Below are positions 1-64,000 of a stretch of DNA of 64,000 nucleotides, piece after piece; position 1 is the stretch's first letter; each line of letters starts with the position of its first letter. The position numbers were made by a program, and so were the translations under genes. This DNA is from Marinicella sp. GTDB lineage: Bacteria; Pseudomonadota; Gammaproteobacteria; Xanthomonadales; Marinicellaceae. The notes beneath the pieces are model-generated. The model was not told the DNA's origin. It searched no databases and worked only from the letters and a program-made list of their open reading frames with translations. Where the stretch lies: NCBI GenBank assembly GCA_965230295.1, contig OZ246001.1, forward strand, positions 3,616,001 through 3,680,000, in the 5' to 3' direction.

Positions 1-219
1 GCCAATGCCAGCCCTGAAGGTCATTTGTATGGTTCTGTTGGACCACGCGAAATTTCAGACAAGCTGACAGAAAGCGGTTACCCAGTTGATCCAAGTGAAG
101 TGATTCAATCAGAAGGTGCTTTCAAAGATGTGGGTGAGTATCAAGTTAAATTGATCTTACACGCAGATGTTGAAGCTGAATTCACTTTGACTGTTGATGC
201 GGAAACTGAGGAAGCCTAA
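1..219 (+). CDS. rplI: 50S ribosomal protein L9, C-terminal part (5' truncated by window)
   Basis: Frame open from base 1: ANASPEGHLYGSVGPREI...GEYQVKLILHADV matches the L9 C-domain; lies directly upstream of dnaB. Confidence 0.95.
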   Translation, partial: ANASPEGHLYGSVGPREISDKLTESGYPVDPSEVIQSEGAFKDVGEYQVKLILHADVEAEFTLTVDAETEEA

Positions 220-252
220 GCCTTAAGTTTCACAGCAACATAAAAAAGATTT

Positions 253-289
253 AAGCCGATTATGATTTTACTTGTAATCGGCTTTTTTT
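253..289 (+). terminator. Rho-independent terminator after rplI
   Basis: AAGCCGATTA (253-262) / TAATCGGCTT (275-284) inverted repeat running into a T-tract. Confidence 0.8.
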
Positions 290-302
290 ATGTTCAAAAT
301 GA

Positions 303-1739
303 ATGTCCCAAAATGATCCTGAAAAAGCAGAAATAAAGATGAATGACATGCGCCCGGTCAGAGCACATAACGACAGCATAGAAAACCTAAAAATACCTCC
401 TCATGCAGTGGAAGCTGAAAAAGCGGTGTTGGGAGGTTTGTTGTTGGTGGCCAGTGCCTGGGACAAAATTGCCAGTAAGTTAGCAGCTGAAGATTTTTAT
501 CAAAAAAACCACCAACATATCTTCAAAGCCATCGCATTCATCAATGAAAATCAACAAGCCTGTGATGTGGTTACTGTCAGTGACTGGTTAGAAGCCCACA
601 GCTTGACTGAAAAATCAGGTGGTTTGGATTATTTGGCTGAGTTGGCGGCCAACACACCTGGTGCGTCGAATGTAGAAGCTTATGCCAAAATCGTTCGGGA
701 AAAATCTGTGCTGAGGCAGCTGATTCAAATCGGAAACGAATTGGCAGAAAAAGCCTTCAATCCGGAAGCACAAACCGCTGATGAGTTGATTGAAGAGGCG
801 GAAAAACTGGTTTTTCAAATACGTGAACAAACCCTCAAATCACAATCTGGTTTCCATGACATCAAGGAAGTTTTGAAAGAAACCATAGAGAATCTGGAAG
901 TGTTGGCGGAAAGTGATGGAGACATCACTGGTCTGCCATATGGCTGGGTTGATCTGGACAAAAAAACGGCAGGTTTGCAGCGATCAGACCTGATTATTGT
1001 GGCGGGTAGGCCGGCCATGGGTAAAACTTCATTTGCAATGAACATCGCCGAACGTGCAGCCATAACTGGCTCATCTGTTGCGATATTCAGTATGGAGATG
1101 GCCGCCCATCAGTTGGTGATGCGCATGTTCTCATCACTGTCACAAATCAACCAGGCTGACTTGAAACGCGGTAAACTCAAAGACAATGATTGGCCAAAAC
1201 TGGGACAAAGCAGTGCCTTGTTGAGCCAATCAAAATTGTTTATAGATGATCAGCCGGCATTAAGCCCCAATGAAATCATGTCACGTTGTCGTCGCTTGAA
1301 GAATCGCCATGGGTTGGATTTGATTGTGATCGATTACCTGCAGTTGATGCAGGTCAAAGGCAAAGTCGAAAACCGTGCCAATGAAATTTCAGAAATATCT
1401 AGAAACCTCAAAGCCATGGCCAAAGAGTTGGATGTGCCTGTGATTGCCTTGTCTCAATTGAATCGTTCATTGGAGCAGCGACCCAACAAACGTCCTGTGA
1501 TGTCCGATTTGCGTGAATCAGGAGCCATTGAACAAGATGCCGATTTGATCATCTTTATCTATCGTGATGAAGTTTATAACCCCGATTCTCAAGATAAAGG
1601 CAAAGCTGAAATCATCCTTGGTAAACACCGAAACGGTTCGATTGGTAAAATCGATTTAACCTTCAGGGGGCAGTTCACTCGATTTGACAATTATGAAAAT
1701 GACATCATGCTAGAAGACCCGGGTGCTGACTTTCACTAG
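303..1739 (+). CDS. dnaB: Replicative DNA helicase
   Basis: PPHAVEAEKAVLGGL N-terminus, Walker A GRPAMGKT, IDYLQLM, SDLRESGAIEQDAD; no intein. Confidence 0.98.
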   Translation: MSQNDPEKAEIKMNDMRPVRAHNDSIENLKIPPHAVEAEKAVLGGLLLVASAWDKIASKLAAEDFYQKNHQHIFKAIAFINENQQACDVVTVSDWLEAHSLTEKSGGLDYLAELAANTPGASNVEAYAKIVREKSVLRQLIQIGNELAEKAFNPEAQTADELIEEAEKLVFQIREQTLKSQSGFHDIKEVLKETIENLEVLAESDGDITGLPYGWVDLDKKTAGLQRSDLIIVAGRPAMGKTSFAMNIAERAAITGSSVAIFSMEMAAHQLVMRMFSSLSQINQADLKRGKLKDNDWPKLGQSSALLSQSKLFIDDQPALSPNEIMSRCRRLKNRHGLDLIVIDYLQLMQVKGKVENRANEISEISRNLKAMAKELDVPVIALSQLNRSLEQRPNKRPVMSDLRESGAIEQDADLIIFIYRDEVYNPDSQDKGKAEIILGKHRNGSIGKIDLTFRGQFTRFDNYENDIMLEDPGADFH

Positions 1740-1742
1740 ATT

Positions 1743-2819
1743 ATGCACAGAGAACGAGGCACCAAGGCCAGCATCAACACCCAACACGTTAAGGATAACC
1801 TCGACGTCTTCAAACAACTCCACCCTGGAAAAATAATAGCCGTGGTCAAAGCAGATGCTTATGGACATGGCTTAGAACGTGTGGTTCCCGCACTACAAGC
1901 CTGTGATGCTTTTGCGGTGGCCACCATTGATGAAGCCTTGGAATTGCGTTATCTTGATGCCAGTAAGAGGATCATCCTACTGGAAGGTGTATTCAATGAG
2001 TTTGAAATGCAAGCAGCCGTTAACCACAGTTTTGATGTGGTTTTACATCAGGACTATCAGCTCGATCTGTTAGCTGGCATGGATGAACCAAAGACGGTTG
2101 ATGTGTGGTTGAAGATAGATTCGGGCATGAACCGTTTGGGGTTTAAACCGGATGAAGCAGAAGGAAAGATCACTCAAATGATTTCCATGACTGCGGTCAA
2201 TGAAATCAGGTTGATGTCTCATTTTGCCTCTTCTGATGATGTGGGTTGTCAACAGACAATAAACCAGCAGGGCATCAATGAATGGCTCATAGACAAAGGT
2301 TATGAATATTCATTGAGTAACACCGGTGCGGTACTCAACCACTTGTCTGACATCCATGAATGGGCCAGGGTTGGTATAGGCTTGTATGGTATTTCACCGC
2401 TGAACGACACCAAATGGGCATCAGACTTTGGTTTGAAACCGGCGATGCGACTCACCGCTAAAATCATAGCCAGTAAACACATCTCAGCAGGCAGCTTGGT
2501 TGGGTATGGTGGACAGTTCAAAGCTGATACTGACATGCGTATCGGGATAGTCGGCATTGGCTATGCCGATGGCTATCCTTGGTCAGAACACAGCAGCAGG
2601 GTGGTCGTTGATGGTCAAACCGTCAATGTATTGGGCCGGGTTTCCATGGACATGATTGCCATAGATCTGACCGGGTTTGAGCAGGAAATGACCGGTTCAG
2701 AGGTCGTCATTTGGGGTGATGAATTGCCCATTGAACGGGTGGCCAGCGATCTTAAAATGATTCCTTACGCACTTACTTGTGGTATTACCAAACGTGTAAA
2801 ATTTTATGATATTCAGTAA
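1743..2819 (+). CDS. alr: Alanine racemase
   Basis: AVVKADAYGHG PLP-lysine motif, KIDSGMNRLG, GYADG, GRVSMD; follows dnaB. Confidence 0.97.
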   Translation: MHRERGTKASINTQHVKDNLDVFKQLHPGKIIAVVKADAYGHGLERVVPALQACDAFAVATIDEALELRYLDASKRIILLEGVFNEFEMQAAVNHSFDVVLHQDYQLDLLAGMDEPKTVDVWLKIDSGMNRLGFKPDEAEGKITQMISMTAVNEIRLMSHFASSDDVGCQQTINQQGINEWLIDKGYEYSLSNTGAVLNHLSDIHEWARVGIGLYGISPLNDTKWASDFGLKPAMRLTAKIIASKHISAGSLVGYGGQFKADTDMRIGIVGIGYADGYPWSEHSSRVVVDGQTVNVLGRVSMDMIAIDLTGFEQEMTGSEVVIWGDELPIERVASDLKMIPYALTCGITKRVKFYDIQ

Positions 2820-4083
2820 CATAGTCAACTATTTTAAGAAACAAGTTGAGCCTAAAGAGTGGCCAGTATTGATCTGGTCCTTCTTGTATTTTGTTTTTCT
2901 GTTAGCTGGTTATTTTATTCTAAGGCCCATTCGTGAAGAAATGGGGGTCACGGCCGGCCCTGAAAATTATGGTTGGTTGTTTCTTTCAACTTTCATAACC
3001 ATGCTGCTGTTGCAACCTTTTTATGGCAAGGTGGTTTCAACTTATTCAAGAAAGCAATTCATCCCGATCATTTATGGTTTTTTCGGCTTGATGATTCTGA
3101 TTATCTGGTCTTTGTTTCACCTGATAGGGACAGAAAGTGTTTACTTGGCAAGGTTCTTTTTTGTATTTGTCAGTGTCTATAATTTATTTGTCGTTTCTAT
3201 TTTTTGGAGCTTCATGGCAGATGTCTACACCAAGGCACAGGGTAAACGACTGTTTGGTGTGATAGCTGCTGGAGGAAGTACAGGTGGCATTTTAGGCAGT
3301 GAATTAACCAGTTATCTGGTCTATCAGGTGGGTACCATTAATTTGTTATTGGTGTCATTAATATTTTTGATGGTTTGTATATTCATTGTATTCAAAGTCA
3401 GAAAATTTGCCACAGATTCATCCATTAACACAGGGGCACCTTTGGGTGGCAGTCCAATTGAAGGCATGAAGTTATTATTGGATTCAAAGTTTCTTCGTCA
3501 AATTGCATTGATGGTGGTAATTTCAGTCATTATTGGATCTATTTTTTACTATTTACAAGGTGAGTATGTAAGGCAATTTTTTCCAGAAAGAGATCAAAGG
3601 ACTGATATTTTTGCAACAATTAACAAATACACCAATTACCTCACATTGTTGTTTCAATTGGTACTAACTCCTTGGTTGTTGCAGAAGTTCAAAATTCACA
3701 ACATCCTGGGGATTTATCCAACCATGATGATTTTGGCCTTGTTAATGTTTGGCTTAATGCCCGTTTTGTATGTGGTTTTGGGTGCCATAATTTTCCAGCG
3801 CAGTGGCGCTTATGGCATCATGAAACCACCCACAGATTGGCTGTTCACCGGTTTACCGGACAACATGAAATATAAGTTTAAGAATTTTCTCGATACGGTG
3901 GTATATCGCGGAGGTGATGTTTTCGCCCAATTGTTTTTCGTCAAAACGGTGGTAACCTTCTCAAAAGACCTGAGGGTTCTGGCTTTATTGGGCGCTCTAC
4001 TATGCTTGGTTTGGTTATGGAATGCCGTCAGTGTAGGCCGTTTAGCCATGTCAACATTTGAAAAATACAAGCATGATTCCTAA
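2806..4083 (+). CDS. MFS transporter, NTP/NDP exchange (TLC/NTT-like) family
   Basis: About 12 hydrophobic segments; YFILRPIRE, FWSFMADVY..QGKRLFGVIAAG and KYKFKNFLDTVVYRGGD motifs. Confidence 0.8.
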   Translation: MIFSNIVNYFKKQVEPKEWPVLIWSFLYFVFLLAGYFILRPIREEMGVTAGPENYGWLFLSTFITMLLLQPFYGKVVSTYSRKQFIPIIYGFFGLMILIIWSLFHLIGTESVYLARFFFVFVSVYNLFVVSIFWSFMADVYTKAQGKRLFGVIAAGGSTGGILGSELTSYLVYQVGTINLLLVSLIFLMVCIFIVFKVRKFATDSSINTGAPLGGSPIEGMKLLLDSKFLRQIALMVVISVIIGSIFYYLQGEYVRQFFPERDQRTDIFATINKYTNYLTLLFQLVLTPWLLQKFKIHNILGIYPTMMILALLMFGLMPVLYVVLGAIIFQRSGAYGIMKPPTDWLFTGLPDNMKYKFKNFLDTVVYRGGDVFAQLFFVKTVVTFSKDLRVLALLGALLCLVWLWNAVSVGRLAMSTFEKYKHDS

Positions 4084-4275
4084 CCAGCCACAGCACTAAA
4101 AACACAACAAAAAACTGTTAATTTTCATTGATTTATAGTATAAAAATTAAGGGTGTGTTTGGGCCTATCTCATCAACTCTGTTGTACATATATGTCAATT
4201 CACCTAACAATATAATTCCTTTACTCAAATCAATCATTTTCCTGCGGGGACATGTTAAATACACGGAGATGATGT

Positions 4276-7137
4276 ATGAAAATTAAATCGCTCAAGGGGA
4301 TGGCCTCTTGTTTATTGATGGCTGTGTCAGTTCAGTCTTTTGCTGATGAAACCATCATGACCAACAATCGACTCAGTGCACCAGCCAAAGTTTATTACAA
4401 CGATTCACAAATACCCAGTGTCACAGCTGCAACCGAAGAAGATGCTGCTTTTGTTATGGGGTATTTGCATGCCAAAGACCGATTGTTTCAAATGGATTAC
4501 ACCAGAAAAATTGCCCAAGGCAAGTTGGCAGAATTGGTTGGTGTGGCAGCACTTTCTAATGACATTCAATTCAGAACCATTGGTTTTGAGCGGGCGGCAA
4601 GGCGATCACTGCCTGTGATGTCGGCCAAAACCCAAGGCATGTTAAAGGCTTATGCTGATGGTGTGAATGCATGGTTAGATAACAATGATTTACCGATTGA
4701 GTATGCAGGTTTGGAAGTCACCAGTATTGACCGTTGGTTACCGATCCATTCTGTAGCCATTGCCAAGTTGATTGCCTTTGACTTATCCAATGATTTACAG
4801 GAGATTGATAACACCATCACCATTGGAACATTTCAACAGGTAGGAGCTGCAGCAGGATTTGACGGTACGGCGTTGTTCTTTGAAGACCTCTACCGGGCTG
4901 CACCGCCTGATGATCGAGTCAGTGTTCCAGGATTTTTAGGCTCCATTGGCGGATTGGGAAAATCACAAAGTGATTTACCAAAGTCTGTGGGTGATTTCAC
5001 CATGGATTTGTCTGATGTTGAAATGAATTTATTGCATGAGATCAAAGCCAATTGGGAAAGTTCGCCAGTGATTAAATCACTGAAGAATGATGGTAATTTT
5101 GATAAAGGCTCCAATGTATGGGTCATTGCAGGTGACAAATCAGACAGCGGTTCTCCCTTGATAGCCAACGACCCACACTTAAGCTTGGGTTACCCGTCTA
5201 CGTTTTACCCCATGCACATGGCCGCTGACACTGGATTGAATATTGCAGGTGTGGGTTTTCCGGGTGCACCTGTGACAGCACAAGGCTGCAATGAAAACCT
5301 CTGCTGGGGCAGTACTGTTCATCCGGTGGATGAAACAGACTTCTTTTTCGAGTCGCTGAAAACCAACTCTTTTGGTATTCCAACCCACACAGTTTATCAA
5401 GGGCAGGATGAGCCCATTGTCTGGGTCTTTCAAACTTACAATGCCAATGTCATTGGTGATGGTGTGATGAACAACACCGAAAGACAAGAAGTGGGGTATA
5501 CACAAGGTGGCCTGACTTATTTGGTACCTCGCCGAAACTTTGGCCCGATTTTGAGTGTAGATACGGCCAATGCCCAAGCCGTTACCATGCAATATACTGG
5601 ATTTGGCCCAACCAAAGAAATTGAAGCGTTCTTTGAAATGGCCAGAGCTGCCAATATCGATGAATTCAAAACAGCTTTAACCAAGTTTGATGTGGGTTCT
5701 CAAAACTTTGGTGTGGTTGATCGGGATGGTAACATTGGTTATTTCACCGGTGCAGAAGTGCCGATTCGTGAAGACTTACAACTGATGATGCAACCTGATG
5801 GTTCGCCACCCATGTTCATTCGTGATGGAACGGGCACACAAATGAATGAGTGGATGACCCTCACCAATCCTGATTTGAACCAAGCAACACCCTACGAAGT
5901 CATACCATTTGATGAAATGCCGTTCAGTGTCAATCCAGACAGTGGTTATGTGGCCAATGCCAACAACGACCCCATCGGCGTATCTATTGACAACAATGTG
6001 CTGAATCAAGTCAGGCCTGGAGGTGGTTTGTATTACATTTCTCAAGGCGGGTATTCAGCTTACCGCCAAGGGCGTTTGGATCGCTTGATACAAGATGACT
6101 TGGCCAATGGCGTTCGCTTGAACAGCCAACGCATGAAAGAGTACCAGGCCAACAATCAATTGTTAGATGCTGAGCTGATCATGCCCCACATCCTGAATGC
6201 AGTCAGCCGGGCCTCAGACATTGGAGCTTGGCCAGGTATTGCCCAATTCTTGGGAGATCCACGCGTTGTGGAGGCAACCGGTTATTTCGGAACCTGGGAT
6301 TTCAGTACCCCAACAGGATTAACAGAGGGTTATGATCCGTTTGAAAATCCATTCTTCCTGTCACCGCCCACTGATACAGAAATTCGCCATTCTGTGGCAG
6401 CCAGTATCTATTCTGTGTGGCGTGCCAGGGTGATCAACAATACCATAGACCTTACATTAGCTGGGATCGATGATGCCATTGGCCAAAATGTCATGAGTGC
6501 CAATCGCCCAGGTAGCCGTTTTGCCATCAATGCGTTTCAGAACTTCCTGGATACTTTTGCAACCAATCAAGGTTATGGGGTATCAGGCATCAATTTCTTT
6601 ACCAATCCAGACGCCCCAACTCGTGAAGATGCCAGAGATTTTGTTTTATTGGCATCATTAAAAGAAGCACTTGATATGATGGCTGGAGATGGTTTCCAAG
6701 CGGCGTTCAACAACTCAAGTGATTTGGATGATTACCGCTGGGGTAAATTGCATCGCATCACTTTCTCTCACCCTTTGGGTGATTCCTTGTCAGTCCCCAA
6801 TGGCATGTTCGGTCTTTCTACAGTGGATGGCCTGGATGGTGTGGCGCGTTCGGGTGGTTACCAAGTTCTTGATGCATCTTCTCACAGCACGCGAGCCGAC
6901 AGCAGTGATGAATTCATGTTTGGCTCAGGTCCAGCCAGAAGATTCGTTGCCGAAGTGACTTCTCTGGGAATCATTGCTGAACAAATCATTCCAGGTGGTC
7001 AAAGTGGAGTGATCACTTCTGGCCCTAATTATGTGAATCAATTGGTGCTGTGGCTGGTCAATGGTTATTTACCATTGATTACTGACTTGGATACCATCAT
7101 TGCATTGGCCAATGAGGAATATGACTTTTTACCCTAA
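4276..7137 (+). CDS. Secreted penicillin acylase / Ntn-hydrolase (peptidase S45 family)
   Basis: Signal peptide; GYLHAKDRLFQMD; autoprocessing site GSNVWV; ANDPHL; PGGQSG. Confidence 0.92.
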   Translation: MKIKSLKGMASCLLMAVSVQSFADETIMTNNRLSAPAKVYYNDSQIPSVTAATEEDAAFVMGYLHAKDRLFQMDYTRKIAQGKLAELVGVAALSNDIQFRTIGFERAARRSLPVMSAKTQGMLKAYADGVNAWLDNNDLPIEYAGLEVTSIDRWLPIHSVAIAKLIAFDLSNDLQEIDNTITIGTFQQVGAAAGFDGTALFFEDLYRAAPPDDRVSVPGFLGSIGGLGKSQSDLPKSVGDFTMDLSDVEMNLLHEIKANWESSPVIKSLKNDGNFDKGSNVWVIAGDKSDSGSPLIANDPHLSLGYPSTFYPMHMAADTGLNIAGVGFPGAPVTAQGCNENLCWGSTVHPVDETDFFFESLKTNSFGIPTHTVYQGQDEPIVWVFQTYNANVIGDGVMNNTERQEVGYTQGGLTYLVPRRNFGPILSVDTANAQAVTMQYTGFGPTKEIEAFFEMARAANIDEFKTALTKFDVGSQNFGVVDRDGNIGYFTGAEVPIREDLQLMMQPDGSPPMFIRDGTGTQMNEWMTLTNPDLNQATPYEVIPFDEMPFSVNPDSGYVANANNDPIGVSIDNNVLNQVRPGGGLYYISQGGYSAYRQGRLDRLIQDDLANGVRLNSQRMKEYQANNQLLDAELIMPHILNAVSRASDIGAWPGIAQFLGDPRVVEATGYFGTWDFSTPTGLTEGYDPFENPFFLSPPTDTEIRHSVAASIYSVWRARVINNTIDLTLAGIDDAIGQNVMSANRPGSRFAINAFQNFLDTFATNQGYGVSGINFFTNPDAPTREDARDFVLLASLKEALDMMAGDGFQAAFNNSSDLDDYRWGKLHRITFSHPLGDSLSVPNGMFGLSTVDGLDGVARSGGYQVLDASSHSTRADSSDEFMFGSGPARRFVAEVTSLGIIAEQIIPGGQSGVITSGPNYVNQLVLWLVNGYLPLITDLDTIIALANEEYDFLP

Positions 7138-7158
7138 AGTCAGTCAATAACTGAAACT

Positions 7159-7187
7159 AAGCCCTGTTCATTTCAGGGCTTTTTTTT
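7159..7187 (+). terminator. Rho-independent terminator overlapping the stop of the convergent gene
   Basis: AAGCCCTG / CAGGGCTT hairpin followed by a T-tract. Confidence 0.7.
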
Positions 7188-7931
7188 GCGCCCCAAAACT
7201 TTTTTTATCTTGATGATTGAAGCACGCAAAGGCGTTCTGGGAATCTTCGGCGAATGATTGATCAATGAGTTGAATGTGGCTGGCTCAACATGAAGTTGAC
7301 CACCATGAGCCAACAACACCTGGTCAGGCTTGAGGTCTCGTATCTTTTGCAAAGAACGTTTGTATTTGTTGGGATGAAAAACCGGGAATGGGTGAATAAA
7401 CCTTTGACGTAATTTAATAAATAAATCAGCCACATAGATCATGTTCTTTTGGGGGTGCCAAATACTCAAGTCTCGGTCGGTATGTCCTGGCGTTTCTAAG
7501 ATTTGCCAGTCCTCAAAACCAGGTACCAAATCGCCTTCATTAAGCTTTAGGTTCGGTTTTAATTTTCTGGAAAAAGCGACATACTTATAGGGTTTGTTCA
7601 TTCTTCGACCCACATACAACGTTAACACCACATCAATCCAATGCATCAGCACCCCATTGACACCACGATACCAATGGTTGTCTTTATTGGCTGATGCTAT
7701 CTGGCAGCCAGTAATTTTTCTGAGTTTATGAGCGGCACCGGCATGATCCGGGTGCATGTGCGTCACCAGAATCAGTTTTAAATCTGACTTGTTGCGCTTC
7801 AGGTCTTGTTCAATGAAGTCAATGATTTGCCAAACATCAGCACGACAACAACCATCTAACAGCAACAAGCCATGTGTGTATTCGATCAAATAGATGGATT
7901 GGATGTAACCCGGTAGCTGATGCACTTTCAT
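7173..7931 (-). CDS. Metallo-beta-lactamase-fold hydrolase
   Basis: THMHPDHAG (HxHxDH), TPGHT and AHGG motifs; start placed at MKVHQ, giving an ATGA overlap with the upstream stop. Confidence 0.9.
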   Translation of the reverse strand: MKVHQLPGYIQSIYLIEYTHGLLLLDGCCRADVWQIIDFIEQDLKRNKSDLKLILVTHMHPDHAGAAHKLRKITGCQIASANKDNHWYRGVNGVLMHWIDVVLTLYVGRRMNKPYKYVAFSRKLKPNLKLNEGDLVPGFEDWQILETPGHTDRDLSIWHPQKNMIYVADLFIKLRQRFIHPFPVFHPNKYKRSLQKIRDLKPDQVLLAHGGQLHVEPATFNSLINHSPKIPRTPLRASIIKIKKVLGRKKKP

Positions 7932-8839
7932 GAGTCTGATACTTTCAACTGTTTGCGGATGTAGTGGCCAGCTTGTTGTAAGGCTTGTCTGGCTTGCTTG
8001 AATAAACTGGGTGAAAAATGAAACACATGCCACAGTTCAGGATAGGTCATCAACTTCACATGCACGCCTACCTGAATCGCTCGTTGTTTCAGTAGCAAAC
8101 TGTCATCTAACAGCACCTCATCAGTACCGACATGAATCAGCATCGGTGCAATGCCCTTATAATTTCGATCTGCTAAACAAGCTTGTTGCTTAGCTATTGG
8201 GTCTCGTAAGTAATTATCAGCCATTTGCATGCTCCAACCCTCATTGATAACAGGGTCTGATTTTAACTGGGTTCTGTGGCTGGCTGTATCGCGAGTCATA
8301 TTGACCAATGGAGAGATTAAAAACAAACAGCCAGGCTGCAGGGATGGTTGGTCTATAGACTTCAATGCCAGTGACAGGGCCAACCCACCACCCGCTGAAT
8401 CACCAGCCAGGGTGATATTGTGTGCAGGTATACCTTTAGCAACCAAAGCCATAAAGGCTGCTTCGGCATCTTCCAGTGCGGCAGGGAAAGGATGTTCTGG
8501 TGCCAAACGGTAATCAAGTGATAACACCGGCACACCCGAATATTTGGCCAGGTAGGCACACAAATCTCGGTGTGAACGAGGGGAGCCAATGCCATAGCCA
8601 CCACCGTGAAAATACAAAATCACATGATTGGTCGGATTGACACCCAAAGGATAAAACCACCAGGCTTTTCGATTGGCCAATTGACTTTTAACCACAGTGA
8701 TTGATTTGGGCAGAGGGGCATAGCCACCAACCAAGTTCAACCCCTTGCGCTGCAACCACAAGGGACATTTTTTGTTCATAAACAGGCCTGAGGTGAGTTT
8801 CACCAGCTTGCGCATGGTTTCTTTTGATAAATTGAACAT
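7928..8839 (-). CDS. Alpha/beta hydrolase, HSL-type esterase/lipase
   Basis: HGGGY, YRLAPEHPFPA, GDSAGG nucleophile motif, WHVF; start may extend to 8848. Confidence 0.92.
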   Translation of the reverse strand: MFNLSKETMRKLVKLTSGLFMNKKCPLWLQRKGLNLVGGYAPLPKSITVVKSQLANRKAWWFYPLGVNPTNHVILYFHGGGYGIGSPRSHRDLCAYLAKYSGVPVLSLDYRLAPEHPFPAALEDAEAAFMALVAKGIPAHNITLAGDSAGGGLALSLALKSIDQPSLQPGCLFLISPLVNMTRDTASHRTQLKSDPVINEGWSMQMADNYLRDPIAKQQACLADRNYKGIAPMLIHVGTDEVLLDDSLLLKQRAIQVGVHVKLMTYPELWHVFHFSPSLFKQARQALQQAGHYIRKQLKVSDS

Positions 8840-9021
8840 CGGTAACAATCGTGGGTTTCGACTGAATATTTTAGCTCAGCCAGATAAAGAAAATCAGTTT
8901 TCCATTCCAATAAACTTAAAATTCAGGCTTTTAATGGATGATATTTTGAAACTTATGTAAGTTATTCATGTCAATGGAGTTTTGTTGCTTTGTCATGCAC
9001 TTTGAGATAACATTCACAACC

Positions 9022-9375
9022 ATGAAGTATTCACTCATACAAAAATTGATGCTTATATTTTGTTTGGTCTTGCAAGGCTCTGTTGTCCAAGCCGATATTT
9101 GCAACATGCCTATGGATTCTTCTGTGTCTGAAGTGCGTGCATCTATGACTGATCACGGCAATCATGATATGACCATGAAAACTGATCAAACAGAACAGCA
9201 AAATTGTTGTTCTGAAAAATGTGAATGTGTGATGTTCTCATGCCAAATTGCATATTCTGTGAACCAAGGCTCTATCGTATATTTAATAGCCAAAACCCAA
9301 CTTTCAGATTTTTCTCATTCGTCCATTTTGATGGGCATCCACACATCAATATACCGCCCTCCCATTTTTACTTAA
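9022..9375 (+). CDS. Small exported Cys/Met/His-rich protein with C-terminal RPP motif (DUF2946/CopL-like)
   Basis: Signal peptide, MTDHGNHDMTM, CCSEKCECVMFSC, ends IYRPPIFT; first gene of the cus operon. Confidence 0.7.
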   Translation: MKYSLIQKLMLIFCLVLQGSVVQADICNMPMDSSVSEVRASMTDHGNHDMTMKTDQTEQQNCCSEKCECVMFSCQIAYSVNQGSIVYLIAKTQLSDFSHSSILMGIHTSIYRPPIFT

Positions 9376-9456
9376 GACAGGATAGTTGCGCCTGAATTTT
9401 ATGGCTTCTGGCCTTGTCAGGCTGCATTTTGTTGACAATAAAAATGAGATTTAATC

Positions 9457-10764
9457 ATGAGGCAAACATTTTTCGCCATTGTATATTTGGCATTTTATTC
9501 CCTGTCATTGGCATCTGAATCTGCAGAGCAAATGACAGTTAACCTCAAGTTTGAGGAAGCAATCAATACAGCGATCAGTAATGATCCTTGGCTTTTAGGT
9601 AGCATACATCAACAAAAGTCTTTGGATGCACTCAGCGTGTCTGCAGGACAACTGCCTGACCCCAAAGTGTCTGTCGGGCTGGTTAATTTGGCCACTGACA
9701 CATTTGATTTTAGCCAAGAAAGGATGACCCACCTCAAATTGGGTATCACCCAACAGTTTCCAAGAGGCGAAACCAGAAAACTCAGACAGGATCAACTGAA
9801 ACTGCACAGCAGTCAATTTCCTTTTCTGAGGGCGGATCGGATGGGGCAGATCACCATGCTGGTTGGCAATATTTGGTTGGATTTATACGAAACTCAAGAG
9901 AGCATACGCATCATCAAGGGCAGCCGACAGTTATTTGAAAACTTGGTAGAAATTGCCGAAAGCAGTTACAGCGCTGCCATTGCAAAGACCAATCAATTGG
10001 ACATCGTCCAAGCAGAACTGGAGTTGTCATTGCTAGATGACAGACTCGTTGTTTTGGAACAAAACCAACAAATGCATGTGGCTCAATTGTCTCGGTGGTT
10101 GGGACTAAATTTGGTTAAGAACAGCGCTGTTGATAGGCAGCTCCCTGACCTTAACCAGACTAACAACGAAGCCGTCGATTCAGGCCAATTCATGTATCAT
10201 CCAGCAGTCTTATCAGTTGATAAAAAAATTGAATCAGGTGTTGTCGACATTGAATTGGCTGAGCAACAATATAAACCTGCTTGGTCATGGAACATAGGCT
10301 ATGGATACCGAGACAGTGATCCTACTGGGTTTGACCGGTCTGATTTGCTTTCTGTGAATGTGAATTTTGACTTACCTCTGTTCACCAGTCATCGACAGGA
10401 TAAAGGGTTGGAGGCGGCTGTAGAGTCACACAATGCCTTATTGACAGAGAAAGAGGACATCCTCCGAAAGTTGATGGCTATTGACGAGGAAAATTCACAG
10501 GCACTTTGGGGATTGTCCAAAAGAGCCAAACTGTACCTCGAAGATCTGTTACCTCAGATCAATGATAGTGTAGAAATTGCACTGCGGGCTTACTCCAGTG
10601 ATGAAGGCACTTTCGATGATGTGATCAGGGCCCAAATTTCAAAATTAGATGCTTCTTTGCAATTGTTAAAAATCCAGGTTGAGACTCAAAAGCGGGCCTT
10701 GTCCATCAACTACGCTCGCATGAGTGAGGCAAACCATATGTTCTCAAGAGGAGGTGGCTCATGA
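9457..10764 (+). CDS. Outer membrane efflux protein (TolC/CusC-like)
   Basis: Signal peptide, LPDPKVSVG, coiled-coil OEP character; operon with cusB/cusA. Confidence 0.88.
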   Translation: MRQTFFAIVYLAFYSLSLASESAEQMTVNLKFEEAINTAISNDPWLLGSIHQQKSLDALSVSAGQLPDPKVSVGLVNLATDTFDFSQERMTHLKLGITQQFPRGETRKLRQDQLKLHSSQFPFLRADRMGQITMLVGNIWLDLYETQESIRIIKGSRQLFENLVEIAESSYSAAIAKTNQLDIVQAELELSLLDDRLVVLEQNQQMHVAQLSRWLGLNLVKNSAVDRQLPDLNQTNNEAVDSGQFMYHPAVLSVDKKIESGVVDIELAEQQYKPAWSWNIGYGYRDSDPTGFDRSDLLSVNVNFDLPLFTSHRQDKGLEAAVESHNALLTEKEDILRKLMAIDEENSQALWGLSKRAKLYLEDLLPQINDSVEIALRAYSSDEGTFDDVIRAQISKLDASLQLLKIQVETQKRALSINYARMSEANHMFSRGGGS

Positions 10765-12212
10765 AAAACATCATTAAATTCATGCTACCAGGTGTCCTAT
10801 TGGGTGTTTTGATCACCATGTCGATTTCAAAACTAACCAACCAATCTGAAGAAACATCAACAGAAGCGAAGCCACTTTATTGGGTCGCTCCGATGGATCC
10901 AGATTTTCGGCAAGACCAACCAGGCTTATCGCCCATGGGTATGGAATTGGTGCCAGTGTATGCCTCGGACTCGAGTGCAAAAGACAGTTCAGCGGGTGAA
11001 GTGTCCATCTCTTCAGTGGTTGCCAACAATTTGGGACTCAAGACTGCCATGGCCCGGGTAGGGCACCTCAAAGGTAAGATCAACACGGTAGGTATCATCC
11101 AATACGATGAAAACAAACTCCTGCATATTCATCCACGAGTCGAAGGCTGGATTGAGAAGCTTCATGTGAAATCAATGGGTGACCAAGTGGCCAAAGGGCA
11201 ATTATTGTATGAGATTTATTCGCCTGAATTGGTCAATGCACAAGAAGAATTTATATTGGCTTTAAAACGCAACAACACCGCATTGATCAAAGCATCTGAA
11301 GCACGTCTGAAATCCCTGCAAATTCCAATGGATGTGATTAATTTGATCAGAAAGCAAAGGGCGTCTGAGCAGACCATTCCATATTACTCACCACAGAAAG
11401 GAGTGATTGAACACATAGAAATCAGAGAGGGGTTCTTTGTTAAGCCCGGCACCACATTGATGTCAATTGCTGACTTAAGCAGCGTATGGGTAGAAGCCCA
11501 AGTTCTTAACTTCAATAAGCCAGATTTAATCACGGGCGCCATTGCGACCATGCGCCAGAAGGCATTTCCGAATCAAATTTGGCAAGGTGTGGTTGAGTAC
11601 ATCTATCCGTCATTGGATAGACAAACGCAAACGCTCAGGGCCCGTCTGACATTCCAAAATGATTCTGGCTTACTTAGACCCAACATGTTCGTAGATGTGG
11701 CTATTGATCAGCCTCAACTTGAAGCCTTGATCATCCCCAAAAATGCCCTGATTAGACTGGAGAACAGCCAGCGTGTGGTGATAAAAACAGACAATAATAG
11801 GTATAAATCGGTCAATGTATCCACAGGTGGTTATGATTCTGAGTTTATACAGATTACATCCGGCCTGTTACCGGGTGATGTTGTGGTGACTTCGGCCCAA
11901 TTTTTACTGGATTCAGAATCCAGCAAATCATCAGACTTTGATCGCATGAATCTGGGTGATATGGAAAATGTGGCTTTGACTTTTGGCACCATCAATGAAT
12001 TGGATGAACAAAACAGAACTTTGAACATCAGCCGGGATGGCATTGAAAAATGGAATCGACCACCTGCTACGTTGGATTTTTTTGTACCTGAACAAATTGA
12101 ATTTAACAAATTCCTGAAAGGGCAAAAACTGCAATTTTATTTTGAAATAAAAGATGGCGTTTTCTCTATCCTTCATGCTGATTTGGTGACAACAAGGAGT
12201 ATAGATTCATGA
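10761..12212 (+). CDS. cusB: Heavy-metal RND periplasmic adaptor with C-terminal CusF-like OB domain
   Basis: YWVAPMDP..PGLSPMGMELVP metal-binding domain; IYSPELVNAQEE; VTSAQFLLDSES. Confidence 0.88.
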   Translation: MKNIIKFMLPGVLLGVLITMSISKLTNQSEETSTEAKPLYWVAPMDPDFRQDQPGLSPMGMELVPVYASDSSAKDSSAGEVSISSVVANNLGLKTAMARVGHLKGKINTVGIIQYDENKLLHIHPRVEGWIEKLHVKSMGDQVAKGQLLYEIYSPELVNAQEEFILALKRNNTALIKASEARLKSLQIPMDVINLIRKQRASEQTIPYYSPQKGVIEHIEIREGFFVKPGTTLMSIADLSSVWVEAQVLNFNKPDLITGAIATMRQKAFPNQIWQGVVEYIYPSLDRQTQTLRARLTFQNDSGLLRPNMFVDVAIDQPQLEALIIPKNALIRLENSQRVVIKTDNNRYKSVNVSTGGYDSEFIQITSGLLPGDVVVTSAQFLLDSESSKSSDFDRMNLGDMENVALTFGTINELDEQNRTLNISRDGIEKWNRPPATLDFFVPEQIEFNKFLKGQKLQFYFEIKDGVFSILHADLVTTRSIDS

Positions 12213-15200
12213 TTGAAGCCGTGATCAAGTGGTCCATCAAACATCGTTTTCTGGTGTTGCTGGCCACTTTATTCATCATTGTTGGTGGGTTGTTTTCAGT
12301 CAAGCAAACACCCGTAGATGCAATCCCTGACTTGTCTGATGTTCAAGTGATTGTCAAAACCAGTTTTCCTGGCCAGTCACCTCAAGTGGTGGAAGATCAG
12401 GTCACATACCCATTAACCACGGCCATGCTAGCGGTACCTGGAGCGAAAACTGTCAGGGGCTTTTCATTTTTTGGTGACTCTTACGTCTACATCATTTTTG
12501 ATGAAGACACCGATTTATATTGGGCCAGATCCAGGGTTTTGGAGTATTTGAACCAGGCGGCATCACAGTTACCTCCGGAGGTTAAGCCACAACTGGGACC
12601 CGATGCCACCGGCGTGGGATGGGTCTATATTTATGCTTTGTCTGACCCAACCAACCAGTTAGACATCAGTGAACTCAGAAGTGCTCAGGATTGGTTTTTA
12701 AAATACGAATTACAAACCGTTGAAGGGGTCTCTGAAGTGGCGTCACTGGGCGGTATGGTCAAGCAGTACCAGATAGAGGTCAACCCCAATGCCCTCAGGG
12801 CTTTAAACATACCTTTGAACCATGTGGTTCAAGCCATCAAACAAGGCAGTCAAGAGGTGGGCGCTTCGGTGGTTGAAATGGCAGAGGCCGAATACATGAT
12901 CAATGCCACCGGGTACATCCAAAGTGTTGATGACCTGGAACATGTCCCCATTGGATTGAATCAAAATGGCGCGCCTTTGCTTTTACAAGACATCGCAGAC
13001 ATCAACATTGGACCTCAGATGAGAAGGGGTCTAGCTGATTTGAATGGGGACGGTGAAGTGGTTGGTGGCATTGTGGTCATGCGTTATGGAGAAAATGCCC
13101 AAGAAGTCATTGAGCGGGTAAAAACAAAACTGCAAGTTCTTGAAAAAAGCCTGCCAGAAGGTGTAACTGTTACCACAGTATATGACCGCAGTGATCTCAT
13201 CGTACGTGCTGTGAATAACCTGTGGGAGAAGCTCATTGAAGAGTTTCTGGTGGTCATTGGTGTTTGTCTGGTCTTTTTGTTTCATGTTCGTTCATCACTG
13301 GTTGCCATCATCAGTTTACCAGTGGGTATCCTTGCTGCCTTTATTGTCATGAACTTACAAGGACTCAATGCCAACATCATGTCTTTGGGTGGTATTGCCA
13401 TCGCCATCGGTGCCATGATTGACGGGGCCATTGTGATGATCGAAAACATGCACAAGCACATGGAAAAAACTGAACTCACTGATAAGAACCGGTGGCAAGT
13501 GGTGGCCAAATCTGCAGCTGAAGTCGGGCCTGCCTTATTTTTCAGCTTATTGATCATTACCGTCAGTTTCTTTCCAGTCTTTTCGCTGGAAGCTCAAGAA
13601 GGCCGCATGTTTTCACCGTTGGCATTCACCAAGACTTATGCCATGGCCGCTGCCGCCGCATTGGCCATTACATTGGTTCCGGTATTGATGGGGTATTTTG
13701 TGAGGGGGGAAGTAAGGGCTGAGCATAAGAACCCCATTAATCGTTTCCTGCTCAATTTGTATTTACCCGCATTGAAGGCTGCACTGCGCTTTCCCAAATC
13801 TACTTTGGTGCTTGCAGTTCTGATTCTTTTGATCAGTGCATGGCCAGTCCAAAAAATTGGCACCGAGTTCATGCCTCAATTGGATGAGGGCGATTTGATG
13901 TACATGCCTACCACTTATCCAGGCATTTCCATCGGAGAGGCTCGTGAGGTGTTGCAACAAACAGATAAATTGATTGCTACGGTTCCAGAAGTTAACACTG
14001 TTTTTGGCAAAATTGGCCGAGCTGAAACAGCCACTGATCCAGCACCGTTAACCATGATTGAAACCTTCATACAACTCAAGCCAAAGTCAGAGTGGCGTGA
14101 TGGCATGACAACCGATGTTCTTATCCAAGAATTGGACTCTCTGGTCAACATACCGGGTTTAACCAATGCCTGGGTCATGCCAATTAAGACCAGGATTGAT
14201 ATGTTGGCCACTGGCATCAAAACCCCGGTTGGCATCAAGGTAGCTGGACCCGATCTGGACACCATTCAAGCGATTGGGCAAGACATTGAATCAATCCTTA
14301 CTCAGGTTGAAGGAACTGCATCTGTGTATGCAGAAAGGGTCTCAGGAGGACGCTACCTGAAAATCGATATTGATCGATTGGCAGCAGCCAAATACGGATT
14401 GAATATCCAGGATGCTCAACAGTACATCAGCCTCGCTGTGGGTGGAAAAAACATTGCACAAAGTGTAGAAAAATTAGAAAGGTATCCAATCAACTTGCGA
14501 TTCCCGCAACACCTCAGGAATTCACCTGAGTCCATCTTAAGTTTGCCATTGATCACACCCACTGGGCAACACATTGCGCTGGGAGAAGTGGCTGATGTTT
14601 ATCTTGAAGACGGGCCACCTGGTATCAAAAGTGAAAATGCACGCATCAATGGTTGGGTTTATGTTGATATAGAAGACATCGATGTGGGCAGGTATGTTGA
14701 ACTGGCCAAAGCTTCGTTAGAAGACCATTTAACACTGCCGCCAGGTTATTCAATCACATGGTCTGGTCAATATGAATACATGTTGAGGGCAAAAGAAAAA
14801 TTGAGTTACTTGATTCCAATCACTTTAATGATCATTACCTTTTTGCTGTTCTTAAGCTTCAGAAGTTTTTTAGAAGTGGCCATTATTTTGGGCACCTTGC
14901 CTTTTGCTTTGGTGGGGAGCATTTGGTTGATGTATGGATTAGGTTTCAACTTTTCAGTGTCTGTGGGGGTTGGATTCATTGCATTGTCAGGCGTGGCAGT
15001 GGAAATAGGCGTCATTATGCTTAATTTTCTCAATAAAGGCTTTGATACACTTGAAGAGGCGCTAAATAAATCCAATAAGCGATTGACCAACGCGCATTTA
15101 AAGCAAGCTGTGATAGCAGGTTCCGGGATGCGGGTCAGGCCGGTGATGATGACTTCATTGTCAATCATTGTTGGACTTTTACCGATTCTATTCAGCGATG

Positions 15201-15328
15201 GTACCGGGTCTGAAGTGATGAGTCGAATCGCAGCACCCATGGTAGGCGGTATGATCAGTGCTTTGATTTTGACATTGATCGTTCTTCCAGTCATTTATTA
15301 CCTGACAAAAAGAATATGGATTAAATAA
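12209..15328 (+). CDS. cusA: Cu/Ag heavy-metal efflux RND permease
   Basis: DAIPDLSDVQVI, GPDATGVGW, LMYMP, TDPAPLTMIET, IKTRIDMLATG (the three CusA Met sites), RVRPVMMT. Confidence 0.95.
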   Translation: MIEAVIKWSIKHRFLVLLATLFIIVGGLFSVKQTPVDAIPDLSDVQVIVKTSFPGQSPQVVEDQVTYPLTTAMLAVPGAKTVRGFSFFGDSYVYIIFDEDTDLYWARSRVLEYLNQAASQLPPEVKPQLGPDATGVGWVYIYALSDPTNQLDISELRSAQDWFLKYELQTVEGVSEVASLGGMVKQYQIEVNPNALRALNIPLNHVVQAIKQGSQEVGASVVEMAEAEYMINATGYIQSVDDLEHVPIGLNQNGAPLLLQDIADINIGPQMRRGLADLNGDGEVVGGIVVMRYGENAQEVIERVKTKLQVLEKSLPEGVTVTTVYDRSDLIVRAVNNLWEKLIEEFLVVIGVCLVFLFHVRSSLVAIISLPVGILAAFIVMNLQGLNANIMSLGGIAIAIGAMIDGAIVMIENMHKHMEKTELTDKNRWQVVAKSAAEVGPALFFSLLIITVSFFPVFSLEAQEGRMFSPLAFTKTYAMAAAAALAITLVPVLMGYFVRGEVRAEHKNPINRFLLNLYLPALKAALRFPKSTLVLAVLILLISAWPVQKIGTEFMPQLDEGDLMYMPTTYPGISIGEAREVLQQTDKLIATVPEVNTVFGKIGRAETATDPAPLTMIETFIQLKPKSEWRDGMTTDVLIQELDSLVNIPGLTNAWVMPIKTRIDMLATGIKTPVGIKVAGPDLDTIQAIGQDIESILTQVEGTASVYAERVSGGRYLKIDIDRLAAAKYGLNIQDAQQYISLAVGGKNIAQSVEKLERYPINLRFPQHLRNSPESILSLPLITPTGQHIALGEVADVYLEDGPPGIKSENARINGWVYVDIEDIDVGRYVELAKASLEDHLTLPPGYSITWSGQYEYMLRAKEKLSYLIPITLMIITFLLFLSFRSFLEVAIILGTLPFALVGSIWLMYGLGFNFSVSVGVGFIALSGVAVEIGVIMLNFLNKGFDTLEEALNKSNKRLTNAHLKQAVIAGSGMRVRPVMMTSLSIIVGLLPILFSDGTGSEVMSRIAAPMVGGMISALILTLIVLPVIYYLTKRIWIK

Positions 15329-15419
15329 ATTAATTGGCACAACTGATTTTCACGCGGATCATACAATTGGTAGGTTTAAATTAAGTGCATGAATGATTTG
15401 GTTTGACCGGAGTATAGGT

Positions 15420-15668
15420 ATGATTAAAGCAGAAACTCAAAATGACATGAACGAAAAAACAGGAATTAATCTCCAAAAAGCCCTGAAATCTACCATATTG
15501 ATTGTATTTCTTACGGTTGTTTTCGGGGCTTTAAGTTATGGTTTCATCCTGTTAAATGCTTCTGTACTGCAACTGTCTTTACCTGGGAGCTTGTGGTGCG
15601 GTCTGGCCATGGCGTTGGCAGTTGGTTATTATTTGCTACAAAGAAAACCTAAAGACCCCGCAGAATAA
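15420..15668 (+). CDS. Small membrane protein, unknown function
   Basis: Two hydrophobic segments; GGAG upstream of ATG 15420; start uncertain. Confidence 0.55.
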   Translation: MIKAETQNDMNEKTGINLQKALKSTILIVFLTVVFGALSYGFILLNASVLQLSLPGSLWCGLAMALAVGYYLLQRKPKDPAE

Positions 15669-15693
15669 TTTGGTGTTTATTTGGGTTTCAGAA

Positions 15694-16326
15694 AGGAATG
15701 TTCTTGGGGCTTCATTCTGGTTCATGGTCTGACAGGTCTTCATATTTGCTGCGCAAATAAACCGACCTTTACAGACTATTGTCTGAGCAGTTGCTTCGCA
15801 CTGCATGTCTGTTCCTAACAAAAGTGAATGCGACTGCTTACATGGATGTAAGTATGCAGCGATAGCAGGCAGGAATTGTTCCCAACAATTCTCTGCATTC
15901 ACCCCGTCCTGGGGATCGATGCGGTAGCTGCCAAGGCGAACATGACATGCTACCTCGCACGCACTGCGGCATTCAAATCGGGCTTCTTTATCTTCGATAA
16001 AACCGCCCAACTTTCATTGCCTGTGCTATAACGCCATTCACATAAGGCTTCTTGACTTCGTCAAATCGCCACATGTTCATTGGCTATTCTCTTCGCCTCT
16101 GATTGGCTTACATGGAAGTAAGTCCTCTGAGGAGGCAGGATGCCGGTATCAGAGGTGACTACATGGATGTAGGTCTGCCGCGATAGCTAGGAGTGATAGC
16201 GGCCGCTATAACAAAAGCTCACGGCTAATCAATCATTACATCAAGGCTTCTTTGCTTTGCAAAATCGCCATGATTGCATGATTTGCCTAACCGGCTCGGC
16301 GGGTCAAGCTGCTTAGCAGCTTTCCT
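15694..16326. mobile_element. Modular hairpin-rich non-coding element, long copy (MITE-like)
   Basis: Shares its 5' end, a 154-bp core and a 42-bp 3' end with 40744-40964; AGGAA...TTCCT termini; many internal hairpins. Confidence 0.75.
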
Positions 16327-18370
16327 TGGTCGATTGCATATTGTCAATGAATGATACCAGTTCGTCTTTAGGGAGGGGTTTTGCGATAAAAAATCCTTGC
16401 ACAAAGTGAACACCTAACTCCATGGCTTCATCAAATTGTGCTTTGGTTTCTATGCCTTCAAGAACTGTGGTGTGATTCAGGTTGTTGCTGAGATCTATGC
16501 AAGATTTCAGTAGTTTTGAACCTTCTTTAATTTGTAATTGATTGCTGAAGTCAATGTCGTATTTAACGCCGTTGATGTTGAGTTTTGCCAACATTGACAA
16601 TGCTGAAAAGCCTGAGCCAAAATCATCCAGAAAAACTTTAAGTCCACAGTCATTCAAGATTTTCAAATGCTGATTGATGGTTTGTTCTTCAAAGACCGCT
16701 TGATTTTCCAGTATTTCAATACAGAATGTGTGCTTGGCTTTGTCATGCATGTCCACTAAAAAATCAACGAAATCTCGTTCCAACAAGGACCTGGGGGAGA
16801 TGTTGATTGAAATTTCTAGCGCTGAAAACCTATTTGGCCAGTCATGTGATTGCTTAACAGCCCGTTTAACCACCCAACGATCAATGTCAGTGGACAGACC
16901 AACTTCAGATAACATATTGATGAATGTTGGTAATTGGATGTTGCCGTGCTTATCCTCCAGTCGCAGTAAGGCTTCCACTTTGGCTACCTGATTGGTTTTT
17001 AAGTCAATGATGGGCTGATAATAAAGCATCAATTTACCGTGTGATAAAGCCAACAAAAATGAATTGATTTCGTTTTCAAATTCTAAGTTTTTCATCAAAG
17101 AGCGCTGGTTGCGGTATTGCAGTGCTTGGATTTTCCTGGATTCTAAATTAAATTTATGAACAAAATCCTTAACCAGGCCTTCATCCAGATGTGAGGCTTC
17201 CAACATCTTCAAGAACTTAAGGTAAATCAAGACACCCAGCACCAAGTTTAATAATTGTAAAATGACAGCAAACCAATCTCCGCCAGTGGCCAAAAAGACA
17301 TTAATAAAAGGTGGTGTCGTCCAAGGCACAGCCACCACCACTGGAGAAACCAGACCCATGCTCATGAATAAATAGGTGTTCAAATACAGAAGGATAGGAA
17401 CAAATACAAACGGTACAAATAAAAATGGATTGAAGACTATCGGCAGGCCATAGTGAATGATTTCTGAGATGTTGAAAGTACATGGCAGCACCGATAATTT
17501 GGCAACCCGTTGATTCCTGCTTGATTTTGAAAATAACAGGATGGCTATCAACAAACACATGGCTGAACCAGCGCCACCAATGTCTGTGAAGTAATAATTG
17601 CCTGGTACATTGATGTGAGGAATGCTGTTACCTGCCACATGGGCTGCTTGATTGGCAGCAAAAGCATGAAAATACGGATCCTGCATGAAAGCAAAAACGT
17701 GTGACGGATTGACCCCAAAGAACCAAGTTAGTTTATAAATGAACTTGATGATAACTAAACCAATCAGGTTACCGGTGTCTTCAATTTCAAAATTAGCGAG
17801 GAAACCAGATTCAGACAATGTCCACCACATGGCCTCAAAAAACATCAACAGAAAAAAGACCAATACAAATGTAATCGCTGTAGGAATGATGTAGTTAAAT
17901 GTCTTGTTTAAATGAAGCGACATGAAATCTGCATTAAAAATATGCATGCTGTGTTTGGTCGTGAAATACCTGAGTGCAGTTGCCGTTAAATAACACAATG
18001 GAATGGGTATGACCTTAAAATAGGTTGATGATTTCAATTGTTGTAGAGTTTCTACTTCACCAACAACAGAAAGTGTTAACAAACTCACACAAATGATGAC
18101 CAAAGATGTCGGATCCACTTCTTTACTTTTGGCAAATGAAACTGAAAGACTGACAGTAAAAATCAGTGGGAAGAACAGATAAAAAAATTGGTAAATATTC
18201 AGAATGATATCAAGAGAAGGTGAATCTGTTATTAAAGACAAGCCTTCATAAAGCATCAGCAACAGTGTCACTGTAAGAATCATGGGGACCAAAGAAATTG
18301 AAGCATCCTGCAATGCAATGATGCTTCTGCTTTTATTTAAACGATTTAAAACAGAACTGAATTGTCCCAC
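16313..18370 (-). CDS. PTS EIIC (cellobiose/lactose-type) membrane domain fused to an EAL c-di-GMP phosphodiesterase
   Basis: TWFFGVN, IGGAGS, FNISEIIHYGLPIVFNP and VPWTTPPFI (EIIC); YQPII, VEALLR, DDFGSG, EGIET and QGF (EAL). Confidence 0.9.
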   Translation of the reverse strand: MGQFSSVLNRLNKSRSIIALQDASISLVPMILTVTLLLMLYEGLSLITDSPSLDIILNIYQFFYLFFPLIFTVSLSVSFAKSKEVDPTSLVIICVSLLTLSVVGEVETLQQLKSSTYFKVIPIPLCYLTATALRYFTTKHSMHIFNADFMSLHLNKTFNYIIPTAITFVLVFFLLMFFEAMWWTLSESGFLANFEIEDTGNLIGLVIIKFIYKLTWFFGVNPSHVFAFMQDPYFHAFAANQAAHVAGNSIPHINVPGNYYFTDIGGAGSAMCLLIAILLFSKSSRNQRVAKLSVLPCTFNISEIIHYGLPIVFNPFLFVPFVFVPILLYLNTYLFMSMGLVSPVVVAVPWTTPPFINVFLATGGDWFAVILQLLNLVLGVLIYLKFLKMLEASHLDEGLVKDFVHKFNLESRKIQALQYRNQRSLMKNLEFENEINSFLLALSHGKLMLYYQPIIDLKTNQVAKVEALLRLEDKHGNIQLPTFINMLSEVGLSTDIDRWVVKRAVKQSHDWPNRFSALEISINISPRSLLERDFVDFLVDMHDKAKHTFCIEILENQAVFEEQTINQHLKILNDCGLKVFLDDFGSGFSALSMLAKLNINGVKYDIDFSNQLQIKEGSKLLKSCIDLSNNLNHTTVLEGIETKAQFDEAMELGVHFVQGFFIAKPLPKDELVSFIDNMQSTKESC

Positions 18371-18570
18371 AATTCTCTAATACCACACACTTTTTAACTC
18401 GGACGGATAGTCTAGCACAAATACAATAGGACAATATTGCACATATTGAACAAGTGTATCTTTTCCAAGATATACCATGATGTTGACACATCAACATGAC
18501 TTTGTGGCAATTGACAATGGGCTATTTTTCGATGTTAAATGTGATTACTTGAACTGATCTGTGAAATAAA

Positions 18571-21500
18571 ATGCCCAATAGATTTGCCAAAAAGTTTGCA
18601 AGAAGTACTGCACATGTAACCCAGTTTAATTCAGTTCTGTTACTTGTTATTGTCTTATTCATGTCATCATCCATGGCTGCAGACATTCCATATGTTAATT
18701 GGGAAAATCACCCGGTACATGCACTTGATATGTCACCCGACAAGACACGGTTGGCTGTAGCACATACAGCTGATAACCGAGTGCAGTTGTTTGATGTTTC
18801 TTTAGGGCACCCGGTAAGACTGGGGCATGTAAAGGTTGGCATTGATCCAGTTTCAGTGCGATTTAAAGACAACAACGAACTGTGGGTTGTCAATCACATT
18901 TCAGATTCTGTGTCAGTGGTTGATTTCAATCAACGAATTGTCACAGCTACTTTACAAACCGAAGATGAACCTTTTGATGTCGTGTTTGCCAACAACAAAG
19001 CCTTTGTGAGCTGTTCTCAAGTCAATAAAGTGATGGTGTTTAACAGCAACGACTTGTCCACCACACCTGATGTGATTGATTTGATGGCAGAAGATCCAAG
19101 AGCCATGACTGTTAATGCCGATGGTAGTCGAGTGTATGTGGCCAGTTTTGAGTCAGGTAACAAAACCACCATATTGTCTGGCGGCATCGATGATACTGAA
19201 GACACCTTGACGTTTCCATTCAACCCGGTGAATTCAGTGCTCACTCCTTACCAAGGTGAAAATCCACCCCCCAACGATGGCAGCAGCTTTTTCCCTGCCA
19301 TCAACCCAGAAAACCCGACAGCACCCAAAGTTTCATTGATTGTAAAACAACAGGACGATGGCCGCTGGTTGGATGACAACAATGGCGATTGGACCCAATT
19401 CATTTCTGGTTCTCAAGCCGCCGTATCTGGCCGCATCCCTGGTTGGGAATTACTGGATCATGACATTGCGGTGATTGACACCACCACCCATGATGTCAAC
19501 TATGTAACGGGGCTGATGAACTTAGGCATGGCCATTGGTTTTAATCAAGCCAACAACCAAGTGACTCTGGTGGGCACAGATGCCACCAATGAAATCAGAT
19601 TTGAACCAGTTTTGAAAGGGAAGTTCTTGAGGGTAAAAATGGGTGTGGTCAGTGAGAGTAATTTGTCAAGCCCAACAGTTCATGACCTGAACCCACATCT
19701 GGATTACATCAATTCAACTGAATCGCAAGCAACCCGTGATTTGTCTATTGGGGATCCCAGAGGTGTGGTGTGGAATCAATCTGGCTCTCTGGGCTATATC
19801 AGCGGTATGGGTTCTAACAATGTGATCGTCATCAATGCCAATGGTGATCGTGTCGGATTGATCGAAGTGGGCGAAGGTGCCACAGGATTGGCCATAGATG
19901 ATAACAATGAAAGACTTTATGTTTGGAATCATTTTGCTGCCAGTTTATCTGTTATAAACGTATCGAATAACACGGTGGTCAATACTGTCGACCTTTTCAA
20001 TCCATTACCCACCGCCATTAAGCAAGGCCGTCAGTTTTTATACAGCACGCATGAAACATCCGGTTTGGGACAACTTGCTTGTGCATCATGCCACGTGGAT
20101 GGCAGGATGGATAGATTGGCTTGGGATTTAGGTGATCCTGCAGGGGAAATGAAAATTTTTAACCAAAACTGTCAAACCACCTTAAGTCTGCTGGATTCTG
20201 CCGGCTGTTCTGATTTCCATCCTATGAAAGGCCCCATGATGACCCAAACATTCCAGGACATCATTGGCAATGAACCCTTTCATTGGCGGGGCGATCGTGA
20301 CGGTATAGAGGAATTCAATGGTGCGTTCATGGGGTTAAACGGAGATGATGTCATGCTTAATCCTACACAAATGCAACAGTTTAAAGACATGTTGTCCACC
20401 ATCACCTTTCCACCCAATCCATTTAGAAATTTAGACAACAGCCTGCCAACAAGTATTGATTTGAGTAACCATTACACTTCTGGTCGTTTTGCCCCTGCTG
20501 GCCAACCTCTGGGATCAGGCAACCCAATAAATGGTTTGGAATTGTTCAACGGAGGTTTGTTAGACAGCATTTTTCAGTGTGCCAGCTGTCACACAGTACC
20601 GACAGGAATGGCCGTCAATGGTCCACTAAAACCGGGACTGTTGAATCTTGATGTGGGTGGTGAAATCATGCCTCCCGGGCCGATGGGAGAAAATCATTTG
20701 GGAGTGGTCAGTGTTGATGGATCGACACAAAAATCAATCAAGACACCTCAATTGAGGAATTTATATGACAAAGTGGGGTTTGAAACTTCACGGCCTCAAT
20801 CCTTGGCGGGCTTTGGTTTTTTACACGATGGGGCCCTTGATTCTGTGGCACGTTTTTTAAGTGCGGGTGCCTTCAGTGTCGAATCGGATCAAGAAGTGGC
20901 AGATTTGGTGGCTTTGATGATGGCCTTTTCAGGCTCGGAATTAGAACGTGGATTGGTTCCTTTGGGTAACACAGCACCTGAGTCACAAGACACCCATGCA
21001 GGTGTTGGCAAACAATATACCATGACTCAAGCCAGCCAAATGGATGAAACACTGGATGAATTATTGGTGGTGGCTGACAGTGGCAAAGTGGATTTAATTG
21101 CCCAGCAAGGTCGTTCAAAAAGCTATATTTATGATTTGAGTAACCAGACATTCAATTCAGCAGAAAATGAAGCCATATCAACCTTGGGATTAATGTCCTT
21201 AGCTGCGGTAAATGATCCCATTACATTCAGTTTGGTGCCTGCGGGCTTAGGCAATCGGCTGGCCCACGACAGAGATGGGGACGGAATCAGTGATGACCAA
21301 GAAATTGCAAATGGTTCAGATCCTACTGATCAAATCTCGACCGGCATTAAACCTTTGGCTGGTTTATGGTACAACCCGGAAAGAAGTGGTCATGGTGTTG
21401 ATTTACAGCATGCGGGAGATAATTTATTCATTATCTGGTATACCTATAATGATGATGGGACACCAACATGGTATCTGGCTGCCGGTGAGTACAGTCCCAA

Positions 21501-22053
21501 TTGGCAAGCCCCCCTCAGTCGCTTTACTTGGGATGCATCGAGCAGAACCACCAATGGTGAAGAGGTGGGTACAGTAAATATGAATTTTTCCAATGCCACA
21601 CAAAGTACTTTTTCCTGGGACATCAATGGCCGAACAGGATCAGAATCTTTTCAATATTTTGCTTTCGCTGGTGAACCAACCATCCAACAACACACCAGTT
21701 CTTACTATGACCCCAACGACAGTGGCTGGGGAATCTCAGTTATCACTCAAGGCAACACATTGGTCAGCATCATTTTTTACTATGATGAAGCAGGTGAACC
21801 GATATGGGCACTTGGTACTGGACCAACAGACAACAGTGTAGACATGTATTCCTTTGTAGGCTTTTGTCCCGATTGTGACTTCAATGCAACAACTGCACAA
21901 TTGGTTGGCTCACAGCAATTGAATTTCATACCAGGGCGTTTGATTGATTTTGATGTCAGTTTACAAGCGCCCACATTGTCAATTAACTGGACCCTCAATG
22001 ACGTCGCTTTGAGTCCCTTGTCCAATGAGTTTTTTGACCCTGAATTACAATAA
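18571..22053 (+). CDS. Secreted YVTN beta-propeller / dihaem cytochrome c protein with Ca-binding loop and duplicated C-terminal domain
   Basis: Signal-like N-terminus; propeller repeats; two CASCH motifs (about 20080 and 20578); FHWRGDR, KTPQLRN; DRDGDGISD; GLWYNPERSGHG and SYYDPNDSGWG repeats. Confidence 0.8.
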   Translation: MPNRFAKKFARSTAHVTQFNSVLLLVIVLFMSSSMAADIPYVNWENHPVHALDMSPDKTRLAVAHTADNRVQLFDVSLGHPVRLGHVKVGIDPVSVRFKDNNELWVVNHISDSVSVVDFNQRIVTATLQTEDEPFDVVFANNKAFVSCSQVNKVMVFNSNDLSTTPDVIDLMAEDPRAMTVNADGSRVYVASFESGNKTTILSGGIDDTEDTLTFPFNPVNSVLTPYQGENPPPNDGSSFFPAINPENPTAPKVSLIVKQQDDGRWLDDNNGDWTQFISGSQAAVSGRIPGWELLDHDIAVIDTTTHDVNYVTGLMNLGMAIGFNQANNQVTLVGTDATNEIRFEPVLKGKFLRVKMGVVSESNLSSPTVHDLNPHLDYINSTESQATRDLSIGDPRGVVWNQSGSLGYISGMGSNNVIVINANGDRVGLIEVGEGATGLAIDDNNERLYVWNHFAASLSVINVSNNTVVNTVDLFNPLPTAIKQGRQFLYSTHETSGLGQLACASCHVDGRMDRLAWDLGDPAGEMKIFNQNCQTTLSLLDSAGCSDFHPMKGPMMTQTFQDIIGNEPFHWRGDRDGIEEFNGAFMGLNGDDVMLNPTQMQQFKDMLSTITFPPNPFRNLDNSLPTSIDLSNHYTSGRFAPAGQPLGSGNPINGLELFNGGLLDSIFQCASCHTVPTGMAVNGPLKPGLLNLDVGGEIMPPGPMGENHLGVVSVDGSTQKSIKTPQLRNLYDKVGFETSRPQSLAGFGFLHDGALDSVARFLSAGAFSVESDQEVADLVALMMAFSGSELERGLVPLGNTAPESQDTHAGVGKQYTMTQASQMDETLDELLVVADSGKVDLIAQQGRSKSYIYDLSNQTFNSAENEAISTLGLMSLAAVNDPITFSLVPAGLGNRLAHDRDGDGISDDQEIANGSDPTDQISTGIKPLAGLWYNPERSGHGVDLQHAGDNLFIIWYTYNDDGTPTWYLAAGEYSPNWQAPLSRFTWDASSRTTNGEEVGTVNMNFSNATQSTFSWDINGRTGSESFQYFAFAGEPTIQQHTSSYYDPNDSGWGISVITQGNTLVSIIFYYDEAGEPIWALGTGPTDNSVDMYSFVGFCPDCDFNATTAQLVGSQQLNFIPGRLIDFDVSLQAPTLSINWTLNDVALSPLSNEFFDPELQ

Positions 22054-22088
22054 TGATACCAGTCAAAATGTTCTGTTTTCGATAACCT

Positions 22089-24791
22089 CTATTCGAAATC
22101 ATCAGCGAAAATCAAGTCTGTGGTGGTTGAGATCATGATGGAAACCACTGCCGTGCTACAAGCATTGATTGGATTTTCATCATCACACGCTTCATAGCTG
22201 AACGAATCAGTTGTGTTTGCGCTCCCGTCGTGTGCGTAACTGAATGTACCATCGGCATTCAAGATCAGCATCCCATGCATAACATCAACGACCACTTGGG
22301 CAGTCAAGCTGTTGTCATCAGGATCACTGTCGTTGGCCAGAACTGAATCACTTCCAATGTCTAAAATACTGACAGTACCTCCATTCAATGTGGTGACTGC
22401 ATCATCATTGGCATTGGGGGGATCATTGACAGGGAAGACTGTAATGCTTGCTGTGGCAGTGTCGCACGCCATTTGATCATCACACAATTCATAAATGAAA
22501 CTGTCAGCTGTGGTTTCACTGCCATCATGGGTATAGCTGAAGGTGCCATTGGTGTTCAGGGTTAAATCACCATTGATCACATCGGTATCAAGAGAGACGA
22601 TTAGGTTGATGTCATTGGGGTCAGTGTCATTGAACAGCAATGAATTGGCACCTGCGGTGACTGTGGTGGTCGTTCCTCCTTCATCCACATCGATGCTGTC
22701 ATCGTTGGCTATCGGAGGGCTGTTGGTGATTTCAATGGTGATGTTCACAGTGCCATCGTCACATTTAACCGGGCTGCCATCGTCGCAAACCCGATAAACA
22801 AATTGATCGCTGGTTGCCAATGAATTGTTGTGCGAATAGCTGAAAGATCCATCGCTGTTTAAAGTCAGAGAACCATTTGTAGGACCTGAAACTGGTGTTG
22901 TGACCACAGTTAAAGTGTCATCAGGAAAATCAACATCGGTGTCGTTAGCAGTTAATAAGGAAGAACCACCATCCACTTCTGTGATGGTGTCTCCTTGCTC
23001 GCCTGACAGGGAATCATCCATTGCCACTGGGTTGTCATTACAAAAGTGTGCAAAAGCCGTTAGGTATTGGCCATCCTCACCACCGGTGGTGGTATTGCCT
23101 TGTTCTGTAGCATACTTGTTGTAAATCCAGAAGCATTCCTCATCAGGATCAACTGCAGTAGCAGAATAGTCTCCCCACCGATTGGTTCCTCCACCAAATG
23201 TACGAACATAGGATTCTTCTCCAGCTCGAATAAGTTGAGCCGGGCGCATGAAGTCTAAAGGGTCTGAAGGCGATCGATGTACAAAGTATGAACTGGGAAA
23301 AATGTTGTTGTTAGAAGCGGTGAAACCCACAGTTACACCTTCATCTTCATTGACCGCAATCGAGGCATATGAAGTGTAGGTGTTGTTGGCAATGTCTGTA
23401 TTGCCACCGATGGTATTGCCTTGCACAAAGGAGGGCGTACCATTGGTCTCAATTTGGCCCCAGAAGGCCGTGGCTTCACCTGCATCGGTTCCAGATCCGG
23501 GCAAGACTTCAGTGGTGAAGTAGATTGAGTCATTGCGCCAGACAGCATCCAGCACCCGACGATCACCTGAATCAATGTCTGTGCTGGTACCGGCTTGTGG
23601 GGCATCTGGAATGTCACCTCCCCCGGTGTTGTCAACATTACCAATGGACACCAACTGACGGGTGAAAGTGGGGTTAGCGCTCAGTGGGTTGTTGACTCGA
23701 ATTAGCTGGATGGACTCCTGGAATCCATTGGTGATGCCTGAATATCCAACCAGCCAGGTGCCCACACTGCCACCTGGGTTTCCGTAGACATGGGCTGGCA
23801 TTTGTGTCACTGCAAAACCACCAGAAATTGTGGTTTGATCAAATATACTGGCAGAGGCAGAACCACCGTTATAAAAACTTTTGTCAACAATAATCAAGCG
23901 ATTCCCGCCTGAGTTACCGGCAGTGGGGCTGCCATCCAAAAACCTGAACATATTGCCCGTGATGTATATGGCCTGATCGTCAACAGCCAATCCTGGATAA
24001 TCCAACCAATGGGGCAAACCACCAATGTTTATTTTGGTGTTGATCTCGGTCACAGTCCACGATCCATTGGGGTCGCTGTCATCAGAAACCGCCAACAACA
24101 CCAATGATGCGTCCGAAGCAGCACCGGTACCCGAATCAACACGTTCCAATGTAACCACCAACCAGCGATCTTCATACTGGTCGTAAATGACTTTCGGATC
24201 AAAGGTGAAGTTGGCAGGTGTCAAGGCGGAAAAGAAGGCTTGTAAGTCATCTGAAAAATCTTGAGTACCGTCTTTGTCATAAAATTCGATTGAAACATTG
24301 ATCACACTGACCACATGGTTGGGACCAGCAGCGCCATGTGCATCAGCCGGGATGAACAAGAAACCGCCAGTATTATTGATGTTGGTTTCTGTGCCGCCAG
24401 CTGTAATGGTGTTTTGAATGGCTCTGGTTGTGGATTCCTTTTTACTAAAATCCAGCTCATCAGTCTCCACATATTGATACTTTGGTTTATTTTTCTTGGG
24501 CGTGGGTGGTTCAGAAACCCAATATTCAGAAACATCATCAGTTTGAATCGTTCCAGATAAAGCCGTTTTCTCTATGATGGTCGTTTCAACCGCTGTGGTC
24601 GTTAACAAGGCTGCATCGTTGTTGTCATAGCTGTATTCTTCAACTTGACCAGAAACTGAATTGGTTGTTGGTTCATTGGCATAGGCAAAAACAGACTCAA
24701 CGTTCTCTGCTGATGTTAATGGCCAGGAACTCAGCAAATAGCCCATCACGAATAAAATTGTAGCGAGGGTCATCATCCAACGTAAATTCAT
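22089..24791 (-). CDS. Secreted surface protein with three cadherin-like/Ig (Big_9-type) repeats and C-terminal DLIFADDFE
   Basis: Signal peptide; RWGDYS..VDP N-terminal domain; three N.PP.A.DD...L.ND.D...G.L.LN.DG.FSY.H repeats. Confidence 0.82.
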   Translation of the reverse strand: MNLRWMMTLATILFVMGYLLSSWPLTSAENVESVFAYANEPTTNSVSGQVEEYSYDNNDAALLTTTAVETTIIEKTALSGTIQTDDVSEYWVSEPPTPKKNKPKYQYVETDELDFSKKESTTRAIQNTITAGGTETNINNTGGFLFIPADAHGAAGPNHVVSVINVSIEFYDKDGTQDFSDDLQAFFSALTPANFTFDPKVIYDQYEDRWLVVTLERVDSGTGAASDASLVLLAVSDDSDPNGSWTVTEINTKINIGGLPHWLDYPGLAVDDQAIYITGNMFRFLDGSPTAGNSGGNRLIIVDKSFYNGGSASASIFDQTTISGGFAVTQMPAHVYGNPGGSVGTWLVGYSGITNGFQESIQLIRVNNPLSANPTFTRQLVSIGNVDNTGGGDIPDAPQAGTSTDIDSGDRRVLDAVWRNDSIYFTTEVLPGSGTDAGEATAFWGQIETNGTPSFVQGNTIGGNTDIANNTYTSYASIAVNEDEGVTVGFTASNNNIFPSSYFVHRSPSDPLDFMRPAQLIRAGEESYVRTFGGGTNRWGDYSATAVDPDEECFWIYNKYATEQGNTTTGGEDGQYLTAFAHFCNDNPVAMDDSLSGEQGDTITEVDGGSSLLTANDTDVDFPDDTLTVVTTPVSGPTNGSLTLNSDGSFSYSHNNSLATSDQFVYRVCDDGSPVKCDDGTVNITIEITNSPPIANDDSIDVDEGGTTTTVTAGANSLLFNDTDPNDINLIVSLDTDVINGDLTLNTNGTFSYTHDGSETTADSFIYELCDDQMACDTATASITVFPVNDPPNANDDAVTTLNGGTVSILDIGSDSVLANDSDPDDNSLTAQVVVDVMHGMLILNADGTFSYAHDGSANTTDSFSYEACDDENPINACSTAVVSIMISTTTDLIFADDFE

Positions 24792-24916
24792 ATTTGTTTC
24801 CTCATTTAACTATGAACGTATGCAGAATTACTGATTCGTGTCATACATAAATCGTTTAAAATAATTGTGAATACCTTGTATAAGAAGGCATTAACACCTG
24901 GAATATTGCAGTTATT

Positions 24917-27649
24917 TTAGTTCATTCCAGGATTTTGAAAGGCGCCTTTGCTTTTTCTGATTTTAACCGCGACCACTTTGTATTCCGGGCACATGGCCTC
25001 ACTGTCATGTTCATCCGAAGTGAGGTTGTTGATCAACATGGCAGGGAAATGAAATGTGGTGCTCAAAACACCTGGTTTCACTTCATCGGTTATTTCAGCT
25101 TTGATGTCCACCTTACCCCGCGGAGAAGTGACACAAACCATGTCACCCTGGGTGATGCGGTTTTTATCGGCATCCTGCGGATTAATTAGCAAAAAGTCCT
25201 CATGTTGTAATGCCACATTACCTGTGCGTCGTGTCATGGTACCGCAGTTGTAATGTTCCAAGCTGCGATTGGTGGTCAGTATGTACGGGTAGTTTTCTCC
25301 ATGAGAGCGAATTTCATTACTTTCATTGAAATCATGAAACTCAAAAGTGCCGAGCCCTTTACTGAATTGATGCTCGTGAATCAAGGGGCTTTCTTGCCCG
25401 TATTTATCAACCGGCCATTGTTTCCCATCTTGACCAAGATCTGACCATCTAACGCCCGCGAAAAAGGGCACTATTTGAGCAACCTCATCCAGGACCCAGC
25501 TTGGATGATAATCTAGGTGTTGATAGCCCATTCGGTTCATGACATCAACAATAATTTGACCATCGGATCGACAGTTGGCAATGGGCTCAATGACTTCATT
25601 GACTCTTTGAATGCGTCTTTCACCGTTGGTAAATGTGCCGCTTTTTTCTAAGAATGAAGCACCTGGAAGAATCACATCTGCCATCTTGGCTGTTTCTGTC
25701 ATGAACAATTCTTGAACCACCAACAGTTCCAGGTTTTCTAAGGCTTTGATCACCTTTTGGGAATTGGGGTCGGTTTGAACCACGTCTTCGCCAATGATCC
25801 ACAATGCTTTTAATGCACCATCTATGGCTGCATTGAACATTTGTGGAATTTTAAAGCCAGGATCCAGCGGGGTGGGGCGGTCGTAAAAATCGCTGTAGAG
25901 TTGTTGGTTGTTTGGATCGTACATGGATAGGTATCCGGCACCTTGATGAGGTTGAGCACCCATGTCTGCAGCCCCTTGTACATTGTTTTGTCCTCTGAGT
26001 GGATTCACCCCCATACCGACTTGGCCTATGTTGCCAGTGAGCATGGCCAGTTCAGCAATTTGCATCACAGCATAGGTGCCTTGTGAATGTTCAGTCACGC
26101 CTAGACCATGAAAACTCATGGCCCTTTCAGCTTGTGCATATGTTTTGGCCGCCGCTTTGACTGCTGGTAAACTGACTCCAGTCAATTCACTCAGGTGATC
26201 CAGGTCCAGTTGCTCTAAATTGGCTTTGAATTCTGTAAAACCTTCTGTCCGGTTGTTGATGAATGAATCATCGGCCCAACCTTCTGAGACGATGAAATAC
26301 ATCATCATGTTCATCAAAGCCACATTGGTCCCAGGTCTTAAAGCCAAATGGTGGGTGGCATAACGGGCCAGTTCAGTTTTCCTTGGATCGATCACAATGC
26401 ATGGTTTTCCTTTCATTGCAAACTGTTTCAATTTAGCCCCGGTCACAGGATGACTTTCGGTTGGATTCGCTCCAATAACCAATATGCATTCCGTGTACTC
26501 AATATCAGCTATTGAATTGGTTGCTGCACCGGTACCAAAAGTCTTTTGCATACCCAGTGCAGTCGGTGAATGACAAACACGCGCACAACAGTCTATGTTA
26601 TTGGTCCCAATGACCGTTCTGATGAACTTTTGCATCAAGTAGTTTTCTTCATTGGTACAACGGGCAGATGATATGCCTGCGATACTGGTGGGTCCATGAC
26701 TATCTTTTAAACCATTCAATCGATCCACAATGAACTGATAAGCCTCATCCCAGCTGACCTCAACAAAACCTTCCTCTCGTTTGATCAAAGGGCTGCGCAG
26801 CCTATCTGGGTGGTTATAAAATTTAAAGGCATAGCGTCCTTTCAAACAGGTGTGGCCTTGGTTAACTGCTGCCTCTGATGCGGCCTGAATGCTGAGTATT
26901 TCATCACCACGTGTGGCCACTTCCAAATTACAGCCAACACCACAATAGGTGCAAATGGTTCGAGTCTTTTGGTGGCTTTGTACCGATTTGGATTGGAACA
27001 CATCAGAAATGGCTGAAGTAGGACAAGCTTGTGCACAAGCACCACAGCTGACACAGTCTGAATCAAAAAATGATTGGTCATCGCCTTTAATGATGTGGCT
27101 GTTGAAACCTCTGCCGGCCATACTGAGCACGAATTGGCCTTGCACTTCGTCACAGGCCCGCACACAACGGTAGCAGTTGATACATTTAGAAAAATCAGAA
27201 CGCATGTATGGGTGCGAATCGTCCTTGATTTGGTCCAGGTGGTTGGCGCCTTCAGGATACCTGACTTCAGACATGCCCAATTCAGCTGCAACAGTTTGCA
27301 GCTCACAGTTGTTATTGACCTCGCAGGTTAAGCAGTCTAAAGGGTGATCTGTGAGCACCAGCTCGACGATGTTTTTGCGCAATTTAATGATTGATGGACT
27401 GTCAGGAAAAATGTGCATTCCCTCGCTCACTGGTGTATGACAGGATGCGACCACACGACGATCACTGTGCTCATTGGCGGCCACTTCTACACTACACACA
27501 CGACAAGCACCAAAAGCTTCTAACTGTGGCAAGTCACACAGGGTGGGGATGGTTCTGTTGCTTAAGTGACGTTTAACAAAAGCCAATACTGTTTCGTCCG
27601 ATTTGTATTCAAGCGGCTTGCCATTGATGTATGCGATGGCTTGAGTCAT
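24917..27649 (-). CDS. NAD-linked formate dehydrogenase alpha subunit (FdsA/FdhF-type, Cys ligand)
   Basis: N-terminal 2Fe-2S and 4Fe-4S clusters, CTYCGVGC, NNIDCCARVCH, PLRGQNNVQG, CPEYK. Confidence 0.93.
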   Translation of the reverse strand: MTQAIAYINGKPLEYKSDETVLAFVKRHLSNRTIPTLCDLPQLEAFGACRVCSVEVAANEHSDRRVVASCHTPVSEGMHIFPDSPSIIKLRKNIVELVLTDHPLDCLTCEVNNNCELQTVAAELGMSEVRYPEGANHLDQIKDDSHPYMRSDFSKCINCYRCVRACDEVQGQFVLSMAGRGFNSHIIKGDDQSFFDSDCVSCGACAQACPTSAISDVFQSKSVQSHQKTRTICTYCGVGCNLEVATRGDEILSIQAASEAAVNQGHTCLKGRYAFKFYNHPDRLRSPLIKREEGFVEVSWDEAYQFIVDRLNGLKDSHGPTSIAGISSARCTNEENYLMQKFIRTVIGTNNIDCCARVCHSPTALGMQKTFGTGAATNSIADIEYTECILVIGANPTESHPVTGAKLKQFAMKGKPCIVIDPRKTELARYATHHLALRPGTNVALMNMMMYFIVSEGWADDSFINNRTEGFTEFKANLEQLDLDHLSELTGVSLPAVKAAAKTYAQAERAMSFHGLGVTEHSQGTYAVMQIAELAMLTGNIGQVGMGVNPLRGQNNVQGAADMGAQPHQGAGYLSMYDPNNQQLYSDFYDRPTPLDPGFKIPQMFNAAIDGALKALWIIGEDVVQTDPNSQKVIKALENLELLVVQELFMTETAKMADVILPGASFLEKSGTFTNGERRIQRVNEVIEPIANCRSDGQIIVDVMNRMGYQHLDYHPSWVLDEVAQIVPFFAGVRWSDLGQDGKQWPVDKYGQESPLIHEHQFSKGLGTFEFHDFNESNEIRSHGENYPYILTTNRSLEHYNCGTMTRRTGNVALQHEDFLLINPQDADKNRITQGDMVCVTSPRGKVDIKAEITDEVKPGVLSTTFHFPAMLINNLTSDEHDSEAMCPEYKVVAVKIRKSKGAFQNPGMN

Positions 27650-29295
27650 GACTCGCCTCCTGTGAAATGTGGCTTCAGCTCTGCCTTAAAATACTCAAGC
27701 GCATTGCGAACCGGTAGCGGTATACCACCACCGTGAGCGCACAATGAGGCATCGGTTAATGTGGTGAGTAAATCATCAAACAAACTAACATCTATCGGCA
27801 CGCCATCATTCATGGCCGCCGATAAAAGTTCTTCCGCCCGGCGTGTTCCTAAGCGACAAGGAAAACACTTGCCACAACTTTCATCAGCCGCAAACTTCAT
27901 CAAGTGATGTAAATAATCAATCATGGAAAAATCAGATGGAATACAAACCACAGAAGCATGACCCAACAAGAATCCATGTGCAGCAAAAGATTCAAAATCC
28001 ACCGTCAGTAGCTGACATTTGCTCATTGGTATTATGCCACCCAGCGGCCCTCCAATTTGTACCGCTTTGATGGACTGTTTGAACCCTTTTCCAAGATGCT
28101 CAAACACATCATTCAATGGGGTACCCATTGGCACTTCATAAATTCCTGGTCGGTTAAATGCTGAGTCCAAAGACAACAATTTGGTGCCACTGGAGTCAGC
28201 AGTGCCTATATGACTGTAGTATTCACCACCTTTGTTGATGATGACATAAAGACTGGCTAAGGTCTCCACATTGTTGACCACTGTGGGTTGGTTAAAGAGG
28301 CCTTGTTGGGTTGGGAAGGGGGGTCTAACCCTGACTTCAGGACGTTGTCCCTCTAGCGAATTAATCAAGGCGGTTTCTTCTCCACAAATGTATGCCCCTT
28401 GGGCACTGACCACTTTGAATTGAAAACCAGTGGACCGAACAAATGAATTGAACCAATCGGTTGCCGACCATTGGTCGATCACCTCTTGAATGATTTTTAT
28501 GGCTTTGGGGTACTCTCCCCGAATATACAAAATGCCCCATCGAGCACCCATCAAGTAAGCCGCAGCCGCCATACCAAACAAGACCATATGAGGTCGTTGT
28601 TCCAACAGAAAACGGTCTGAGTAGGCCCCTGGGTCACCTTCATCTGCGTTACAAATTAAATATTTTTCTGGTGCAGTCGTATCCCGGGCAGAACGCAATT
28701 TAAAGCCCATCGGAAAACCTGCACCACCGCGACCTCGAAGTCCTGATTGTTCAATATGTTTTAAGGAATCATTGGGTTCGGCAGACAGTAAACGGTTGAA
28801 GAGTAACTCCACCTCTCCGAGGCTCAGTTCACTGGCAGTTAAAACAGCAGGCCCAATGGCACTGACTGCGTAATCATCCTGATGCTCATGAGTTGCAGAT
28901 ATCTCAGCCGTTTGAGCAAACAAATCAGACAATTGCTCATCACCAAGGGCAGAGTATGTGTTGCCTTGATAATAAAATGAACTGTTCTCATGACAGTGTC
29001 CCAAACAAGTCATGTGACCAATGTCTTCAGGCGGAAAGTGTGTTTTTAATTGTTTGATTAAATTTGGTTGGGTACCTGCACAAAGACAAGCTGTACCGTT
29101 ACAAACATACACTTTTTTGCCTTGATTTTCAGGCTTTAAAAAATCATAAAAACTGGTGCTGCCCCTGACATTGGCTGACCCGATCAAAAACTCATTTGCG
29201 AGTTGATGACCCTTGACATCTGGTTCGCTCAAAGCTTCAAACAAATTTCGTTCCATGCCTTTGCGTCTTGAAAGTTCACTTAAATTTTTAGACAT
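27646..29295 (-). CDS. Formate dehydrogenase diaphorase subunit: NuoE-like 2Fe-2S domain fused to NuoF-like FMN/NAD domain
   Basis: VCNGTAC..CLGHC; GLRGRGGAGFP; NADEGDPG; GAYICGEETAL; ESCGKCFPCR. Confidence 0.9.
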   Translation of the reverse strand: MSKNLSELSRRKGMERNLFEALSEPDVKGHQLANEFLIGSANVRGSTSFYDFLKPENQGKKVYVCNGTACLCAGTQPNLIKQLKTHFPPEDIGHMTCLGHCHENSSFYYQGNTYSALGDEQLSDLFAQTAEISATHEHQDDYAVSAIGPAVLTASELSLGEVELLFNRLLSAEPNDSLKHIEQSGLRGRGGAGFPMGFKLRSARDTTAPEKYLICNADEGDPGAYSDRFLLEQRPHMVLFGMAAAAYLMGARWGILYIRGEYPKAIKIIQEVIDQWSATDWFNSFVRSTGFQFKVVSAQGAYICGEETALINSLEGQRPEVRVRPPFPTQQGLFNQPTVVNNVETLASLYVIINKGGEYYSHIGTADSSGTKLLSLDSAFNRPGIYEVPMGTPLNDVFEHLGKGFKQSIKAVQIGGPLGGIIPMSKCQLLTVDFESFAAHGFLLGHASVVCIPSDFSMIDYLHHLMKFAADESCGKCFPCRLGTRRAEELLSAAMNDGVPIDVSLFDDLLTTLTDASLCAHGGGIPLPVRNALEYFKAELKPHFTGGES

Positions 29296-29344
29296 GGTTA
29301 TGATATATTTGATATTTAATAAAAAAATTATATAGAAAATTCGG

Positions 29345-30148
29345 GTGGCTCACAACAAAACTCAACAGATTCAATGTCAGAAACAGGGGGGCAACCAGGT
29401 AGAAATGCACCCCGATTTTGTGGCGGTAGAATATCCCCTTGAAATCAGGGTAGGGCACTCGACAGATCAGTTTTTTACCTTATCAGTGACCTTGTGCACA
29501 CCAACAGATATTGATGCTTTTGTAACTGGCCACCTTTTTACGGAAGGCATCATTGAACAACACGACGCCATCCTCAGCATCGAAACATTTGATGATGAGT
29601 TTTGCTTGGTGGTTGAAGTGCTGTTGGCAGAATCAATTGACGTCAAACCACATTTGGCAACCAGGAAAAACATTTCACACCCCAGTTGTGGTGTTTGTGG
29701 CAGAACCGGATTTGATGACATGTTCAAATCTGCTTACCCAATCATACAAGCTCCACAGAAAGTGTTAACTGCTGAATTCATGATGAAGTTACCGCATGTG
29801 TTGAATGAACATCAAAAAGCTTTTAACAAAACTGGCGGCTTGCACGCCAGCGCCTTATTCAATGCTCAAGGTGAACTGCTGGCAGTATTTGAAGACGTGG
29901 GCCGTCACAATGCTCTGGATAAACTCATTGGGCATTCATTAGAAAAAGGATTGACTCCTCTTTCAGACCACATCATTTTACTCAGCGGGCGCATCAGCTT
30001 TGAACTGGTACACAAAGCACTGATGGCTGGTGTTTCAACATTGGCAGCTATTGGCGCGCCTTCCTCACTGAGCATAGAATTGGCCCAAGCCAATCGGTTG
30101 AATCTCATAGGTTTTGTCAGTGACAATGGCTACAATGTTTATCAGTAA
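29345..30148 (+). CDS. fdhD: Formate dehydrogenase accessory sulfurtransferase
   Basis: SCGVCG, TGGLHA, EDVGRHNALDKLIG, SGRISFELV; divergent from the FDH genes. Confidence 0.95.
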   Translation: MAHNKTQQIQCQKQGGNQVEMHPDFVAVEYPLEIRVGHSTDQFFTLSVTLCTPTDIDAFVTGHLFTEGIIEQHDAILSIETFDDEFCLVVEVLLAESIDVKPHLATRKNISHPSCGVCGRTGFDDMFKSAYPIIQAPQKVLTAEFMMKLPHVLNEHQKAFNKTGGLHASALFNAQGELLAVFEDVGRHNALDKLIGHSLEKGLTPLSDHIILLSGRISFELVHKALMAGVSTLAAIGAPSSLSIELAQANRLNLIGFVSDNGYNVYQ

Positions 30149-30251
30149 TCAACACGGTTCATCTCTCTAATCATTCGCCTCATCCCTTTATTCTTCAGTT
30201 GGAGCTTTCATATATGCTAGTATCATTTTAACTAACGGTGGATTAAAAATA

Positions 30252-31019
30252 ATGAAAATCAAACTCCTCATACTGTTGTTCAGTCTTCAAGTGAATGCAT
30301 CAAGTCAAACTGTAGCAACCAACACATCAGCTGGTTCAGAAGTCAAAACTGTCACTGCTGATGGAATTACTCTATTTGGACAAAAGTACTTTGGATCTCT
30401 CGATAATCAAGCGCCTTTGATATTGCTGTTTCACCAAGCAGGCTCTAATGGACGTGGTGAGTACAAAGCATTGATTCCATGGCTGAATAATTCTGGTTTC
30501 AGGACCATCGCATGGGATCTGAGATCTGGCAAGGCCCGATTTGATTTTGAAAACAGAACGGTCAATGCGTTCACAGAGGAAGTCAAATATTCATATTGTG
30601 AAGTGAGTCCAGACTTACAAGCTGCTCTTGATTATGTGTTGACAGAAAAGCTGGCTGATGAAGTGGTGGTGTGGGGCAGCTCATATTCAGCTGCTTTGGT
30701 ATTCAAACTGGCAGCTGACAACAAACAAACTGTTTCAGGTGTGGCGGCATTCTCTCCGGCCTCTGGTGGTCCTATGGAAGATTGTAGGGCAAGGATGTGG
30801 TTGGATGATGTCTCCCAACCAGTGGTTGTTTTTCGCCCCGAAAAGGAAATGGATTTAGATTCATCAAAAGAACAACGTGATATATTCATGGCTGCTGGCG
30901 CTTCTTTTCATGTTATTAAAAATGGTGTACATGGATCTTCCATGCTGGATGATTCACGCACTAAGAACAACATGAAAGAAACACGTATGATTGTTGAAAA
31001 GTGGATAAAAAGTCTCTGA
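30252..31019 (+). CDS. Exported alpha/beta hydrolase
   Basis: Signal peptide; LFHQAG; WGSSYSA nucleophile elbow; HGSS. Confidence 0.8.
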   Translation: MKIKLLILLFSLQVNASSQTVATNTSAGSEVKTVTADGITLFGQKYFGSLDNQAPLILLFHQAGSNGRGEYKALIPWLNNSGFRTIAWDLRSGKARFDFENRTVNAFTEEVKYSYCEVSPDLQAALDYVLTEKLADEVVVWGSSYSAALVFKLAADNKQTVSGVAAFSPASGGPMEDCRARMWLDDVSQPVVVFRPEKEMDLDSSKEQRDIFMAAGASFHVIKNGVHGSSMLDDSRTKNNMKETRMIVEKWIKSL

Positions 31020-31024
31020 TTTAA

Positions 31025-31603
31025 TCACTTCAATGTTGCTAAAAGTAACCTTGCGGCTGATTTTGAATCAGATCTGATCTTGGTACCCTGTTTTAATGCA
31101 CTTAATGAATCCACATTGAAATAAAGTCCAGTGATACCAGTGGCCACCACCGATAAAGTGTTTTCATTGGTTTTGGGAAATTCTTGCTTCAATAAGTGTG
31201 TAATCAAACCAATGAACTCTGTTACCCACCGGTTCATGATCACAGCCAATTGGGGCCGATCAGTGGCAGCCAAGATCAAACCGCCAAAGACCAATATCAA
31301 TTGTTGGTCTGAATATCGAGAGTCAAATAACAGTTCAACCAAATGATTACCAATATCCTTTTGGGGCAGCATGTTGACCATTTCTTTTACCATCCAATCT
31401 GATTTAACGATCATCCTTTTTACCAATGCATCCAACAACAATTCTTTGTTGCCAATGTGATGCCTGATCAGTGGTCTGGCTAAACCTGCCGTTTCTGCAA
31501 TTTTTTCTAGCGTACTGCCCTCTACACCATACTTTGCAACACAACTTTCAAAAGCATCAAGGATTTGCTCTGTTCTTTGTTCTTTGTTTGACGGTCTGGC
31601 CAT
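31025..31603 (-). CDS. TetR-family transcriptional regulator
   Basis: MARPS..R..QILDAF..G..GSTLEKIAETAG N-terminal HTH. Confidence 0.9.
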   Translation of the reverse strand: MARPSNKEQRTEQILDAFESCVAKYGVEGSTLEKIAETAGLARPLIRHHIGNKELLLDALVKRMIVKSDWMVKEMVNMLPQKDIGNHLVELLFDSRYSDQQLILVFGGLILAATDRPQLAVIMNRWVTEFIGLITHLLKQEFPKTNENTLSVVATGITGLYFNVDSLSALKQGTKIRSDSKSAARLLLATLK

Positions 31604-31609
31604 GGTATT

Positions 31610-31670
31610 TTATCAATCTTGACAAATAACAAAGTATACACTAAAATTCATTTATTGTCATTTTTGATAA
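31610..31670 (+). promoter_or_regulatory. Sigma70 promoter with two probable TetR operators
   Basis: TTGACA (31619-24), 17 bp, TAAAAT (31642-47); TTATCAA-N3-TGACAA at 31610-31625 and its inverse at 31655-31670. Confidence 0.65.
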
Positions 31671-31683
31671 TTAATAAATTAAG

Positions 31684-31952
31684 ATGAATATGAAATTAAA
31701 CAATCTAGCCCACAAACCATGGAAAAGTGTGACAGTTCTGGTGCTTATTTGGGTAACCATGTGGTATGAATGGTCGTGGATGTGGGCATGATCTTTATAC
31801 TCTGGTCAATAAGATCCATCAAAACAGGTGAAACATACTTGGTGGAAGACATCAGGGTGACAAAAAACCCCATCGTATTTTGGGCCATTATGTTGACCTG
31901 GTTATTGGTCAGTCTATATGTTATTTGGTACGACTTCAGTCATTTGCATTAG
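31684..31952 (+). pseudogene. Frameshifted small Trp-rich membrane protein (or sequencing indel)
   Basis: Frame from ATG 31684 reads ..WYEWSWMW then stops at 31789; adding one G to GGG 31784-86 joins it to GMIFILW..NPIVFW. Confidence 0.65.
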
Positions 31953-31961
31953 GAGTATATT

Positions 31962-33116
31962 ATGAAACAAAAGATGATTCATCATTTACCCGTGGACGCT
32001 TACACTTCTCAGGAATGGTTTGATCGAGAACAAAAGTACATTTTTTCAAAAGTGTGGTCTTTTGCAGGTTTGGCTGAAGACATCAGTGAACCAGGGCAGT
32101 TCAAAACAATCCAAGCAGGATTAAACAACATAGTCATCGTCATGGGTAGAGACCACCGACTCAGGGCTTTTCATAACATCTGCCGCCATCGTGGAACTCA
32201 GTTAATCAGGGCAGTGGGCAAAGCCCAAAAAGCTTTTACCTGTCCATACCATGACTGGACATATGATTTGGAAGGCAACCTGATCTCAGTACCTGAAGAA
32301 GACGATGAATTCAAAGGTATTGATAAATCATGTTTGGGATTGATACCCGCATTGGTTGATAAATGGCGGGGCATGTTATTTGTTCACCCTGATGTTAATT
32401 CGGGATCGATTATGGATTACTTCGGTGAGATTGAACCGCATTTAGGACCTCATGATGTAGATGCATTGATTGAATATCCGGACTCTGTGGTGACCGAAAC
32501 CATCAAAGCCAATTGGAAGATTGTGGTTGAAAACTACATTGATGTATATCACTTGTCTCATCTGCATTCAGGTACCTTGAATATGTACGATCACAAAAGA
32601 GCAGAATATGGCTTTGTTGGGCCTCATTATGCCTTTTGGGAACCTTTGACCAAACACTACTTGGACAACATTGAAAATAATTCACCGATGCCATTGATCT
32701 TACCCAAAGACCAATTGGGGGCTTCAGTGCCCATGCTGTTCCCCGGGCTTGGGTTGGGAGAATCAGAAAGCAGTTGGTCAACCTTTCACGTCACACCCAT
32801 GGCAACAGACTTGACTCGGGTAGAAGTCAGAACCAAGGTCAAGAAGGCATCAAACTGGGAGTTTTCTAAACAGGCTATGAAATCTGCTTCCTATTGGGGC
32901 AAACAAATCACAGGGAAGTACACTGATGAAAATGGACAGGGTACAGATGACCCGATGACATCAGGTGACTTCATGAAAGAAGACATCTATGTATGCGAAC
33001 AACAACAGAAAAACCTACAAAGTCCATACTTTACAGTGGGCCCTTTTGCCAAAAGTGGTGAATCACCGGTACGCGAACACCAGAAAGTGGTCTTGAGTTT
33101 TATGGAAAAATCATGA
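31962..33116 (+). CDS. Rieske non-haem iron oxygenase alpha subunit (resembles choline/carnitine/betaine oxygenases)
   Basis: CRHRG...CPYHDW Rieske motif; NWKIVVENYIDVYHLSHLH and EDIYVCE mononuclear iron ligands. Confidence 0.92.
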   Translation: MKQKMIHHLPVDAYTSQEWFDREQKYIFSKVWSFAGLAEDISEPGQFKTIQAGLNNIVIVMGRDHRLRAFHNICRHRGTQLIRAVGKAQKAFTCPYHDWTYDLEGNLISVPEEDDEFKGIDKSCLGLIPALVDKWRGMLFVHPDVNSGSIMDYFGEIEPHLGPHDVDALIEYPDSVVTETIKANWKIVVENYIDVYHLSHLHSGTLNMYDHKRAEYGFVGPHYAFWEPLTKHYLDNIENNSPMPLILPKDQLGASVPMLFPGLGLGESESSWSTFHVTPMATDLTRVEVRTKVKKASNWEFSKQAMKSASYWGKQITGKYTDENGQGTDDPMTSGDFMKEDIYVCEQQQKNLQSPYFTVGPFAKSGESPVREHQKVVLSFMEKS

Positions 33117-34168
33117 CTTTAACGCCCATTCAAGTCAAAGTCATGAAAACTGAAACAATCATCAAAGGTGATGCCAAATCAGTTTACCTGGCACCCTTAA
33201 ACGGCTATTTCACAGGCTTAAATTGGCAGGCTGGACAACACATCACTTTAATACTGAACATCAATGGGCAAGAAGTCCGGCGTTCATATTCGGTTTCAAT
33301 ACCGCCTAATAAAGCTCACATGAGAATCACTGTTAAACGTCTTCATGGTGGATTGGTTTCCAATCACATCAATGATCACACAGAGCAGGGTGATGTCATA
33401 GCAATTTTGCCTCCCTATGGCAGCTTTGTACTTATTCCCGACAAACTACAAAGATGTACACATTATTTCTTTGCAGCCGGGAGTGGCATCACGCCCATTT
33501 ATGCGATGATAAAACACTTGCTGAATACTGAACCACATTCGATCGCTCATTTGGTTTATGGCAATAAAAACCACAAGCAAATCATTTTTCAGGAAAAACT
33601 GGACCAGTTACTTAGACAACACCCAGATCGACTGACGATTTCACATGTCTTGAGTAAACCATCCATGTGGACTGGTTATCAATATTGGCGAAAGGGCCGC
33701 GTAGATGGTGGTTGTGTAACTGCCTTCATCAATGCCTTCAAACCCTATGCACAAGACACCCGGTATCATGTCTGCGGGCCAGGGCAAATGAATCAGACGG
33801 TCAAGCATGCACTGAATGCCTTAGATGTTCCGAATAACCGGATTTGCATGGAAAGTTATGGCAACCCACAAGCCAAAGAAGTGATCAAGGAAGGAGTTGC
33901 TGCTGATATTAAAATAAAACTGAATGGTGTGCATCATCAAATCAATGTCCAGAAAAATCAAACCGTGTTACAAGCTGCTAAACAGGCAGACATTGACCCG
34001 CCTTATTCTTGTGAATCAGGTGTTTGCGGAGCCTGTCAGGCGCATCTTGTTGAAGGACAAGTCCAAATGAAAAACAACTTGGTCTTATCAGAAGAAGAGT
34101 TGAACAAAGGTGTTATTCTCACATGCCAATCATTGGCCAAGAGTCCTCAGTTAACCATCGAATACTAA
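33113..34168 (+). CDS. FAD/NAD-binding reductase with C-terminal 2Fe-2S ferredoxin (PaaE-like)
   Basis: RRSYS, AAGSGITP, CGPG, SCESGVCGAC..C; ATGA overlap with the oxygenase. Confidence 0.92.
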   Translation: MTLTPIQVKVMKTETIIKGDAKSVYLAPLNGYFTGLNWQAGQHITLILNINGQEVRRSYSVSIPPNKAHMRITVKRLHGGLVSNHINDHTEQGDVIAILPPYGSFVLIPDKLQRCTHYFFAAGSGITPIYAMIKHLLNTEPHSIAHLVYGNKNHKQIIFQEKLDQLLRQHPDRLTISHVLSKPSMWTGYQYWRKGRVDGGCVTAFINAFKPYAQDTRYHVCGPGQMNQTVKHALNALDVPNNRICMESYGNPQAKEVIKEGVAADIKIKLNGVHHQINVQKNQTVLQAAKQADIDPPYSCESGVCGACQAHLVEGQVQMKNNLVLSEEELNKGVILTCQSLAKSPQLTIEY

Positions 34169-34294
34169 GAGCGCTTTTCATGCCTGAAGCCCTGCAATTC
34201 ATTCACAGATAAGCAGATTGATGGAATGCTCGAATATTGAGATGATATCTCAACAGCACAATTCTTCTTTGAATTGATCAGTTATAATGTCTAT

Positions 34295-34513
34295 ATGCAA
34301 TTGATAAAAATACTGCTATCCAATATCATTTTACCCATCATGTTGGTGATAATTGGGTTCGGCATCACGTTTAAATTTGATCACCCATTGCCTGTTATTA
34401 TTGGCGTGACTTTGGCAGCCATTGTTAATTTCATTGCAGTCAGAAAGGCCAAAATAGCACGCAGTCATAAAGTGGCAAAGTATATTGGCAGTCTGGATGA
34501 TGGCGGTCAATGA
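34295..34513 (+). CDS. Small two-TM membrane protein
   Basis: Two hydrophobic helices and a basic tail. Confidence 0.5.
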   Translation: MQLIKILLSNIILPIMLVIIGFGITFKFDHPLPVIIGVTLAAIVNFIAVRKAKIARSHKVAKYIGSLDDGGQ

Positions 34514-34723
34514 TGTCTAGCATGAGAAAGGGTATTGATTCATGACAATCGATGATAATAATTCATCAAGGGATTTCATAATTGCAGATTATTCAATTGG
34601 AATTGACACTATAATCACGTTCAATAATGATAATTCGCTTTATGATTCGCCAATGACATCCATAAGAAAATTGGATAACTGGTATATATTTCTAACATGC
34701 GCTACTGAATTGGATCAAATCAC

Positions 34724-35857
34724 ATGACAATAAATACAACTGAATCCTGTAAGTTCCTATCTTCTGAAAATGATTCAAAAATAGCTGGCAACGTATTGAT
34801 TACTATAGTTATATGTTTGTGTTTTGCGTTTGACACTGTTGCAGAACAGCCTTTTCAAGTGGATGTGATGTATCCAGAGAGGATTGAACAAAGCCAAATC
34901 ATCAAGCTACCTGGTACCATCCAAGCCAAACAACACGCACAACTGGCTTCATTAGAATCAGGGCGGGTGGAGAGTTTGGCAGTTGAAGTGGGCGATGTCG
35001 TCAATAAAGGTCAGGTGTTGCTGATTTTGGAAAGTCAGTTGGCAGAGTTGGAAGTCACCGGAGCCTTGGCAGAAGTCAAAGCTGCAGAGCTGAACTTGCA
35101 AGAAGCCAAGCGATTGTATGGTGAGGTGCAAAAATTATCAGTCCAACAAGCCGTCGCCAAGACATTAATCGCAGAACGGGCTGCCTTGTTGGCCAATGCT
35201 GAAGTTGAGCTGGCCAGGGTCAAAGCCAATCACAATATTCAGCAAGAACGACTGAATCGGCACCGTCTAAAAGCGCCATTCACAGGAGTTATTGCTGAAA
35301 GAAATGTAGATGTGGGTGAGTGGATCACACCACAAAATTCAGTACTGACTTTGGTGGCACAAAACGATTTAAGACTGGCCATTGAGGTCCCTCAACAACA
35401 TTACAACACACTGCGAGCTATCAACGATGTGAAGGTCAGGGTGATTCCAGATACTGCAGGAATCGAATCCATTTCTGCCACGTTAAGTCGGCTGGTACCA
35501 GTCTCCGATTTCCAAACACGTACTTTTTCAGCGCAAATAGATTTGCCTGTTGTGGCATCGAATGGATGGGTTCCAGGCATGTCAGCCCAAGCAGAGCTCT
35601 CGTTTCCTGACAGTGAACAATCAGCCATCATCTTGCCTCGTTCAGCGATCAAACAACATCCAGATGGGAACAGCAGTGTTTTTGTGGTTGATAACAATCA
35701 GGCCAGAAGATTGGTCACAGCATTCACTTCTTTACCAAACAATCAAGTGGCCATATATGGACAACCTGCCAATCAAGCCTATATAGTCAGTGGCGTAGAG
35801 TTGTTAAGAGAAGGGTCAACCATCGTGGCGAATGTGATACAAAATGAACCACAATGA
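34724..35857 (+). CDS. RND efflux periplasmic adaptor subunit
   Basis: GRVESLAVEVGDVV.KGQ, LKAPFTGVI, VDVGEW. Confidence 0.9.
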   Translation: MTINTTESCKFLSSENDSKIAGNVLITIVICLCFAFDTVAEQPFQVDVMYPERIEQSQIIKLPGTIQAKQHAQLASLESGRVESLAVEVGDVVNKGQVLLILESQLAELEVTGALAEVKAAELNLQEAKRLYGEVQKLSVQQAVAKTLIAERAALLANAEVELARVKANHNIQQERLNRHRLKAPFTGVIAERNVDVGEWITPQNSVLTLVAQNDLRLAIEVPQQHYNTLRAINDVKVRVIPDTAGIESISATLSRLVPVSDFQTRTFSAQIDLPVVASNGWVPGMSAQAELSFPDSEQSAIILPRSAIKQHPDGNSSVFVVDNNQARRLVTAFTSLPNNQVAIYGQPANQAYIVSGVELLREGSTIVANVIQNEPQ

Positions 35858-38800
35858 TTGAGTCCACAGTCAAACGCGGTATTTTAGTTACAGTGCTGGT
35901 GCTGATCACCTGTATCCTTGGGGTGGTGGCCTCCATCAAAATTCCGGTACAAATGATCCCTGATTTAGAAGTCAGGACCATCACCGTTCAAACCGGTTGG
36001 CCTGGTGCCACGCCACAAGACGTTGAAAAGGAAATCCTGATCGAACAAGAGCGGTACTTACGAAGCTTGCCCAACTTAAAACGCATGATTTCATCGGCAG
36101 GCATGGGATCGGCCAGAATCGAATTGGAGTTTCCATTTGGGGTTGATGTCAATGAAGCATTGATCAGGGTCAGTAATGCCCTCAGCCAAGTACCTGCCTA
36201 TCCAGAAAATGTGGATCAACCCAGGTTGTTTTCAAGTTCTTTTTCTAGCAATGCTTTCATGTTTTTCCGCTTGGTTCCCTTGCCAGACAATCCAATGCAG
36301 CTGGATATTGATATGTTGCGTGATTTTGCCGATGACTACATCCGCCCCAGAATGGAAAGTGTTCCAGGTGTTTCACAAGTGGATGTGCGCGGTGGTGCGG
36401 CTCGACAAATTCAAATCAAATTGGACATGGTCCAGTTGGCTCAACGCGGTATCAGTCTCAGCCAAGTAAGGGAAGCCATTCGATCAAGAAATTCCGATGC
36501 CTCAGCCGGTGACCTGGAAAGTGGAGAAAGTCGATATTTGTTGCGAGTGATTGGTCGTTTCGATCAACTTGATGACCTGGAAAATCTGATCATAGATCGC
36601 AATGAAAACAGTACATTGTTACTCAAAGACATTGCAGAAATCACTTTGGACCATTATGAAACCAGAAGCCTTTCTTTTGCCGATGGTCAACGCAGCTTGT
36701 CTCTTTCTGTGCGACGTGAAAGTGGTTCTAATGTGATTGCCATCAAGGAGTCTTTACTGCCTGTAGTGGATGAGTTGAATGCATCATTGTTGGTCCAAAA
36801 TGGACTTAAATTAACTTTGTCCAGTGATGATGTTCAGTATGTATCCAATTCATTGGAAAATGTGTGGTTTAACCTGGCCCTAGGGGCCTTATTGGCGACA
36901 CTGGTGATGTTTTTTTTCCTGCGCTCAGGACAATCTACTTTGATAGGTGTATTGGGTATTCCAGTTTGTACCATTGCTGCTTTTTTGGCATTGTTGGCCT
37001 TCGATCGAACCATCAATGTGATTTCTTTGGCAGGCGTGGCATTTGCCATAGGAATGACGGTAGACAACACCATTGTGGTGTTGGAGTCGATCATGCAATT
37101 CCGCAAAAAAGGGCACAGCCGCTATCAGGCGGCGGTGGCAGGGGTACAAGAGGTTTGGCCAGCTGTGTTGGCATCAACCACCACCACCGTTTTGGTCTTT
37201 GCACCGATTCTGTTCATTGTACAAGAGGCGGGTCAACTGTATTCAGACATAGCCATTGCGATTTCAGGGGCCATTGTGGCTTCAATGCTGGTGGCAATCT
37301 TTGTAATCCCTGTGGCGATGGCCAATCTTGGAAAGGAACACTATACCCCGGGTAAATCATTACAATTGGGCCGAGGCTGGATGCGCTTGGTGGGAATTTT
37401 TACTGTCAGTCAGCAGCGGGCTCGTTTACTTTCTGTGGGATTTTTAGCGGTTATTTTAGGCAGCGCCTATGTTTTGATGCCACCTGCAGAATATTTGCCT
37501 GAAGGAGAGGAACCCAAGGCCTTCTCAATGATGTTCGCACCACCCAGTTATAACTTGTCTGAAATGGAAGCCATCGGCGCAGACTTACGTGAATACTTCG
37601 AACCTTATCTCCATGCTGAACCGGAAGCCTTTGAGTCAGGTGAGACCAACATGCCGCCATTGGCTTACTACAGCATGTCCATATCGATCGGTCGAATCTG
37701 GTTTCTCAGTGCTCCTGTGGAACCTAATAACATCCATGCCATGATGGACGCCATCACTGAAAAATTCAGAAGTTATGAAAATATGCGGGCATTTTCTTCA
37801 CGTGGCTCGATCATTTCCAGTAATGATGGAGGCACCCGAGCAGTGGCTGTGGATTTGTCAGGCAGCATAATTACAGATTTATATGCTGCCGCAGAAGCGG
37901 TTTATGCCGAAGCTGAACATGTATTTGAACAACCACAAATCAATTCTGATCCCAGTTCGCTGACTCTCGATCAGCCCTTGATAGAAATTCGACCCCGTTG
38001 GCAAAGGCTGGCTGAGTTGGGTATCAGTAACCGTGAATTTGGTTATGGAGTGGCCACCATCAGTGACGGCGCTTATGTCGATGAATTCATCTTGAATGAC
38101 GATAAAGTGGACATCTTTTTGTTCAGTGGTGCCGGTAACCAGCAAACCATTGAGGCTCTGGCTGCCGCACCATTGACTTTACCTCAAGGCGGAATCATTC
38201 CTTTGAATGCAGTGGCCGATTTGGTAGAAAGTAAGAACAGCGATTCAGTTCGCCGAGTGGATGGTAGACGCACAGTAACTGTTTATATCATTCCCCCTCG
38301 TGAGGTTGCTTTAGAAACCGCAGAAGCCAAGGTTCGTAATGAATTATTGCCTACCTTATGGCAACAAGGTCACATTGCTCAAGGTGTTAACGTCAGCATC
38401 AGTGGTGCTGCCGACCAATTAGAATCAACCAAAGCTTCACTTTCCAGTAACTTTTTGGTGGCCATTGTGCTTTGTTATTTACTTCTTGTGGCAATATTCA
38501 CCCATTGGCGTTTTCCTTTATTTATTTTGGCCACAGTACCACTTGGAATGGCAGGTGGGTTGTTGGGTTTGATTGCCGTCAATGGTGTTATTGCAGTATT
38601 AGGCACCTTAGGTTTTGGTGGTGCACATCAACCCTTCGATATGATTACCATGCTGGGGTTTCTGATCTTACTGGGCACTGTGGTGAACAACCCGATCCTC
38701 ATTGTCGACCAAACCAGACGTTTCCTTGATCAAGGTCAAAATGTACAAAATGCCGTCCGTCAGGCCGTGCAGAAACGCCTTAAACCCATATTGATGTCAA

Positions 38801-38982
38801 CCGCAACAACCATCTTCGGTTTGGCTCCATTGGTGCTGATACCAGGGGAGGGTACCGAATTATATCGTGGTGTTGGTGTGATTGTGATGTGCGGGATCTT
38901 CGTTTCAACTGTCCTCAGTTTGACCTTCTTGCCTGCCTTGTTGATGGGGTTGTTGCGTGATAGAGTAAAACCCAATCATTAA
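35854..38982 (+). CDS. RND efflux permease (AcrB/AcrD/AcrF family)
   Basis: 1042 aa, WPGATPQDVE, GMTVDNTIVVLE, VVNNPILIV, RLKPILMS. Confidence 0.93.
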   Translation: MIESTVKRGILVTVLVLITCILGVVASIKIPVQMIPDLEVRTITVQTGWPGATPQDVEKEILIEQERYLRSLPNLKRMISSAGMGSARIELEFPFGVDVNEALIRVSNALSQVPAYPENVDQPRLFSSSFSSNAFMFFRLVPLPDNPMQLDIDMLRDFADDYIRPRMESVPGVSQVDVRGGAARQIQIKLDMVQLAQRGISLSQVREAIRSRNSDASAGDLESGESRYLLRVIGRFDQLDDLENLIIDRNENSTLLLKDIAEITLDHYETRSLSFADGQRSLSLSVRRESGSNVIAIKESLLPVVDELNASLLVQNGLKLTLSSDDVQYVSNSLENVWFNLALGALLATLVMFFFLRSGQSTLIGVLGIPVCTIAAFLALLAFDRTINVISLAGVAFAIGMTVDNTIVVLESIMQFRKKGHSRYQAAVAGVQEVWPAVLASTTTTVLVFAPILFIVQEAGQLYSDIAIAISGAIVASMLVAIFVIPVAMANLGKEHYTPGKSLQLGRGWMRLVGIFTVSQQRARLLSVGFLAVILGSAYVLMPPAEYLPEGEEPKAFSMMFAPPSYNLSEMEAIGADLREYFEPYLHAEPEAFESGETNMPPLAYYSMSISIGRIWFLSAPVEPNNIHAMMDAITEKFRSYENMRAFSSRGSIISSNDGGTRAVAVDLSGSIITDLYAAAEAVYAEAEHVFEQPQINSDPSSLTLDQPLIEIRPRWQRLAELGISNREFGYGVATISDGAYVDEFILNDDKVDIFLFSGAGNQQTIEALAAAPLTLPQGGIIPLNAVADLVESKNSDSVRRVDGRRTVTVYIIPPREVALETAEAKVRNELLPTLWQQGHIAQGVNVSISGAADQLESTKASLSSNFLVAIVLCYLLLVAIFTHWRFPLFILATVPLGMAGGLLGLIAVNGVIAVLGTLGFGGAHQPFDMITMLGFLILLGTVVNNPILIVDQTRRFLDQGQNVQNAVRQAVQKRLKPILMSTATTIFGLAPLVLIPGEGTELYRGVGVIVMCGIFVSTVLSLTFLPALLMGLLRDRVKPNH

Positions 38983-39318
38983 AGGTTGATTAACCTACAA
39001 AGGCTCATTACACGTACTGTGATGATCATGTAGCCAATCAGATCAACTGTCGAGACACAACAGTCCTCATTCATTTCTACTGTTGTGAATTATTCACAGT
39101 TAACACGATCCAAAATGATGATTCAGACATCGATGTTTTCTTGTTATGTGGGAATTAATTGACAATTTTTTAAGAATTTCCCCATATCCAAAACCGGCCA
39201 CAATACTTCAAATTAAGTTGATCAAGCGTCTTTTTGTGACATGGAATATATACATGTATGCAAAATAAGCCAACATTTCAAGGCTGTAATGCTTGATTCA
39301 ACTATTGAGGAGGCATTT

Positions 39319-40584
39319 ATGAAAAACATACATTTATTAGCAACGAAGCCAAGAAAGAAGGACAGAAAAATCTCATCTTACGATGCAATGAATCTGTTTA
39401 AATTGATCAAGTTAAGTTTTGTTTTATTGGCTTTATTTTTTCCGTATACTGTTATGGCACAGAATGATTGCAGATGGGCTGGAACAGCACCTAGCTGCAA
39501 CGGTTCTTGCAATGCTGGTGAAAGTGAGATCACGAGATTGAGTTTTCTACCTGGTGGGTACCCGCCGTATTACTATGGTCCTGATTTCGGTAAGCCATGT
39601 ATTTCTGGGTCAAAAGCATTGTGCTGTAAGACTCCTGGCAGATCCTGTCGCTGGGATGGCACAGCCCCTTTTTGCGAAGGATCCTGTAATGCTGGTGAAA
39701 AAGTATCCCAACCACCAGCGGGTTCATCCAGTGGAAAAGCTTGTTGGACGGGCAAAAAGGTGTATTGTTGTCGTTCGACAGGTTCCAGTCAATCACCGCT
39801 AACGGCCAAGTCTGAAAAACCACTGTACGCTGCCATTTGGGAAAAAGGTGATGGTACTGCCTGGGTGGCTCGCCACGACATGACTCCCAAAAAATACCAA
39901 CAAGAATTTGATCACTGGGTGAAAAAAGGTTTTCGACTGGTTGATGTCAGTGGCTTCAGTGTGGGTGGTCAACAACGTTTTGCAGCCATCTGGGAGAAAA
40001 GCAATGGACCGGCTTGGCTGGCCCGACACGGCATGGATTCTGCACAATACCAACAGGCGTTTAACAAATGGACTCAAAAGGGTTACCGCTTGTCCCATGT
40101 CAGTGGCTATGGCGTTGGTAGCGAAGACCGTTATGCGGCCATTTGGGAAAAACGCAAAGGCAAGCCTTGGGTGGCTCGTCATGCCATGACTTCGGCCAAA
40201 TACCAGCAAGAATTCAACAAATGGACCAAGAAGGGCTACCGCTTAATTCATGTCAGTGGCTACAACGCCGGCGGTGAAGACCGTTATGCGGCCATATGGG
40301 AAAAAAGCAAAGGGCCTAAATGGAAAGCAAGACACGGTATGACCTCTGAGCAATACCAGAAAGAATTCAACAAGGTGACGAAAAAGGGCTACCGCCTGAC
40401 CCACATCAGTTCTTGGCGTTCCGGCAAAACCAATCGCTACGCAGCCATATGGGAAAAAGACAAAGGTCCTGGCTGGGTGGCACGTCATGCCATGACTTCA
40501 GCCAAATACCAGCAAGAATTCAACAAATGGACCCAAAAAGGCTATCGACCCAAGGACGTCAGTGGCAGCAAACGAGCAGAATGA
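39319..40584 (+). CDS. Secreted protein with two Cys-rich WxGTAPxCxGxC modules and five ~51-aa bacterial tandem repeats (BTRD1/polyglycine-hydrolase-like)
   Basis: GAGGAGG RBS; hydrophobic signal segment; YAAIWEK..G..W.ARH.MT...YQ..F..W.KKGYRL..VSG repeated five times. Confidence 0.8.
   Translation: MKNIHLLATKPRKKDRKISSYDAMNLFKLIKLSFVLLALFFPYTVMAQNDCRWAGTAPSCNGSCNAGESEITRLSFLPGGYPPYYYGPDFGKPCISGSKALCCKTPGRSCRWDGTAPFCEGSCNAGEKVSQPPAGSSSGKACWTGKKVYCCRSTGSSQSPLTAKSEKPLYAAIWEKGDGTAWVARHDMTPKKYQQEFDHWVKKGFRLVDVSGFSVGGQQRFAAIWEKSNGPAWLARHGMDSAQYQQAFNKWTQKGYRLSHVSGYGVGSEDRYAAIWEKRKGKPWVARHAMTSAKYQQEFNKWTKKGYRLIHVSGYNAGGEDRYAAIWEKSKGPKWKARHGMTSEQYQKEFNKVTKKGYRLTHISSWRSGKTNRYAAIWEKDKGPGWVARHAMTSAKYQQEFNKWTQKGYRPKDVSGSKRAE
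39826..40566 (+). repeat. Intragenic tandem repeat, about 153-bp unit, five copies
   Basis: Near-identical blocks, e.g. CGTCATGCCATGACTTC.GCCAAATACCAGCAAGAATTCAACAAATGGACC at about 40177 and 40483. Confidence 0.85.
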
Positions 40585-40743
40585 TCATCCATTGATCAAC
40601 TCGTCATTTAAATGGACAGTCATCCAATCACTAAAATCCTGTTTAAACAGAAATACAGTGCATGTAGAATTTTAGGAGCGGGTGGCTGTCCTTGATGAGG
40701 AAAGTTACCGTCCAACAGTGTATAATCATATGAAACACTATAA

Positions 40744-40964
40744 AGGAATGTTCTTGGGGCTTTACTGCAATTGTTCCAAACAATTCTCTGCATTCACCCC
40801 GTCCTGGGGATCGATGCGGTAGCTGCCGAGGTGAACATGACAGGCTACCTCGCACGCACTACGGCATTCAAATCGGGCTTCTTTATCTTCGATAAAACCG
40901 CCAACCTTTCATCACCTGCGCTGCCTAACCGGTTCGGTGGGTCATGCTGCTCAGCAGCTTTCCT
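40744..40964. mobile_element. Modular non-coding element, short copy
   Basis: Same termini and core as 15694-16326 but lacks both internal expansions. Confidence 0.75.
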
Positions 40965-41184
40965 ACTACTAAAGGGCTCAAACAGTTTATGTTTCATGAG
41001 GAGAATAGGGCGAGTCTACTTGATGACAATAAAGATTTTCCCAAGTGTATTTCGTCGCATTTCTATGTCAGTTCATCCCATTGACATTGATGTTGTCTAT
41101 CAGGATTTTTAAGATCATTTTATTCAGCCATCGTGATTGACTGAATATGCCATGAAACAGATAAATGTGCGGGAGGATATTCAA

Positions 41185-42177
41185 ATGCTTGGTATAAAAA
41201 ACAGACAACGTGACCGTAATCAGCTGATGCTTAATCTTCTTGTTGTTCCATTTGGCCTATCTGGCAGTTTTGATGAATCTTCTCAGCATACCTTCAAGAC
41301 AACGACTGATACCCAAGGTTGCGTGATCCAGCAGTTAACCAGTGAGGACTACGATGAATTCCAACACCATGGTGTCAGTGATGACGGCCAATGGCTTGCC
41401 GTGGGGTGGAACAAGGGTGAGGATGCTGATGGGAATCCCGTCAGAGGCTCATACCTGTTGAATTTGCTTACAGGAAAAAAAAAGCATTTGCCCAAACCGC
41501 TCAACCACAATTCCAGCTTTTCACCTGATGGTCAATTTTTGATCGGTGCCCAGTATACCTCTGATGGCAAGACAGAATTGTATGAGTACGATCTCAAAGC
41601 GGAGCAGGCCACTGTCATTGCGGCAGATCCCAATTGGGATTTCAAACCCAGTTACACGCCCGATGGACAATCCATCGTTTTTAATTCATACCGCACGGGA
41701 AATTCAGAAATTTACCTTTATGCTCGCGCAGACAAAACCATGCAGCAATTGACCCAACATGACAGCTACGATTCCCATGGAGAGATGTCACCTGACGGCC
41801 GCAAAATTTTGTTTCATAGACATGTGAAAACCAAGTCTGAAGGGGTTTATGATTTTGATCTTTACGTTCACGATATTGCCACTGGTACAGAATCCCGATT
41901 AACCTCAACACCTCAAGAAGAAGGGTACCCTGCCTGGGGGCCAGACGGGAAAAAAATTGTTTTCAGCTACAACAAAAACGACAAGCCAGGCGTCAACCAC
42001 CTTTATATCATGGAGCCAGACGGTACGCTGAAGCAACTTACAGGAGGTGACTGGAAAGACAGCTACGCACAGTGGACTCGGGATGGTAGTTACATTTATT
42101 TCAATACAGACCGCAACGGCGTCTCCGATATCTATCGCATCAAAATGGATGGCTCTAACTGCGTTAAACCCAGTTAA
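41185..42177 (+). CDS. TolB-like PD40 beta-propeller protein
   Basis: Repeated SPDG/TPDG/GPDG motifs, FNSYRTGNSEIY; GGAGG RBS before ATG 41185. Confidence 0.85.
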   Translation: MLGIKNRQRDRNQLMLNLLVVPFGLSGSFDESSQHTFKTTTDTQGCVIQQLTSEDYDEFQHHGVSDDGQWLAVGWNKGEDADGNPVRGSYLLNLLTGKKKHLPKPLNHNSSFSPDGQFLIGAQYTSDGKTELYEYDLKAEQATVIAADPNWDFKPSYTPDGQSIVFNSYRTGNSEIYLYARADKTMQQLTQHDSYDSHGEMSPDGRKILFHRHVKTKSEGVYDFDLYVHDIATGTESRLTSTPQEEGYPAWGPDGKKIVFSYNKNDKPGVNHLYIMEPDGTLKQLTGGDWKDSYAQWTRDGSYIYFNTDRNGVSDIYRIKMDGSNCVKPS

Positions 42178-42389
42178 TATAGTTAATGACTCATCATACC
42201 GGGCAATGAATGGCAATTTCAGTTTGTCATTCACACAGGCATAAGAATCAACAAATGCTCTGATCTTATTGTTTTCTGAACAATTGTCATTTGCAAACAT
42301 CTGAAGTAATGAACTTTATGTTCAAATATACTTTTATTATGTGCATAGTTGTGTAATATATAAAGTAAATATTCATACAGGGGGACAAG

Positions 42390-43895
42390 ATGTTTTATTC
42401 TATTTCAAAGAAAAGTACCTTATTGATGGTACTGATGTTATTGGCATGTCAGCCACAAAAGTCAACTACACAACAAACCAAAACGGAATCAAAGACAGTA
42501 AATACGACTGCACAGGTGCCTGATTACGTGCCATTTCCAACGGGATATGGGTACATGGAAAATCTGACAGCTTTGCAACAAGCCACCGATTCAGGAGACA
42601 GCCAAGTGATTCGCGAACATGCATGGAGTTTGTGGGCTGGGATCATGCAGCCAGTAGACGGGTTGGGTTGGCCTATTTGGTATACCTGGCCAAACACAAA
42701 AGGTGCCTTTGCAACCAATGGGATGAAAACGAAAGTTAAGTCAACTTCTATTGAAAACAAGAAAGTTAAGAGCAAAAAAGCATCAAAACAAAATAAGTCT
42801 CTGCGTTCGGTCAACAAAATGAATTCACAATCTGGTCATGCACCGCCAGTTGATACTCCAGCTCCAATTTATAAAATTCCGGCACCCGTAATGGCACAGT
42901 ATCCATCTGCCATTTGTGACAGTGGTTCAAGCGGGAAAACAATTTGTGATGGTGGGCATTTCGTGAACAATGGCGACATCATGATTCCCACAGAGTCTTT
43001 AAGTCAAGAAGCCATGCAAGATATACGTGGCAACAAGTTGTATTTAAAATCCACGCTTGATGCAGCCTATGCAGCAGGAAAACCAATGATCGAAGTCACG
43101 GATCGTTTCATAGTCACCAAACACATGTACTGGCCAGTCAAAGCCAAAGGCATCACTGTTATTCCGGTGTGGAAAGACAACTACCCGGACAGCTATACCG
43201 GTTACGCTGGATATGAGTTTTGGGACACACTGGTGGCTTTGGAACCCAGTAATCCAGGTTCAGTAGGAACCTTGGTTGAAGGTGCCTTTTTGTACGGTGT
43301 TTTGGACCACTCAGGAACCCAGACATTACCAACAGTACGTGGCCAAGCAGAAGTGCACGCCATGGACAGTTTTTATCATCGACAAGTGAGTCAGGCTGAT
43401 TGGGACAGTTTTGATGATGCAGACAAAGCCATCATCACAGCTGCAAGTTACTGGGCCAATGGACAAGCATTCGCTGTTGGTGATTATTTGGTCACTGTGG
43501 CCATGCATGTGAACACCAAAGAATTGGAAAGCTGGACCCTACAAAGTGTTTGGTGGTCAGACACACCCAATACCGGTATCTATGCAGCTAATCGCCCGTC
43601 ATTGCCACAAGCACAAGGTCCATGGGATCATTACTTGTTGACCGATGCCTATGCGGTACCTGCCATCAACGGTCAACTTCAAAAAGCCGTCAATCCATAT
43701 ATTGAAGGCGTGATTCATCCTATTGCTACCAATTGCAGAAATTGTCATGTAAGGGCAGGGTGGCCACAAAGCAAAGCCAGCTACCAAAATCCCGGGTGCC
43801 CGGATTTATTAGAAGATTTAACCCCACAGAGCCCATGTTTACAGGGTATTACCCTGAGTGATTATTTATGGATCATCCCTGATCGAGCTCAGTAA
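42390..43895 (+). CDS. Lipoprotein with a single C-terminal CxxCH (putative c-type cytochrome)
   Basis: Lipobox LLAC; TNCRNCH near the C-terminus; Trp-rich body. Confidence 0.7.
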   Translation: MFYSISKKSTLLMVLMLLACQPQKSTTQQTKTESKTVNTTAQVPDYVPFPTGYGYMENLTALQQATDSGDSQVIREHAWSLWAGIMQPVDGLGWPIWYTWPNTKGAFATNGMKTKVKSTSIENKKVKSKKASKQNKSLRSVNKMNSQSGHAPPVDTPAPIYKIPAPVMAQYPSAICDSGSSGKTICDGGHFVNNGDIMIPTESLSQEAMQDIRGNKLYLKSTLDAAYAAGKPMIEVTDRFIVTKHMYWPVKAKGITVIPVWKDNYPDSYTGYAGYEFWDTLVALEPSNPGSVGTLVEGAFLYGVLDHSGTQTLPTVRGQAEVHAMDSFYHRQVSQADWDSFDDADKAIITAASYWANGQAFAVGDYLVTVAMHVNTKELESWTLQSVWWSDTPNTGIYAANRPSLPQAQGPWDHYLLTDAYAVPAINGQLQKAVNPYIEGVIHPIATNCRNCHVRAGWPQSKASYQNPGCPDLLEDLTPQSPCLQGITLSDYLWIIPDRAQ

Positions 43896-43909
43896 AGAGT
43901 AGAGGTTTG

Positions 43910-43951
43910 TCAGCAAAATCCAGTTTGAAATTACGGGCTGGATTTTGCTGA
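43910..43951. terminator. Inverted repeat between convergent genes, probable bidirectional terminator
   Basis: TCAGCAAAATCCAG / CTGGATTTTGCTGA perfect 14-bp arms. Confidence 0.7.
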
Positions 43952-43994
43952 GGCCAAATAATTTGATTGCAAAACCAATATTTTGACGAACATT

Positions 43995-44594
43995 CTACTT
44001 TGACCCCATTGACTTTCTTGCAGTTGCTTGTATTCTGGCAACTTCTGTCCAATTTTTCTCATCGTTACTAAATTCCATCTTCCATTTCCAACTATCTTTT
44101 GTTATTTGGAAATATGTAATCTTTTGTGTGAGTCCTGGTCTTTCCAAATCTTCACCTATCATGATCAACTCACCTTGATCATTTGAAGTTGCAATGTAAG
44201 AAGTGAAATTGGAATTATCATTAGAGGCCCAAATAATTTTCCATTTATTGGCTTTGTCATCATAAATACGAACATTTGTGCCAAATTGTCGCCTCTCACC
44301 TTGTTTAAGTACTGTAGACAAAGGTGGCTGGATCCATTCGTCCTGAATGGCATATCCGCCTAGAATATATCGGAAATTCCAATCCGCATCATCAATCGAT
44401 TGCCAACTGCCATCTTCTTGTCGAACCTGCTGCTTTATATGCCAATCACCGACCAATTGACCAAACTGGGCTATTCCTGGATGAACATTATCTGACTGCA
44501 TCATTGGTGGTTTTGACACACTACTTTGACACCCGGCTAAGCCAATTAATATTAATATAATTGTTAGATTTTTCACAATTTGCAAATTCTTCAT
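43995..44594 (-). CDS. Lipoprotein, DUF1579-like beta-barrel
   Basis: Lipobox LAGC; QFGQLVGDW, ILGGYAIQDEW, GTNVRIYD..KWKIIW, SNDEKNW. Confidence 0.65.
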   Translation of the reverse strand: MKNLQIVKNLTIILILIGLAGCQSSVSKPPMMQSDNVHPGIAQFGQLVGDWHIKQQVRQEDGSWQSIDDADWNFRYILGGYAIQDEWIQPPLSTVLKQGERRQFGTNVRIYDDKANKWKIIWASNDNSNFTSYIATSNDQGELIMIGEDLERPGLTQKITYFQITKDSWKWKMEFSNDEKNWTEVARIQATARKSMGSK

Positions 44595-44606
44595 ATTTTT
44601 CTCTAA

Positions 44607-45209
44607 TTAAAAATGAGATCGTTTAGCAATAGGGATGATGATTTCAATAACTGGATTTTTTAAATTACTCTCAAGTTCGTTTAATGGAAATCGCACCATT
44701 GTTGGTTTGGTTTGAACATATCCGTTGAGATCTATCCAAGCCAGCAGCTTTTTGCCATCTCGTGGAGTTTCTAATACATTTGAAGGCAGTTTAGCAATCA
44801 ACGATTTCTCTATATTTCGAGTCAGTAGGCCAGAATTTATTTGCTTATGTGTAGGTAATTCAAAACCTATTTGCCATTTCAATTCTGATTCGGCAACCAA
44901 ATCCGGATCGTCAGGGTATACTGCAAATATAGCTGGAGAATTGGCTTCTTTAGCAACAGTAAGAAGATAATTAATCATCTCTGTGTGTTGTGAATAGCTT
45001 CCCCGCATTTCTTTATACTCATATTTTACGGGTTGAGAAGTAATAATGGAGACAACAGGTGGAAACTCCTCCATGAGATTTTCATAGGGTGATTCAGACT
45101 CAATTCGTTTATTTTTATTAGAATCCAATGAGCCACTACTGAAATTGGTACATCCGGTCAATAAAGCAAAGGCAAATAGAGTTGCTTTTCGAAATACTAA
45201 AAAAAACAT
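44607..45209 (-). CDS. Lipoprotein with GyrI-like small-molecule-binding domain
   Basis: Lipobox LTGC; GSYSQH, YPDDP..V.E.EL.W.IG, WIDLNGY, EIIIPI. Confidence 0.65.
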   Translation of the reverse strand: MFFLVFRKATLFAFALLTGCTNFSSGSLDSNKNKRIESESPYENLMEEFPPVVSIITSQPVKYEYKEMRGSYSQHTEMINYLLTVAKEANSPAIFAVYPDDPDLVAESELKWQIGFELPTHKQINSGLLTRNIEKSLIAKLPSNVLETPRDGKKLLAWIDLNGYVQTKPTMVRFPLNELESNLKNPVIEIIIPIAKRSHF

Positions 45210-45211
45210 TT

Positions 45212-45658
45212 CTACTTTGTTCCTTCAATCACTCTTTTTAGATTTGGTAAGACAAACGACTTCCAGCCACCTGCAAGCGCATCGCGGATTTGACGAATCA
45301 CGCTTACATCAAATTTGTCCCATCCCTCGTGAACCAATGTTACTTCTGTTTGGCTATCTAAAGGTTCGACTAGTATATGAACGGTAGTTGCTGGAGTATC
45401 GGGAAGATACCAGCTAAACGAGAATTGATTTGGTGCATCCAGAGTAAGGATTTCACAATGAGTGGCTCCTTCAATATCGTTGTTAATGCGTTTCGATTCG
45501 TCTTGCTGCATGTAAAAGACATGGCCAATGGATTTCTCATACTGCATACACCCAAGCCACTGAGAAACATATTCTGGCTCAGTCAGAAAAGTCCAGACAC
45601 GATTTGGGTTGGCGTTAATTATTATTGAATGTTTAATAGTCAATGGTTTATCAGTCAA
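45212..45658 (-). CDS. SRPBCC/AHSA1-like ligand-binding protein
   Basis: I.ANPNRVWTFLTEPE..SQW, FSFSW, TLVHEGW, GW..F.L.NLK; TTG start with GAGGAG RBS overlapping the ArsR stop. Confidence 0.85.
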   Translation of the reverse strand: MTDKPLTIKHSIIINANPNRVWTFLTEPEYVSQWLGCMQYEKSIGHVFYMQQDESKRINNDIEGATHCEILTLDAPNQFSFSWYLPDTPATTVHILVEPLDSQTEVTLVHEGWDKFDVSVIRQIRDALAGGWKSFVLPNLKRVIEGTK

Positions 45659-45971
45659 TGGAATTCTCCTCAATTAAGGTTTTTAATTTAGTAAGGCGCT
45701 GAGCCCATATCGAGTTGAGCCAATCTTCAACTTCACGCAAAATTGATGTCTTAAGATAGTAGAGATTTTCACGACCACCCTCAGGTGCTTCAATGAAACC
45801 TGCTTTTTTAAGTATCCGCAAGTGACGAGAAATCGCGGGCCTAGAAACATCGAACTTCTTTGCGATCTTATGTACTGGGAGCGGCTTATTTGCCAAAGCG
45901 CGAATAATGCTACGCCTTGTTCCATCTGAAAGGGCTCTAAAAACTAAATCTTCATTATTATTGGTAAGCAT
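45651..45971 (-). CDS. ArsR/SmtB-family regulator
   Basis: VFRALSDGTRR.I, SRPAISRHLRILKKAG; typical ArsR-SRPBCC pair. Confidence 0.9.
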   Translation of the reverse strand: MLTNNNEDLVFRALSDGTRRSIIRALANKPLPVHKIAKKFDVSRPAISRHLRILKKAGFIEAPEGGRENLYYLKTSILREVEDWLNSIWAQRLTKLKTLIEENSID

Positions 45972-46027
45972 ATTGTTACCAATATAATTCTTTAAATAGC
46001 TATATACAAGAAATATTTTAAATATAC

Positions 46028-46043
46028 GTAACAATTATGTTAC
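46028..46043. promoter_or_regulatory. Probable ArsR operator
   Basis: GTAACA-ATTA-TGTTAC palindrome about 60 bp upstream of the ArsR start. Confidence 0.6.
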
Positions 46044-46326
46044 TTATTAAGTGAGATTTATTCATCTGAATTTTTGTTTTCATTTTTTTAGTAATAGGAA
46101 CTTACCAGCTTAACTAACAAATTTAGATCAACCACTTAATAAGACATACAATTTAAGTTGCTGTTACAAAACAAGTATTTCTGGCCATTCAACAACTCTG
46201 ACTGCAGTGTGTGGGATGTTTGTCAAAGATTAGTTAGATTATTCCTTCAAGACCTCTGTCTCTGATCAATTGTTTAACTTATACTGTCAGTCATTCGAGT
46301 GAAAATGAATTAAGGAAAACATATCA

Positions 46327-46710
46327 ATGAAAAAAAATGACCATAAAACTTTTGGGTTGTACTACACCTCCATTGACCAAAATGAAAAAATCACAACCCA
46401 TCACATACCATATGATGACCAATCAAACAGCATTCCCGGGTATATTTACACGGTCATGTTCTATGACGAAAATGGAGATAAAAACACATTCCCCGTAGGA
46501 GCGATTTTTAAATCTACCCATGACAATGCCAATGCTGATTTTTTCAAATCAGTCACTGAATTTATGCAAAACTATCCTGACGTCATCAAGTTGATGCCCC
46601 AAAACACGTCAGCCAGATTCACCAAAACAGAGAACTTGATTACTGGCGAAGTGAATGCCAAAGAGTGTGAACAAATTATCATCGATGCGATATTAAGGTT
46701 AACTCAATAG
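46327..46710 (+). CDS. Hypothetical protein
   Basis: 127-aa ORF with AAGGA RBS; family not recognised. Confidence 0.65.
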   Translation: MKKNDHKTFGLYYTSIDQNEKITTHHIPYDDQSNSIPGYIYTVMFYDENGDKNTFPVGAIFKSTHDNANADFFKSVTEFMQNYPDVIKLMPQNTSARFTKTENLITGEVNAKECEQIIIDAILRLTQ

Positions 46711-46840
46711 GCATTAAGCGGACTTGACAAGAGGATCAGAATTGCTTGGAATACCAAATCACCTCTTAATGAGCCCCTTTAATTGGCCACATGGTGCTGG
46801 TGCAATGTTATCTGTTGGCATTTTCCATATATTCTAAGAA

Positions 46841-48601
46841 CTAACCATCCTGCAGAGGACATCCTTTGGCGACTTGAATGCCTTTGTTTTCAGGTTGATC
46901 TAACAGTGCTTTGATCGCCGGGGCATTCCAATTATCAGGTGCCAACAGTAACATGCAACGATAGCTTGATAGGCGTTCTCTGATATGGCCTGCAGCTCTT
47001 TGTGCGCCTGCCAGGTTGTACCATACATTCCATATATAGGGATGTATTTCAGTGTTAAGAAGACAAGTTTCCAGAGCTCCTTGATAATCTTCAATTTTTT
47101 GTAAGTAATCACACACTTGTCTGAGCTCAAACTCTGTTGGAGGAGACCACCATTTAATGGCTGAAAACTTATTTTGCCTGTCGTGATAAGCCGCTCTTGC
47201 GGCTGCACCGCCTTGTTGCCTTGCTATCACGGTTAGGCTTCTCATTTCTTGTCCCTTGAGTATCATATCTAGTGCCGGATCCTGTCCAGTGGCATAATCA
47301 TCAGAGCTGATTACAGCAGGGATGTCGATGCTTAGCGATTCAGCCAGGTCTCCCCAATGTGTTAACTGCAAATACCTGCTCGAGACATATAGATTTGTGC
47401 CGCTGTCAGTATAAGCCTTAGATACTGATTCACTGAAGTGGTTGGGACCCGTTGCCGTGGGTTCGCCAATGATTGTGACTGGCACATTGGCTTTTAATTC
47501 ATGGGCCAATATCAATCCAGCCCCTGCTGTTTTGCGTCCCACTATGATGTACATGCGTTGCCAGGGTGGAACATCCAACCGTTTGATGAGTGCATGAATC
47601 AGGGTATATATTTTGCTGCTATCACCGCCAAAATTCCACCGTAAATCTATCATTAAATGTTTTGGCTTGACTTGATCCAATTCTGCCAATGTAGCTTCAA
47701 AAAAAGTCACAAAATCCGTATCTGATACATATTGAGCACGGATGTAATAGGCGTCTTGCTCAGGCAATGATATGGAGGAAAATGGTGCATTGTCAGACAT
47801 ATGCAATGGCCGGGATAGGCTGGGTTTTTCAAATTCGCTGGATTTAAGGTCATTGTATGCACTGACCCAATCAGTTTTATTATCAATAGGTAAGCCATCT
47901 GTGACAGGGAGGTATTGCCAATTGAAACTTGAGTCATTGGCGTTGAAATTTGTCCGGTTGAAGGCTTTAGCTGACAGGGTTTGCTCTACAGTTTTGCCAG
48001 TTTTTAGTTTCAATGTCATTTTCAATTTGCCTGCTGAAGTGGTAAAACCCAATCCGTTCATTAACATGGCATTGTGTACAGGCCACAGTTTTTCATCTTG
48101 TGCATAACTGTTATCACTCGCCAGCAAAGAATTGACCTGTTGCATCACATGTTCAACAGGTTTTCCGGCGATGGACAATACTTGAGCCCCTGACAGTTGT
48201 TTCAATGAATGGTGCACGGCAGCCAGAAAATAACCATCGCTGAACTTATAGAATCTGACGGGGTACCACAATGCAAATTCAGTGTCTGCTGGTTCCAAAT
48301 AGGTGCTGCCATCTTCTAATGACGCAACCAATTGCATGGTTTTAACCATTCGCTGTGGCTGGCTAAGCTGTGGCATGGTCTTTTTCAATTGCTGCGCCTT
48401 CTTTAGGAACTTGGTTTTGCCGATGGCGAAAAAAGGGTTCGGATGCATCAGTTGAATGTCATTGACTATTTGATCAATGTCTTGCTGCCAACTGATCGCT
48501 GAACGTTCTTGGTCATTGGCTTTTAGCATAGGTGCGTTAAAGACCAAAATCATCAAGGCACAGTATTTATACCATGGGTTATTAAAGTTTATAATTCGCA
48601 T
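46841..48601 (-). CDS. Exported S41-peptidase-like protein with C-terminal TPR
   Basis: Signal peptide; HPNPF, IDLRWNFGGD, GRKTAGAG, IIGEPT, GQDPALD; HPYIWNVWYNLA TPR-like segment. Confidence 0.75.
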   Translation of the reverse strand: MRIINFNNPWYKYCALMILVFNAPMLKANDQERSAISWQQDIDQIVNDIQLMHPNPFFAIGKTKFLKKAQQLKKTMPQLSQPQRMVKTMQLVASLEDGSTYLEPADTEFALWYPVRFYKFSDGYFLAAVHHSLKQLSGAQVLSIAGKPVEHVMQQVNSLLASDNSYAQDEKLWPVHNAMLMNGLGFTTSAGKLKMTLKLKTGKTVEQTLSAKAFNRTNFNANDSSFNWQYLPVTDGLPIDNKTDWVSAYNDLKSSEFEKPSLSRPLHMSDNAPFSSISLPEQDAYYIRAQYVSDTDFVTFFEATLAELDQVKPKHLMIDLRWNFGGDSSKIYTLIHALIKRLDVPPWQRMYIIVGRKTAGAGLILAHELKANVPVTIIGEPTATGPNHFSESVSKAYTDSGTNLYVSSRYLQLTHWGDLAESLSIDIPAVISSDDYATGQDPALDMILKGQEMRSLTVIARQQGGAAARAAYHDRQNKFSAIKWWSPPTEFELRQVCDYLQKIEDYQGALETCLLNTEIHPYIWNVWYNLAGAQRAAGHIRERLSSYRCMLLLAPDNWNAPAIKALLDQPENKGIQVAKGCPLQDG

Positions 48602-48648
48602 GATTGTCTCCTCTTATTTAGCATCAAACATTTGTCTGAATTACATAG

Positions 48649-48678
48649 GTAACTGACGACAGTCGAGAAAGTAACTGA
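48649..48678 (-). promoter_or_regulatory. LytTR-type direct-repeat boxes
   Basis: GTAACTGA at 48649 and 48671 (22-bp period), i.e. TCAGTTAC on the minus strand; lies between the divergent S41-like and LytTR genes. Confidence 0.65.
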
Positions 48679-48806
48679 ACTTGGTGAAATTCAGTGCTGA
48701 AGCAGCATAAAGAGAACCTGATCAACAACATGATCTTGAATACCGAGACAATGCCAATTGCATCGATTTTTTATCATAAAGTGATATCATATAAATTAAC
48801 ATCAAC

Positions 48807-49586
48807 ATGATTGGACCAATGGTTTCACTTTTCAGAAAAAAACATAATTTCAAATGGCTGTTGTTCTTGTTGTTCATGGCATTGTCAATTGGCATATACT
48901 TCAGAGAAGTGACCAACAACCCGAAAATTCACTTCTTGGCGGTGGTTTTCTGGCAATTTATTTTGTGGGTGCCTTGGCTATTCATTGAAGGTTTTATCAA
49001 GAAGGTTAGAAGGAAAACCAAAAACCGTCTTTTGATTTATCCCACCTGCCTCTTCATGTTGGGTTTGCATATCCTGTTTTTTGTTTTGTACAGCAGTTAC
49101 CTCAGTCCTTATGTGGGTGCAGTTAACAGCAAATATGGCGTTTATCCCTATTTTTTCATTTTCTGGTCCAGCATAGATTTGATTTTACTTTGGGTGGTCT
49201 GTAATCAACCTGGCTCAGTTCAATCATCAGCGCAACTTCCCTTGAAGCCAAATAAATACATCATCAAAGAGGGTTCCAACCAAGTTATCTTATCTACAGC
49301 AGACATGATCAAAATCACTGCTGAAGATTACTATGTAAGAATACACAGCACACAAGGTGAGTACTTGCAGCGCATTTCATTGAAAGAGTTGGGTAAACAA
49401 CTGCCTGACAATGAATTTGTTCGCATCCATCGATCCACAATTGTCAACCTCAATCACATCAAACAAATCATCAGGCAAAGCAAAAAAGGCACATTTGTAG
49501 AATTGTTGGATGGGAGTGTAAACAAGGTCAGCAAAAGTCAGAGTATGGCATTTCAATCAAAGTTGCACCACTCACTGCACATATAA
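48807..49586 (+). CDS. Membrane-anchored one-component LytTR regulator
   Basis: Four N-terminal TM segments; AEDYYVRIH, FVRIHRSTIVN, VSKS. Confidence 0.88.
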   Translation: MIGPMVSLFRKKHNFKWLLFLLFMALSIGIYFREVTNNPKIHFLAVVFWQFILWVPWLFIEGFIKKVRRKTKNRLLIYPTCLFMLGLHILFFVLYSSYLSPYVGAVNSKYGVYPYFFIFWSSIDLILLWVVCNQPGSVQSSAQLPLKPNKYIIKEGSNQVILSTADMIKITAEDYYVRIHSTQGEYLQRISLKELGKQLPDNEFVRIHRSTIVNLNHIKQIIRQSKKGTFVELLDGSVNKVSKSQSMAFQSKLHHSLHI

Positions 49587-49684
49587 GTCATTTCACTGAT
49601 TATCGCTTTGATTTTAGAAATAGCACTTGATGTCTGTCCCCAGGCGATTTCTATAATGTGCATTCTCAAATCTGTTCACTGCAC

Positions 49685-50584
49685 ATGAAAAAAATAACAC
49701 CATTGCTATTAATCAGCACCTGTATATGGGCCAATGAATTACCAGGTATTGATCAACAGGCAAAAAACTTAACAGCCATTCAAAAGTCCTACCCGTCTAT
49801 TTCACCAGATGGTAACCAAGTGGTATATCAGACAAACCAATTTGGCCATTGGCAGCTAATGACCATGAATATAGATGGCACTGACATCAAGCGATTAACT
49901 TACAATGAAAATGATGACATCCAGCCTGTGTGGTCGCCAGATGGGAGGCACATCCTGTTCGTTTCTAACAGGTCCGGAAATGAAGATATTTTCATGTTGA
50001 ACACAGAATCAAACACAACAACACAATTGACCAATGATCCAGGCAGAGACATTCATCCCGTTTGGCACCCAAGTCTGGACCAGGTGATCTTCAATACAAA
50101 CCGGGATGATGGAGAGACATTTGAGTTGTACACCATGGACTTAAAAGACCAATCGTTGAATCGACTGACTGACAACAATCAGTCAGACACTTATGCTTCA
50201 TGGTCACCTGATGGAAAACGCATCGCATTTGTGCGCTGGACTGAATCCCCGGATGACAGCGGTAATATTTATGTGTTAACTGCCGATTTAAAAAAGCTTA
50301 CACAGGTGACTAAACACAGCGCTTTCGATGGTTGGCCCGTTTGGTTAGACAATGAAACCCTGGTGTTTTCTTCTTACAGGACAACGCCCAATCAATTGTT
50401 TAAAACCAAAGTAGATGGCAGTGAGTTGATTCAGCTCACCTTCAACGATGAAGCCAATGCACGGGCTCACGTCAGAGGCCCGCACATGGTCTATAACGGT
50501 GCAAAAGACGGTGTCATGCATATCTATCGAGTGGATAGCAATGAAATCAATACCAGGCATAAAATAAACAGCAGTGGTGATTGA
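49685..50584 (+). CDS. Exported TolB-like PD40 beta-propeller protein
   Basis: MKK signal peptide; YPSISPDG, PVWSPDG and ASWSPDG repeats. Confidence 0.87.
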   Translation: MKKITPLLLISTCIWANELPGIDQQAKNLTAIQKSYPSISPDGNQVVYQTNQFGHWQLMTMNIDGTDIKRLTYNENDDIQPVWSPDGRHILFVSNRSGNEDIFMLNTESNTTTQLTNDPGRDIHPVWHPSLDQVIFNTNRDDGETFELYTMDLKDQSLNRLTDNNQSDTYASWSPDGKRIAFVRWTESPDDSGNIYVLTADLKKLTQVTKHSAFDGWPVWLDNETLVFSSYRTTPNQLFKTKVDGSELIQLTFNDEANARAHVRGPHMVYNGAKDGVMHIYRVDSNEINTRHKINSSGD

Positions 50585-50903
50585 TTGTATCCTTGCACAC
50601 AAGCTCAAAATATAGACTACTCAAAGGTCAAAGAATTGCGGGTGTGTGGATAATGATGGTTGCACTTCGTTGTCCGTGTTTATTTTGATGTATTCCAGGA
50701 CATTGAAATAATTTCCAGACAAAATTAATCACCTGATTTCTTGTGCGCCTAAAATTAGTTTGAACCAATAAAGCTCTGATTTAACAGGCATACTGAATAA
50801 CACTTCTTGAACTTTTTTGCATTTTAATAAAGTCCAAATGAGAGCTTTTGTCTCAACTTGACACTTATCCAACACATCAATTGATTAATTAAGGAGAACT
50901 GTC

Positions 50904-52112
50904 ATGTCCAAAAGATATCTGATTACCTACAAAGAACAGAAAATAAATACCAAAACAGCCTCAAATTTGCTTGAGATGAGTGAGCAGGATTTTGATGCTG
51001 GCATCGGCATGTTGGCTGAAGGTCGCATGCAAGAAGACACACCAGTGCATCTGGATAAACTGAGCATCAGCGTGGTTTCACTTGAGGAAAGTGAGGTGAA
51101 GAAACTGTCTGCAAAGGACGAGATATTGGCCATTGAGGAAGATGTTGAAGTACGAATCCTTGGGTTTGAGTCTGAAAATGAGGAGGAAGAAAACCAACGG
51201 GTATTGGCCCATTTAAAAGAAGGAGAGTTGGCTGAACAAGTGTTGTGGAACATCGAACATGTGAAAGCGCCCGATGCATGGGCCGAAGGCATAGACGGTA
51301 GTGGCATTAACCTGGCGATACTTGATACCGGCATCGCTGCCCATCCTGACCTTGTCATCACGGGAGGAACTTCATTTGTGTCTGATGTGACGAACCCCAG
51401 CTACGATGACCAAAATGGGCATGGCACCCATTGTGCTGGCATTGCAGCTGGGAGAAGGGGGCTTAATGGTGTCTATGGCGTGGCCAAAAACTGCAACCTT
51501 TTTGCCGTCAAAGTATTGAACCAACATGGTAGTGGTAGCTTCTCAAGCATATTTGCTGGCATGAACTGGTGTATTGAAAATGAAATTCATGTGGCCAGCA
51601 TGAGTCTGGGGGCCAACTCGGTCCCGTCAGTGGCCGCTGCAAATGCGGTGAAAAACTGCCAAGACAATGGTGTCACTGTGGTGGTTGCTGCCGGCAATTC
51701 ATACCAATCAGCATTCCCATGGGTTGGCACCCCAGCCAACTCTTATATGCAGGGTGATGTGGCAGCCAGTCCAATTGCTGTGGCAGCCGTTGACAGAAAC
51801 AACCAAGTGGCACCCTTTTCATCCAGAGGAGCGCAACACAATGATCCTCGCTGGAATCAGGTCAATGTATCAGCACCTGGGGTCAACATTTACTCCACGT
51901 ACTTGAATAATGGCTACAAAGTGTTAAGTGGCACCAGCATGGCCTGTCCGCATGTGGCTGGGATGGCCGCACTGATTTATCAAAAACACAGTGGTCATGT
52001 TTCACCGCATACAGTCAAGCAGAAAATTCTGAATACCGCGCATAATCTCGGCCCCGCACCATACCCCAATGAGGCCTATGGTTTTGGACTGATTGACTGC
52101 AGTGGACTATAA
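50904..52112 (+). CDS. Subtilisin-family (S8) serine protease with I9-like propeptide, no evident signal peptide
   Basis: Catalytic triad motifs ILDTG, GHGTHCAG and SGTSMACPHVAG; AAGN oxyanion motif; AAGGAG RBS. Confidence 0.95.
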   Translation: MSKRYLITYKEQKINTKTASNLLEMSEQDFDAGIGMLAEGRMQEDTPVHLDKLSISVVSLEESEVKKLSAKDEILAIEEDVEVRILGFESENEEEENQRVLAHLKEGELAEQVLWNIEHVKAPDAWAEGIDGSGINLAILDTGIAAHPDLVITGGTSFVSDVTNPSYDDQNGHGTHCAGIAAGRRGLNGVYGVAKNCNLFAVKVLNQHGSGSFSSIFAGMNWCIENEIHVASMSLGANSVPSVAAANAVKNCQDNGVTVVVAAGNSYQSAFPWVGTPANSYMQGDVAASPIAVAAVDRNNQVAPFSSRGAQHNDPRWNQVNVSAPGVNIYSTYLNNGYKVLSGTSMACPHVAGMAALIYQKHSGHVSPHTVKQKILNTAHNLGPAPYPNEAYGFGLIDCSGL

Positions 52113-52223
52113 AAACAAGGAAACAGTGGTTGGGTTTACTGAATGGTTTTTAATGTAAACAGTTGACTTCAATTCGTTTATCATACATAAACCAGCAAGC
52201 AAACCCAACCAAGGTTAAGCAAC

Positions 52224-52466
52224 ATGAAAAACAAAAAAATTGATGCAAAACTAAAGGACAGGGCACTCGAATGTCCTGAAAAAGCGTTCAATGTCATCAT
52301 TGTATATGATGACAACTTATCGCCTGAAATATTTGACAGAATGGATTGCCGAAGGCTTATGCAAAACATCGCATCATGTTACATCACAGGACAGCAGATC
52401 ATGGAACTGGTCAAACAAGAAAAAATACACTTCATAGAAGAAGACATCAGCATCAGTACTTTGTAA
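52224..52466 (+). CDS. Small protein resembling a stand-alone subtilisin propeptide/I9 inhibitor
   Basis: FNVIIVY...QIMELVKQEKIHFIEED parallels the upstream protease propeptide RYLITY...EVKKLSAKDEILAIEED. Confidence 0.6.
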   Translation: MKNKKIDAKLKDRALECPEKAFNVIIVYDDNLSPEIFDRMDCRRLMQNIASCYITGQQIMELVKQEKIHFIEEDISISTL

Positions 52467-52836
52467 GCTCTGACACGCTTTTAAAGAAAGTACACCTATA
52501 CCAGTCAATTAAAAAGCCCCTCATAAACAATATGACATGTGATCCAAAAAAACTGACGACTAACGCGTTGTAACAAATTTCTGATTCAATCGTCTATAAA
52601 TTAGCAACTTAAAAATCAATGGTCAAAAAAGAGGAGTGCTGTTGAGTCTTTATGCATTTTTGTTTTTTTTTAAATGAAAGTGACCTCGGCCAACTGATCT
52701 ATCAAACTTGGGTTAGCACCCTATGATTCGACTTGTGATGCCTCACCATCCGAGTACGCCTGTTGAATTCTGTATCAGTTCTCCTTGGCCTTGGGCTTTT
52801 GACCTCATTAATAAATCAAACTGTACTTAAGTAATT

Positions 52837-53697
52837 ATGAATAGAATATTAGAATTTTGGAATAAGTTACCAGCAATTATTAGAGCCTTGATTGCTTTTG
52901 TCTTCGTTGCATATCTTGGATTAATAGGGACCAATGTACTGTTTGACCTTAATGACAGCATATTGCCCGATTTTCCATGGTCAGCTTTTGCGGTCATATT
53001 ATTTTTAGTCATATATGTTGCTTATTTGAAAGGTTGGGGCTGGCCCGGGATAACTTCTGAATACAGAAAAGATGCCATCTCATGGAATAAATTAAATAAG
53101 GAACAATGGAAGTGGGGTGCGCTTTGTGTCCTGATAGCTTTTATTTTTGTTCCTGCCAGTATCGCTGTCAGTTTCAGGTTCGTGGAAATATCTCCTGATA
53201 TTATTGACCGCAGTGCAGAAATTGCCGGGATGCCATTATGGGTCGCATTGGCTTACATCATTGCTCTTTCGGCATCAGCTGGTGTTTGGGAAGAGGTGGC
53301 ATTCAGGGGATACCTGCAAAAAATAATTCAAAATCAGCATGGCATTTATTGGGCAATTGGAATCAGTGCTTTGCTTTTTTGGCTGGCACATTTCAACAGC
53401 GCCAGTGGCCCTTTGCGTGTAGTAACTTTGTTACTTGGGGCTGTTATGTTAAGCACTTTGGCCTATTCGGCACGATCGATCATTCCCGGTGTTGTGGATC
53501 ACATCAGCAGTGATATTTATACAGGCTTACACACACGAAATATCATTAACCCTGATTACCTGGTTAAATTTGAATCGATTTGGAAAACCGGACTGGATGC
53601 ACACTTTGTCATATGGTCTGTTGTTCTTGTGGCCAGCATTGTAACTTTTATCCCAACCGTTAAACGTCTCTATTCAGTGACCAGGCAAGATGACTAA
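52837..53697 (+). CDS. CPBP/Abi (CAAX-type) intramembrane glutamic endopeptidase
   Basis: EEVAFRGYLQ, FWLAH, SIIPGVVDH motifs; multiple TMs. Confidence 0.9.
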   Translation: MNRILEFWNKLPAIIRALIAFVFVAYLGLIGTNVLFDLNDSILPDFPWSAFAVILFLVIYVAYLKGWGWPGITSEYRKDAISWNKLNKEQWKWGALCVLIAFIFVPASIAVSFRFVEISPDIIDRSAEIAGMPLWVALAYIIALSASAGVWEEVAFRGYLQKIIQNQHGIYWAIGISALLFWLAHFNSASGPLRVVTLLLGAVMLSTLAYSARSIIPGVVDHISSDIYTGLHTRNIINPDYLVKFESIWKTGLDAHFVIWSVVLVASIVTFIPTVKRLYSVTRQDD

Positions 53698-53855
53698 GAC
53701 GGATAAAAAGGTTACGCTACAGAATTAACAAGCAGGTGTAATAAGAGGATTCATAAACGTGTTAAACCATCGAAATTATTCGTATTTCAAATGCAAGAAA
53801 CCAGTTCCTGAAAACCCCTCCTAATTATTTAACGGTTTAATAGAATAACTACTGG

Positions 53856-53922
53856 TGTCAAATATATTTGACATCGCCCTTTGTGTCATATATTATATAC
53901 ACCATGTCAAATATATTATACC
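53856..53922. promoter_or_regulatory. Triple operator array for the downstream XRE regulator
   Basis: Perfect palindrome TGTCAAATATATTTGACA (53856-73) plus degenerate copies at 53884 and 53905, just before ATG 53927. Confidence 0.7.
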
Positions 53923-53926
53923 TGTT

Positions 53927-54343
53927 ATGAAACAATTGTCCTTTAAAGAAAAAAGCTTATGGGCCCTTCTAATTTCTTTAGTTGCGGTTTTCGGTAACTA
54001 TTACATACAGCTGAATGTTCCAGACAGTGCAGTCATCAAACGTCCCGAGATGTTCGAGTTTGCCTTTTATGCGGCATTTCTTGCATTTGTGGTTCTTCTT
54101 GGTAACTTCCTTATATCTTTCACATCCAACAAAGAGATAACTGACGAACGTCAAAAACAGATAGAAGCCAAAGCCCAATTAATAAGCGGTTATGTATTAA
54201 CCATAGGAGTATTCCATTCAATCATTGTTGCTTTAGTTGTTCCTGGTAATTTTTGGGTAGTGCATAATTTATTTTTAAGTGTACTTATAGCGGAACTAGT
54301 TAATATTGGACTACAGTTACTCTATCTGCGAAGGGGGTTCTAA
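53927..54343 (+). CDS. Four-TM membrane protein (DUF2178-like) paired with an XRE regulator
   Basis: LSFKEKSLW, DERQKQIE.KA, ends YLRRGF; TAATG overlap with the next gene. Confidence 0.75.
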   Translation: MKQLSFKEKSLWALLISLVAVFGNYYIQLNVPDSAVIKRPEMFEFAFYAAFLAFVVLLGNFLISFTSNKEITDERQKQIEAKAQLISGYVLTIGVFHSIIVALVVPGNFWVVHNLFLSVLIAELVNIGLQLLYLRRGF

Positions 54344-54561
54344 TGAGTAAAAAGTCAGCAATTACAAACCATATTAGGGTGCTGCGATTCAATAATAATG
54401 AAATGACTCAAAAATCCTTGGCTCATGCAGTTGGGGTGACTCGACAAACCATAAATGCAATAGAGCAAAATAAATACTCCCCATCTTTGGAAGTTGCTTT
54501 TAAAATTTCGGCGGTTTTTGATGTACCCTTGACTGATGTGTTTTTTTTCAATGAGGAATAA
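54343..54561 (+). CDS. XRE-family helix-turn-helix regulator
   Basis: MTQKSLAHAVGVTRQTINAIEQNKYSPSLEVAFKI. Confidence 0.93.
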   Translation: MSKKSAITNHIRVLRFNNNEMTQKSLAHAVGVTRQTINAIEQNKYSPSLEVAFKISAVFDVPLTDVFFFNEE

Positions 54562-54742
54562 CTGAATAAGCTATATATACCGCTGAGAGTGATGACATAA
54601 TTAATCAATCAAAACCAGTAAAAGTTCTCAATGTACCTGGATCATCACTAAAAAAACCAAAGAATGGAAAAAGCTTCAAGTATAAGAATGGCCCATAAGG
54701 CACCTTTGGTTGGATAACAATACAAAACAAATGCATACTTAG

Positions 54743-54958
54743 CTAATTGTATAGCGCATCGCTAATCTCCTCCTGACTATTCACCAAAAATAAAGCTATC
54801 ATCATTCGATGATTCAGCGGCTTGTATATGTTCACATTAAATTCAATGATGGCTTGTTCAGCCCATTTACATAAAAAACGCCAGATACCATTTAAATGCT
54901 TAAATATACCATTGACAACACTAATTTTGACGTACATGAACCAATAGGATACAAGGTG
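54743..54958 (-). pseudogene. Possible remnant of a RatA/Coq10-like START-fold gene (C-terminal part)
   Basis: ISVVNGIFKHLNGIWRF....EQAIIEFNV resembles RatA-type LVDGPFK.L.G.W.F....CRIEF; the N-terminal half is missing. Confidence 0.4.
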
Positions 54959-54975
54959 CTATTTAAATTTGAATT

Positions 54976-55494
54976 ATGAAGCAATTCCTTTTTTTCGCAT
55001 TGTTTATATGTGAGACCTCTCTGGCTAATAATGAACTTGATTTGAATTTTTTCCTAGGGCATTGGAGCATTGACTCAATTGATTATATTGGGCATGGAAA
55101 TTATCAAAAGTCGCACTCGAAGTCTCATGCATACTTGGTCCTAGATGGTACAGCTATTTTTGATGAATGGAGGTCATTTAACAAGGAAGGTGAGGTGGTT
55201 TTCAGGGGAGCAACATTCAGAACCCCAATGAACGATAAGAAATGGAAAATTAATTGGCTTATGTCGCATGTTGTTGGTCAGTCTGTTTTAGAGCTTGAAG
55301 TAAAAGATACTGAGCTTGAAATGAAGGGATCTGGAAATGATGGATTTGGAAACTTTTTAGAAAGGGCCCGATACTTCAACATCACTTCAGAAAGTTATGA
55401 ATTTGAGATGAGCCGTTCTTATGATGGTGGAAAAAACTGGATAGTTCCATTTAATACCTTTAAAGCAACAAAAATCAATCCAAAAAATAAGTAA
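54976..55494 (+). CDS. Exported DUF1579-like beta-barrel protein
   Basis: Signal peptide; LNFFLGHW, LDGTAIFDEW, GATFR, KWKINW, SYDGGKNW. Confidence 0.65.
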   Translation: MKQFLFFALFICETSLANNELDLNFFLGHWSIDSIDYIGHGNYQKSHSKSHAYLVLDGTAIFDEWRSFNKEGEVVFRGATFRTPMNDKKWKINWLMSHVVGQSVLELEVKDTELEMKGSGNDGFGNFLERARYFNITSESYEFEMSRSYDGGKNWIVPFNTFKATKINPKNK

Positions 55495-55543
55495 CTACCA
55501 ACAAAAACACGACCTAATAATCAACTGAACACAAAGGTGGACC

Positions 55544-58219
55544 ATGCATTTCAAAAAACTTTCACTGAATTTCTATTTAGTTTTACTCACAATAATTATT
55601 ACTGCTGTTTTAACTGTCAAAATTTTAGTTGCCAAACCAGTTCTTAGTAAAAACGAGATGGTCAGCGATTTTGATCAACTTATTACCTATATCAATGATT
55701 TTGGAGTACATAAAGACATTAACCAGATACGATTGAACATTGATTATCAAAAAATATATTCAGATTTAAGAAAGCAAATCACAAAGAATACAGATATTTG
55801 TGAGTTCAGAGAAATTCTTGAGAAGACTATCAACTGGGTTCAAGATGGGCACGCATCTTCTATGGATTATGAGTATCTATCCAATTACGGCAAATATCAA
55901 AGTAAGTACAATTTTACAAATGATGAAAAGTTCAAGGATGTTAAAACCATCGAGAAGCATTGTGATTCGAAAGCCCCTTCTTTGACCTTGCCTATACACT
56001 ACATTGATGGAAAGTATCATTTCTTTACTGATTTCAAATACCAAGGAAATGAAATTAATGTTGGTGATTATATAACGCATTACAACGCAGTTCCGATTGA
56101 CTATTTTGTCAGTAATAACTTAGATAAAATTAGCCCGGTGAGATGGGATGCACAGAAAAACGAAACCTACCACCCTTCTTTCTATAAATTTGGAGACGCT
56201 GTGTTTGATTTGAAAATTCAATCAAATGGAGAGGAAAAAAATATCCGTTTTGATTTAAATACAGAGTCATCATATAAGGAAGAATCGAATAGATATAAAT
56301 ATTACTCTCAAAAAGAAGCCAATGTATTTGCTCTGGATGACGGTGATCTTTTGTATATTTCAATCCCTTCAATGGATTTGAAATTGGCTGAGGTCATTAT
56401 GACAAAAGTTGAGAAACTTTATAAAAAGCACAAAGAGTTTGGGAAAATTGTGATTGATATCAGAGGAAACCCTGGTGGAAATGATCAGACATGGCATGAA
56501 ATCTTGTCTGAACTGATCAGCCAACCTATTACACTGAAGCTGGATTTAAGATTCAAACACACCGAAGACTCAATAGAGAAATATGCTGAAACTGCCGATA
56601 AAAATAGTCAATGGTATCGTGACAAGCATGATACAACCCCAATTGAAATTGATATCCTCAACAACAACAAATATTGGATAGTTGATAGCAAAGAATTGAG
56701 TCTTCCGCCAAAAAATAATTCATATAAGCATCAAGGAAAAATATTTATATTACAAGACCGATACATCTATTCTTCCGCCACAAATTTGTCGAGAGCCAGT
56801 CTGTTTAGTGATCAATTGATCTCAATAGGTGAGTCCACTGATTTGATAGGAGGCATTCAAACAGAACCTTTGTTTATCAAACTGAATCATTCAGGAATCG
56901 TCTTTAGGATCGAACCATTATTAGATTTTTCTGGTGTGAGTAAATTCGAGGACTTGTTCCATAACAAAGTAGAAGTGCCGAGGTTTTATACATCACAAGA
57001 ATTACACCAAAGACAGGAAAGCAAAGAAGATGTTTTTGGTCAAAGCTATTTAGAGCAACATGATCCGTTCATAAAATTAATTAAGGCTCATGACGGTATA
57101 GTTGATGACTTTGCCGAAATTTCTAATGTAGGCAGAAAAGAAGCCATATCTAGGTGGTTCGAATCAATCAATGAAAGTGACTTGGAGGGACTAGAGGCTT
57201 TATACGATTCAGAAAATTATGATATAGGGGATTTTATTGCTTATGGTCAGATGGTTGGTGGCCTGACGCCAAAGTTGATTTCCTATCAGTCGGGCCCTGA
57301 ATATGGAATCTATGCAACAGAAAACAATTCAAACAATTGGGTCTTGGTTGGTTTAGGTTTTGATGGCGAAAAAATTATACACACTGATGTTAAAAAGAAA
57401 TCTAAACCAGTTCTCTCCCGGCAGACAAGGCTCAGTGATGAAAGTGCTAAGATAAAAATTATCAACCATATTTCTGACCAAATTCTCAATAATTATGCCA
57501 ACGAGAAAGTCAGAAACTCGTTGGCGAATGATATAAAAAATCTTGCCAATGATAGAAGTTTAACATTGACCAGACACAATGATCTGTTTGCCAAAAAAGT
57601 TACTGTGAAACTCCGCGAAATATCCAATGATAAACATTTGGAATTGGTTTCACCTATTCAAATACAGGCCATAAACAAAAGGTTCCATTCTGAATCGAGT
57701 GTACAAGACCCAAATGAGACCTTTTTTATTTATGAAAAAAAAGAAGGTTTACCAATAATTTCCATCAATAGATTCTCAGACATTGATGCTTTTAAATCTC
57801 AAGCTGTTGCGGTCTTTTCAAAACTCAATGAATCTGAAGCAAGCTTTGTCATTAATTTGATCAATGGTGAAGGAGGAGACAAAACTGCTGTTAATTATGT
57901 TATACAACTGATTGAATCTCTAGACTCATTTAGAAATAGAAAGTTTGCAGTTTTGTTAGGGAAGAAAACATTCTCAGCATCCGAATATTTGGCCTATTAT
58001 TCAAAAATTAATTGGAGCAACTCTGTCAGAATTGGACAGAGCACAGCTGGGGCAGGGTATCAAGTTGACGCATTTCCAGTTGGCGCTGGGTTTTATTTTG
58101 TCAACTCAGTAAAAAACCCTCTTGGTGATGCGAGTTGGGAAGGAAAAGGCATTTCTCCTGACATCATTGTTCCTGAGGAAAATGCAACAGAAAAGGCAAT
58201 AAACTTTCTGAATCAATAA
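55544..58219 (+). CDS. Exported protein with two S41-type peptidase domains
   Basis: DGHA, IDIRGNPGG, YSSATN and IGESTD (domain 1); DKHL, KTFSASE, IGQSTAGAG and WEGKGISPDI (domain 2). Confidence 0.8.
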   Translation: MHFKKLSLNFYLVLLTIIITAVLTVKILVAKPVLSKNEMVSDFDQLITYINDFGVHKDINQIRLNIDYQKIYSDLRKQITKNTDICEFREILEKTINWVQDGHASSMDYEYLSNYGKYQSKYNFTNDEKFKDVKTIEKHCDSKAPSLTLPIHYIDGKYHFFTDFKYQGNEINVGDYITHYNAVPIDYFVSNNLDKISPVRWDAQKNETYHPSFYKFGDAVFDLKIQSNGEEKNIRFDLNTESSYKEESNRYKYYSQKEANVFALDDGDLLYISIPSMDLKLAEVIMTKVEKLYKKHKEFGKIVIDIRGNPGGNDQTWHEILSELISQPITLKLDLRFKHTEDSIEKYAETADKNSQWYRDKHDTTPIEIDILNNNKYWIVDSKELSLPPKNNSYKHQGKIFILQDRYIYSSATNLSRASLFSDQLISIGESTDLIGGIQTEPLFIKLNHSGIVFRIEPLLDFSGVSKFEDLFHNKVEVPRFYTSQELHQRQESKEDVFGQSYLEQHDPFIKLIKAHDGIVDDFAEISNVGRKEAISRWFESINESDLEGLEALYDSENYDIGDFIAYGQMVGGLTPKLISYQSGPEYGIYATENNSNNWVLVGLGFDGEKIIHTDVKKKSKPVLSRQTRLSDESAKIKIINHISDQILNNYANEKVRNSLANDIKNLANDRSLTLTRHNDLFAKKVTVKLREISNDKHLELVSPIQIQAINKRFHSESSVQDPNETFFIYEKKEGLPIISINRFSDIDAFKSQAVAVFSKLNESEASFVINLINGEGGDKTAVNYVIQLIESLDSFRNRKFAVLLGKKTFSASEYLAYYSKINWSNSVRIGQSTAGAGYQVDAFPVGAGFYFVNSVKNPLGDASWEGKGISPDIIVPEENATEKAINFLNQ

Positions 58220-58499
58220 AAATCCTAGATAACACCAAATAACATGATTTGAAGCTAAATTATTGATTCAATTGACGTTGTCAGTAATTAAACCCAGGAG
58301 TTGGTATAGATGTAACTATTCCCACGTTTAAGTTCTTTGGCATTAATGCGCTGTTGCTTCACATGCTTATTTCAACCGTTTACACCTGAATTACATCTAT
58401 GCACGGTGGACTGCTGATAGATTAATTTAAATTACAGAATAATTGTCAGTGTCAAAGAAATACTGATGAACAGTTTTTTTTAATTTTAAGGTGCTTTTT

Positions 58500-59054
58500 A
58501 TGAAATTGTTATTCGCAGGATTGATCACTATTCTTAGTCAAACATTAAATGCCAAAACAGATTATGAATTTAAGTTAGGTCATTGGCAAATTGAAGCTCA
58601 ATCGATGAACCCCGATAAATCCCACAACAAAGGATATGGGTATGGCTATGTTTATCAAAACCAGGTAGGACTGATTCAAGACAACCTTTGTATTGATATG
58701 AATGGCGTTTCAGACGTGATAGGCACGACTTTAAGAACTTATGATGAAAAATCTAAAAAGTGGAATGTCAGATGGCTCGCATACGGGGCTTCATCAGGGA
58801 TAGGTGCCGGTATTGCCACAAATGTCAATGGATCGGTGGTTGAGGCATTTGAGGGGAAAGACACTTATGGCAGATTCATAGATGAGATGAATTTTAAGAT
58901 CCATTCAGTAGATTATTACGAGGCTAATTTAAGCAGAACTTATCTAAATGGCAACATTAAAATTGATTGTATTTGGTGCTATAAAGCCAAACGTTCAAAG
59001 TCAAAAACAGATGCGGTCTGTGATTTAACCCAAAAGTCTGATTCTGATATGTAA
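58500..59054 (+). CDS. Exported DUF1579-like beta-barrel protein
   Basis: Signal peptide; YEFKLGHW, LIQD, GTTLRTYD..KWNVRW. Confidence 0.6.
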   Translation: MKLLFAGLITILSQTLNAKTDYEFKLGHWQIEAQSMNPDKSHNKGYGYGYVYQNQVGLIQDNLCIDMNGVSDVIGTTLRTYDEKSKKWNVRWLAYGASSGIGAGIATNVNGSVVEAFEGKDTYGRFIDEMNFKIHSVDYYEANLSRTYLNGNIKIDCIWCYKAKRSKSKTDAVCDLTQKSDSDM

Positions 59055-59142
59055 TTTGTTGATTCAACTCATGTATAAGACTTGAAAGGGTTCTGTTGCT
59101 TGTTATCTTTTGCGAATTTAATTGTTTAATCTATTAATAATT

Positions 59143-59841
59143 ATGAAAAAAATAACTTTAATTTGTTTTTTGGTTTCTAATGCTTGCTGTGCTCAGATGT
59201 CTTTGATTGGTTTCCATGATCTCAATGAGGGTACCAAAAGTGAAAAAGTATTTTTAGAATACCTCAAGTTGGCAAGCCCAATCATGAAGAAATATGCAAT
59301 CAATTTACAACTTTTCAAAGTCCTGAACAGTTCAAAAAATTCAATTTCAGCTGACTATATCACTGTCAGTTCAGTTGATGACAAAAATGATGTATCGCGT
59401 TATCAGGATGATGAGTCCCACATTAAGCTAAAAGAAACGCTAAAAGACGCAATTGTTGATTATCATGTGATTTATAGCCCGGCAAGAATGAACGCATTCC
59501 CTGTAGATAAAACGGAGGTGTTGTTCAACATGATGTGGTTGAAGACTGATAATTCAGATACTTGGATCAAATACAATGATTTAAAAAATGAACTGTCTCG
59601 AAATTATAAAGATTTTGAAGTGTCAGTTTTATTAGACAGCATACCTACTGCTGCGTATGAAGGGTTAGATAGAAAAATCAAATCAAGTGATTATCCACAT
59701 GAAATCAGTTTCTATCATTTTAAAAACCCAGATCGATACTTCTCAGATCAAGCCATTCAAAAAACCAGTCGTGAAATGTTACCTTTGATTAAAAAGGGGA
59801 TGTCATATTGGATGGTTGTGCATGACTTTGATGATAAATAA
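59143..59841 (+). CDS. Exported hypothetical protein (possible dimeric alpha-beta barrel, DUF1330-like)
   Basis: MKK signal peptide; F.EY.K.A.PIMKKY and Y.DD..H..L.. patterns. Confidence 0.55.
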   Translation: MKKITLICFLVSNACCAQMSLIGFHDLNEGTKSEKVFLEYLKLASPIMKKYAINLQLFKVLNSSKNSISADYITVSSVDDKNDVSRYQDDESHIKLKETLKDAIVDYHVIYSPARMNAFPVDKTEVLFNMMWLKTDNSDTWIKYNDLKNELSRNYKDFEVSVLLDSIPTAAYEGLDRKIKSSDYPHEISFYHFKNPDRYFSDQAIQKTSREMLPLIKKGMSYWMVVHDFDDK

Positions 59842-60018
59842 TGATGTTCTGACCAGTATCACTGGTTTCACACACTGTTAAATCAATTCTGTATTTTGAG
59901 GGTATTATTTTCATTAAAACCTCAAAGATACTGTTGTTATTTATCAAGATGCCCAAGCAAGTAAGAAAAAGCACTGATGATGACACCCAAAATATTTTTT
60001 AAGATATCCTCATTATTT

Positions 60019-60591
60019 TTATTGAAACCCGTTACTGAAAATCAAATCTATGTCTTCGAACATGATGGATTGTGATAAAACAAAGTCATCTCCATTGACA
60101 GTCGGGTTTGAAGCATCAATGAACACTTGATTAAAGGGTTGGTCTCCAATTACCCCAAAGAAGCCAGTACTTACGTTTCCAAAGAAGGGGAAAATCACTG
60201 TTTCTTCTAATCCCTGCCCATCCCAGTTTCCCTTGATGGTAAGGCCTCGGCTGCTACTGACACTTCGCAGTTCAATACCAAAGGTAAAAACTGGTGCAGG
60301 TAAATCTATGACAATGGTTTCAAAACCTTCATTTCCGCCTGCATTGTAAATTCGAAAAGTCCACTCACCACCTGCAACTCGATTGTCAAGTAGTGTGCCC
60401 ATCGGAGCAGACCCTGTGATTGTCAATCCGGAGTCAAAAGATAAAACAGCTGCATCAGGCATATCAACTTGGAACTCTTCTGTAACAACATTATTATTGG
60501 CCGCAATCCACAGGTTTATATCTGAGAATACAGTTTCCGCAGATGAGTTATTCAAAGCCAGGATACCAGATATTAAAATGAGCTTTTTCAT
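60019..60591 (-). CDS. Small secreted beta-rich protein with C-terminal DLIFSNGFQ
   Basis: MKKLIL signal peptide with AGGGG RBS; IDLPAPVFTFGIEL and GFFGVIGD resemble passenger domains of PEP-CTERM-type proteins. Confidence 0.75.
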   Translation of the reverse strand: MKKLILISGILALNNSSAETVFSDINLWIAANNNVVTEEFQVDMPDAAVLSFDSGLTITGSAPMGTLLDNRVAGGEWTFRIYNAGGNEGFETIVIDLPAPVFTFGIELRSVSSSRGLTIKGNWDGQGLEETVIFPFFGNVSTGFFGVIGDQPFNQVFIDASNPTVNGDDFVLSQSIMFEDIDLIFSNGFQ

Positions 60592-60653
60592 AAACACCCC
60601 TTTCTAAAACTTACAATTAAATCAATTGAAGAATTGGTGTTGCTGAAATTAGA

Positions 60654-60685
60654 GGCTAATGGTGGATTTACAAATGCGAATGGTG
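60654..60685 (-). promoter_or_regulatory. LytTR-type direct-repeat boxes
   Basis: Minus strand CACCATTCGCA and CACCATTAGCC with a 21-bp period; similar to the AlgR-type ACCGTTCGTC box. Confidence 0.55.
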
Positions 60686-60711
60686 TCTATCAAACTAAAA
60701 TAGCATGTAAA

Positions 60712-61845
60712 ATGGTTAATATGTATTTGAAGAAAAATAGAAACTTGAATCCAAGTGTTATGACTGGGGTATTCATGTTATTACTTTTTATACCTTATTG
60801 GGTGTCCTATGCGGTCTTGGTTTACACTTCAAACAGGAACAGGCCTGGTTACGAAATTGAGGTTTTTGGTGCACTCGAATATGCATTTGTCTCTATGGGA
60901 TTGGCTTTTGCTTTTGGCCTGATAGGCTATATAAGAGTTTTCCATATAAAATTCAAACCCAGTTCTTTTTTAGCTGTTGCTACAGTTGAGCTGATTAACC
61001 TTTCAATATTTTTGGTGTTATGGATAGGGGTCACAGAATTCGTTTCGATGTACCTATTTTATGGATTTGATGCCAAAGAAATGGGGCTTATACCATTGCT
61101 GGGGTTTGTCATAGAAAATACTGGACGAGTATACAGTGGTGTTTTTTTATATTTTTCCTTTATGGGCATGATATATGCTTATAACTATTACAGGCGTCAG
61201 ATGTCAGCTTTAAAGAAAGCACGGGAAGCAGACCGGTTGGCAGCAGAACTCAAATTGAAATCCATCATGAACTATACACAACCACATTTCTTTTTTAACT
61301 GTATCAGTTCCATCAGTGAGCTTGTGCATATAGACGCTAAAAAAGCAGATGATGCGTTGCATAACCTGTCTGGGATTCTGCGATACTTAATAGATACCAA
61401 AAAACAATTACACAGTATTGCGGATGAAATGAATTTAACGCATAGATATATAGAGCTGCAGCGGCTGAGATTTGGAGAGAAAATAAAATATTCTGAAGAC
61501 ATAGACACAGACCTTATTGGGTTTGAGATACCGATATTGTCAATACAGTTATTGATAGAAAACTCAATCCAGCATGCAAAGAGTGGCATTAAATCTGATT
61601 CGATAAAAGCCAATGAAGAAACACACGTTCATCTCCAAATAATGAAAGATGAAAGAATCGTTACGATCACCGTATGTGACAATGGAGCCATTAATTCATT
61701 CAAACCTGCTAAAGGCAGCGGAATGTCAATGCTGGTTGAAAGGATCGAAGCAGTATATGAAGAATCATCTTTCAAACATGGTTTTATGGATAAAACTGTA
61801 ATGGGAAAACCTGGTTACCAGTCAGAAATTCATATTTACACATGA
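60712..61845 (+). CDS. LytS/YehU-type sensor histidine kinase
   Basis: Four TM segments; QPHFFFNCISSI, YIELQRLRFG, IQLLIENSIQH, VCDNG, GSGM; start uncertain (60712 or 60721). Confidence 0.9.
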   Translation: MVNMYLKKNRNLNPSVMTGVFMLLLFIPYWVSYAVLVYTSNRNRPGYEIEVFGALEYAFVSMGLAFAFGLIGYIRVFHIKFKPSSFLAVATVELINLSIFLVLWIGVTEFVSMYLFYGFDAKEMGLIPLLGFVIENTGRVYSGVFLYFSFMGMIYAYNYYRRQMSALKKAREADRLAAELKLKSIMNYTQPHFFFNCISSISELVHIDAKKADDALHNLSGILRYLIDTKKQLHSIADEMNLTHRYIELQRLRFGEKIKYSEDIDTDLIGFEIPILSIQLLIENSIQHAKSGIKSDSIKANEETHVHLQIMKDERIVTITVCDNGAINSFKPAKGSGMSMLVERIEAVYEESSFKHGFMDKTVMGKPGYQSEIHIYT

Positions 61846-62564
61846 AAATTAAACCAATTCATGCTGTAGTTGTAGAAGATGAGCATTTATCACGTCACCG
61901 CCTGTGTCGATTGATTAGAGAAGATGGCCGTATCAAACTCATTGGAGAATATGAGAATGCTGAAGAATTGTTCAGTAGTGATGAGTTGAACACAGCTGAC
62001 ATTTTATTCCTTGATATTAATTTGCCTGGCATGAACGGAATTGATTTGGCAAAAAAACTCAATGAAAAACAACTGGTGATTTATACCACAGCTTATCCTC
62101 AATATGCAGTTGATGCATTTTCTGTCAATGCCAGCGACTATCTCGTGAAACCCATCAGTCAGGAAGATGTCTCAAAATCGATCAAGCGTGCACTTTCCAT
62201 TCTTAAATTAAATTTCTTCTATGATAAAAACAAAAATCCGAAATACATATTTATCAAACATGGACTCAATAACATTAAAATTTATCATCAGGATATTTAT
62301 TGCATTAAATCTGATAACAACCATGTGAAAATCCATACTCATGAGCACGAGTACCTGATAAAAACGAGTCTTCAGTCATTAGAAGAAACCTTCAATGGTG
62401 ATGACTTCATGCGAACGCACAGGACTTGTATTGTTAACATCAACAAAATTCATAAAATCATTCCTTCAGGTTCAACGAAGGTGGCTGTATTAGACAATCA
62501 GACCATTGCTCCTTTATCCAGGGGATTTTGGTCAAAATACAGTCATTTACTCAATGATTTGTAA
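61842..62564 (+). CDS. LytR/AlgR-family response regulator
   Basis: VEDE, FLDINLPGMNG, TTAYPQYAVDAF, DYLVKP, FMRTHRTCIVN. Confidence 0.95.
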   Translation: MKIKPIHAVVVEDEHLSRHRLCRLIREDGRIKLIGEYENAEELFSSDELNTADILFLDINLPGMNGIDLAKKLNEKQLVIYTTAYPQYAVDAFSVNASDYLVKPISQEDVSKSIKRALSILKLNFFYDKNKNPKYIFIKHGLNNIKIYHQDIYCIKSDNNHVKIHTHEHEYLIKTSLQSLEETFNGDDFMRTHRTCIVNINKIHKIIPSGSTKVAVLDNQTIAPLSRGFWSKYSHLLNDL

Positions 62565-62935
62565 TGACATTTGATCAAGAAAACTAGCCCGCTCACACTG
62601 AGCATTTGATAATTGTCAATTCAGCTTCATTAATGAGATTATTTATCTGAGTTAACTGATCATATTCTATTTCCCATAACTTGCTTTCAATCATTTATCC
62701 CAGGCATATAAGAGTAATGGAGAGAACCCCATACTTTTTACGAAGCGATTAGTGTTGCTGTTGAATCATGCCTTTAATGTGCCTAATACTTTCATGCCTT
62801 AGCGAGCATATCAGTTAAATAATTAGTCGAATCTACTCTTCACATGCTTTGTCTGACAGTTGGCATTTATAAGAGAAATAAAAGTTAAAAGCCAGTGATA
62901 CCTTGGGTATGTCTTGATAGTTAAGAGGTGTGACT

Positions 62936-64000
62936 TTGAAACTCAAATATTTATTTCCATTAATTTTAGGCGCTTTTATTAATGATACCAATGGGGCTCA
63001 ATTTGTTCAAAATCTAGAATTTGATGGGAAAGATGAGCTACAGAAATATGATTTTGGTGCAAATAACAAAATCAGTTATCAGTATTCAAGTTTTGGAGTA
63101 CTGGACACGATACATTTAGTTAATAAAACTGCCGGTAATTCAGAACCATTGATCCGAAAAATTGAATACCATGCTGACGGAAGTATAAAGAAAATTCATC
63201 TTGGTGGAAGTGATTATCCAATTGTATTGAATGACATAGACAAAATTGGACGTTTAGTCTACAAAGCCACAAGTATCTTGGAAGAAGGTGCTTCGAGTAG
63301 GACCATGTTAGACAGAGTATATGGAATCATTAGAGATTCTTTTGGAAATATTTTGAACTTGAAAAAATGGGATTTATATCATGATAATGTATTAACTCGT
63401 TATATTTACTCTGACGAAAATCAGTTGATTAAGGTTATCGGTGATGAGCAAAACAGTTGGGGATATGTTTATGATATTAACGGCAACATCATTAGATCAG
63501 GTAAGTTAAATCCTCTTACCGAAACCATTGCCAGTGACTTCCAGGATTTTGGGCCTTACACACAAACAAACAACAGGGATGTTAATTTTGCATATGATGA
63601 TGAAGGGAGGATTATTAAAGATGATAAATTCATCTTTTCTTACAACAGAAACGGAAGGCTTGAGTGGATTAGAGAGATACATACAGGAGACTGGATTGAA
63701 CATTACCTATATGACGTGAATGGATATAGAGTTAGAAAGACTACGACAGATTATGTGATTTATTACAATCGTGATTTCAATGGAAGGGTAGTGCAAGCAA
63801 AAATGGTTTCTCAAACTGGAGAACAACTCAGTCAAATAAATAATTATTACCATGGAGGCAATTTATTATTTAGAGAAATAGAAACAAGCGACTCAACGGA
63901 AAGTCAGTGGTTTGCAAGTGACTATCTCCTTTCTAATGTGGTTTCATGGAATGATCAGGTCATCACCCAGCGCAAAACGTCTCCATATGGTGTTCAGAAT
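62936..64000 (+). CDS. RHS/YD-repeat protein, 3' truncated by window (absent from the ORF track)
   Basis: Stop-free frame of 355 codons from TTG 62936 (GAGG RBS): YHADGS, RDSFGN, YDINGN, YDDEGR, YNRNGR, YDVNGYRVRK, ...SPYG. Confidence 0.85.
   Translation, partial: MKLKYLFPLILGAFINDTNGAQFVQNLEFDGKDELQKYDFGANNKISYQYSSFGVLDTIHLVNKTAGNSEPLIRKIEYHADGSIKKIHLGGSDYPIVLNDIDKIGRLVYKATSILEEGASSRTMLDRVYGIIRDSFGNILNLKKWDLYHDNVLTRYIYSDENQLIKVIGDEQNSWGYVYDINGNIIRSGKLNPLTETIASDFQDFGPYTQTNNRDVNFAYDDEGRIIKDDKFIFSYNRNGRLEWIREIHTGDWIEHYLYDVNGYRVRKTTTDYVIYYNRDFNGRVVQAKMVSQTGEQLSQINNYYHGGNLLFREIETSDSTESQWFASDYLLSNVVSWNDQVITQRKTSPYGVQN

Follow-up and report, generated by a model that had tools for sequence, protein, structure and literature searches.

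The hairpins found in a 64-kb stretch of a Marinicella genome (contig OZ246001.1, positions 3,616,001 to 3,680,000; "the window" below means this whole stretch) are the conserved core of a repeated unit of 66-70 nt that folds as a four-helix hairpin (P1-P4). We are confident, at a probability of roughly 0.9, that these units form a structured interspersed repeat family. It is a lineage-specific family, belonging to the Marinicellaceae, the Wenzhouxiangellaceae and related gammaproteobacteria, and its behavior resembles that of REP/BIME, BOX or RPE repeats. The best reading is a new REP/BOX-like interspersed hairpin repeat, for which we found no prior description. Among the papers listed on Wenzhouxiangella, on Marinicella, on palindromic elements and on REPIN/RAYT in Xanthomonas, none describes this repeat, and three passages of PMC7691419 that mention repeats are unrelated to the unit. 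A search of plasmid sequences by blastn with a Wenzhouxiangella tandem pair gave no match.

Repeats of the REP, BOX, ERIC and RPE types shape genomes, as they seed rearrangements, alter mRNA fate, add peptides to proteins and serve in typing. To our knowledge, most small structured repeats still lack both a known mechanism of propagation and a known protein partner. The family described here keeps its sequence core across genera of widely differing G+C (0.43-0.52 for units in the window and 0.63-0.70 in Wenzhouxiangella loci), its four covarying helices make a sharp structural model and its insertion events are clear in a transposase gene. These properties make it tractable for asking which strand is recognised, as which molecule (ssDNA or RNA), and by what.

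Hairpins of the window

Searching the whole window for GG(N)C-TTC-N13-23-AYC-G(N)CC uncovered five places only, all on the + strand, at 15735-15767, 15981-16007, 16046-16070, 16245-16269 and 40876-40902. Their loops are, in order, TGC, TTC, TTC, TTT and TTC, and their internal loops are TTC / ACC or ATC. The first-pass annotation had reported hairpins of the form GGC-TTC-stem-loop-stem-AYC-GCC at just these five positions, and the stems, loops and internal loops agree with its description. A tighter pattern, GGCTTCTTN{7,15}AAAYCGCC, had four matches against 0.00 expected from 100 shuffles.

The count of four repeats with a further copy at 40876-40902 was right in that all are present, but two of them need qualification. 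The block 40769-40922 (154 nt), which includes the 40876-40902 hairpin, is 94% identical to 15874-16027; this copy duplicates hairpin 2 and cannot count as independent evidence. Hairpin 1 (15735-15767) has the outer pairs GGTC/GACC and is missing the conserved flanks. When the family covariance model was run over the whole window with filters off, the four other hairpins scored 41-78 bits and hairpin 1 was unmatched at E ≤ 10, and we regard it as no more than a diverged relative of the unit. The proposal of a free-standing motif of 25-33 nt had to be given up, as the motif is really the core of the longer unit, with three more helices outside it.

Fold of the unit and covariation of its helices

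On the selected strand, the 5' part of the unit reads Y-A-(GCGC)-A-(GGCA)-internal loop-(5-8 variable pairs ending in GGC)-GR-(UUU + variable stem)-loop, and the 3' part reads (variable stem + AAG)-AA-(GCC + variable pairs)-loop-(UGCC)-GUn-(GCGC)-GUG. Helices P1 to P4 are set apart by conserved purine-rich internal loops, of which the GR/AA loop is invariant. Sequence conservation sits in these internal loops, and the stems and the apical loop vary.

Covariation was evaluated on 34 distinct units from 21 sources, a biased set in that search matches with perfect stems were retained. Across the 19 pairs of P2-P4, 86.7% of cells were paired compared with 65.0% after shuffling, a level that none of 500 shuffles reached, and 130 cells carried double changes compared with 41.8 in the shuffles. 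Compensatory change was seen in 16 of the 19 pairs, and slid registers paired at only 33-50%. The nine pairs that lie outside both the search pattern and the stem filter were paired in 74.8% of cells (51.3% shuffled); these outer pairs showed 79 double changes (29.2 shuffled) and 29 wobble cells. Four Watson-Crick pairs form P1 in 19 of the 34 units, and compensated variants (GCAC/GTGC, GAGC/GCTC and GGGC/GCCC) were also found. All of the helices covary, and selection on structure, which the first-pass annotation had read from the varying stems, is strongly supported. It had named a larger alignment as what might refute it, and in this alignment both the covariation and the conservation of the internal loop were seen.

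The pattern used for the genome scan demanded a TTY loop, so the predominance of GAA loops (15 of 33 scored units) is there by construction. Among the units found only with the model, taken together with hairpin 1, C-GCA-G occurs five times and C-GAA-G once. A passage of PMC13037366 describes GCGNAGC as an extraordinarily stable DNA mini-hairpin.

Two mosaic elements

Four of the hairpins lie in mosaic element A (15692-16326), which is intergenic, flanked on one side by an RND efflux operon and a small ORF (+ strand) and on the other by a convergent PTS_EIIC-EAL gene (- strand). It opens with a left module and hairpin 1, continues with a segment also present in M. sediminis, a 154-nt block that contains unit 2, then unit 3 and GGA hairpins, and closes with unit 4 and a right module. 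The left end module (15692-15718, + strand) has its first 21 nt identical in the second element, B, and is recognisably conserved in the element of M. sediminis (locus L069). Hairpin 1 with its outer arms covers 15722-15780, and the M. sediminis element lacks some 38 nt of it (the inner hairpin plus the 3' arm). The segment at 15781-15835, outside any hairpin unit, is nearly identical in that element.

The 3' half of the 154-nt block (15874-16027, duplicated at 40769-40922) is unit 2 (15958-16027, - strand), a canonical unit with P1-P4 around the hairpin 15981-16007, with RNA folds of -29.0 kcal/mol on the - strand vs -20.3 kcal/mol on the + strand. Directly adjoining it is unit 3 (16033-16084, - strand; core 16046-16070), which has P2-P4 and no P1. 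Unit 4 (16220-16289, - strand; core 16245-16269) is of a "terminal" type that also stands beside the right module in L063 and L069. The right end module (16284-16326) has a hairpin of its own (16306-16322), which covaries across five copies, and this module also contains the - strand stop codon (16313-16315) with which the EAL gene ends. A second kind of module in element A, separate from the hairpin-unit family, is the GGA-loop hairpin, present on the + strand at 15837-15852, 16107-16122 and 16159-16172.

Mosaic element B (40742-40964) is made of a left module (40742-40768), the 154-nt block (40769-40922) and a right module (40922-40964). Its unit 5 (40853-40922, - strand) is a copy of unit 2 in which the outer helices have decayed, and its fold is no better than that of shuffles (z -1.0 to +0.5). 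The ends of A and B agree over 21 nt exactly on the left and over 43 nt at 91% identity on the right. Both ends recur in L069; L063 and L106 share the right one. Element A holds three canonical units (plus hairpin 1) and element B one, giving four in the 64-kb window. As in BOX elements, conserved ends surround a variable number of one inner module.

Element A had no match by blastn among plasmids and phages. An ORF of 124 aa on the - strand (15636-16010) runs through the units; neither this ORF nor the 91-aa ORF at 15393-15668 matched a Pfam family. Frames of this kind, like the segments contributed to the L068 transposase described below, can be mistaken for coding sequence, and model R2 lets annotators mask or label the units in Marinicella, Wenzhouxiangella and relatives. 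GC skew marks the + strand of the window as the leading strand, so the units of the window carry the selected fold off the lagging-strand template.

Distribution of the family and behavior as a repeat

A scan of species-representative genomes returned at least 116 pattern matches in at least 114 loci, and these did not include the window's own genome. The two arms were equally long in 59 of the matches listed, and pairing was perfect in 19, with 0.41 expected by chance. At least 20 loci hold real matches, and these have flanks in common that were no part of the search pattern. Model R1 gave 30-82 bits to real units and less than 28 bits to chance pattern matches. Among the matches listed, 11 loci are labelled Wenzhouxiangella (a count inflated by identical units on one multicopy IS), 3 Marinicella, 3 Lysobacterales MAGs, 1 an Ectothiorhodospiraceae MAG and 2 Pseudomonadota MAGs. 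Stems can differ widely even within one MAG (L036 and L082).

The units occur singly, in tandem arrays and inserted within an IS91-family transposase gene. Up to 6 units are found in 2.4 kb of L053 and 5 in L068, and the tandem periods are 66 nt (L053, L106), 64 nt (L026, L068) and 69 nt (L068). The majority of copies lie between genes and near gene ends, in intergenic regions that are unrelated to one another. The clearest insertions are in the IS91-family transposase ORF of L068 (1-1488), where five units occupy three sites in both orientations. All of these units are missing from 8 of 8 homologues (63-84% identity), and the insertion sites are inferred from these homologues, with junctions that are not base-precise. 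Within the protein, two 69-nt units account for 46 residues and one unit for 22, and the C-terminal pair ends the ORF.

No consistent target duplication was observed in the flanks of about 14 units or at the L068 insertion points; three or four pairs of flanks share 3-4 nt and the remainder none. The only terminal inverted repeat of the unit is the 4-bp P1 (GCGC/GCGC). Orientation is independent of the neighboring genes. Where Pfam or Rfam supported the facing neighbor, the strand on which the hairpins were first read was sense in 6 cases and its complement in 5, and the intragenic units are divided 3 vs 3.

Strand of the selected fold

In the P3 extension of 30 distinct units, 24 wobbles need the complementary strand in order to pair and 4 need the strand on which the hairpins were first read, which places the selected fold on the complement. 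The complement was the more stable strand in 42 of 43 units (mean gain 6.5 kcal/mol), and in 34/34 units with RNA parameters and 31/34 with DNA parameters. Folding each strand as DNA and as RNA, the other check that had been named, thus favors the complement under either parameter set, and the early remark on the minus-strand loops proved apt. Compared with shuffles, the window units were modestly better with DNA parameters (z -1.1 to -4.1), and the intact ones reached z -3.2 to -6.0 with RNA parameters. Folded whole as RNA, the region of element A gave z -8.1 on the - strand vs -3.1 on the + strand.

The motif had been put forward as a protein-recognised ssDNA or RNA structure. The structural part of this statement holds, a protein would be a candidate partner, and the evidence leans both ways between ssDNA and RNA: the C-GNA-G triloops and the independence from gene orientation favor ssDNA, and the G.U-type wobbles and the stronger z-scores with RNA parameters favor RNA.

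Other identities considered for the unit

No Rfam family was found in the window at gathering score, and in 20 loci only 5S and LSU rRNA were found, outside the units; at E ≤ 10 over 15600-16400, the sole match was SNORD47 (16.3 bits, E 5.7). A terminator scan of 15300-16500 pointed to a single terminator-like site at 15787-15804, with no unit there; the hairpins have no T-run, and the units are followed by mixed sequence. The promoter scan gave one - strand promoter-like site in the right module of A, whose -35/-10 is not kept in B.

In an integron attC site, the hairpin has at its base two core sites, R'' (RYYYAAC) and R' (GTTRRRY), that are complementary to each other. The right module has GCCTAAC, with no matching GTTAGGC following on that strand, the base of the unit is GCGC/GCGC, and there are neither cassette ORFs nor an integrase; we rejected attC. 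The unit also departs from the REP class. The unit, at 66-70 nt with four helices, is not a single 20-40 bp palindrome, and no REP tag is fixed, since the P2-P1 linker begins with GT in 19/34 units and, taken with its neighboring bases, reads GTAG in 3/34 and contains CGTC in 6/34. The lack of a consistent target-site duplication in the unit flanks read speaks against a DDE-type MITE. A coding remnant was set aside as the stem length varies (25, 27 and 33 nt) and so would shift the frame, and the ORF at 15636-16010 (-) has no Pfam match.

How the units may propagate, and what else they could be

We favor a model where the constraint on the fold would stem from propagation itself. One strand would fold as ssDNA. 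An enzyme provided in trans, most likely an HUH-type transposase if the model is right, would recognise this strand by the invariant GR/AA loop and the pairs on either side of it. Copies of the family build up head-to-tail arrays, enter genes, recombine and decay; any transcript hairpins would, under this model, be a by-product. Taken as a whole with its mechanism, we give this explanation slightly less than an even chance, and the ssDNA/HUH step on its own is more tentative still. Several observations speak against the mechanism. No mobilising enzyme was found among the ORFs scanned: neither a Y1 nor a Y2 transposase is encoded among the 43 ORFs scanned in the window, and among 137 ORFs around 20 loci there was no Y1_Tnp, and Y2_Tnp was seen only in genes that the units interrupt. 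RNA accommodates wobble pairs far more readily than DNA does, and with DNA parameters the window units fold only modestly better than shuffles. The position of the selected fold off the lagging-strand template, and a unit of about twice the REP size with no fixed GTAG or CGTC tag, count against it too. In addition, the diversity of stems within one genome (L036, L082) also fits selection for a host function, site by site.

The main rival, a structured RNA, is somewhat less probable than the ssDNA step. The hairpin of the complementary strand, with its GR/AA loop and U.G closure, would here be bound by an RNA-binding protein or an RNase and would act on the stability, processing or termination of neighboring transcripts, as proposed for REP and BOX RNAs. 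The strand-specific wobbles (24 vs 4), the 29 wobble cells in nine outer pairs, the z-scores that are stronger with RNA than with DNA parameters (for the region of A, -8.1 on the - strand vs -3.1 on the + strand) and the placing of conservation in internal loops with variable stems and apical loop would all be expected of such an RNA. Most copies are also intergenic near gene ends, and the - strand form of A would lie in the EAL 3' UTR. However, the orientation counts (6 vs 5, and 3 vs 3 within genes) mean that about half of the copies would give the weaker fold in the sense RNA. Element B has no - strand gene upstream, A and B share no - strand promoter-like site, there is no Rfam match at gathering score or, over 15600-16400, any credible one at E ≤ 10, the units break coding sequence and the copy in B is decaying.

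It is improbable, though in keeping with the ssDNA model, that the units make up a new class of non-autonomous ssDNA hairpin transposon, REP-like without the GTAG/CGTC tag and recognised by the GR/AA loop and the U/T.G closure. Such an element would be mobilised in trans by an HUH enzyme, possibly the Y2 (IS91-family) transposase itself. The IS91-family transposase gene of L068 and its 3' flank have received at least four separate unit insertions. We know of no small hairpin element described as dependent on an IS91/ISCR-type rolling-circle transposase.

We regard it as more unlikely again that the mosaic elements of Marinicella encode small RNAs on the + strand, the one from A perhaps titrating CsrA/RsmA. 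Such an RNA would start in the left module and have its terminator in the right-module hairpin, and the units would be structural modules or passengers. Three + strand hairpins in A, UACAUGGAUGU or UACAUGGAAGU, carry GGA in the loop and are near the SELEX consensus RUACARGGAUGU given in a passage of PMC4347634. Of its 12 positions they match 10 and 9, ACA and GGA included, and the GGA motifs of these hairpins have a P(unpaired) of 0.91-0.99. The equivalent position in the M. sediminis element reads GGAUGGAGGAG, all three known upstream neighbors (window A, window B and L069) point into the left module, and the right-module hairpin covaries across its five copies. Against these points, GGA is not enriched (9 vs 8.1 expected in A and 2 vs 2.4 in B), B has no GGA hairpin, and none of the 114 loci fetched contains the motif TACATGGAWGTA. 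Downstream of the right-module hairpin the sequence is TCC-rich with no U-tract, no terminator was called there, and the units fold better on the opposite strand and occur outside such elements in other genera. The GGA density of element A gives no support to a CsrA sponge.

Double-stranded or cruciform sites for a host DNA-binding protein, nucleoid-associated or topology-related, would fit units that are palindromic, intergenic and clustered like BIMEs, which bind gyrase and IHF, but would leave unexplained both the strand-specific wobbles (24 vs 4) and the conserved asymmetric internal loops, and we judge them highly unlikely. Finally, although terminator hairpins are expected in an AT-rich spacer between convergent genes, the 4 matches vs 0.00 expected, the 19 perfect stems vs 0.41 expected among the matches listed, a single terminator-like site (15787-15804) in 15300-16500 that is no hairpin, hairpins with no T-run, stem lengths of 25, 27 and 33 nt that shift the frame and a 124-aa ORF with no Pfam match leave next to nothing for chance inverted repeats, ordinary intrinsic terminators or coding remnants.

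Comparison with known repeat systems

The family can be compared with several kinds of small repeats. Like MITEs and the palindrome-associated non-autonomous derivatives of IS200/IS605, the unit is small, non-coding, dispersed and present or absent by site. Unlike DDE-type MITEs, it shows no target duplication, its terminal inverted repeats are not long and extend no further than the 4-bp P1, and no parent IS was identified. With elements of the IS200/IS605 type it would share the recognition of a single-stranded hairpin, and like them it lacks a target duplication. In the window, the strand of the selected fold is opposite to the replication expectation for IS200/IS605, a comparison of two independent clusters only.

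The palindromic elements of Rickettsia (RPE) are repeats located in protein-coding genes, where they add peptide segments and do not always destroy the frame. The addition of a peptide within a gene in L068 recalls them, but the frame is not systematically kept by our unit (64, 66 and 69 nt) and most of its copies are intergenic.

REP/BIME sequences are, like the unit, imperfect palindromes that are mostly extragenic, sometimes intragenic, clustered and in tandem with flanking DNA. Stenotrophomonas is placed in the order Lysobacterales. REPs with RAYTs are known in this genus, according to a passage of PMC3686654. PMC3733652 describes for REPs, as seen here for the unit, compensatory conservation of structure, no target duplication and lineage-restricted families, and RAYTs bind and cleave REP DNA according to PMC4690160. 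The unit differs from REPs in having four helices in 66-70 nt, about twice the REP size, rather than one in 20-40 nt, and in forming head-to-tail arrays where REPs are mostly inverted dimers. No RAYT gene was seen among the 43 ORFs of the window and the 137 ORFs around 20 loci.

The BOX elements of Streptococcus pneumoniae have the modular form boxA-boxB(n)-boxC, are intergenic and have no coding capacity. They belong to another phylum, and the likeness is one of description; the unit, unlike BOX, also stands alone without end modules in other genera, and A holds further types of module. What the elements of the window have in common with BOX is their plan, with conserved ends that enclose a variable count of a short hairpin-forming inner module.

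Hairpins and mosaic elements in the window

The first-pass annotation had described a hairpin module with variable but always paired stems and a conserved internal loop at five places. A regular expression matched exactly these five, all on the + strand of the window (hairpins 1 to 5, at 15735-15767, 15981-16007, 16046-16070, 16245-16269 and 40876-40902), and their stems, loops and internal loops agreed with that description; a tighter pattern matched 4 times in the window, where shuffles gave an expectation of 0.00. All five instances are present, but the fifth is a duplicate of the second, because it lies inside a 154-nt block (40769-40922) with 94% identity to 15874-16027.

Two mosaic elements, A and B, share a left module of 21 nt, identical in both, and a right module of 43 nt with 91% identity, each occurring twice in the window where 0 matches are expected. 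Element B (40742-40964) consists of the left module, the 154-nt block and the right module, and element A (15692-16326) adds ~410 nt of additional modules to these three parts. In element B, the repeat unit around the hairpin has lost pairing in two of its helices (P2 and P3), and its fold is no better than those of shuffled sequences. The intergenic spacer holding element A (15669-16312) has on its left an RND efflux operon on the + strand, with an OEP gene (9457-10764), a CusB/HlyD-type gene (10761-12212) and an AcrB-type gene (12209-15328), as well as a 91-aa ORF (+), and on its right a convergent PTS_EIIC-EAL gene (16313-18370, -). The stop codon of the latter (16313-16315, -) falls within a hairpin of the right module, so that the last codons of the ORF are read from repeat sequence. 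This hairpin (16306-16322; 40944-40960; loci L069, L063 and L106 of other genomes) has three compensated positions among five copies, with the variants AAGCTGC/GCAGCTT, GAGCTGA/TCAGCTC and GAGCCGA/TCGGCTC; no T-run follows it in the five copies, where a TCC-rich sequence is found instead.

The window and Marinicella sediminis (L069) differ at hairpin 1 (15722-15780 with its outer arms) by the presence or absence of 38 nt. The extra segment in the window comprises the inner hairpin and the 3' arm, the arm being an imperfect inverted copy of the sequence immediately upstream. A fold-back or template-switch origin could account for the difference, as could a deletion in the M. sediminis lineage.

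Several features of the elements and their surroundings were recorded separately. Both elements lie downstream of RND-type efflux operons (9457-15328 and 34724-38982), A beginning 364 nt past the AcrB-type gene with one small ORF between, and B ~1.8 kb past its operon with one gene between; with n=2, this may be chance. The gene at 39241-40584 contains five tandem 153-nt repeats (39823-40563, 61-73% identity to the reference copy), an ordinary coding repeat encoding five BTRD1 (polyglycine-hydrolase-like structural repeat) domains. In the left module (15698-15760, 40748-40822; L069 ~2297-2247, -), AGGA directly precedes ATG, and by eye short frames run MFLGLHS... (20 aa) in A, MFLGLYC... (24 aa) in B and MILGLHS... 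(16 aa) in M. sediminis; they diverge past the seventh residue, have too short an SD-ATG spacing and are probably not coding. Element A also has three short + strand hairpins with GGA in the loop (15837-15852, 16107-16122, 16159-16172; unpaired probability of the GGA motifs 0.91-0.99), presenting UACAUGGAUGU or UACAUGGAAGU, while M. sediminis has GGAUGGAGGAG at the corresponding place. According to the SELEX source, the CsrA consensus is RUACARGGAUGU with ACA and GGA invariant, and the hairpins agree with it at 10/12 and 9/12 positions, including both (PMC4347634). GGA was not enriched in element A overall (9 observed, 8.1 expected), and the GGA-loop motif had 0 occurrences in the 114 fetched loci.

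The family in other genomes

A scan of species-representative genomes for the hairpin pattern, with stem letters free, returned at least 114 loci, the window's own genome not being among them; the sample is biased, as a TTY loop and the canonical GGCTTCTT/AAAYCGCC were required. Equal arm lengths were found in 59 of at least 116 matches, and perfect pairing in 19, where random arms would give 0.41. The paired matches and further copies beside them came from 20 loci among the matches listed. By label these were 11 Wenzhouxiangella (inflated by identical units on one multicopy IS), 3 Marinicella (M. sediminis F2 and one MAG), 3 Lysobacterales MAGs, 1 Ectothiorhodospiraceae MAG and 2 Pseudomonadota MAGs; in the NCBI taxonomy, Marinicella belongs to Lysobacterales and Wenzhouxiangella to Chromatiales.

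The paired matches have common flanks outside the search pattern, which read ...CACGCGC-n-ACGGCaTTC-n5-[core]-n6-TCaTTGCC-TGCGCT on the strand on which the hairpin was originally written (the reader's strand; + in the window), and the same flanks surround hairpin 2. In these 20 loci the hairpin is the core of a longer unit of 66-70 nt. A covariance model made from 31 copies scored real units at 30-82 bits and chance pattern matches below 28 bits; since it separates the two, the other 94 loci could be used as background. M. sediminis carries a mosaic element of its own, with left module, a 55-nt inner segment nearly identical to that of the window, a "terminal" (type 4) unit and right module, and in the Marinicella MAG a unit together with the right module occurs twice. 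From this likeness, the DNA of the window is probably that of Marinicella or of a near relative. We conclude, with a probability of about 0.9, that the units make up a family of structured interspersed repeats specific to this lineage.

Selection on structure and on one strand

Aligned on the complementary strand, 34 distinct units form a long irregular hairpin: P1 (GCGC/GCGC), P2 (GGCA/UGCC) followed by an internal loop, P3 (5-8 variable pairs, the last ones GGC/GCC), a 2x2 GR/AA loop, P4 (U.G, U-A, U-A, then 3-5 variable pairs) and an apical loop of 3-4 nt. Over the 19 pairs of P2-P4, where pairing was in part preset (GGC/GCC and UU/AA by the pattern, perfect inner stems by selection), 86.7% of cells were paired against a shuffled mean of 65.0%, reached by 0/500 shuffles, and 33-50% in slid registers; 130 cells had changed on both sides against 41.8, and 16/19 pairs showed compensatory change against 12.0. 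The count was therefore repeated on the 9 pairs outside pattern and stem filter, where some bias remains as model-added units were scored on them: 74.8% were paired against 51.3% (slid registers 31-42%), with 79 double changes against 29.2 and a covariation score of 0.608 against 0.211. These controls correct for relatedness only in part. In P1, with flexible register, 19/34 units have 4 Watson-Crick pairs, and compensated variants occur (GCAC/GTGC, GAGC/GCTC, GGGC/GCCC). The selection on structure proposed from the window alone is thus borne out by the larger alignment, and every helix is selected to pair on one strand.

That strand is the complement. The base of P4 reads U.G there in 33/34 units, where the reader's strand has C.A; independently of this fixed position, in seven pairs outside GGC/GCC of 30 distinct units, wobbles pairing on one strand only numbered 24 on the complement and 4 on the reader's strand. 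The complement was the more stable in 42/43 units, by a mean of 6.5 kcal/mol (Wilcoxon p 1.2e-8), and a comparison of DNA and RNA folding on each strand, as had been advised, favored it in 34/34 units with RNA parameters and in 31/34, with one tie, with DNA parameters. For the window units, z-scores on the - and + strands were -3.7 to -6.0 and -3.2 to -4.2 (RNA) and -2.3 to -2.8 and -1.1 to -2.7 (DNA), and for the whole spacer -8.1 against -3.1 (RNA). The wobble asymmetry and the better folding of the complement place the selected fold on the - strand of the window.

Arrays and insertion sites

Units occur singly or in head-to-tail arrays with periods of 66 nt (three copies in L106, four in L053), 64 nt (pairs in L026 and L068) or 69 nt (one pair in L068), and both orientations are found within single loci (L025, L053, L082, L068). 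Their surroundings are unrelated housekeeping regions, such as downstream of 5S rRNA (L011, L019), between folK and pgi, after a glutamine-synthetase-type gene, upstream of COQ7, and beside bipA or msrB; no recurrent neighboring gene family was found among 137 ORFs around the 20 loci. In L011 (1-300) and L019 (1960-2390), MAGs of different labelled taxa with confirmed 5S genes, the units lie between the terminator of the 5S gene and a second 5S 3' end with terminator hairpin, which may be a common old arrangement or a recurrent hotspot.

The clearest evidence for insertion comes from an IS91-family (Y2_Tnp) transposase ORF (L068:1-1488), aligned with eight homologues of 63-84% identity. Three of its features are missing from 8/8 homologues: two 69-nt units add 46 residues at one site, a single unit in opposite orientation adds 22 residues at another, and near the C-terminus lies a unit pair beyond which the reading frame stops. 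At the C-terminal site, related IS copies from other MAGs carry either one unit type or the other, with an additional unit just beyond the gene, and in L026 two partial IS copies are joined by units. In Wenzhouxiangella-type MAGs, this element (ISCR2/ISVsa3-like, 61-64% identity) holds units at no fewer than four different sites (L068 1-1500; L026 1960-2330; L041 1970-2060; L088 270-355), and the same site holds different unit types in different MAGs; the explanation could be a hotspot, the sampling of an IS present in many copies, or a functional connection. Unit boundaries are Y^AGCGCAGG (5') and GCGCGTG^ (3'), and no consistent target duplication was found at the flanks. Copies insert, amplify in tandem, recombine and decay.

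Orientation and proposed propagation of the unit

The count was restricted to Pfam- or Rfam-supported neighbors with their 3' end towards a unit cluster. Of these, the reader's strand was in sense in 6 cases (the window RND operon and BTRD1-repeat gene, the 5S rRNA of L011 and L019, folK in L029 and the Gln-synt gene in L056) and the complement in 5 (the window EAL gene, SDF in L011, acyltransferase in L036, msrB in L063 and bipA in L069); within transposase genes the split was 3 vs 3. The selected fold is therefore not tied to host-gene transcription. GC skew is positive along the window, which makes + the leading strand and puts the selected fold off the lagging-strand template.

A fold kept on one strand whatever the gene direction, together with insertion without target duplication, suggests that propagation sets the constraint. 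An enzyme acting in trans would recognize a single-stranded intermediate through the invariant GR/AA loop and the flanking G-C and U/T.G pairs, while pairing would be the sole requirement on the variable stems. Tentatively, this could be single-stranded DNA handled by an HUH-type enzyme, a reading favored by analogy with REP sequences and RAYT, as described in PMC4690160, and by the C-GNA-G triloops among those units that the search pattern did not force. These triloops are of the same type as GCGNAGC, given in its source as extraordinarily stable DNA mini-hairpins (PMC13037366). Against it counts that no HUH-type enzyme was found near any copy. An IS200/IS605-like mechanism, moreover, expects the replication strand opposite to that of the window units, which is a further point against. 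Wobble pairs suit RNA better than DNA; this also speaks against single-stranded DNA and for an RNA module binding a protein, an alternative that we consider only slightly less likely. Readings of the units as terminators (after a promoter/terminator scan), as attC sites or as coding sequence were rejected.

Comparison with known repeats

The units matched no Rfam family and nothing in plasmid and phage collections, and a non-exhaustive literature search found no published description of this repeat. REP/BIME are alike in working, but the unit falls outside them in size and tag. Pneumococcal BOX elements follow an A-B(n)-C logic, as do the mosaic elements of the window. RPEs are intragenic repeats, and the intragenic copies of the unit are similar, but its frame is not systematically kept. 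DDE-type MITEs have target duplications, whereas the unit is without them. We place the unit among the small structured interspersed repeats, outside any named family.

Follow-up and report, generated by a model that had tools for sequence, protein, structure and literature searches.

To our knowledge, only a handful of well-studied bacteria are known to carry composite repeats such as BOX and BIME, and the way in which repeats of this type spread and change size is still debated. BOX elements consist, according to passages of PMC3049150, of boxA and boxC flanking a variable number of boxB modules, for a total length of 67-637 bp. REPs are described in excerpts of PMC2817692 as 20-40-nt GC-rich palindromes with a GT(A/G)G head, found in alternating orientation and usually in more than 100 copies per genome, and a hairpin-recognising HUH enzyme is proposed there to move them. 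Two further groups are relevant here. IS200/IS605 elements, as sections of PMC7290912 present them, lack terminal inverted repeats, cause no target duplication, carry a hairpin at each end and give rise to derivatives made of the ends only; MITEs are defined, in passages of PMC3049150, by terminal inverted repeats, target duplications and AT-richness.

A 64-kb stretch of Marinicella DNA, hereafter the window, contains two copies, and only two, of a hairpin-rich sequence: a long copy of 633 nt (15694-16326) and a short copy of 221 nt (40744-40964), both read on the plus strand and separated by 25 kb. Judged from sequence, these are members of a previously undescribed non-coding repeat family with fixed ends and a fixed core. 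We favour, with a probability of about 0.5, the view that it is a composite repeat of low copy number, akin to BOX and BIME, and probably a non-autonomous mobile element whose size is altered by indels between its hairpins. Its interest lies in being a clean low-copy composite repeat from a little-studied marine lineage, with two hairpin unit types and sharp ends. In the titles and first lines of abstracts of 15 among 110 papers on Marinicella genomes, no repeat element is mentioned.

Both copies, which are the fully seen ones, carry a common 5' end, a core of ~154 nt and a common 3' end, and the first-pass annotation was right to place three colinear blocks in them. The 5' end (15694-15712 and 40744-40762) is identical at 19/19 positions, or 21/21 with the two preceding A's (15692-15693). 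The core (15874-16027 versus 40769-40922) is identical at 144/154 positions (blastn E = 1.5e-63), exactly the 10 mismatches that had been counted. For the 3' end (16284-16326 versus 40922-40964, 39/43 identical, blastn E = 2e-11), the four mismatches were recovered and the length had to be corrected from 42 to 43 nt. The boundaries of both copies are sharp, because the 60 nt outside either end match at chance level between long and short copy (20/60 and 18/60).

The copies occupy intergenic gaps of 644 and 552 nt. A small membrane-like ORF of 91 aa that follows cusA (15393-15668, plus strand) stops 26 nt before the long copy, the other end of which is overlapped by the 3' end of a PTS-EIIC/EAL fusion gene (16313-18370, minus strand). 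The short copy lies between a BTRD1-repeat protein gene (39241-40584, plus strand), which stops 160 nt before it, and a PD40/TolB-like beta-propeller gene (41137-42177, plus strand), which starts 173 nt after it. Both copies are downstream of a co-oriented gene, and in the long copy the minus strand doubles as 3' UTR for the EAL gene. The G+C content is 0.48 and 0.53 in the elements and 0.42 in the window; this excess, unlike typical MITEs, was counted against the mobile-element reading.

Along the long copy, the parts succeed one another on the plus strand in the order 5' end, left block, A1, core (X, Y, Z, B1), B2, A2, A3, palindrome, B3 and 3' end. The two blocks by which it exceeds the short copy (15713-15873 and 16028-16284) are hairpin-rich, as had been noticed, and they begin and end beside hairpin units. 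Two repeated hairpin types, A and B, make up this extra DNA, with three copies of each. The A unit, which the short copy lacks, is a hairpin of 16 nt whose loop contains GGA. A1 (15837-15852, unit to 15866) is identical to A3 (16159-16172, unit to 16187) at 25/28 positions, and A2 (16107-16122) sits within a larger inverted repeat (16093-16103 and 16148-16158). The B unit is a four-tier hairpin of ~60 nt with compensatory changes in its stem. B1 (15964-16025) belongs to the core and is in tandem with B2 (16029-16088) at a 65-nt period, these limits being those given by a covariance model; B3 lies at 16227-16287, and the single B unit of the short copy (40859-40920) is again within the core. 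The remaining parts are the left block (15713-15873), absent from the short copy and comprising, besides A1, an imperfect palindrome of 16+16 nt (15734-15768), the core hairpins X (15874-15890), Y (15902-15914) and Z (15923-15954), a palindrome of 10+10 nt with no spacer (16193-16212), and two small hairpins in the 3' end.

The ends of the copies show neither the terminal inverted repeats nor the target duplications described for BOX and MITEs. The best inverted match between the two ends is 6 nt in the long copy and 5 nt in the short one, values equalled by 208/500 and 455/500 shuffles, so that neither copy has a terminal inverted repeat beyond chance; the first-pass annotation had likewise noted only a short one. 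We found no direct repeat of 3-10 nt placed at a consistent offset around the two copies, in line with its remark that no clear target-site duplication is visible. Ends-only derivatives of IS200/IS605 insert 3' of a fixed tetra- or pentanucleotide. In the window the left flank ends in CAGAA at one copy and in TATAA at the other, with only A-N-A-A in common before the boundary; a third flank, from the copy described below, is available as amino acids only. At the 3' end a 5-7-bp hairpin finishes 6-7 nt from the boundary, and at the 5' end there is only a weak 5-bp hairpin, which spans it. Among the ORFs of the window we found no transposase, RAYT, Y1 or reverse transcriptase, and the earlier statement that a mobilising enzyme is missing from it holds.

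Set beside BOX of Streptococcus pneumoniae and S. suis, the family is similar by description, in architecture only: both are composite, intergenic, with fixed terminal modules and variable internal hairpin modules that fold independently, and both can overlap gene ends and produce spurious ORFs. Sizes are also comparable (67-637 bp in passages of PMC3049150, 221-633 bp in the window). BOX nevertheless has terminal inverted repeats and target duplications, according to the same passages, neither of which was found here; its hosts belong to another phylum; and the Marinicella family combines two repeated unit types with unique blocks, where BOX has a single tandem array of boxB. The REP, BIME and REPIN sequences associated with RAYTs, whose genes are flanked by the same palindromes, are extragenic mosaics of imperfect palindromes too, in which compensatory changes preserve the palindromes. 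They occur in Gammaproteobacteria, including a neighbouring order (Stenotrophomonas), and classical terminal inverted repeats and target duplications are missing from them. In contrast to their arrangement, 4/4 B units and 3/3 A units of the window family are in one orientation, its ends and core are unique, and it amounts to 2 copies per 64 kb. By eye, no GT(A/G)G head joined to a GC-rich palindrome was seen in the copies; GTAG occurs inside hairpins Z and A3, with no GC-rich palindrome after it.

PATEs, the ends-only derivatives of IS200/IS605, resemble the family in lacking terminal inverted repeats and target duplication and in being non-coding, and the hairpins near their ends may be a further likeness (sections of PMC7290912). 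PATEs are mobilised in trans, according to those sections, which for the window family is a proposal. The differences are the weak left-end hairpin and internal modular variation of the family, and the lack of a parent IS or tnpA in the window. MITEs such as Correia, ERIC and RUP are likewise small, non-coding, highly base-paired, interspersed and intergenic, sometimes overlapping gene ends, whereas the copies described here have no inverted repeats, no duplication, and a G+C content above that of the window.

The two copies do not stand alone, because a third copy and relatives on other contigs exist, which removes the objection that the family might be limited to the pair. A search with HMMER over 1.84 billion proteins brought up no real protein family, just a set of 3 short spurious ORFs. 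One predicted protein of 123 aa, P0001, is in fact the translation of a third copy, 95% identical where aligned and probably on the same chromosome as the window, its contig having the length (4,008,074 bp) of the one that carries the EAL gene of the window; this would bring to three the copies known in the genome, two of them within 64 kb. The match ends at the boundary shared by the 5' ends and then gives way to a different flank. P0001 is colinear with 16205-15693 apart from two gaps: one of 51 nt (16110-16160), exactly the period from A2 to A3, and one of 129 nt (15957-16085), which spans B1 and B2; A1 and A3 are both kept. That these indels are multiples of 3 is explained by the way in which the copy was detected, since only an open frame would be called as a protein. 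Diverged relatives are present on at least three other public contigs; in translation, P0002, P0003 and P0004 (45-72% identity) contain differing subsets of the blocks. The left block is found in P0001, P0003 and P0004. No spurious ORF derived from the family in a plus frame was found by the protein search.

Three copies therefore exhibit three sets of units, with indel endpoints between hairpins, and members of the family differ by the presence or absence of whole hairpin units. The first-pass annotation had imagined a mobile or structured-RNA family that grows or shrinks by whole modules. The non-coding nature and the whole-unit differences have stood; for mobility, neither a target duplication nor an empty site or parent element was found, nor an enzyme in the window; and the word "expandable" is justified as far as presence and absence of units go, growth and shrinkage being indistinguishable.

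Under the favoured reading, the copies would be a non-autonomous mobile element brought to intergenic sites by an enzyme that acts in trans from elsewhere in the genome. Such an enzyme should need neither terminal inverted repeats nor target duplication, and the best fit would be a single-strand transposase that recognises hairpins, such as those of the IS200/IS605/RAYT type. Size would then change through deletion or duplication between repeated hairpins, as with boxB number in pneumococcal BOX, and read-through from neighbouring genes would turn the copies into 3'-UTR stem-loops. If a cognate enzyme is encoded in the full genome, a hairpin-recognising transposase would be linked to a modular element; its absence from the full genome would speak for a structured RNA that takes plug-in modules.

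Searches of wider collections bear on the distribution of the family. We scanned 185,579 species genomes with two peptide patterns, both taken from unit B1: 56 stretches fitted a pattern and 1 passed. This candidate (L001), from a Planctomycetota MAG, was rejected as a relative, only the seed octapeptide being in common, which is a chance match. The scan is a weak negative, because two patterns limited to B1 missed even the genome of the window itself; copies with no B1 or a variant B1, such as P0001 and P0004, are outside its reach. An origin from a plasmid or a phage was also rejected, as blastn of the long copy (word size 11) against 72,556 plasmid records and 50,697 phage records gave no match.

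We then asked how far the hairpins are maintained. Against an expectation of 0.03, the window contains the B motif 4 times, each time inside one of the two copies and always in the same orientation. With the covariance model, run on both strands with filters off, no further B unit was found in the window (next best E = 0.32). Among the pairs of the B hairpin, 8/18 have changes on both sides, compared with a mean of 2.8 in shuffles and 0-2 in slid controls; this control is lenient, because the B structure was derived from those same four sequences. In the core, 7 of the 10 mismatches fall in columns predicted to be unpaired and the other 3 are predicted to keep their pair, so that none of the modelled pairs is broken (0/44 on the plus strand, 0/48 on the minus strand). 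Changes of this kind preserve structure, and the hairpins are, as far as such comparisons go, maintained across copies. The long copy folds as single-stranded DNA better than its shuffles (z = -4.3 on the plus and -5.0 on the minus strand, 20 shuffles each), in agreement with the hairpins attributed to its extra blocks. As RNA, z is -2.6 on the plus and -6.1 on the minus strand (20 shuffles each).

Folding of this quality raises the possibility, which we hold to be somewhat unlikely, of a structured-RNA family. The copies would be cis-acting 3'-UTR elements or paralogues of a small or large ncRNA gene, and not transposed DNA: a scaffold of 5' end, core and 3' end, closed by a terminal AGGAA/UUCCU helix, would receive plug-in peripheral hairpins. 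Such a reading is compatible with a mobile origin. It accords with the predicted folds, which close with the terminal 5-bp helix in both copies and on both strands, and with several features of the minus strand, namely the better z of the long copy, a lower consensus energy (-47.9 versus -35.8 kcal/mol on the plus strand) and three core substitutions (A-U/G-U or C-G/U-G switches) that keep pairing on this strand only. The covariation of the B hairpins and the position of both copies downstream of a co-oriented gene, with the EAL 3' UTR on the minus strand of the long copy, go in the same direction. Against it, the RNA fold of the short copy is no better than that of shuffles (z about -1.7 on both strands), and no promoter- or terminator-like site is common to the two copies, site counts being within the range of shuffles. 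Moreover, the palindromes may act at the DNA level, because the two single strands of the long copy are about equally structured.

Known RNA families were rejected for lack of a meaningful Rfam match. The first-pass annotation had proposed a search of Rfam; with release 15, nothing in the entire window reached a gathering score, and relaxing the limit to E ≤ 10 gave the two copies only chance-level matches, with E = 2 to 7 (SNORD47 at E = 7.1; CRISPR-DR52, sR2, bxd_5 and sR35 at E = 2 to 5). This lack of a family also speaks against the structured-RNA reading. The window contains no tRNA or tmRNA genes.

The A hairpins suggest a more specific role, to which we give hardly any credence, as a CsrA/RsmA-titrating RNA or 3'-UTR sponge formed by the long copy on its plus strand. 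All three present ACA-N-GGA-N-GU in the loop, with a second GGA 17-28 nt further on, an arrangement that would suit CsrA dimers. The SELEX consensus for CsrA, as quoted in a passage of PMC7652899, is RUACARGGAUGU; A1 and A3 fit it at 10/12 positions and A2 at 9/12, with the invariant ACA, GGA and GU all present and GGA in a hairpin loop. In addition, 3 of the 13 window matches to a looser pattern fall within the 633 nt of the long copy, P0001 retains A1 and A3, and the adjoining EIIC-EAL protein weakly resembles the CsrD model, with 76.6 bits (E = 1.3e-21) where the cut-off is 663. The three hairpins nevertheless count as one event, because they are paralogues of each other, and enrichment is not apparent: the long copy has 9 GGA versus 8.0 in shuffles, the window 13 matches to the looser pattern versus 9.5 expected, and GacA-box-like sites are at chance (25 versus 28 expected). 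The Rfam CsrB and Rsm models gave no match and no promoter was found. Finally, the A hairpin is missing from the short copy, and therefore the family is not defined by a CsrA-type feature.

A further reading, a new class of modular structured RNA on a spreading scaffold, we consider improbable. The conserved ends and core would be a closed frame, with protein-binding hairpins plugged in variably. On the plus strand, A units would act as GGA hairpins of the CsrA/RsmA type. The predicted four-tier B hairpins have, on the minus strand, a GAA/AAA triloop and an internal loop that is conserved. Each copy would then bring regulatory sites into a 3' UTR, for instance beside the EIIC-EAL gene, whose EAL domain weakly resembles CsrD.

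As to coding potential, no reading frame is conserved as protein between the copies, frames being interrupted or not common to both, and the ORFs of the copies and P0001-P0004 gave 0 matches in Pfam, NCBIfam and PDB even at E = 10. A protein-coding gene or remnant was rejected on these grounds, and the earlier view that neither copy encodes a credible protein is borne out. One variant of a coding origin, a decayed element such as the 3' end of an IS gene plus the IS end (an IS200/IS605 ends-only derivative), in which the core would be former coding sequence on the minus strand, seems to us very unlikely. On the minus strand, one frame of the core stays open for 46 codons in the long and the short copy alike, and 3/7 substitutions in it are synonymous. 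Its peptide loosely resembles what we take to be the C-terminal motif of TnpB proteins; this likeness received no support from Pfam, NCBIfam or PDB up to E = 10. Ends-only derivatives of IS605 can keep the last part of tnpB with the right end, according to sections of PMC7290912, which would fit such a remnant. The database results for the peptide and for P0001-P0004, and the outcome of the HMMER search, count against decay from a gene, as does the more distant P0004, which differs mostly by amino-acid-changing substitutions and apparent frameshifts. The B unit within this frame, moreover, recurs with lengths of 25 and 27 nt, as a repeat at the nucleotide level and not at the peptide level.

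Elements of this kind are relevant to annotation, as they create spurious ORFs, of which P0001-P0004 are instances, and can supply gene ends. The EAL gene gives an example: its last four codons and stop codon are encoded, on the minus strand, by positions 16313-16326 of the long copy. Orthologues of the EAL protein reach 80% and 71% identity in the closest genomes; in a protein-level look for an empty site, the C-terminal tails of the 11 nearest orthologues all differ from that of the window and from one another.

The long copy (15694-16326) and the short copy (40744-40964) share three colinear blocks: the 5' end (19/19 identical, or 21/21 counting the two A's before it), a core of 154 nt (15874-16027 versus 40769-40922; 144/154 identical, blastn E-value 1.5e-63), and a 3' end of 43 nt (16284-16326 versus 40922-40964; 39/43 identical, E-value 2e-11). 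The first-pass annotation had described two such non-coding copies and counted ten mismatches in the core, exactly the number given by the alignment; its description of the repeat is accurate, and the observation is real. Both copies have sharp boundaries, because the flanks, over 60 nt beyond each end, match at only 20/60 and 18/60 positions, i.e. at chance level. No further whole or partial copy was found within the 64-kb window. With a probability of about 50%, we consider these sequences to be members of a family of composite intergenic repeats, rich in hairpins and low in copy number. The family is new, its general kind is already known, and its mobility is putative.

A string of hairpins makes up the long copy. 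Compared with shuffled sequences (only 20 per test), both of its strands fold better as single-stranded DNA (z = -4.3 and -5.0), and as RNA it is the minus strand that stands out (z = -6.1, the plus strand giving -2.6); the short copy, at z about -1.7, was not significant. One recurrent unit, B, spans some 60 nt, with the conserved centre GGCTTCTT, followed by a stem, TTY, a stem and AAA-N-CGCC. Pattern and covariance model placed it at 15964-16025, 16029-16088 and 16227-16287 in the long copy (B1 to B3) and at 40859-40920 in the short one, all in one orientation (4 pattern matches for 0.03 expected). When the covariance model built from these four units was run over the window with filters off, no fifth unit appeared, the next match having E = 0.32. 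Among the three paralogues, the four-tier hairpin is kept by compensatory changes: both sides changed in 8/18 pairs, against 2.8 in shuffles and 0-2 with partners slid, and the share of paired cells is 79%, falling to 27-46% with partners slid, a control that is lenient because the structure was derived from those very sequences. The core contains hairpins X, Y and Z together with B1. Of its ten substitutions, seven affect unpaired columns and the other three preserve a pair; none breaks a predicted pair (0/44 on the plus strand, 0/48 on the minus strand), a count biased by the choice of a consensus fold that fits both sequences.

The other recurrent unit, A, is a hairpin of 14-16 nt, (C)TTACATGGA(T/A)GTAA(G) or CTACATGGATGTAG, present in a single orientation at 15837-15852, 16107-16122 and 16159-16172 of the long copy (A1 to A3); A1 and A3 have 25/28 nt in common. 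Might these hairpins be CsrA sites? They agree at 9-10 of 12 positions with the SELEX consensus, keeping its invariant ACA, GGA and GU (in the available text of PMC7652899), and a second GGA follows every one of them at 17-28 nt. However, GGA is not enriched in the long copy, the short copy has no A unit, Csr/Rsm models were unmatched and no GacA-box-like site was matched, so that we hold this lead to be very improbable.

Further members of the family were recovered as translations. The first, a 123-aa spurious ORF present in NCBI and ENA (P0001), is 95% identical to the translated minus strand of the long copy where aligned. Its contig, of 4,008,074 bp, is as long as the one with the window's own EAL protein (P0005), and it is probably a third copy in the window's own chromosome. 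The match ends at the same 5' boundary (...RTFL), beyond which the flank differs, and it is colinear with 16205-15693 apart from two gaps: one of 51 nt (16110-16160), the exact A2-to-A3 period, and one of 129 nt (15957-16085), which corresponds almost exactly to B1 plus B2. Through an open frame, only indels in multiples of three can show up, so that the sample is selective. The three copies have three unit sets. The long copy consists of the 5' end, a left block (15713-15873), A1, X-Y-Z, B1, B2, A2, A3, a palindrome (10+10 nt, 16193-16212), B3 and the 3' end; P0001, within its coverage of 16205-15693 only, is the same without B1, B2 and A2; the short copy has the 5' end, X-Y-Z, B1 and the 3' end, and both edges of the blocks absent from it adjoin hairpin units. 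Three more relatives (P0002, P0003 and P0004; 45-72% identity in translation) carry differing block subsets, and since they lie on other contigs, the family exists outside the source genome. Size varies by indels that end between hairpins, in line with the whole-module changes proposed in the first-pass annotation; these indels may reflect growth or shrinkage.

Neither copy encodes a credible protein. Beyond the core, stops interrupt the frames and none is common to both copies; within the core, one frame on the minus strand is open in each copy, and 3/7 of its substitutions are synonymous, a share that chance could equally give. In P0004, a more distant relative, replacements and apparent frameshifts predominate. 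Pfam, NCBIfam and PDB gave no match even at E = 10, plasmid and phage collections gave none, and a full HMMER pass through 1.84 billion proteins brought up just three short ORFs, all of them translated from other copies. A species-genome scan with two peptide patterns, both from B1, gave one match, in a Planctomycetota MAG (L001, 1448-1501); it was rejected as a chance match, having nothing but the seed octapeptide in common, with a stop two codons on. The window's own genome was not among the matches and is thus absent from that collection, so that the negative outcome carries little weight.

A structured-RNA family is the main alternative. In its favour are the helix formed by the termini, the fold of the minus strand and the substitutions compatible with G-U pairing, but no promoter-like or terminator-like site common to both copies was found, and we judge it rather unlikely. 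Rfam 15, searched over the entire window, gave 0 matches at gathering score and chance-level matches alone at the copies. The mobile-repeat and structured-RNA readings can be compatible, as proposed for BOX.

As to mobility, the first-pass annotation had seen a mere short inverted repeat at the termini, no clear target-site duplication and no mobilising enzyme, all of which was borne out. The best end-to-end inverted match, of 5-6 nt, was equalled by 208/500 and 455/500 shuffles, leaving no terminal inverted repeat beyond shuffle level in either copy, and no target duplication common to both was found. No transposase, RAYT, recombinase or reverse transcriptase was detected among window ORFs (NCBIfam on 44 ORFs, Pfam on 6, then 18). 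Pneumococcal BOX elements have, in the accessible part of PMC3049150, fixed terminal modules and a variable count of internal hairpin modules (67-637 bp), an organisation that the present family resembles. Unlike BOX elements and MITEs, which the same part describes with terminal inverted repeats and target duplications, it has neither. Its mosaic architecture also recalls REP/BIME, but REPs (excerpt of PMC2817692) occur in alternating orientation with a GT(A/G)G head; all units here point one way. The family therefore belongs to neither group. Hairpins near the ends, with neither inverted repeats nor duplications, would be most compatible with transfer by a single-strand transposase that recognises hairpins, of the IS200/IS605/RAYT kind (as covered in the portion of PMC7290912 available); neither a conserved target word nor an empty site was seen.

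The window is an ordinary gammaproteobacterial chromosome, with dnaB-alr, two RND efflux operons, formate dehydrogenase and other housekeeping genes, a G+C of 0.42 and a positive GC skew in 13/16 bins of 4 kb. The two copies occupy gaps between genes, 644 and 552 nt wide, and each follows a co-oriented gene. A convergent gene for a PTS EIIC-EAL fusion (16313-18370, minus strand) takes its final four codons and stop from the 3' end of the long copy. Full-length orthologues of the fusion (53-80% identity) constitute a small family among genomes resembling Marinicella; the nearest named ones are in M. meishanensis (64%) and Marinicella sp. W31 (53%), and the C-terminal tails all differ among the 11 nearest. 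Judged by this one protein, the host probably belongs to Marinicella or is closely related to it. The protein matches the CsrD model weakly, far under cut-off. The RND operons (9457-15328 and 34724-38982) are one CusCBA-like and one of multidrug type, and their short mutual nucleotide similarities reflect protein homology, not repeats. Directly after cusA lies a hydrophobic 91-aa ORF (15393-15668, plus strand) with no family above cut-off. Another plus-strand ORF (39241-40584) contains five tandem 153-nt repeats (39823-40563, 61-73% identical to the reference copy), encoding five BTRD1 (polyglycine-hydrolase-like structural) repeats, and a duplicated Cys-rich N-terminal motif (39475-39523 and 39652-39700). 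The segment 52001-64000, with a G+C of 0.35-0.37 versus 0.41-0.46 in most of the window, may be acquired DNA; it holds many ORFs without family match, along with LytTR-type regulators and S41 peptidases.

Follow-up and report, generated by a model that had tools for sequence, protein, structure and literature searches.

The two window proteins and their genes

The window, that is, the whole 64-kb stretch of Marinicella DNA that was analysed, encodes two secreted proteins that close in closely similar nine-residue tails (Table 1). The ORF of the 900-aa protein terminates in ...STTTDLIFADDFE* and that of the small protein (190 or 192 aa, depending on the start codon) in ...EDIDLIFSNGFQ*. The interval 22089-22118, to which the preliminary description had assigned the first of these tails, comprises the stop codon together with the nine tag codons. 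A Sec-like signal peptide had also been claimed for both proteins, and one can indeed be recognised by eye at each N-terminus.

Table 1. Features of the two tagged proteins in the window
Feature	Position	Strand	Remarks
Gene, 900-aa secreted protein	22089..24791	-	Signal peptide, N-terminal region without named family, three cadherin-like repeats, tag
Tag DLIFADDFE, C-terminal end of 900-aa protein	22092..22118	-	Stop TAG 22089-22091
Three cadherin-like/Big_9/tandem-95 repeats, 900-aa protein	22122..23024	-	~residues 590-890; boundaries approximate
Predicted Sec signal peptide, 900-aa protein	24708..24791	-	Residues 1-28, MNLRWMMTLATILFVMGYLLSSWPLTSA/EN (...WPLTSA/EN), by eye
Gene, small secreted protein	60019..60597	-	192 aa from GTG 60597; 190 aa from ATG 60591
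Tag DLIFSNGFQ, C-terminal end of 190/192-aa protein	60022..60048	-	Stop TAA 60019-60021
Beta-sandwich passenger domain, 190-aa form residues 20-179	60055..60534	-	Alignment and AlphaFold2
Predicted Sec signal peptide, 190-aa protein	60538..60591	-	MKKLILISGILALNNSSA/ET, by eye

The larger protein had been called an Ig-repeat protein. This name suits its three cadherin-like repeats, which match PF17803, PF17963 and PF17892 (three stretches each) as well as NF012211, but it does not extend to the part N-terminal to the repeats, which belongs to no Pfam or NCBIfam family and yet is widespread. In the small protein, most of the passenger domain is modelled by AlphaFold2 with a pLDDT above 90, and the first 20 residues have low values (61, 69). 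The last strand of this domain, FVLSQSIMF, aligns with F.VDNLSF of homologues that carry a PEP-CTERM signal (alignment A1). Because the Foldseek matches of the model are weak (CBM-like jelly rolls, none at E<=0.001), no function is given to the passenger.

On each side of the window proteins, the next gene runs convergently, its start lying 35 to ~180 bases away. (A neighbouring 1160-aa window protein was considered as a tag-less homologue of the tagged protein L068 and was ruled out at E 1.5; its likeness to another tagged protein, L031, is weak, with E 3e-6 over ~230 aa, and the idea was dropped.)

A genuine C-terminal tag

When the whole 64 kb is translated in six frames, the pattern D.IF.[DN][GDS]F[EDQ] has just two matches, each of them 0 residues from a stop codon. 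The composition of the 44 window ORFs (18,521 residues) predicts 5.9e-4 matches anywhere and 1.4e-6 at a C-terminus; among 2000 shuffles of the 44 proteins, one produced a match anywhere and none produced a match at a C-terminus. A chance likeness of the two C-termini has in its favour that the motif is short, and nothing else; the expected numbers and the shuffles tell against it, as does the recurrence of the tag among homologues and across more than 60 other genomes, leaving it with next to no probability. The shared tail of the two window proteins is genuine, and chance is excluded. BLASTP finds no match between the two full-length proteins (best E 0.40), and the original observation of a common C-terminal tag on unrelated secreted proteins is thereby borne out. 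At the DNA level, 20 of 30 nucleotides are identical in the two tags, the differences are synonymous and the DNA downstream is unrelated; therefore, the tail is not a DNA repeat.

The tag has the consensus D-x-[IVL]-F-x-[DN]-[GDS]-F-E, after which come 0-7 variable residues. In 38 tails selected by homology, D is present at -2 in 26, I, V and L occur 26, 8 and 4 times, D and N 18 and 16 times, G is found in 27, E in 36 and each of the two F in 38/38, although both F are fixed, and the other positions bounded, by the regex used for selection. The initial statement that the tag has neither a TM helix nor a basic tail is correct: the nine residues and the 0-7 polar or variable ones after them contain no hydrophobic stretch, no basic cluster and no Cys, and the final residue of a tail is E, Q or D unless a short non-basic extension follows. 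The idea that the tag is a beta-strand found no support, since the last 10 residues of the AlphaFold2 model of the 190-aa protein have a mean pLDDT of 58, form no strand and lie outside the confident fold. No Pfam or NCBIfam model covers the tag. A literature search gave nothing on the motif, all text occurrences of motif strings being unrelated.

The tag alternates with known anchors

The 900-aa protein has 477 homologues at E<=1e-3, which include a protein of Marinicella sp. W31 (45% identity) and proteins from Xanthomonadales/Lysobacterales MAGs; among the matches listed, 27 of 119 carry the tag. Many of the orthologues have a lipobox in place of the plain Sec signal peptide. For the 192-aa protein there are 100 representatives at E<=1e-3, nine of which end in the tag. 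A relaxed motif, [ILVM]F.[DNSH][GDSN]F[EDQ], occurs 36 times in the 219 passenger homologues of the two families (among the matches listed), in all 36 cases no more than 21 aa from the C-terminus and never internally. Because these 219 proteins were found by homology of the passenger, this C-terminal specificity, which the preliminary description had anticipated as an enrichment, arises without any selection for position.

The ends of the other homologues are instructive. In the 192-aa family, 53 of 100 are tripartite and PEP/VPLPA-like, another 18 of 100 are TM segments with basic tails of other kinds, and 52 of 85 match models of the PEP-CTERM, VPLPA, PTPA, VPDSG, cyano-PEP or GC-dockerin type at E<=0.01. 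In alignment A1, the tag occupies the position at which VPEP, the TM segment and RRR begin in these homologues. In the 900-aa family, PF18962 is present in 14 of the 120 homologues listed, and inspection of the tails gives equally many T9SS-like ends; tails of the 3-coathanger-stack type are seen in 12 of 119 (among the matches listed), and GEVED in others. Finally, the choice-of-anchor Q domain (NF041518) directly precedes the tag, scoring above cut-off in five of the six proteins tested. Across homologues of three passenger classes, then, the tag is interchangeable with known anchors; the claim that it sits where anchors normally sit is literally borne out, with PEP-CTERM, VPLPA, PTPA, VPDSG and T9SS signals in its place.

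Distribution of the tag in other genomes

The spread of the tag was followed at the DNA level with the stop-free pattern DxIFxDGFE in one genome per species. (Neither of the two window tags fits this pattern, which also under-represents the N-rich marine variants.) The scan yielded at least 127 loci, 80 of them with 2 kb of flanking DNA, and at least 126 distinct occurrences, at least 77 of which close a long ORF. In the 126 matches listed, the stop codon follows directly in 19, after 1-7 aa in 44 and after 8-21 aa in 21, so that it lies within 21 aa in 84; the other 42 run further, or off the DNA examined. Among the matches listed, the bearers are mostly Dokdonella, Marinicella, Wenzhouxiangella and their relatives, the very groups to which similar tails had been ascribed in the preliminary description.

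Tags recur within a genome: there are two in the 64-kb window, to which the paralogue P0022 is probably to be added, and at least 10 of 67 tag-bearing assemblies have two or more by the single strict pattern (among the matches listed). One Marinicella protein (L126) carries a tandem pair. The passengers are diverse. Pfam matches, found in 26 of 47 tagged ORFs, fall in very different families: M12 and S8 peptidases, GH44, beta-helix, FG-GAP, Calx-beta, multihaem cytochromes, GSDH and DUF5122. The expected enrichment of signal peptides is also seen, 25 of 28 complete tagged ORFs having a signal-peptide-like N-terminus as opposed to 135 of 317 control ORFs, by a crude and lax hydrophobic-window heuristic that 43% of the controls pass.

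Taken together, these results establish a real tag that is specific for C-termini, conserved, modular and recurrent within genomes.

Longer forms of the motif

The motif is not everywhere a terminal tag. At least 22 of the 126 DxIFxDGFE matches open a longer ...SGxxxxW... continuation, and where this is complete it constitutes a ~200-aa domain (alignment A2). The forms differ by lineage. In Lysobacterales-type genomes, the motif is followed by 0-7 aa in 46 of the 56 matches listed, and there its description as a C-terminal tag holds. It needs correcting for Acidobacteriota, where among 19 matches listed 10 have the motif plus a conserved 12-aa extension, SGDxSAWSxxxP*, and 7 have the start of the domain, and for Chloroflexota, where the motif is joined to the ~200-aa domain in 13 of the 14 matches listed. 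The motif can also stand directly after a signal peptide and open the domain there. This was considered as a common arrangement in Xanthomonadales and was not borne out: of the five such cases, L044 is from a Proteobacteria MAG, L048, L089 and L125 are from Acidobacteriota, and L122 is from a Nanoarchaeota MAG.

A model of one long form (L020) is a ConA-like jelly roll that matches PL7 alginate lyase and glucuronan lyase at E ~1e-7 and TM 0.45-0.63. Since the motif opens this domain in the long forms, a structural origin of the tag is possible. The tail would then be a vestige, the N-terminal edge of a ConA-like domain, with the 21-aa and 9-aa forms as leftovers of domain loss; the jelly-roll fold of the long form and the graded series, from the full domain in Chloroflexota through the 12-aa extension in Acidobacteriota to the 0-7 aa of the Lysobacterales-type, speak for such a history. 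However, a neutral remnant would decay, and here D, I, G and E dominate across the 38 tails, which are conserved over families at 23-54% identity with the stop codon kept within 0-7 aa. Many unrelated passengers, several tags per genome and the tandem pair in L126 are equally hard to derive from domain loss. Even in the long form, the motif (residues 1-10 of the model, which was built from a shallow, 17-row alignment) stays under a pLDDT of 50, so that membership of the fold is not supported; for the same reason, the idea of the motif as the first strand of the long-form jelly roll gains no support. We consider a vestigial tail quite improbable.

The same domain suggests a second, still less probable explanation, in which the tail is a dockerin-like docking peptide that binds a receptor domain of a surface protein, perhaps a ConA-like sandwich minus its first strand, by strand complementation. 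Such a peptide would be expected to be flexible and exposed, as the tag is, and its duplication in L126 and its identity with the first residues of the ConA-like domain family would fit. Against this, AlphaFold2 does not place the motif within the sandwich (again from the 17-row alignment), and the proposal is inferential throughout. In its most explicit version, which we regard as a long shot of about the same order, the tag would be a first strand that has come away from a ConA-like sandwich (the ~21-aa form in Acidobacteriota being its first hairpin) and would complete a strand-deficient surface receptor in trans. If this were true, Lysobacterales-type Gammaproteobacteria and Acidobacteriota would possess a TM-less, sortase-independent 'split jelly-roll' docking system, and this would replace anchoring of the exosortase or T9SS type for proteases, adhesins, cytochromes and glycosidases.

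A possible role for the tag

The reading we favour, with a confidence somewhat above even, takes the tail for a short C-terminal tag that is under selection, is restricted to certain lineages and is borne by unrelated Sec-exported proteins in the slot of sorting signals. As such, it is probably a sorting or attachment signal that has not been described before. Both this role and the way in which it works are inferred. The passenger would cross the inner membrane by Sec and then fold, leaving the acidic-aromatic flexible tail outside the fold; a soluble periplasmic or outer-membrane factor could then read the tail, with the result that the protein is retained at the surface or handed over to an export route. 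With no membrane span, basic cluster or Cys, the tag cannot act like the substrates of a sortase, exosortase or myxosortase, which are retained in the inner membrane and cut there, and the reader of a tag that lacks a membrane anchor must therefore differ in kind from sortase-type enzymes. Nor need the tag itself be an anchor, because, judged by the lipobox, the 900-aa protein has many orthologues that are lipoproteins and thus already anchored.

A search of the flanks of tagged genes (101 ORFs) gave no recurring secretion, sortase-like or protease family, and nothing in the 64-kb window points to a cognate machinery. This would also be the expectation if the tail were no sorting signal at all, but a protective or structural end-piece that caps edge strands or protects the end of the protein against tail-specific proteases of the periplasm. 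Proteases of the Prc/Tsp type favour apolar C-termini, and the tail closes either with an acidic residue or with a few polar residues; moreover, two S41-family peptidases are encoded in the window, and the passengers are beta-rich (beta-helix, Ig-like, FG-GAP, jelly-roll). Yet one would not expect a generic cap to substitute one-for-one for PEP-CTERM, VPLPA or T9SS signals in homologues, or to be restricted to a few lineages. In addition, AlphaFold2 does not pack the tag onto the domain, and the variable 0-7 aa after the E speak against reading of a free carboxyl end. An end-piece is thus unlikely, and a sorting or attachment signal is the interpretation that we retain.

Time and again, new envelope machinery has come to light through a short C-terminal sorting tag, as with sortase, exosortase, rhombosortase, myxosortase and the T9SS. 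The present tag is found on proteases and glycosidases, multihaem cytochromes, adhesins and beta-helix proteins, in Dokdonella, Marinicella, Wenzhouxiangella and uncultured relatives of these. No route by which such proteins arrive at, or are retained on, the surface in these groups was found in Pfam, NCBIfam or the literature searched, and in a proteomic study of Wenzhouxiangella, outer-membrane anchoring had to be assumed (PMC7691419). The regex or an HMM of the tag provides both a phylogenetic profile with which to seek the reader and, for genome annotation, a way to predict secreted or surface proteins.

Comparison with known sorting systems

Haft lists eight attributes of small C-terminal protein-sorting signals (bioRxiv 10.1101/2023.06.07.544157). 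The tag has six of the eight. It is located C-terminally (36 of 36 homologue matches within 21 aa of the end, and 84 of the 126 DNA matches listed), it recurs within a genome (two in the window plus P0022, and two or more in at least 10 of 67 assemblies) and it has a conserved signature (38 homology-selected tails, at positions bounded by the regex). Most bearers have an N-terminal signal peptide (attribute 6; 25 of 28 versus 135 of 317, by the crude rule), pairs of bearers share nothing except the signal (attribute 7; BLASTP E 0.40, and diverse Pfam families in 26 of 47 ORFs), and homologues elsewhere have no signal or another one (attribute 8; both families). The two attributes that the tag lacks are the strongly hydrophobic, TM-helix-like region (attribute 4) and the cluster of basic residues at the end (attribute 5).

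These two also set the tag apart from the signals that it most often replaces. Like the tag, PEP-CTERM, VPLPA-CTERM and PTPA-CTERM (TIGR02595, TIGR03370, NF033465) are C-terminal, occur on unrelated signal-peptide proteins, several per genome, and in the 192-aa family follow the passenger domain at exactly the same point. The tag, however, lacks a TM helix, an Arg/Lys cluster and a Pro-rich signature, and it measures nine residues as against ~25; the PEP-CTERM-type models have no match in the tag-bearing proteins scanned.

TM-less C-terminal signals provide a second comparison. The T9SS type A domain (TIGR04183/PF18962) is, like the tag, without a TM segment, serves secreted or surface proteins and takes the place of the tag on some proteins homologous to the N-terminal region of the 900-aa protein, but it is a folded domain of ~70-100 aa with no sequence likeness to the 9-aa tag, and neither window protein matches these models. 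The T9SS is a Bacteroidota-type system and would not be expected in Lysobacterales-type Gammaproteobacteria. The 3-coathanger stack GCX_COOH signal (NF045639) is also C-terminal, TM-less and short (a 49-position model), and it is found on the same passenger family. It differs in its sequence, GFxVxxGAxFxAxI...C, in its greater length and in having a curated model, which matches other homologues only and not the window proteins.

Likeness to the C-terminal signals of the T1SS is of another kind. Those of proteases and lipases have acidic and hydrophobic residues at the extreme C-terminus, and, like the tag, they are short and uncleaved. T1SS substrates, however, have no Sec signal peptide and usually contain RTX repeats (Ca-binding, GGxGxD) ahead of the C-terminal signal, whereas both window proteins have predicted signal peptides and neither has a match to the RTX family PF00353. 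The beta-signal of outer-membrane proteins is a terminal aromatic residue closing a beta-barrel; the tag instead closes with E or Q or is followed by a variable extension, and the passengers are soluble beta-sandwich or Ig-like proteins. In the ConA-like/LamG-type jelly roll of Chloroflexota and some Acidobacteriota, D.IF.DGFE(SGxLxxW) opens a ~200-aa domain; in the window proteins, a stop codon comes directly after the motif and there is no domain.

Choice-of-anchor domains (such as choice-of-anchor Q, NF041518), lastly, are named for their place just before varied C-terminal anchors. They share with the tag a location at the end of the passenger, but they are the partner of an anchor rather than the anchor, and beside them the tag would be a further 'choice'.

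A shared tail on two unrelated exported proteins

The tag is a nine-residue C-terminal tail, D-x-[IVL]-F-x-[DN]-[GDS]-F-E followed by 0-7 residues. When the whole window is translated in six frames, the regular expression D.IF.[DN][GDS]F[EDQ] matches only twice, on a 900-aa protein and a small protein, and each match directly abuts the stop codon. The composition of the 44 window ORFs predicts 5.9e-4 chance matches in all and 1.4e-6 at C-termini, and shuffling these ORFs 2000 times produced a single match, which was not C-terminal. The two tags, identical at 20 of 30 nucleotides, show synonymous differences and are followed by unrelated DNA; this places the likeness at the peptide level rather than in a DNA repeat. 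BLASTP between the two proteins finds no further similarity (best E 0.40), and both N-termini, read by eye, are Sec-like signal peptides. These results agree with the preliminary description of a tail common to two unrelated proteins with Sec-like signal peptides, and the tail is almost certainly a genuine shared tag.

Three cadherin-like/Big_9/tandem-95 repeats (Pfam, NCBIfam) occupy about residues 590-890 of the 900-aa passenger (the protein ahead of the tag); no Pfam or NCBIfam family matches the part upstream of them, and none matches the small protein. The AlphaFold2 model of the small protein (24-row alignment) is a confident beta-sandwich over residues 20-179 (mean pLDDT 89.8), with weak CBM-like jelly-roll matches in Foldseek, none at E<=0.001. 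The tag, as its last ten residues, has a mean pLDDT of 58 and forms no strand, which argues that it lies outside the fold; as modelled, it hangs free, and the earlier suggestion of a short beta-strand signal gains no support. The window 900-aa protein has a type I-like site (...LTSA/EN) whereas many orthologues (among P0004-P0021 and P0042) have a lipobox (L-x-x-C), and thus the tag occurs on lipoproteins and on soluble exported proteins.

Coordinates of features in the window and in loci of the DNA-pattern scan (L-numbers)
Feature	Position	Strand	Description
900-aa protein ORF	22089-24791	-	C-terminus ...STTTDLIFADDFE, then stop
Small protein ORF	60019-60597	-	192 aa, or 190 aa from ATG (P0001); C-terminus ...EDIDLIFSNGFQ, then stop
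Convergent neighbour of 900-aa gene	18571-22053	+	1160-aa exported protein without tag; beta-propeller repeats, weak di-haem cytochrome c peroxidase/hydrazine-synthase-like matches, bacterial TSP3 repeat; C-terminal region of ~230 aa matching no family (Pfam, NCBIfam)
BTRD1 protein	39241-40584	+	447 aa, five repeats (polyglycine hydrolase-like structural repeat, E 2e-114)
Envelope protease cluster	46841-48601; 50904-52112; 52837-53697; 55544-58219	-; +; +; +	2-13 kb from small tagged gene; two S41-family peptidases, subtilase, CPBP/Rce1-like intramembrane protease
LytTR-type two-component pair	60634-62564	+	His_kinase PF06580 and response regulator; adjoins small tagged gene
L057 (Chloroflexota MAG)	2001-3827	+	ConA-like long-form domain, then long C-terminal YD/RHS-like region (...RFYDPLLGRFIQPDS...)
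L065 (Ca. Sulfomarinibacteraceae MAG)	2001-4001	+	motif (DGIFSDGFETGDTACW) ~320 aa upstream of Peptidase_C25 (gingipain-like), E 1.9e-72
L070 (Dokdonella)	1487-2581	+	PF06580 kinase flanking tagged gene
L126 (uncultured Marinicella, CANNBS010000004.1)	301-327	+	motif match; two tandem tags at end

Position of the tag in homologous proteins

An exhaustive search gave 100 representatives of the small-protein family at E<=1e-3, including one close relative (54% identity) ending in DTIFNNGFE. The tag ends 9 of the 100 (IFNNGFE, IFIHGFE, VFADGFEG, IFKNNFESP, VFADGFESGNLSSWSGTAP and others), a PEP/VPLPA-like motif with TM and basic residues ends 53, another TM and basic tail 18, and other endings 20. 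When 85 of these relatives were scanned with NCBIfam (the 15 omitted being P0002, fragments and long multidomain proteins), 52 matched PEP-CTERM-type, VPLPA, PTPA, VPDSG, cyano-PEP or GC-dockerin models at E<=0.01, 2 matched DUF11 alone and 31 had no match; no model matched any tag-bearer among the 85. In the family alignment the passenger ends with a strand, F.VDNLSF (FVLSQSIMF in the window), and a few residues past it stands either VPEP/VPLP, TM and RRR or else ED.D.IF.NGFE. Tag and known anchors thus occupy the same slot.

For the 900-aa protein there are 477 homologues at E<=1e-3, and tails were classed for 119 of the best 120 listed. The tag is C-terminal in 27 of these 119, near relatives included (Marinicella sp. 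W31, Xanthomonadales/Lysobacterales MAGs and the paralogue P0022). Other listed homologues carry PF18962 (14/120; TIGR04183 confirmed in P0038), GEVED or dockerin endings, and 12 of the 119, homologous to the N-terminal region, end in a 3-coathanger stack (GCX_COOH, NF045639, matching 3 of 4 tested) of the form GFxVxxGAxFxAxI...C (P0034, P0039, P0052, P0060, P0062, P0072, P0076, P0078, P0090, P0097, P0107, P0118).

A relaxed motif, [ILVM]F.[DNSH][GDSN]F[EDQ], occurs 36 times in the 219 homologues listed, each time no more than 21 aa from the C-terminus and never internally. In these 36 tails plus the two window tags, D lies two residues ahead of I/V/L in 26 of 38; the first core position is I, V or L in 26, 8 and 4; later positions are D or N in 18 and 16, G in 27 and E in 36. 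After E come 0-7 residues in 34 tails and exactly 12 in 4.

Distribution and bearers of the tag

A DNA-pattern scan with DxIFxDGFE, stricter than the regular expression and without a stop codon (one genome per species), gave at least 127 loci and at least 126 distinct occurrences. Among the 126 matches listed, a stop follows E directly in 19, after 1-7 aa in 44 and after 8-21 aa in 21 (ten at exactly 12), and 42 extend further or past the end of the sequence examined; a long ORF is closed by 77 of the 84 near-terminal matches listed. The 126 span 106 assemblies (at least two matches in 19), and the C-terminal ones 67 (at least two in 10). About 100 matches are expected by chance in the 596-Gb collection (uniform bases), in agreement with those listed in other phyla, most of which lie inside cytoplasmic-looking ORFs or in short ORFs.

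Matches listed, by group and by distance from motif to stop
Group	Matches	Short (0-7 aa)	Medium (8-21 aa)	Domain start	Internal
Lysobacterales-type genomes	56	46	4	0	5
Other Pseudomonadota	23	14	1	0	7
Acidobacteriota	19	0	10	7	1
Chloroflexota	14	1	0	13	0

Further matches listed are three short-ORF chance cases in these four groups and 14 from other phyla. The weight of Lysobacterales-type genomes (Dokdonella, Marinicella, Wenzhouxiangella, Rhodanobacteraceae, Rudaea, Aquimonas, Tahibacter and others) and of their short forms upholds the preliminary description, which places similar tails in Marinicella, Wenzhouxiangella and Dokdonella-type proteomes.

Pfam was run on 47 of 76 tagged ORFs (omitting 25 from loci with 300-b flanks only and 4 very short ones). 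At E<=1e-5, 26 match widely different families (DUF11, reprolysin-like M12, subtilase S8, beta-helix, Calx-beta, FG-GAP, DUF7948+SBBP, DUF1501, RoxA/CCP-like haem proteins, GSDH, GH44, multihaem cytochrome + Big_9, MAM, cadherin-like, HZS-alpha-like, DUF5122), and 21 match none. By one lax rule, a signal-peptide-like N-terminus is present in 25 of 28 tagged ORFs with a complete N-terminus and in 135 of 317 controls taken from the same loci. In 17 of the 126 matches listed, all 17 C-terminal, D[IVL]G[AP]xE lies within 30 aa ahead of the motif; in 5 of 6 such proteins tested, a choice-of-anchor Q domain (NF041518, scoring above cut-off) ends with this stretch. Passengers of this type take their name from standing ahead of various anchors. 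Adjacent paralogous beta-helix/choice-of-anchor Q genes in a Marinicella MAG (L028 and L029, CALDFB010000145.1) follow the motif with a conserved 18-aa extension ending ...NxTLIRGC. The tandem tags of L126 (...DLIFKNGFES-DIIFKDGFE, then stop) suggest a self-contained, duplicable unit.

In Chloroflexota the motif follows Pro/Thr-rich linkers at the start of a ~200-aa C-terminal domain, D.IF.DGFE.GNL..WS ... YFDAF.S.R..IGP, which has no Pfam match above cut-off. Its AF2 model (17-row alignment, mean pLDDT 79; motif residues 1-10 below 50) is, by Foldseek, a ConA-like jelly roll resembling PL7 alginate lyases, glucuronan lyase and similar (E about 1e-7, TM 0.45-0.63). Among the matches listed, L044, L048, L089, L122 and L125 have the motif directly after the signal peptide, with the same continuation. 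This series of 200, 21 and 9 aa suggests something of the tag's origin and says nothing on the short form's role. From its sequence, L057 may be read as polymorphic-toxin-type.

Neighbouring genes

Among 101 ORFs flanking tagged genes no shared machinery is found, and the sole recurrence is a Ser/Thr protein kinase and/or ECF-type sigma factor adjoining the tagged gene at four loci (L011, with TPR, L021, L042 and L068; two are Marinicella sp. W31), possibly paired with these secreted proteins as their regulators. The PF06580 kinases beside tagged genes are two cases only, in the window and in L070, and may be coincidence. (Cys-containing sorting signals are substrates of Rce1-like enzymes, according to bioRxiv 10.1101/2023.06.07.544157; since the tag has neither Cys nor TM, no link is drawn to the window Rce1-like protease.)

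Proposed role and comparison with known signals

The tag is real, selected, unnamed and TM-less. For the proposal that it is a sorting or attachment signal, C-terminal specificity and the slot shared with anchors stand, but the flanks yield no machinery and no candidate reader is indicated within the 64-kb window; from sequence, such a function is slightly favoured. Sec would export the tagged passenger first, and a candidate periplasmic or outer-membrane factor would then read the exposed tail, so that the protein stays on the surface or is exported onward. A sortase-type reader embedded in the membrane is unlikely, since nothing holds the tail there. One caution against over-reading attachment is that the orthologues of the 900-aa protein are in many cases anchored already, as lipoproteins. 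A study of Wenzhouxiangella AB-CW3 (PMC7691419) reports that the medium showed no proteolytic activity, and its authors assume that the proteases are anchored in the outer membrane, by no known means; this is compatible with a retention tag and is no test of one.

The tag was also compared with T9SS domains, T1SS/RTX signals, OMP beta-signals and the 3-coathanger stack, and belongs to none of them. No Pfam or NCBIfam model covers it, so that the earlier claim does not fall to an existing HMM; among 8.4 million papers, of six motif strings only GFESGD turned up, in four papers, and the three of these listed are unrelated. Other literature searches gave nothing on the motif.

Of the eight attributes of small C-terminal sorting signals listed by Haft (bioRxiv 10.1101/2023.06.07.544157), the tag has six: it lies near the C-terminus, recurs several times in a genome, has at least 3 near-invariant residues, and is borne by unrelated proteins that have N-terminal signal peptides and whose homologues carry another signal or none. 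The TM segment and basic cluster are absent, as first described in setting the tag apart from PEP-CTERM-type anchors, and it therefore falls outside the tripartite sortase-type class. Most likely it is a new variant of C-terminal sorting or attachment signals, like sorting tags in every comparative respect testable here but for the TM segment and basic cluster.
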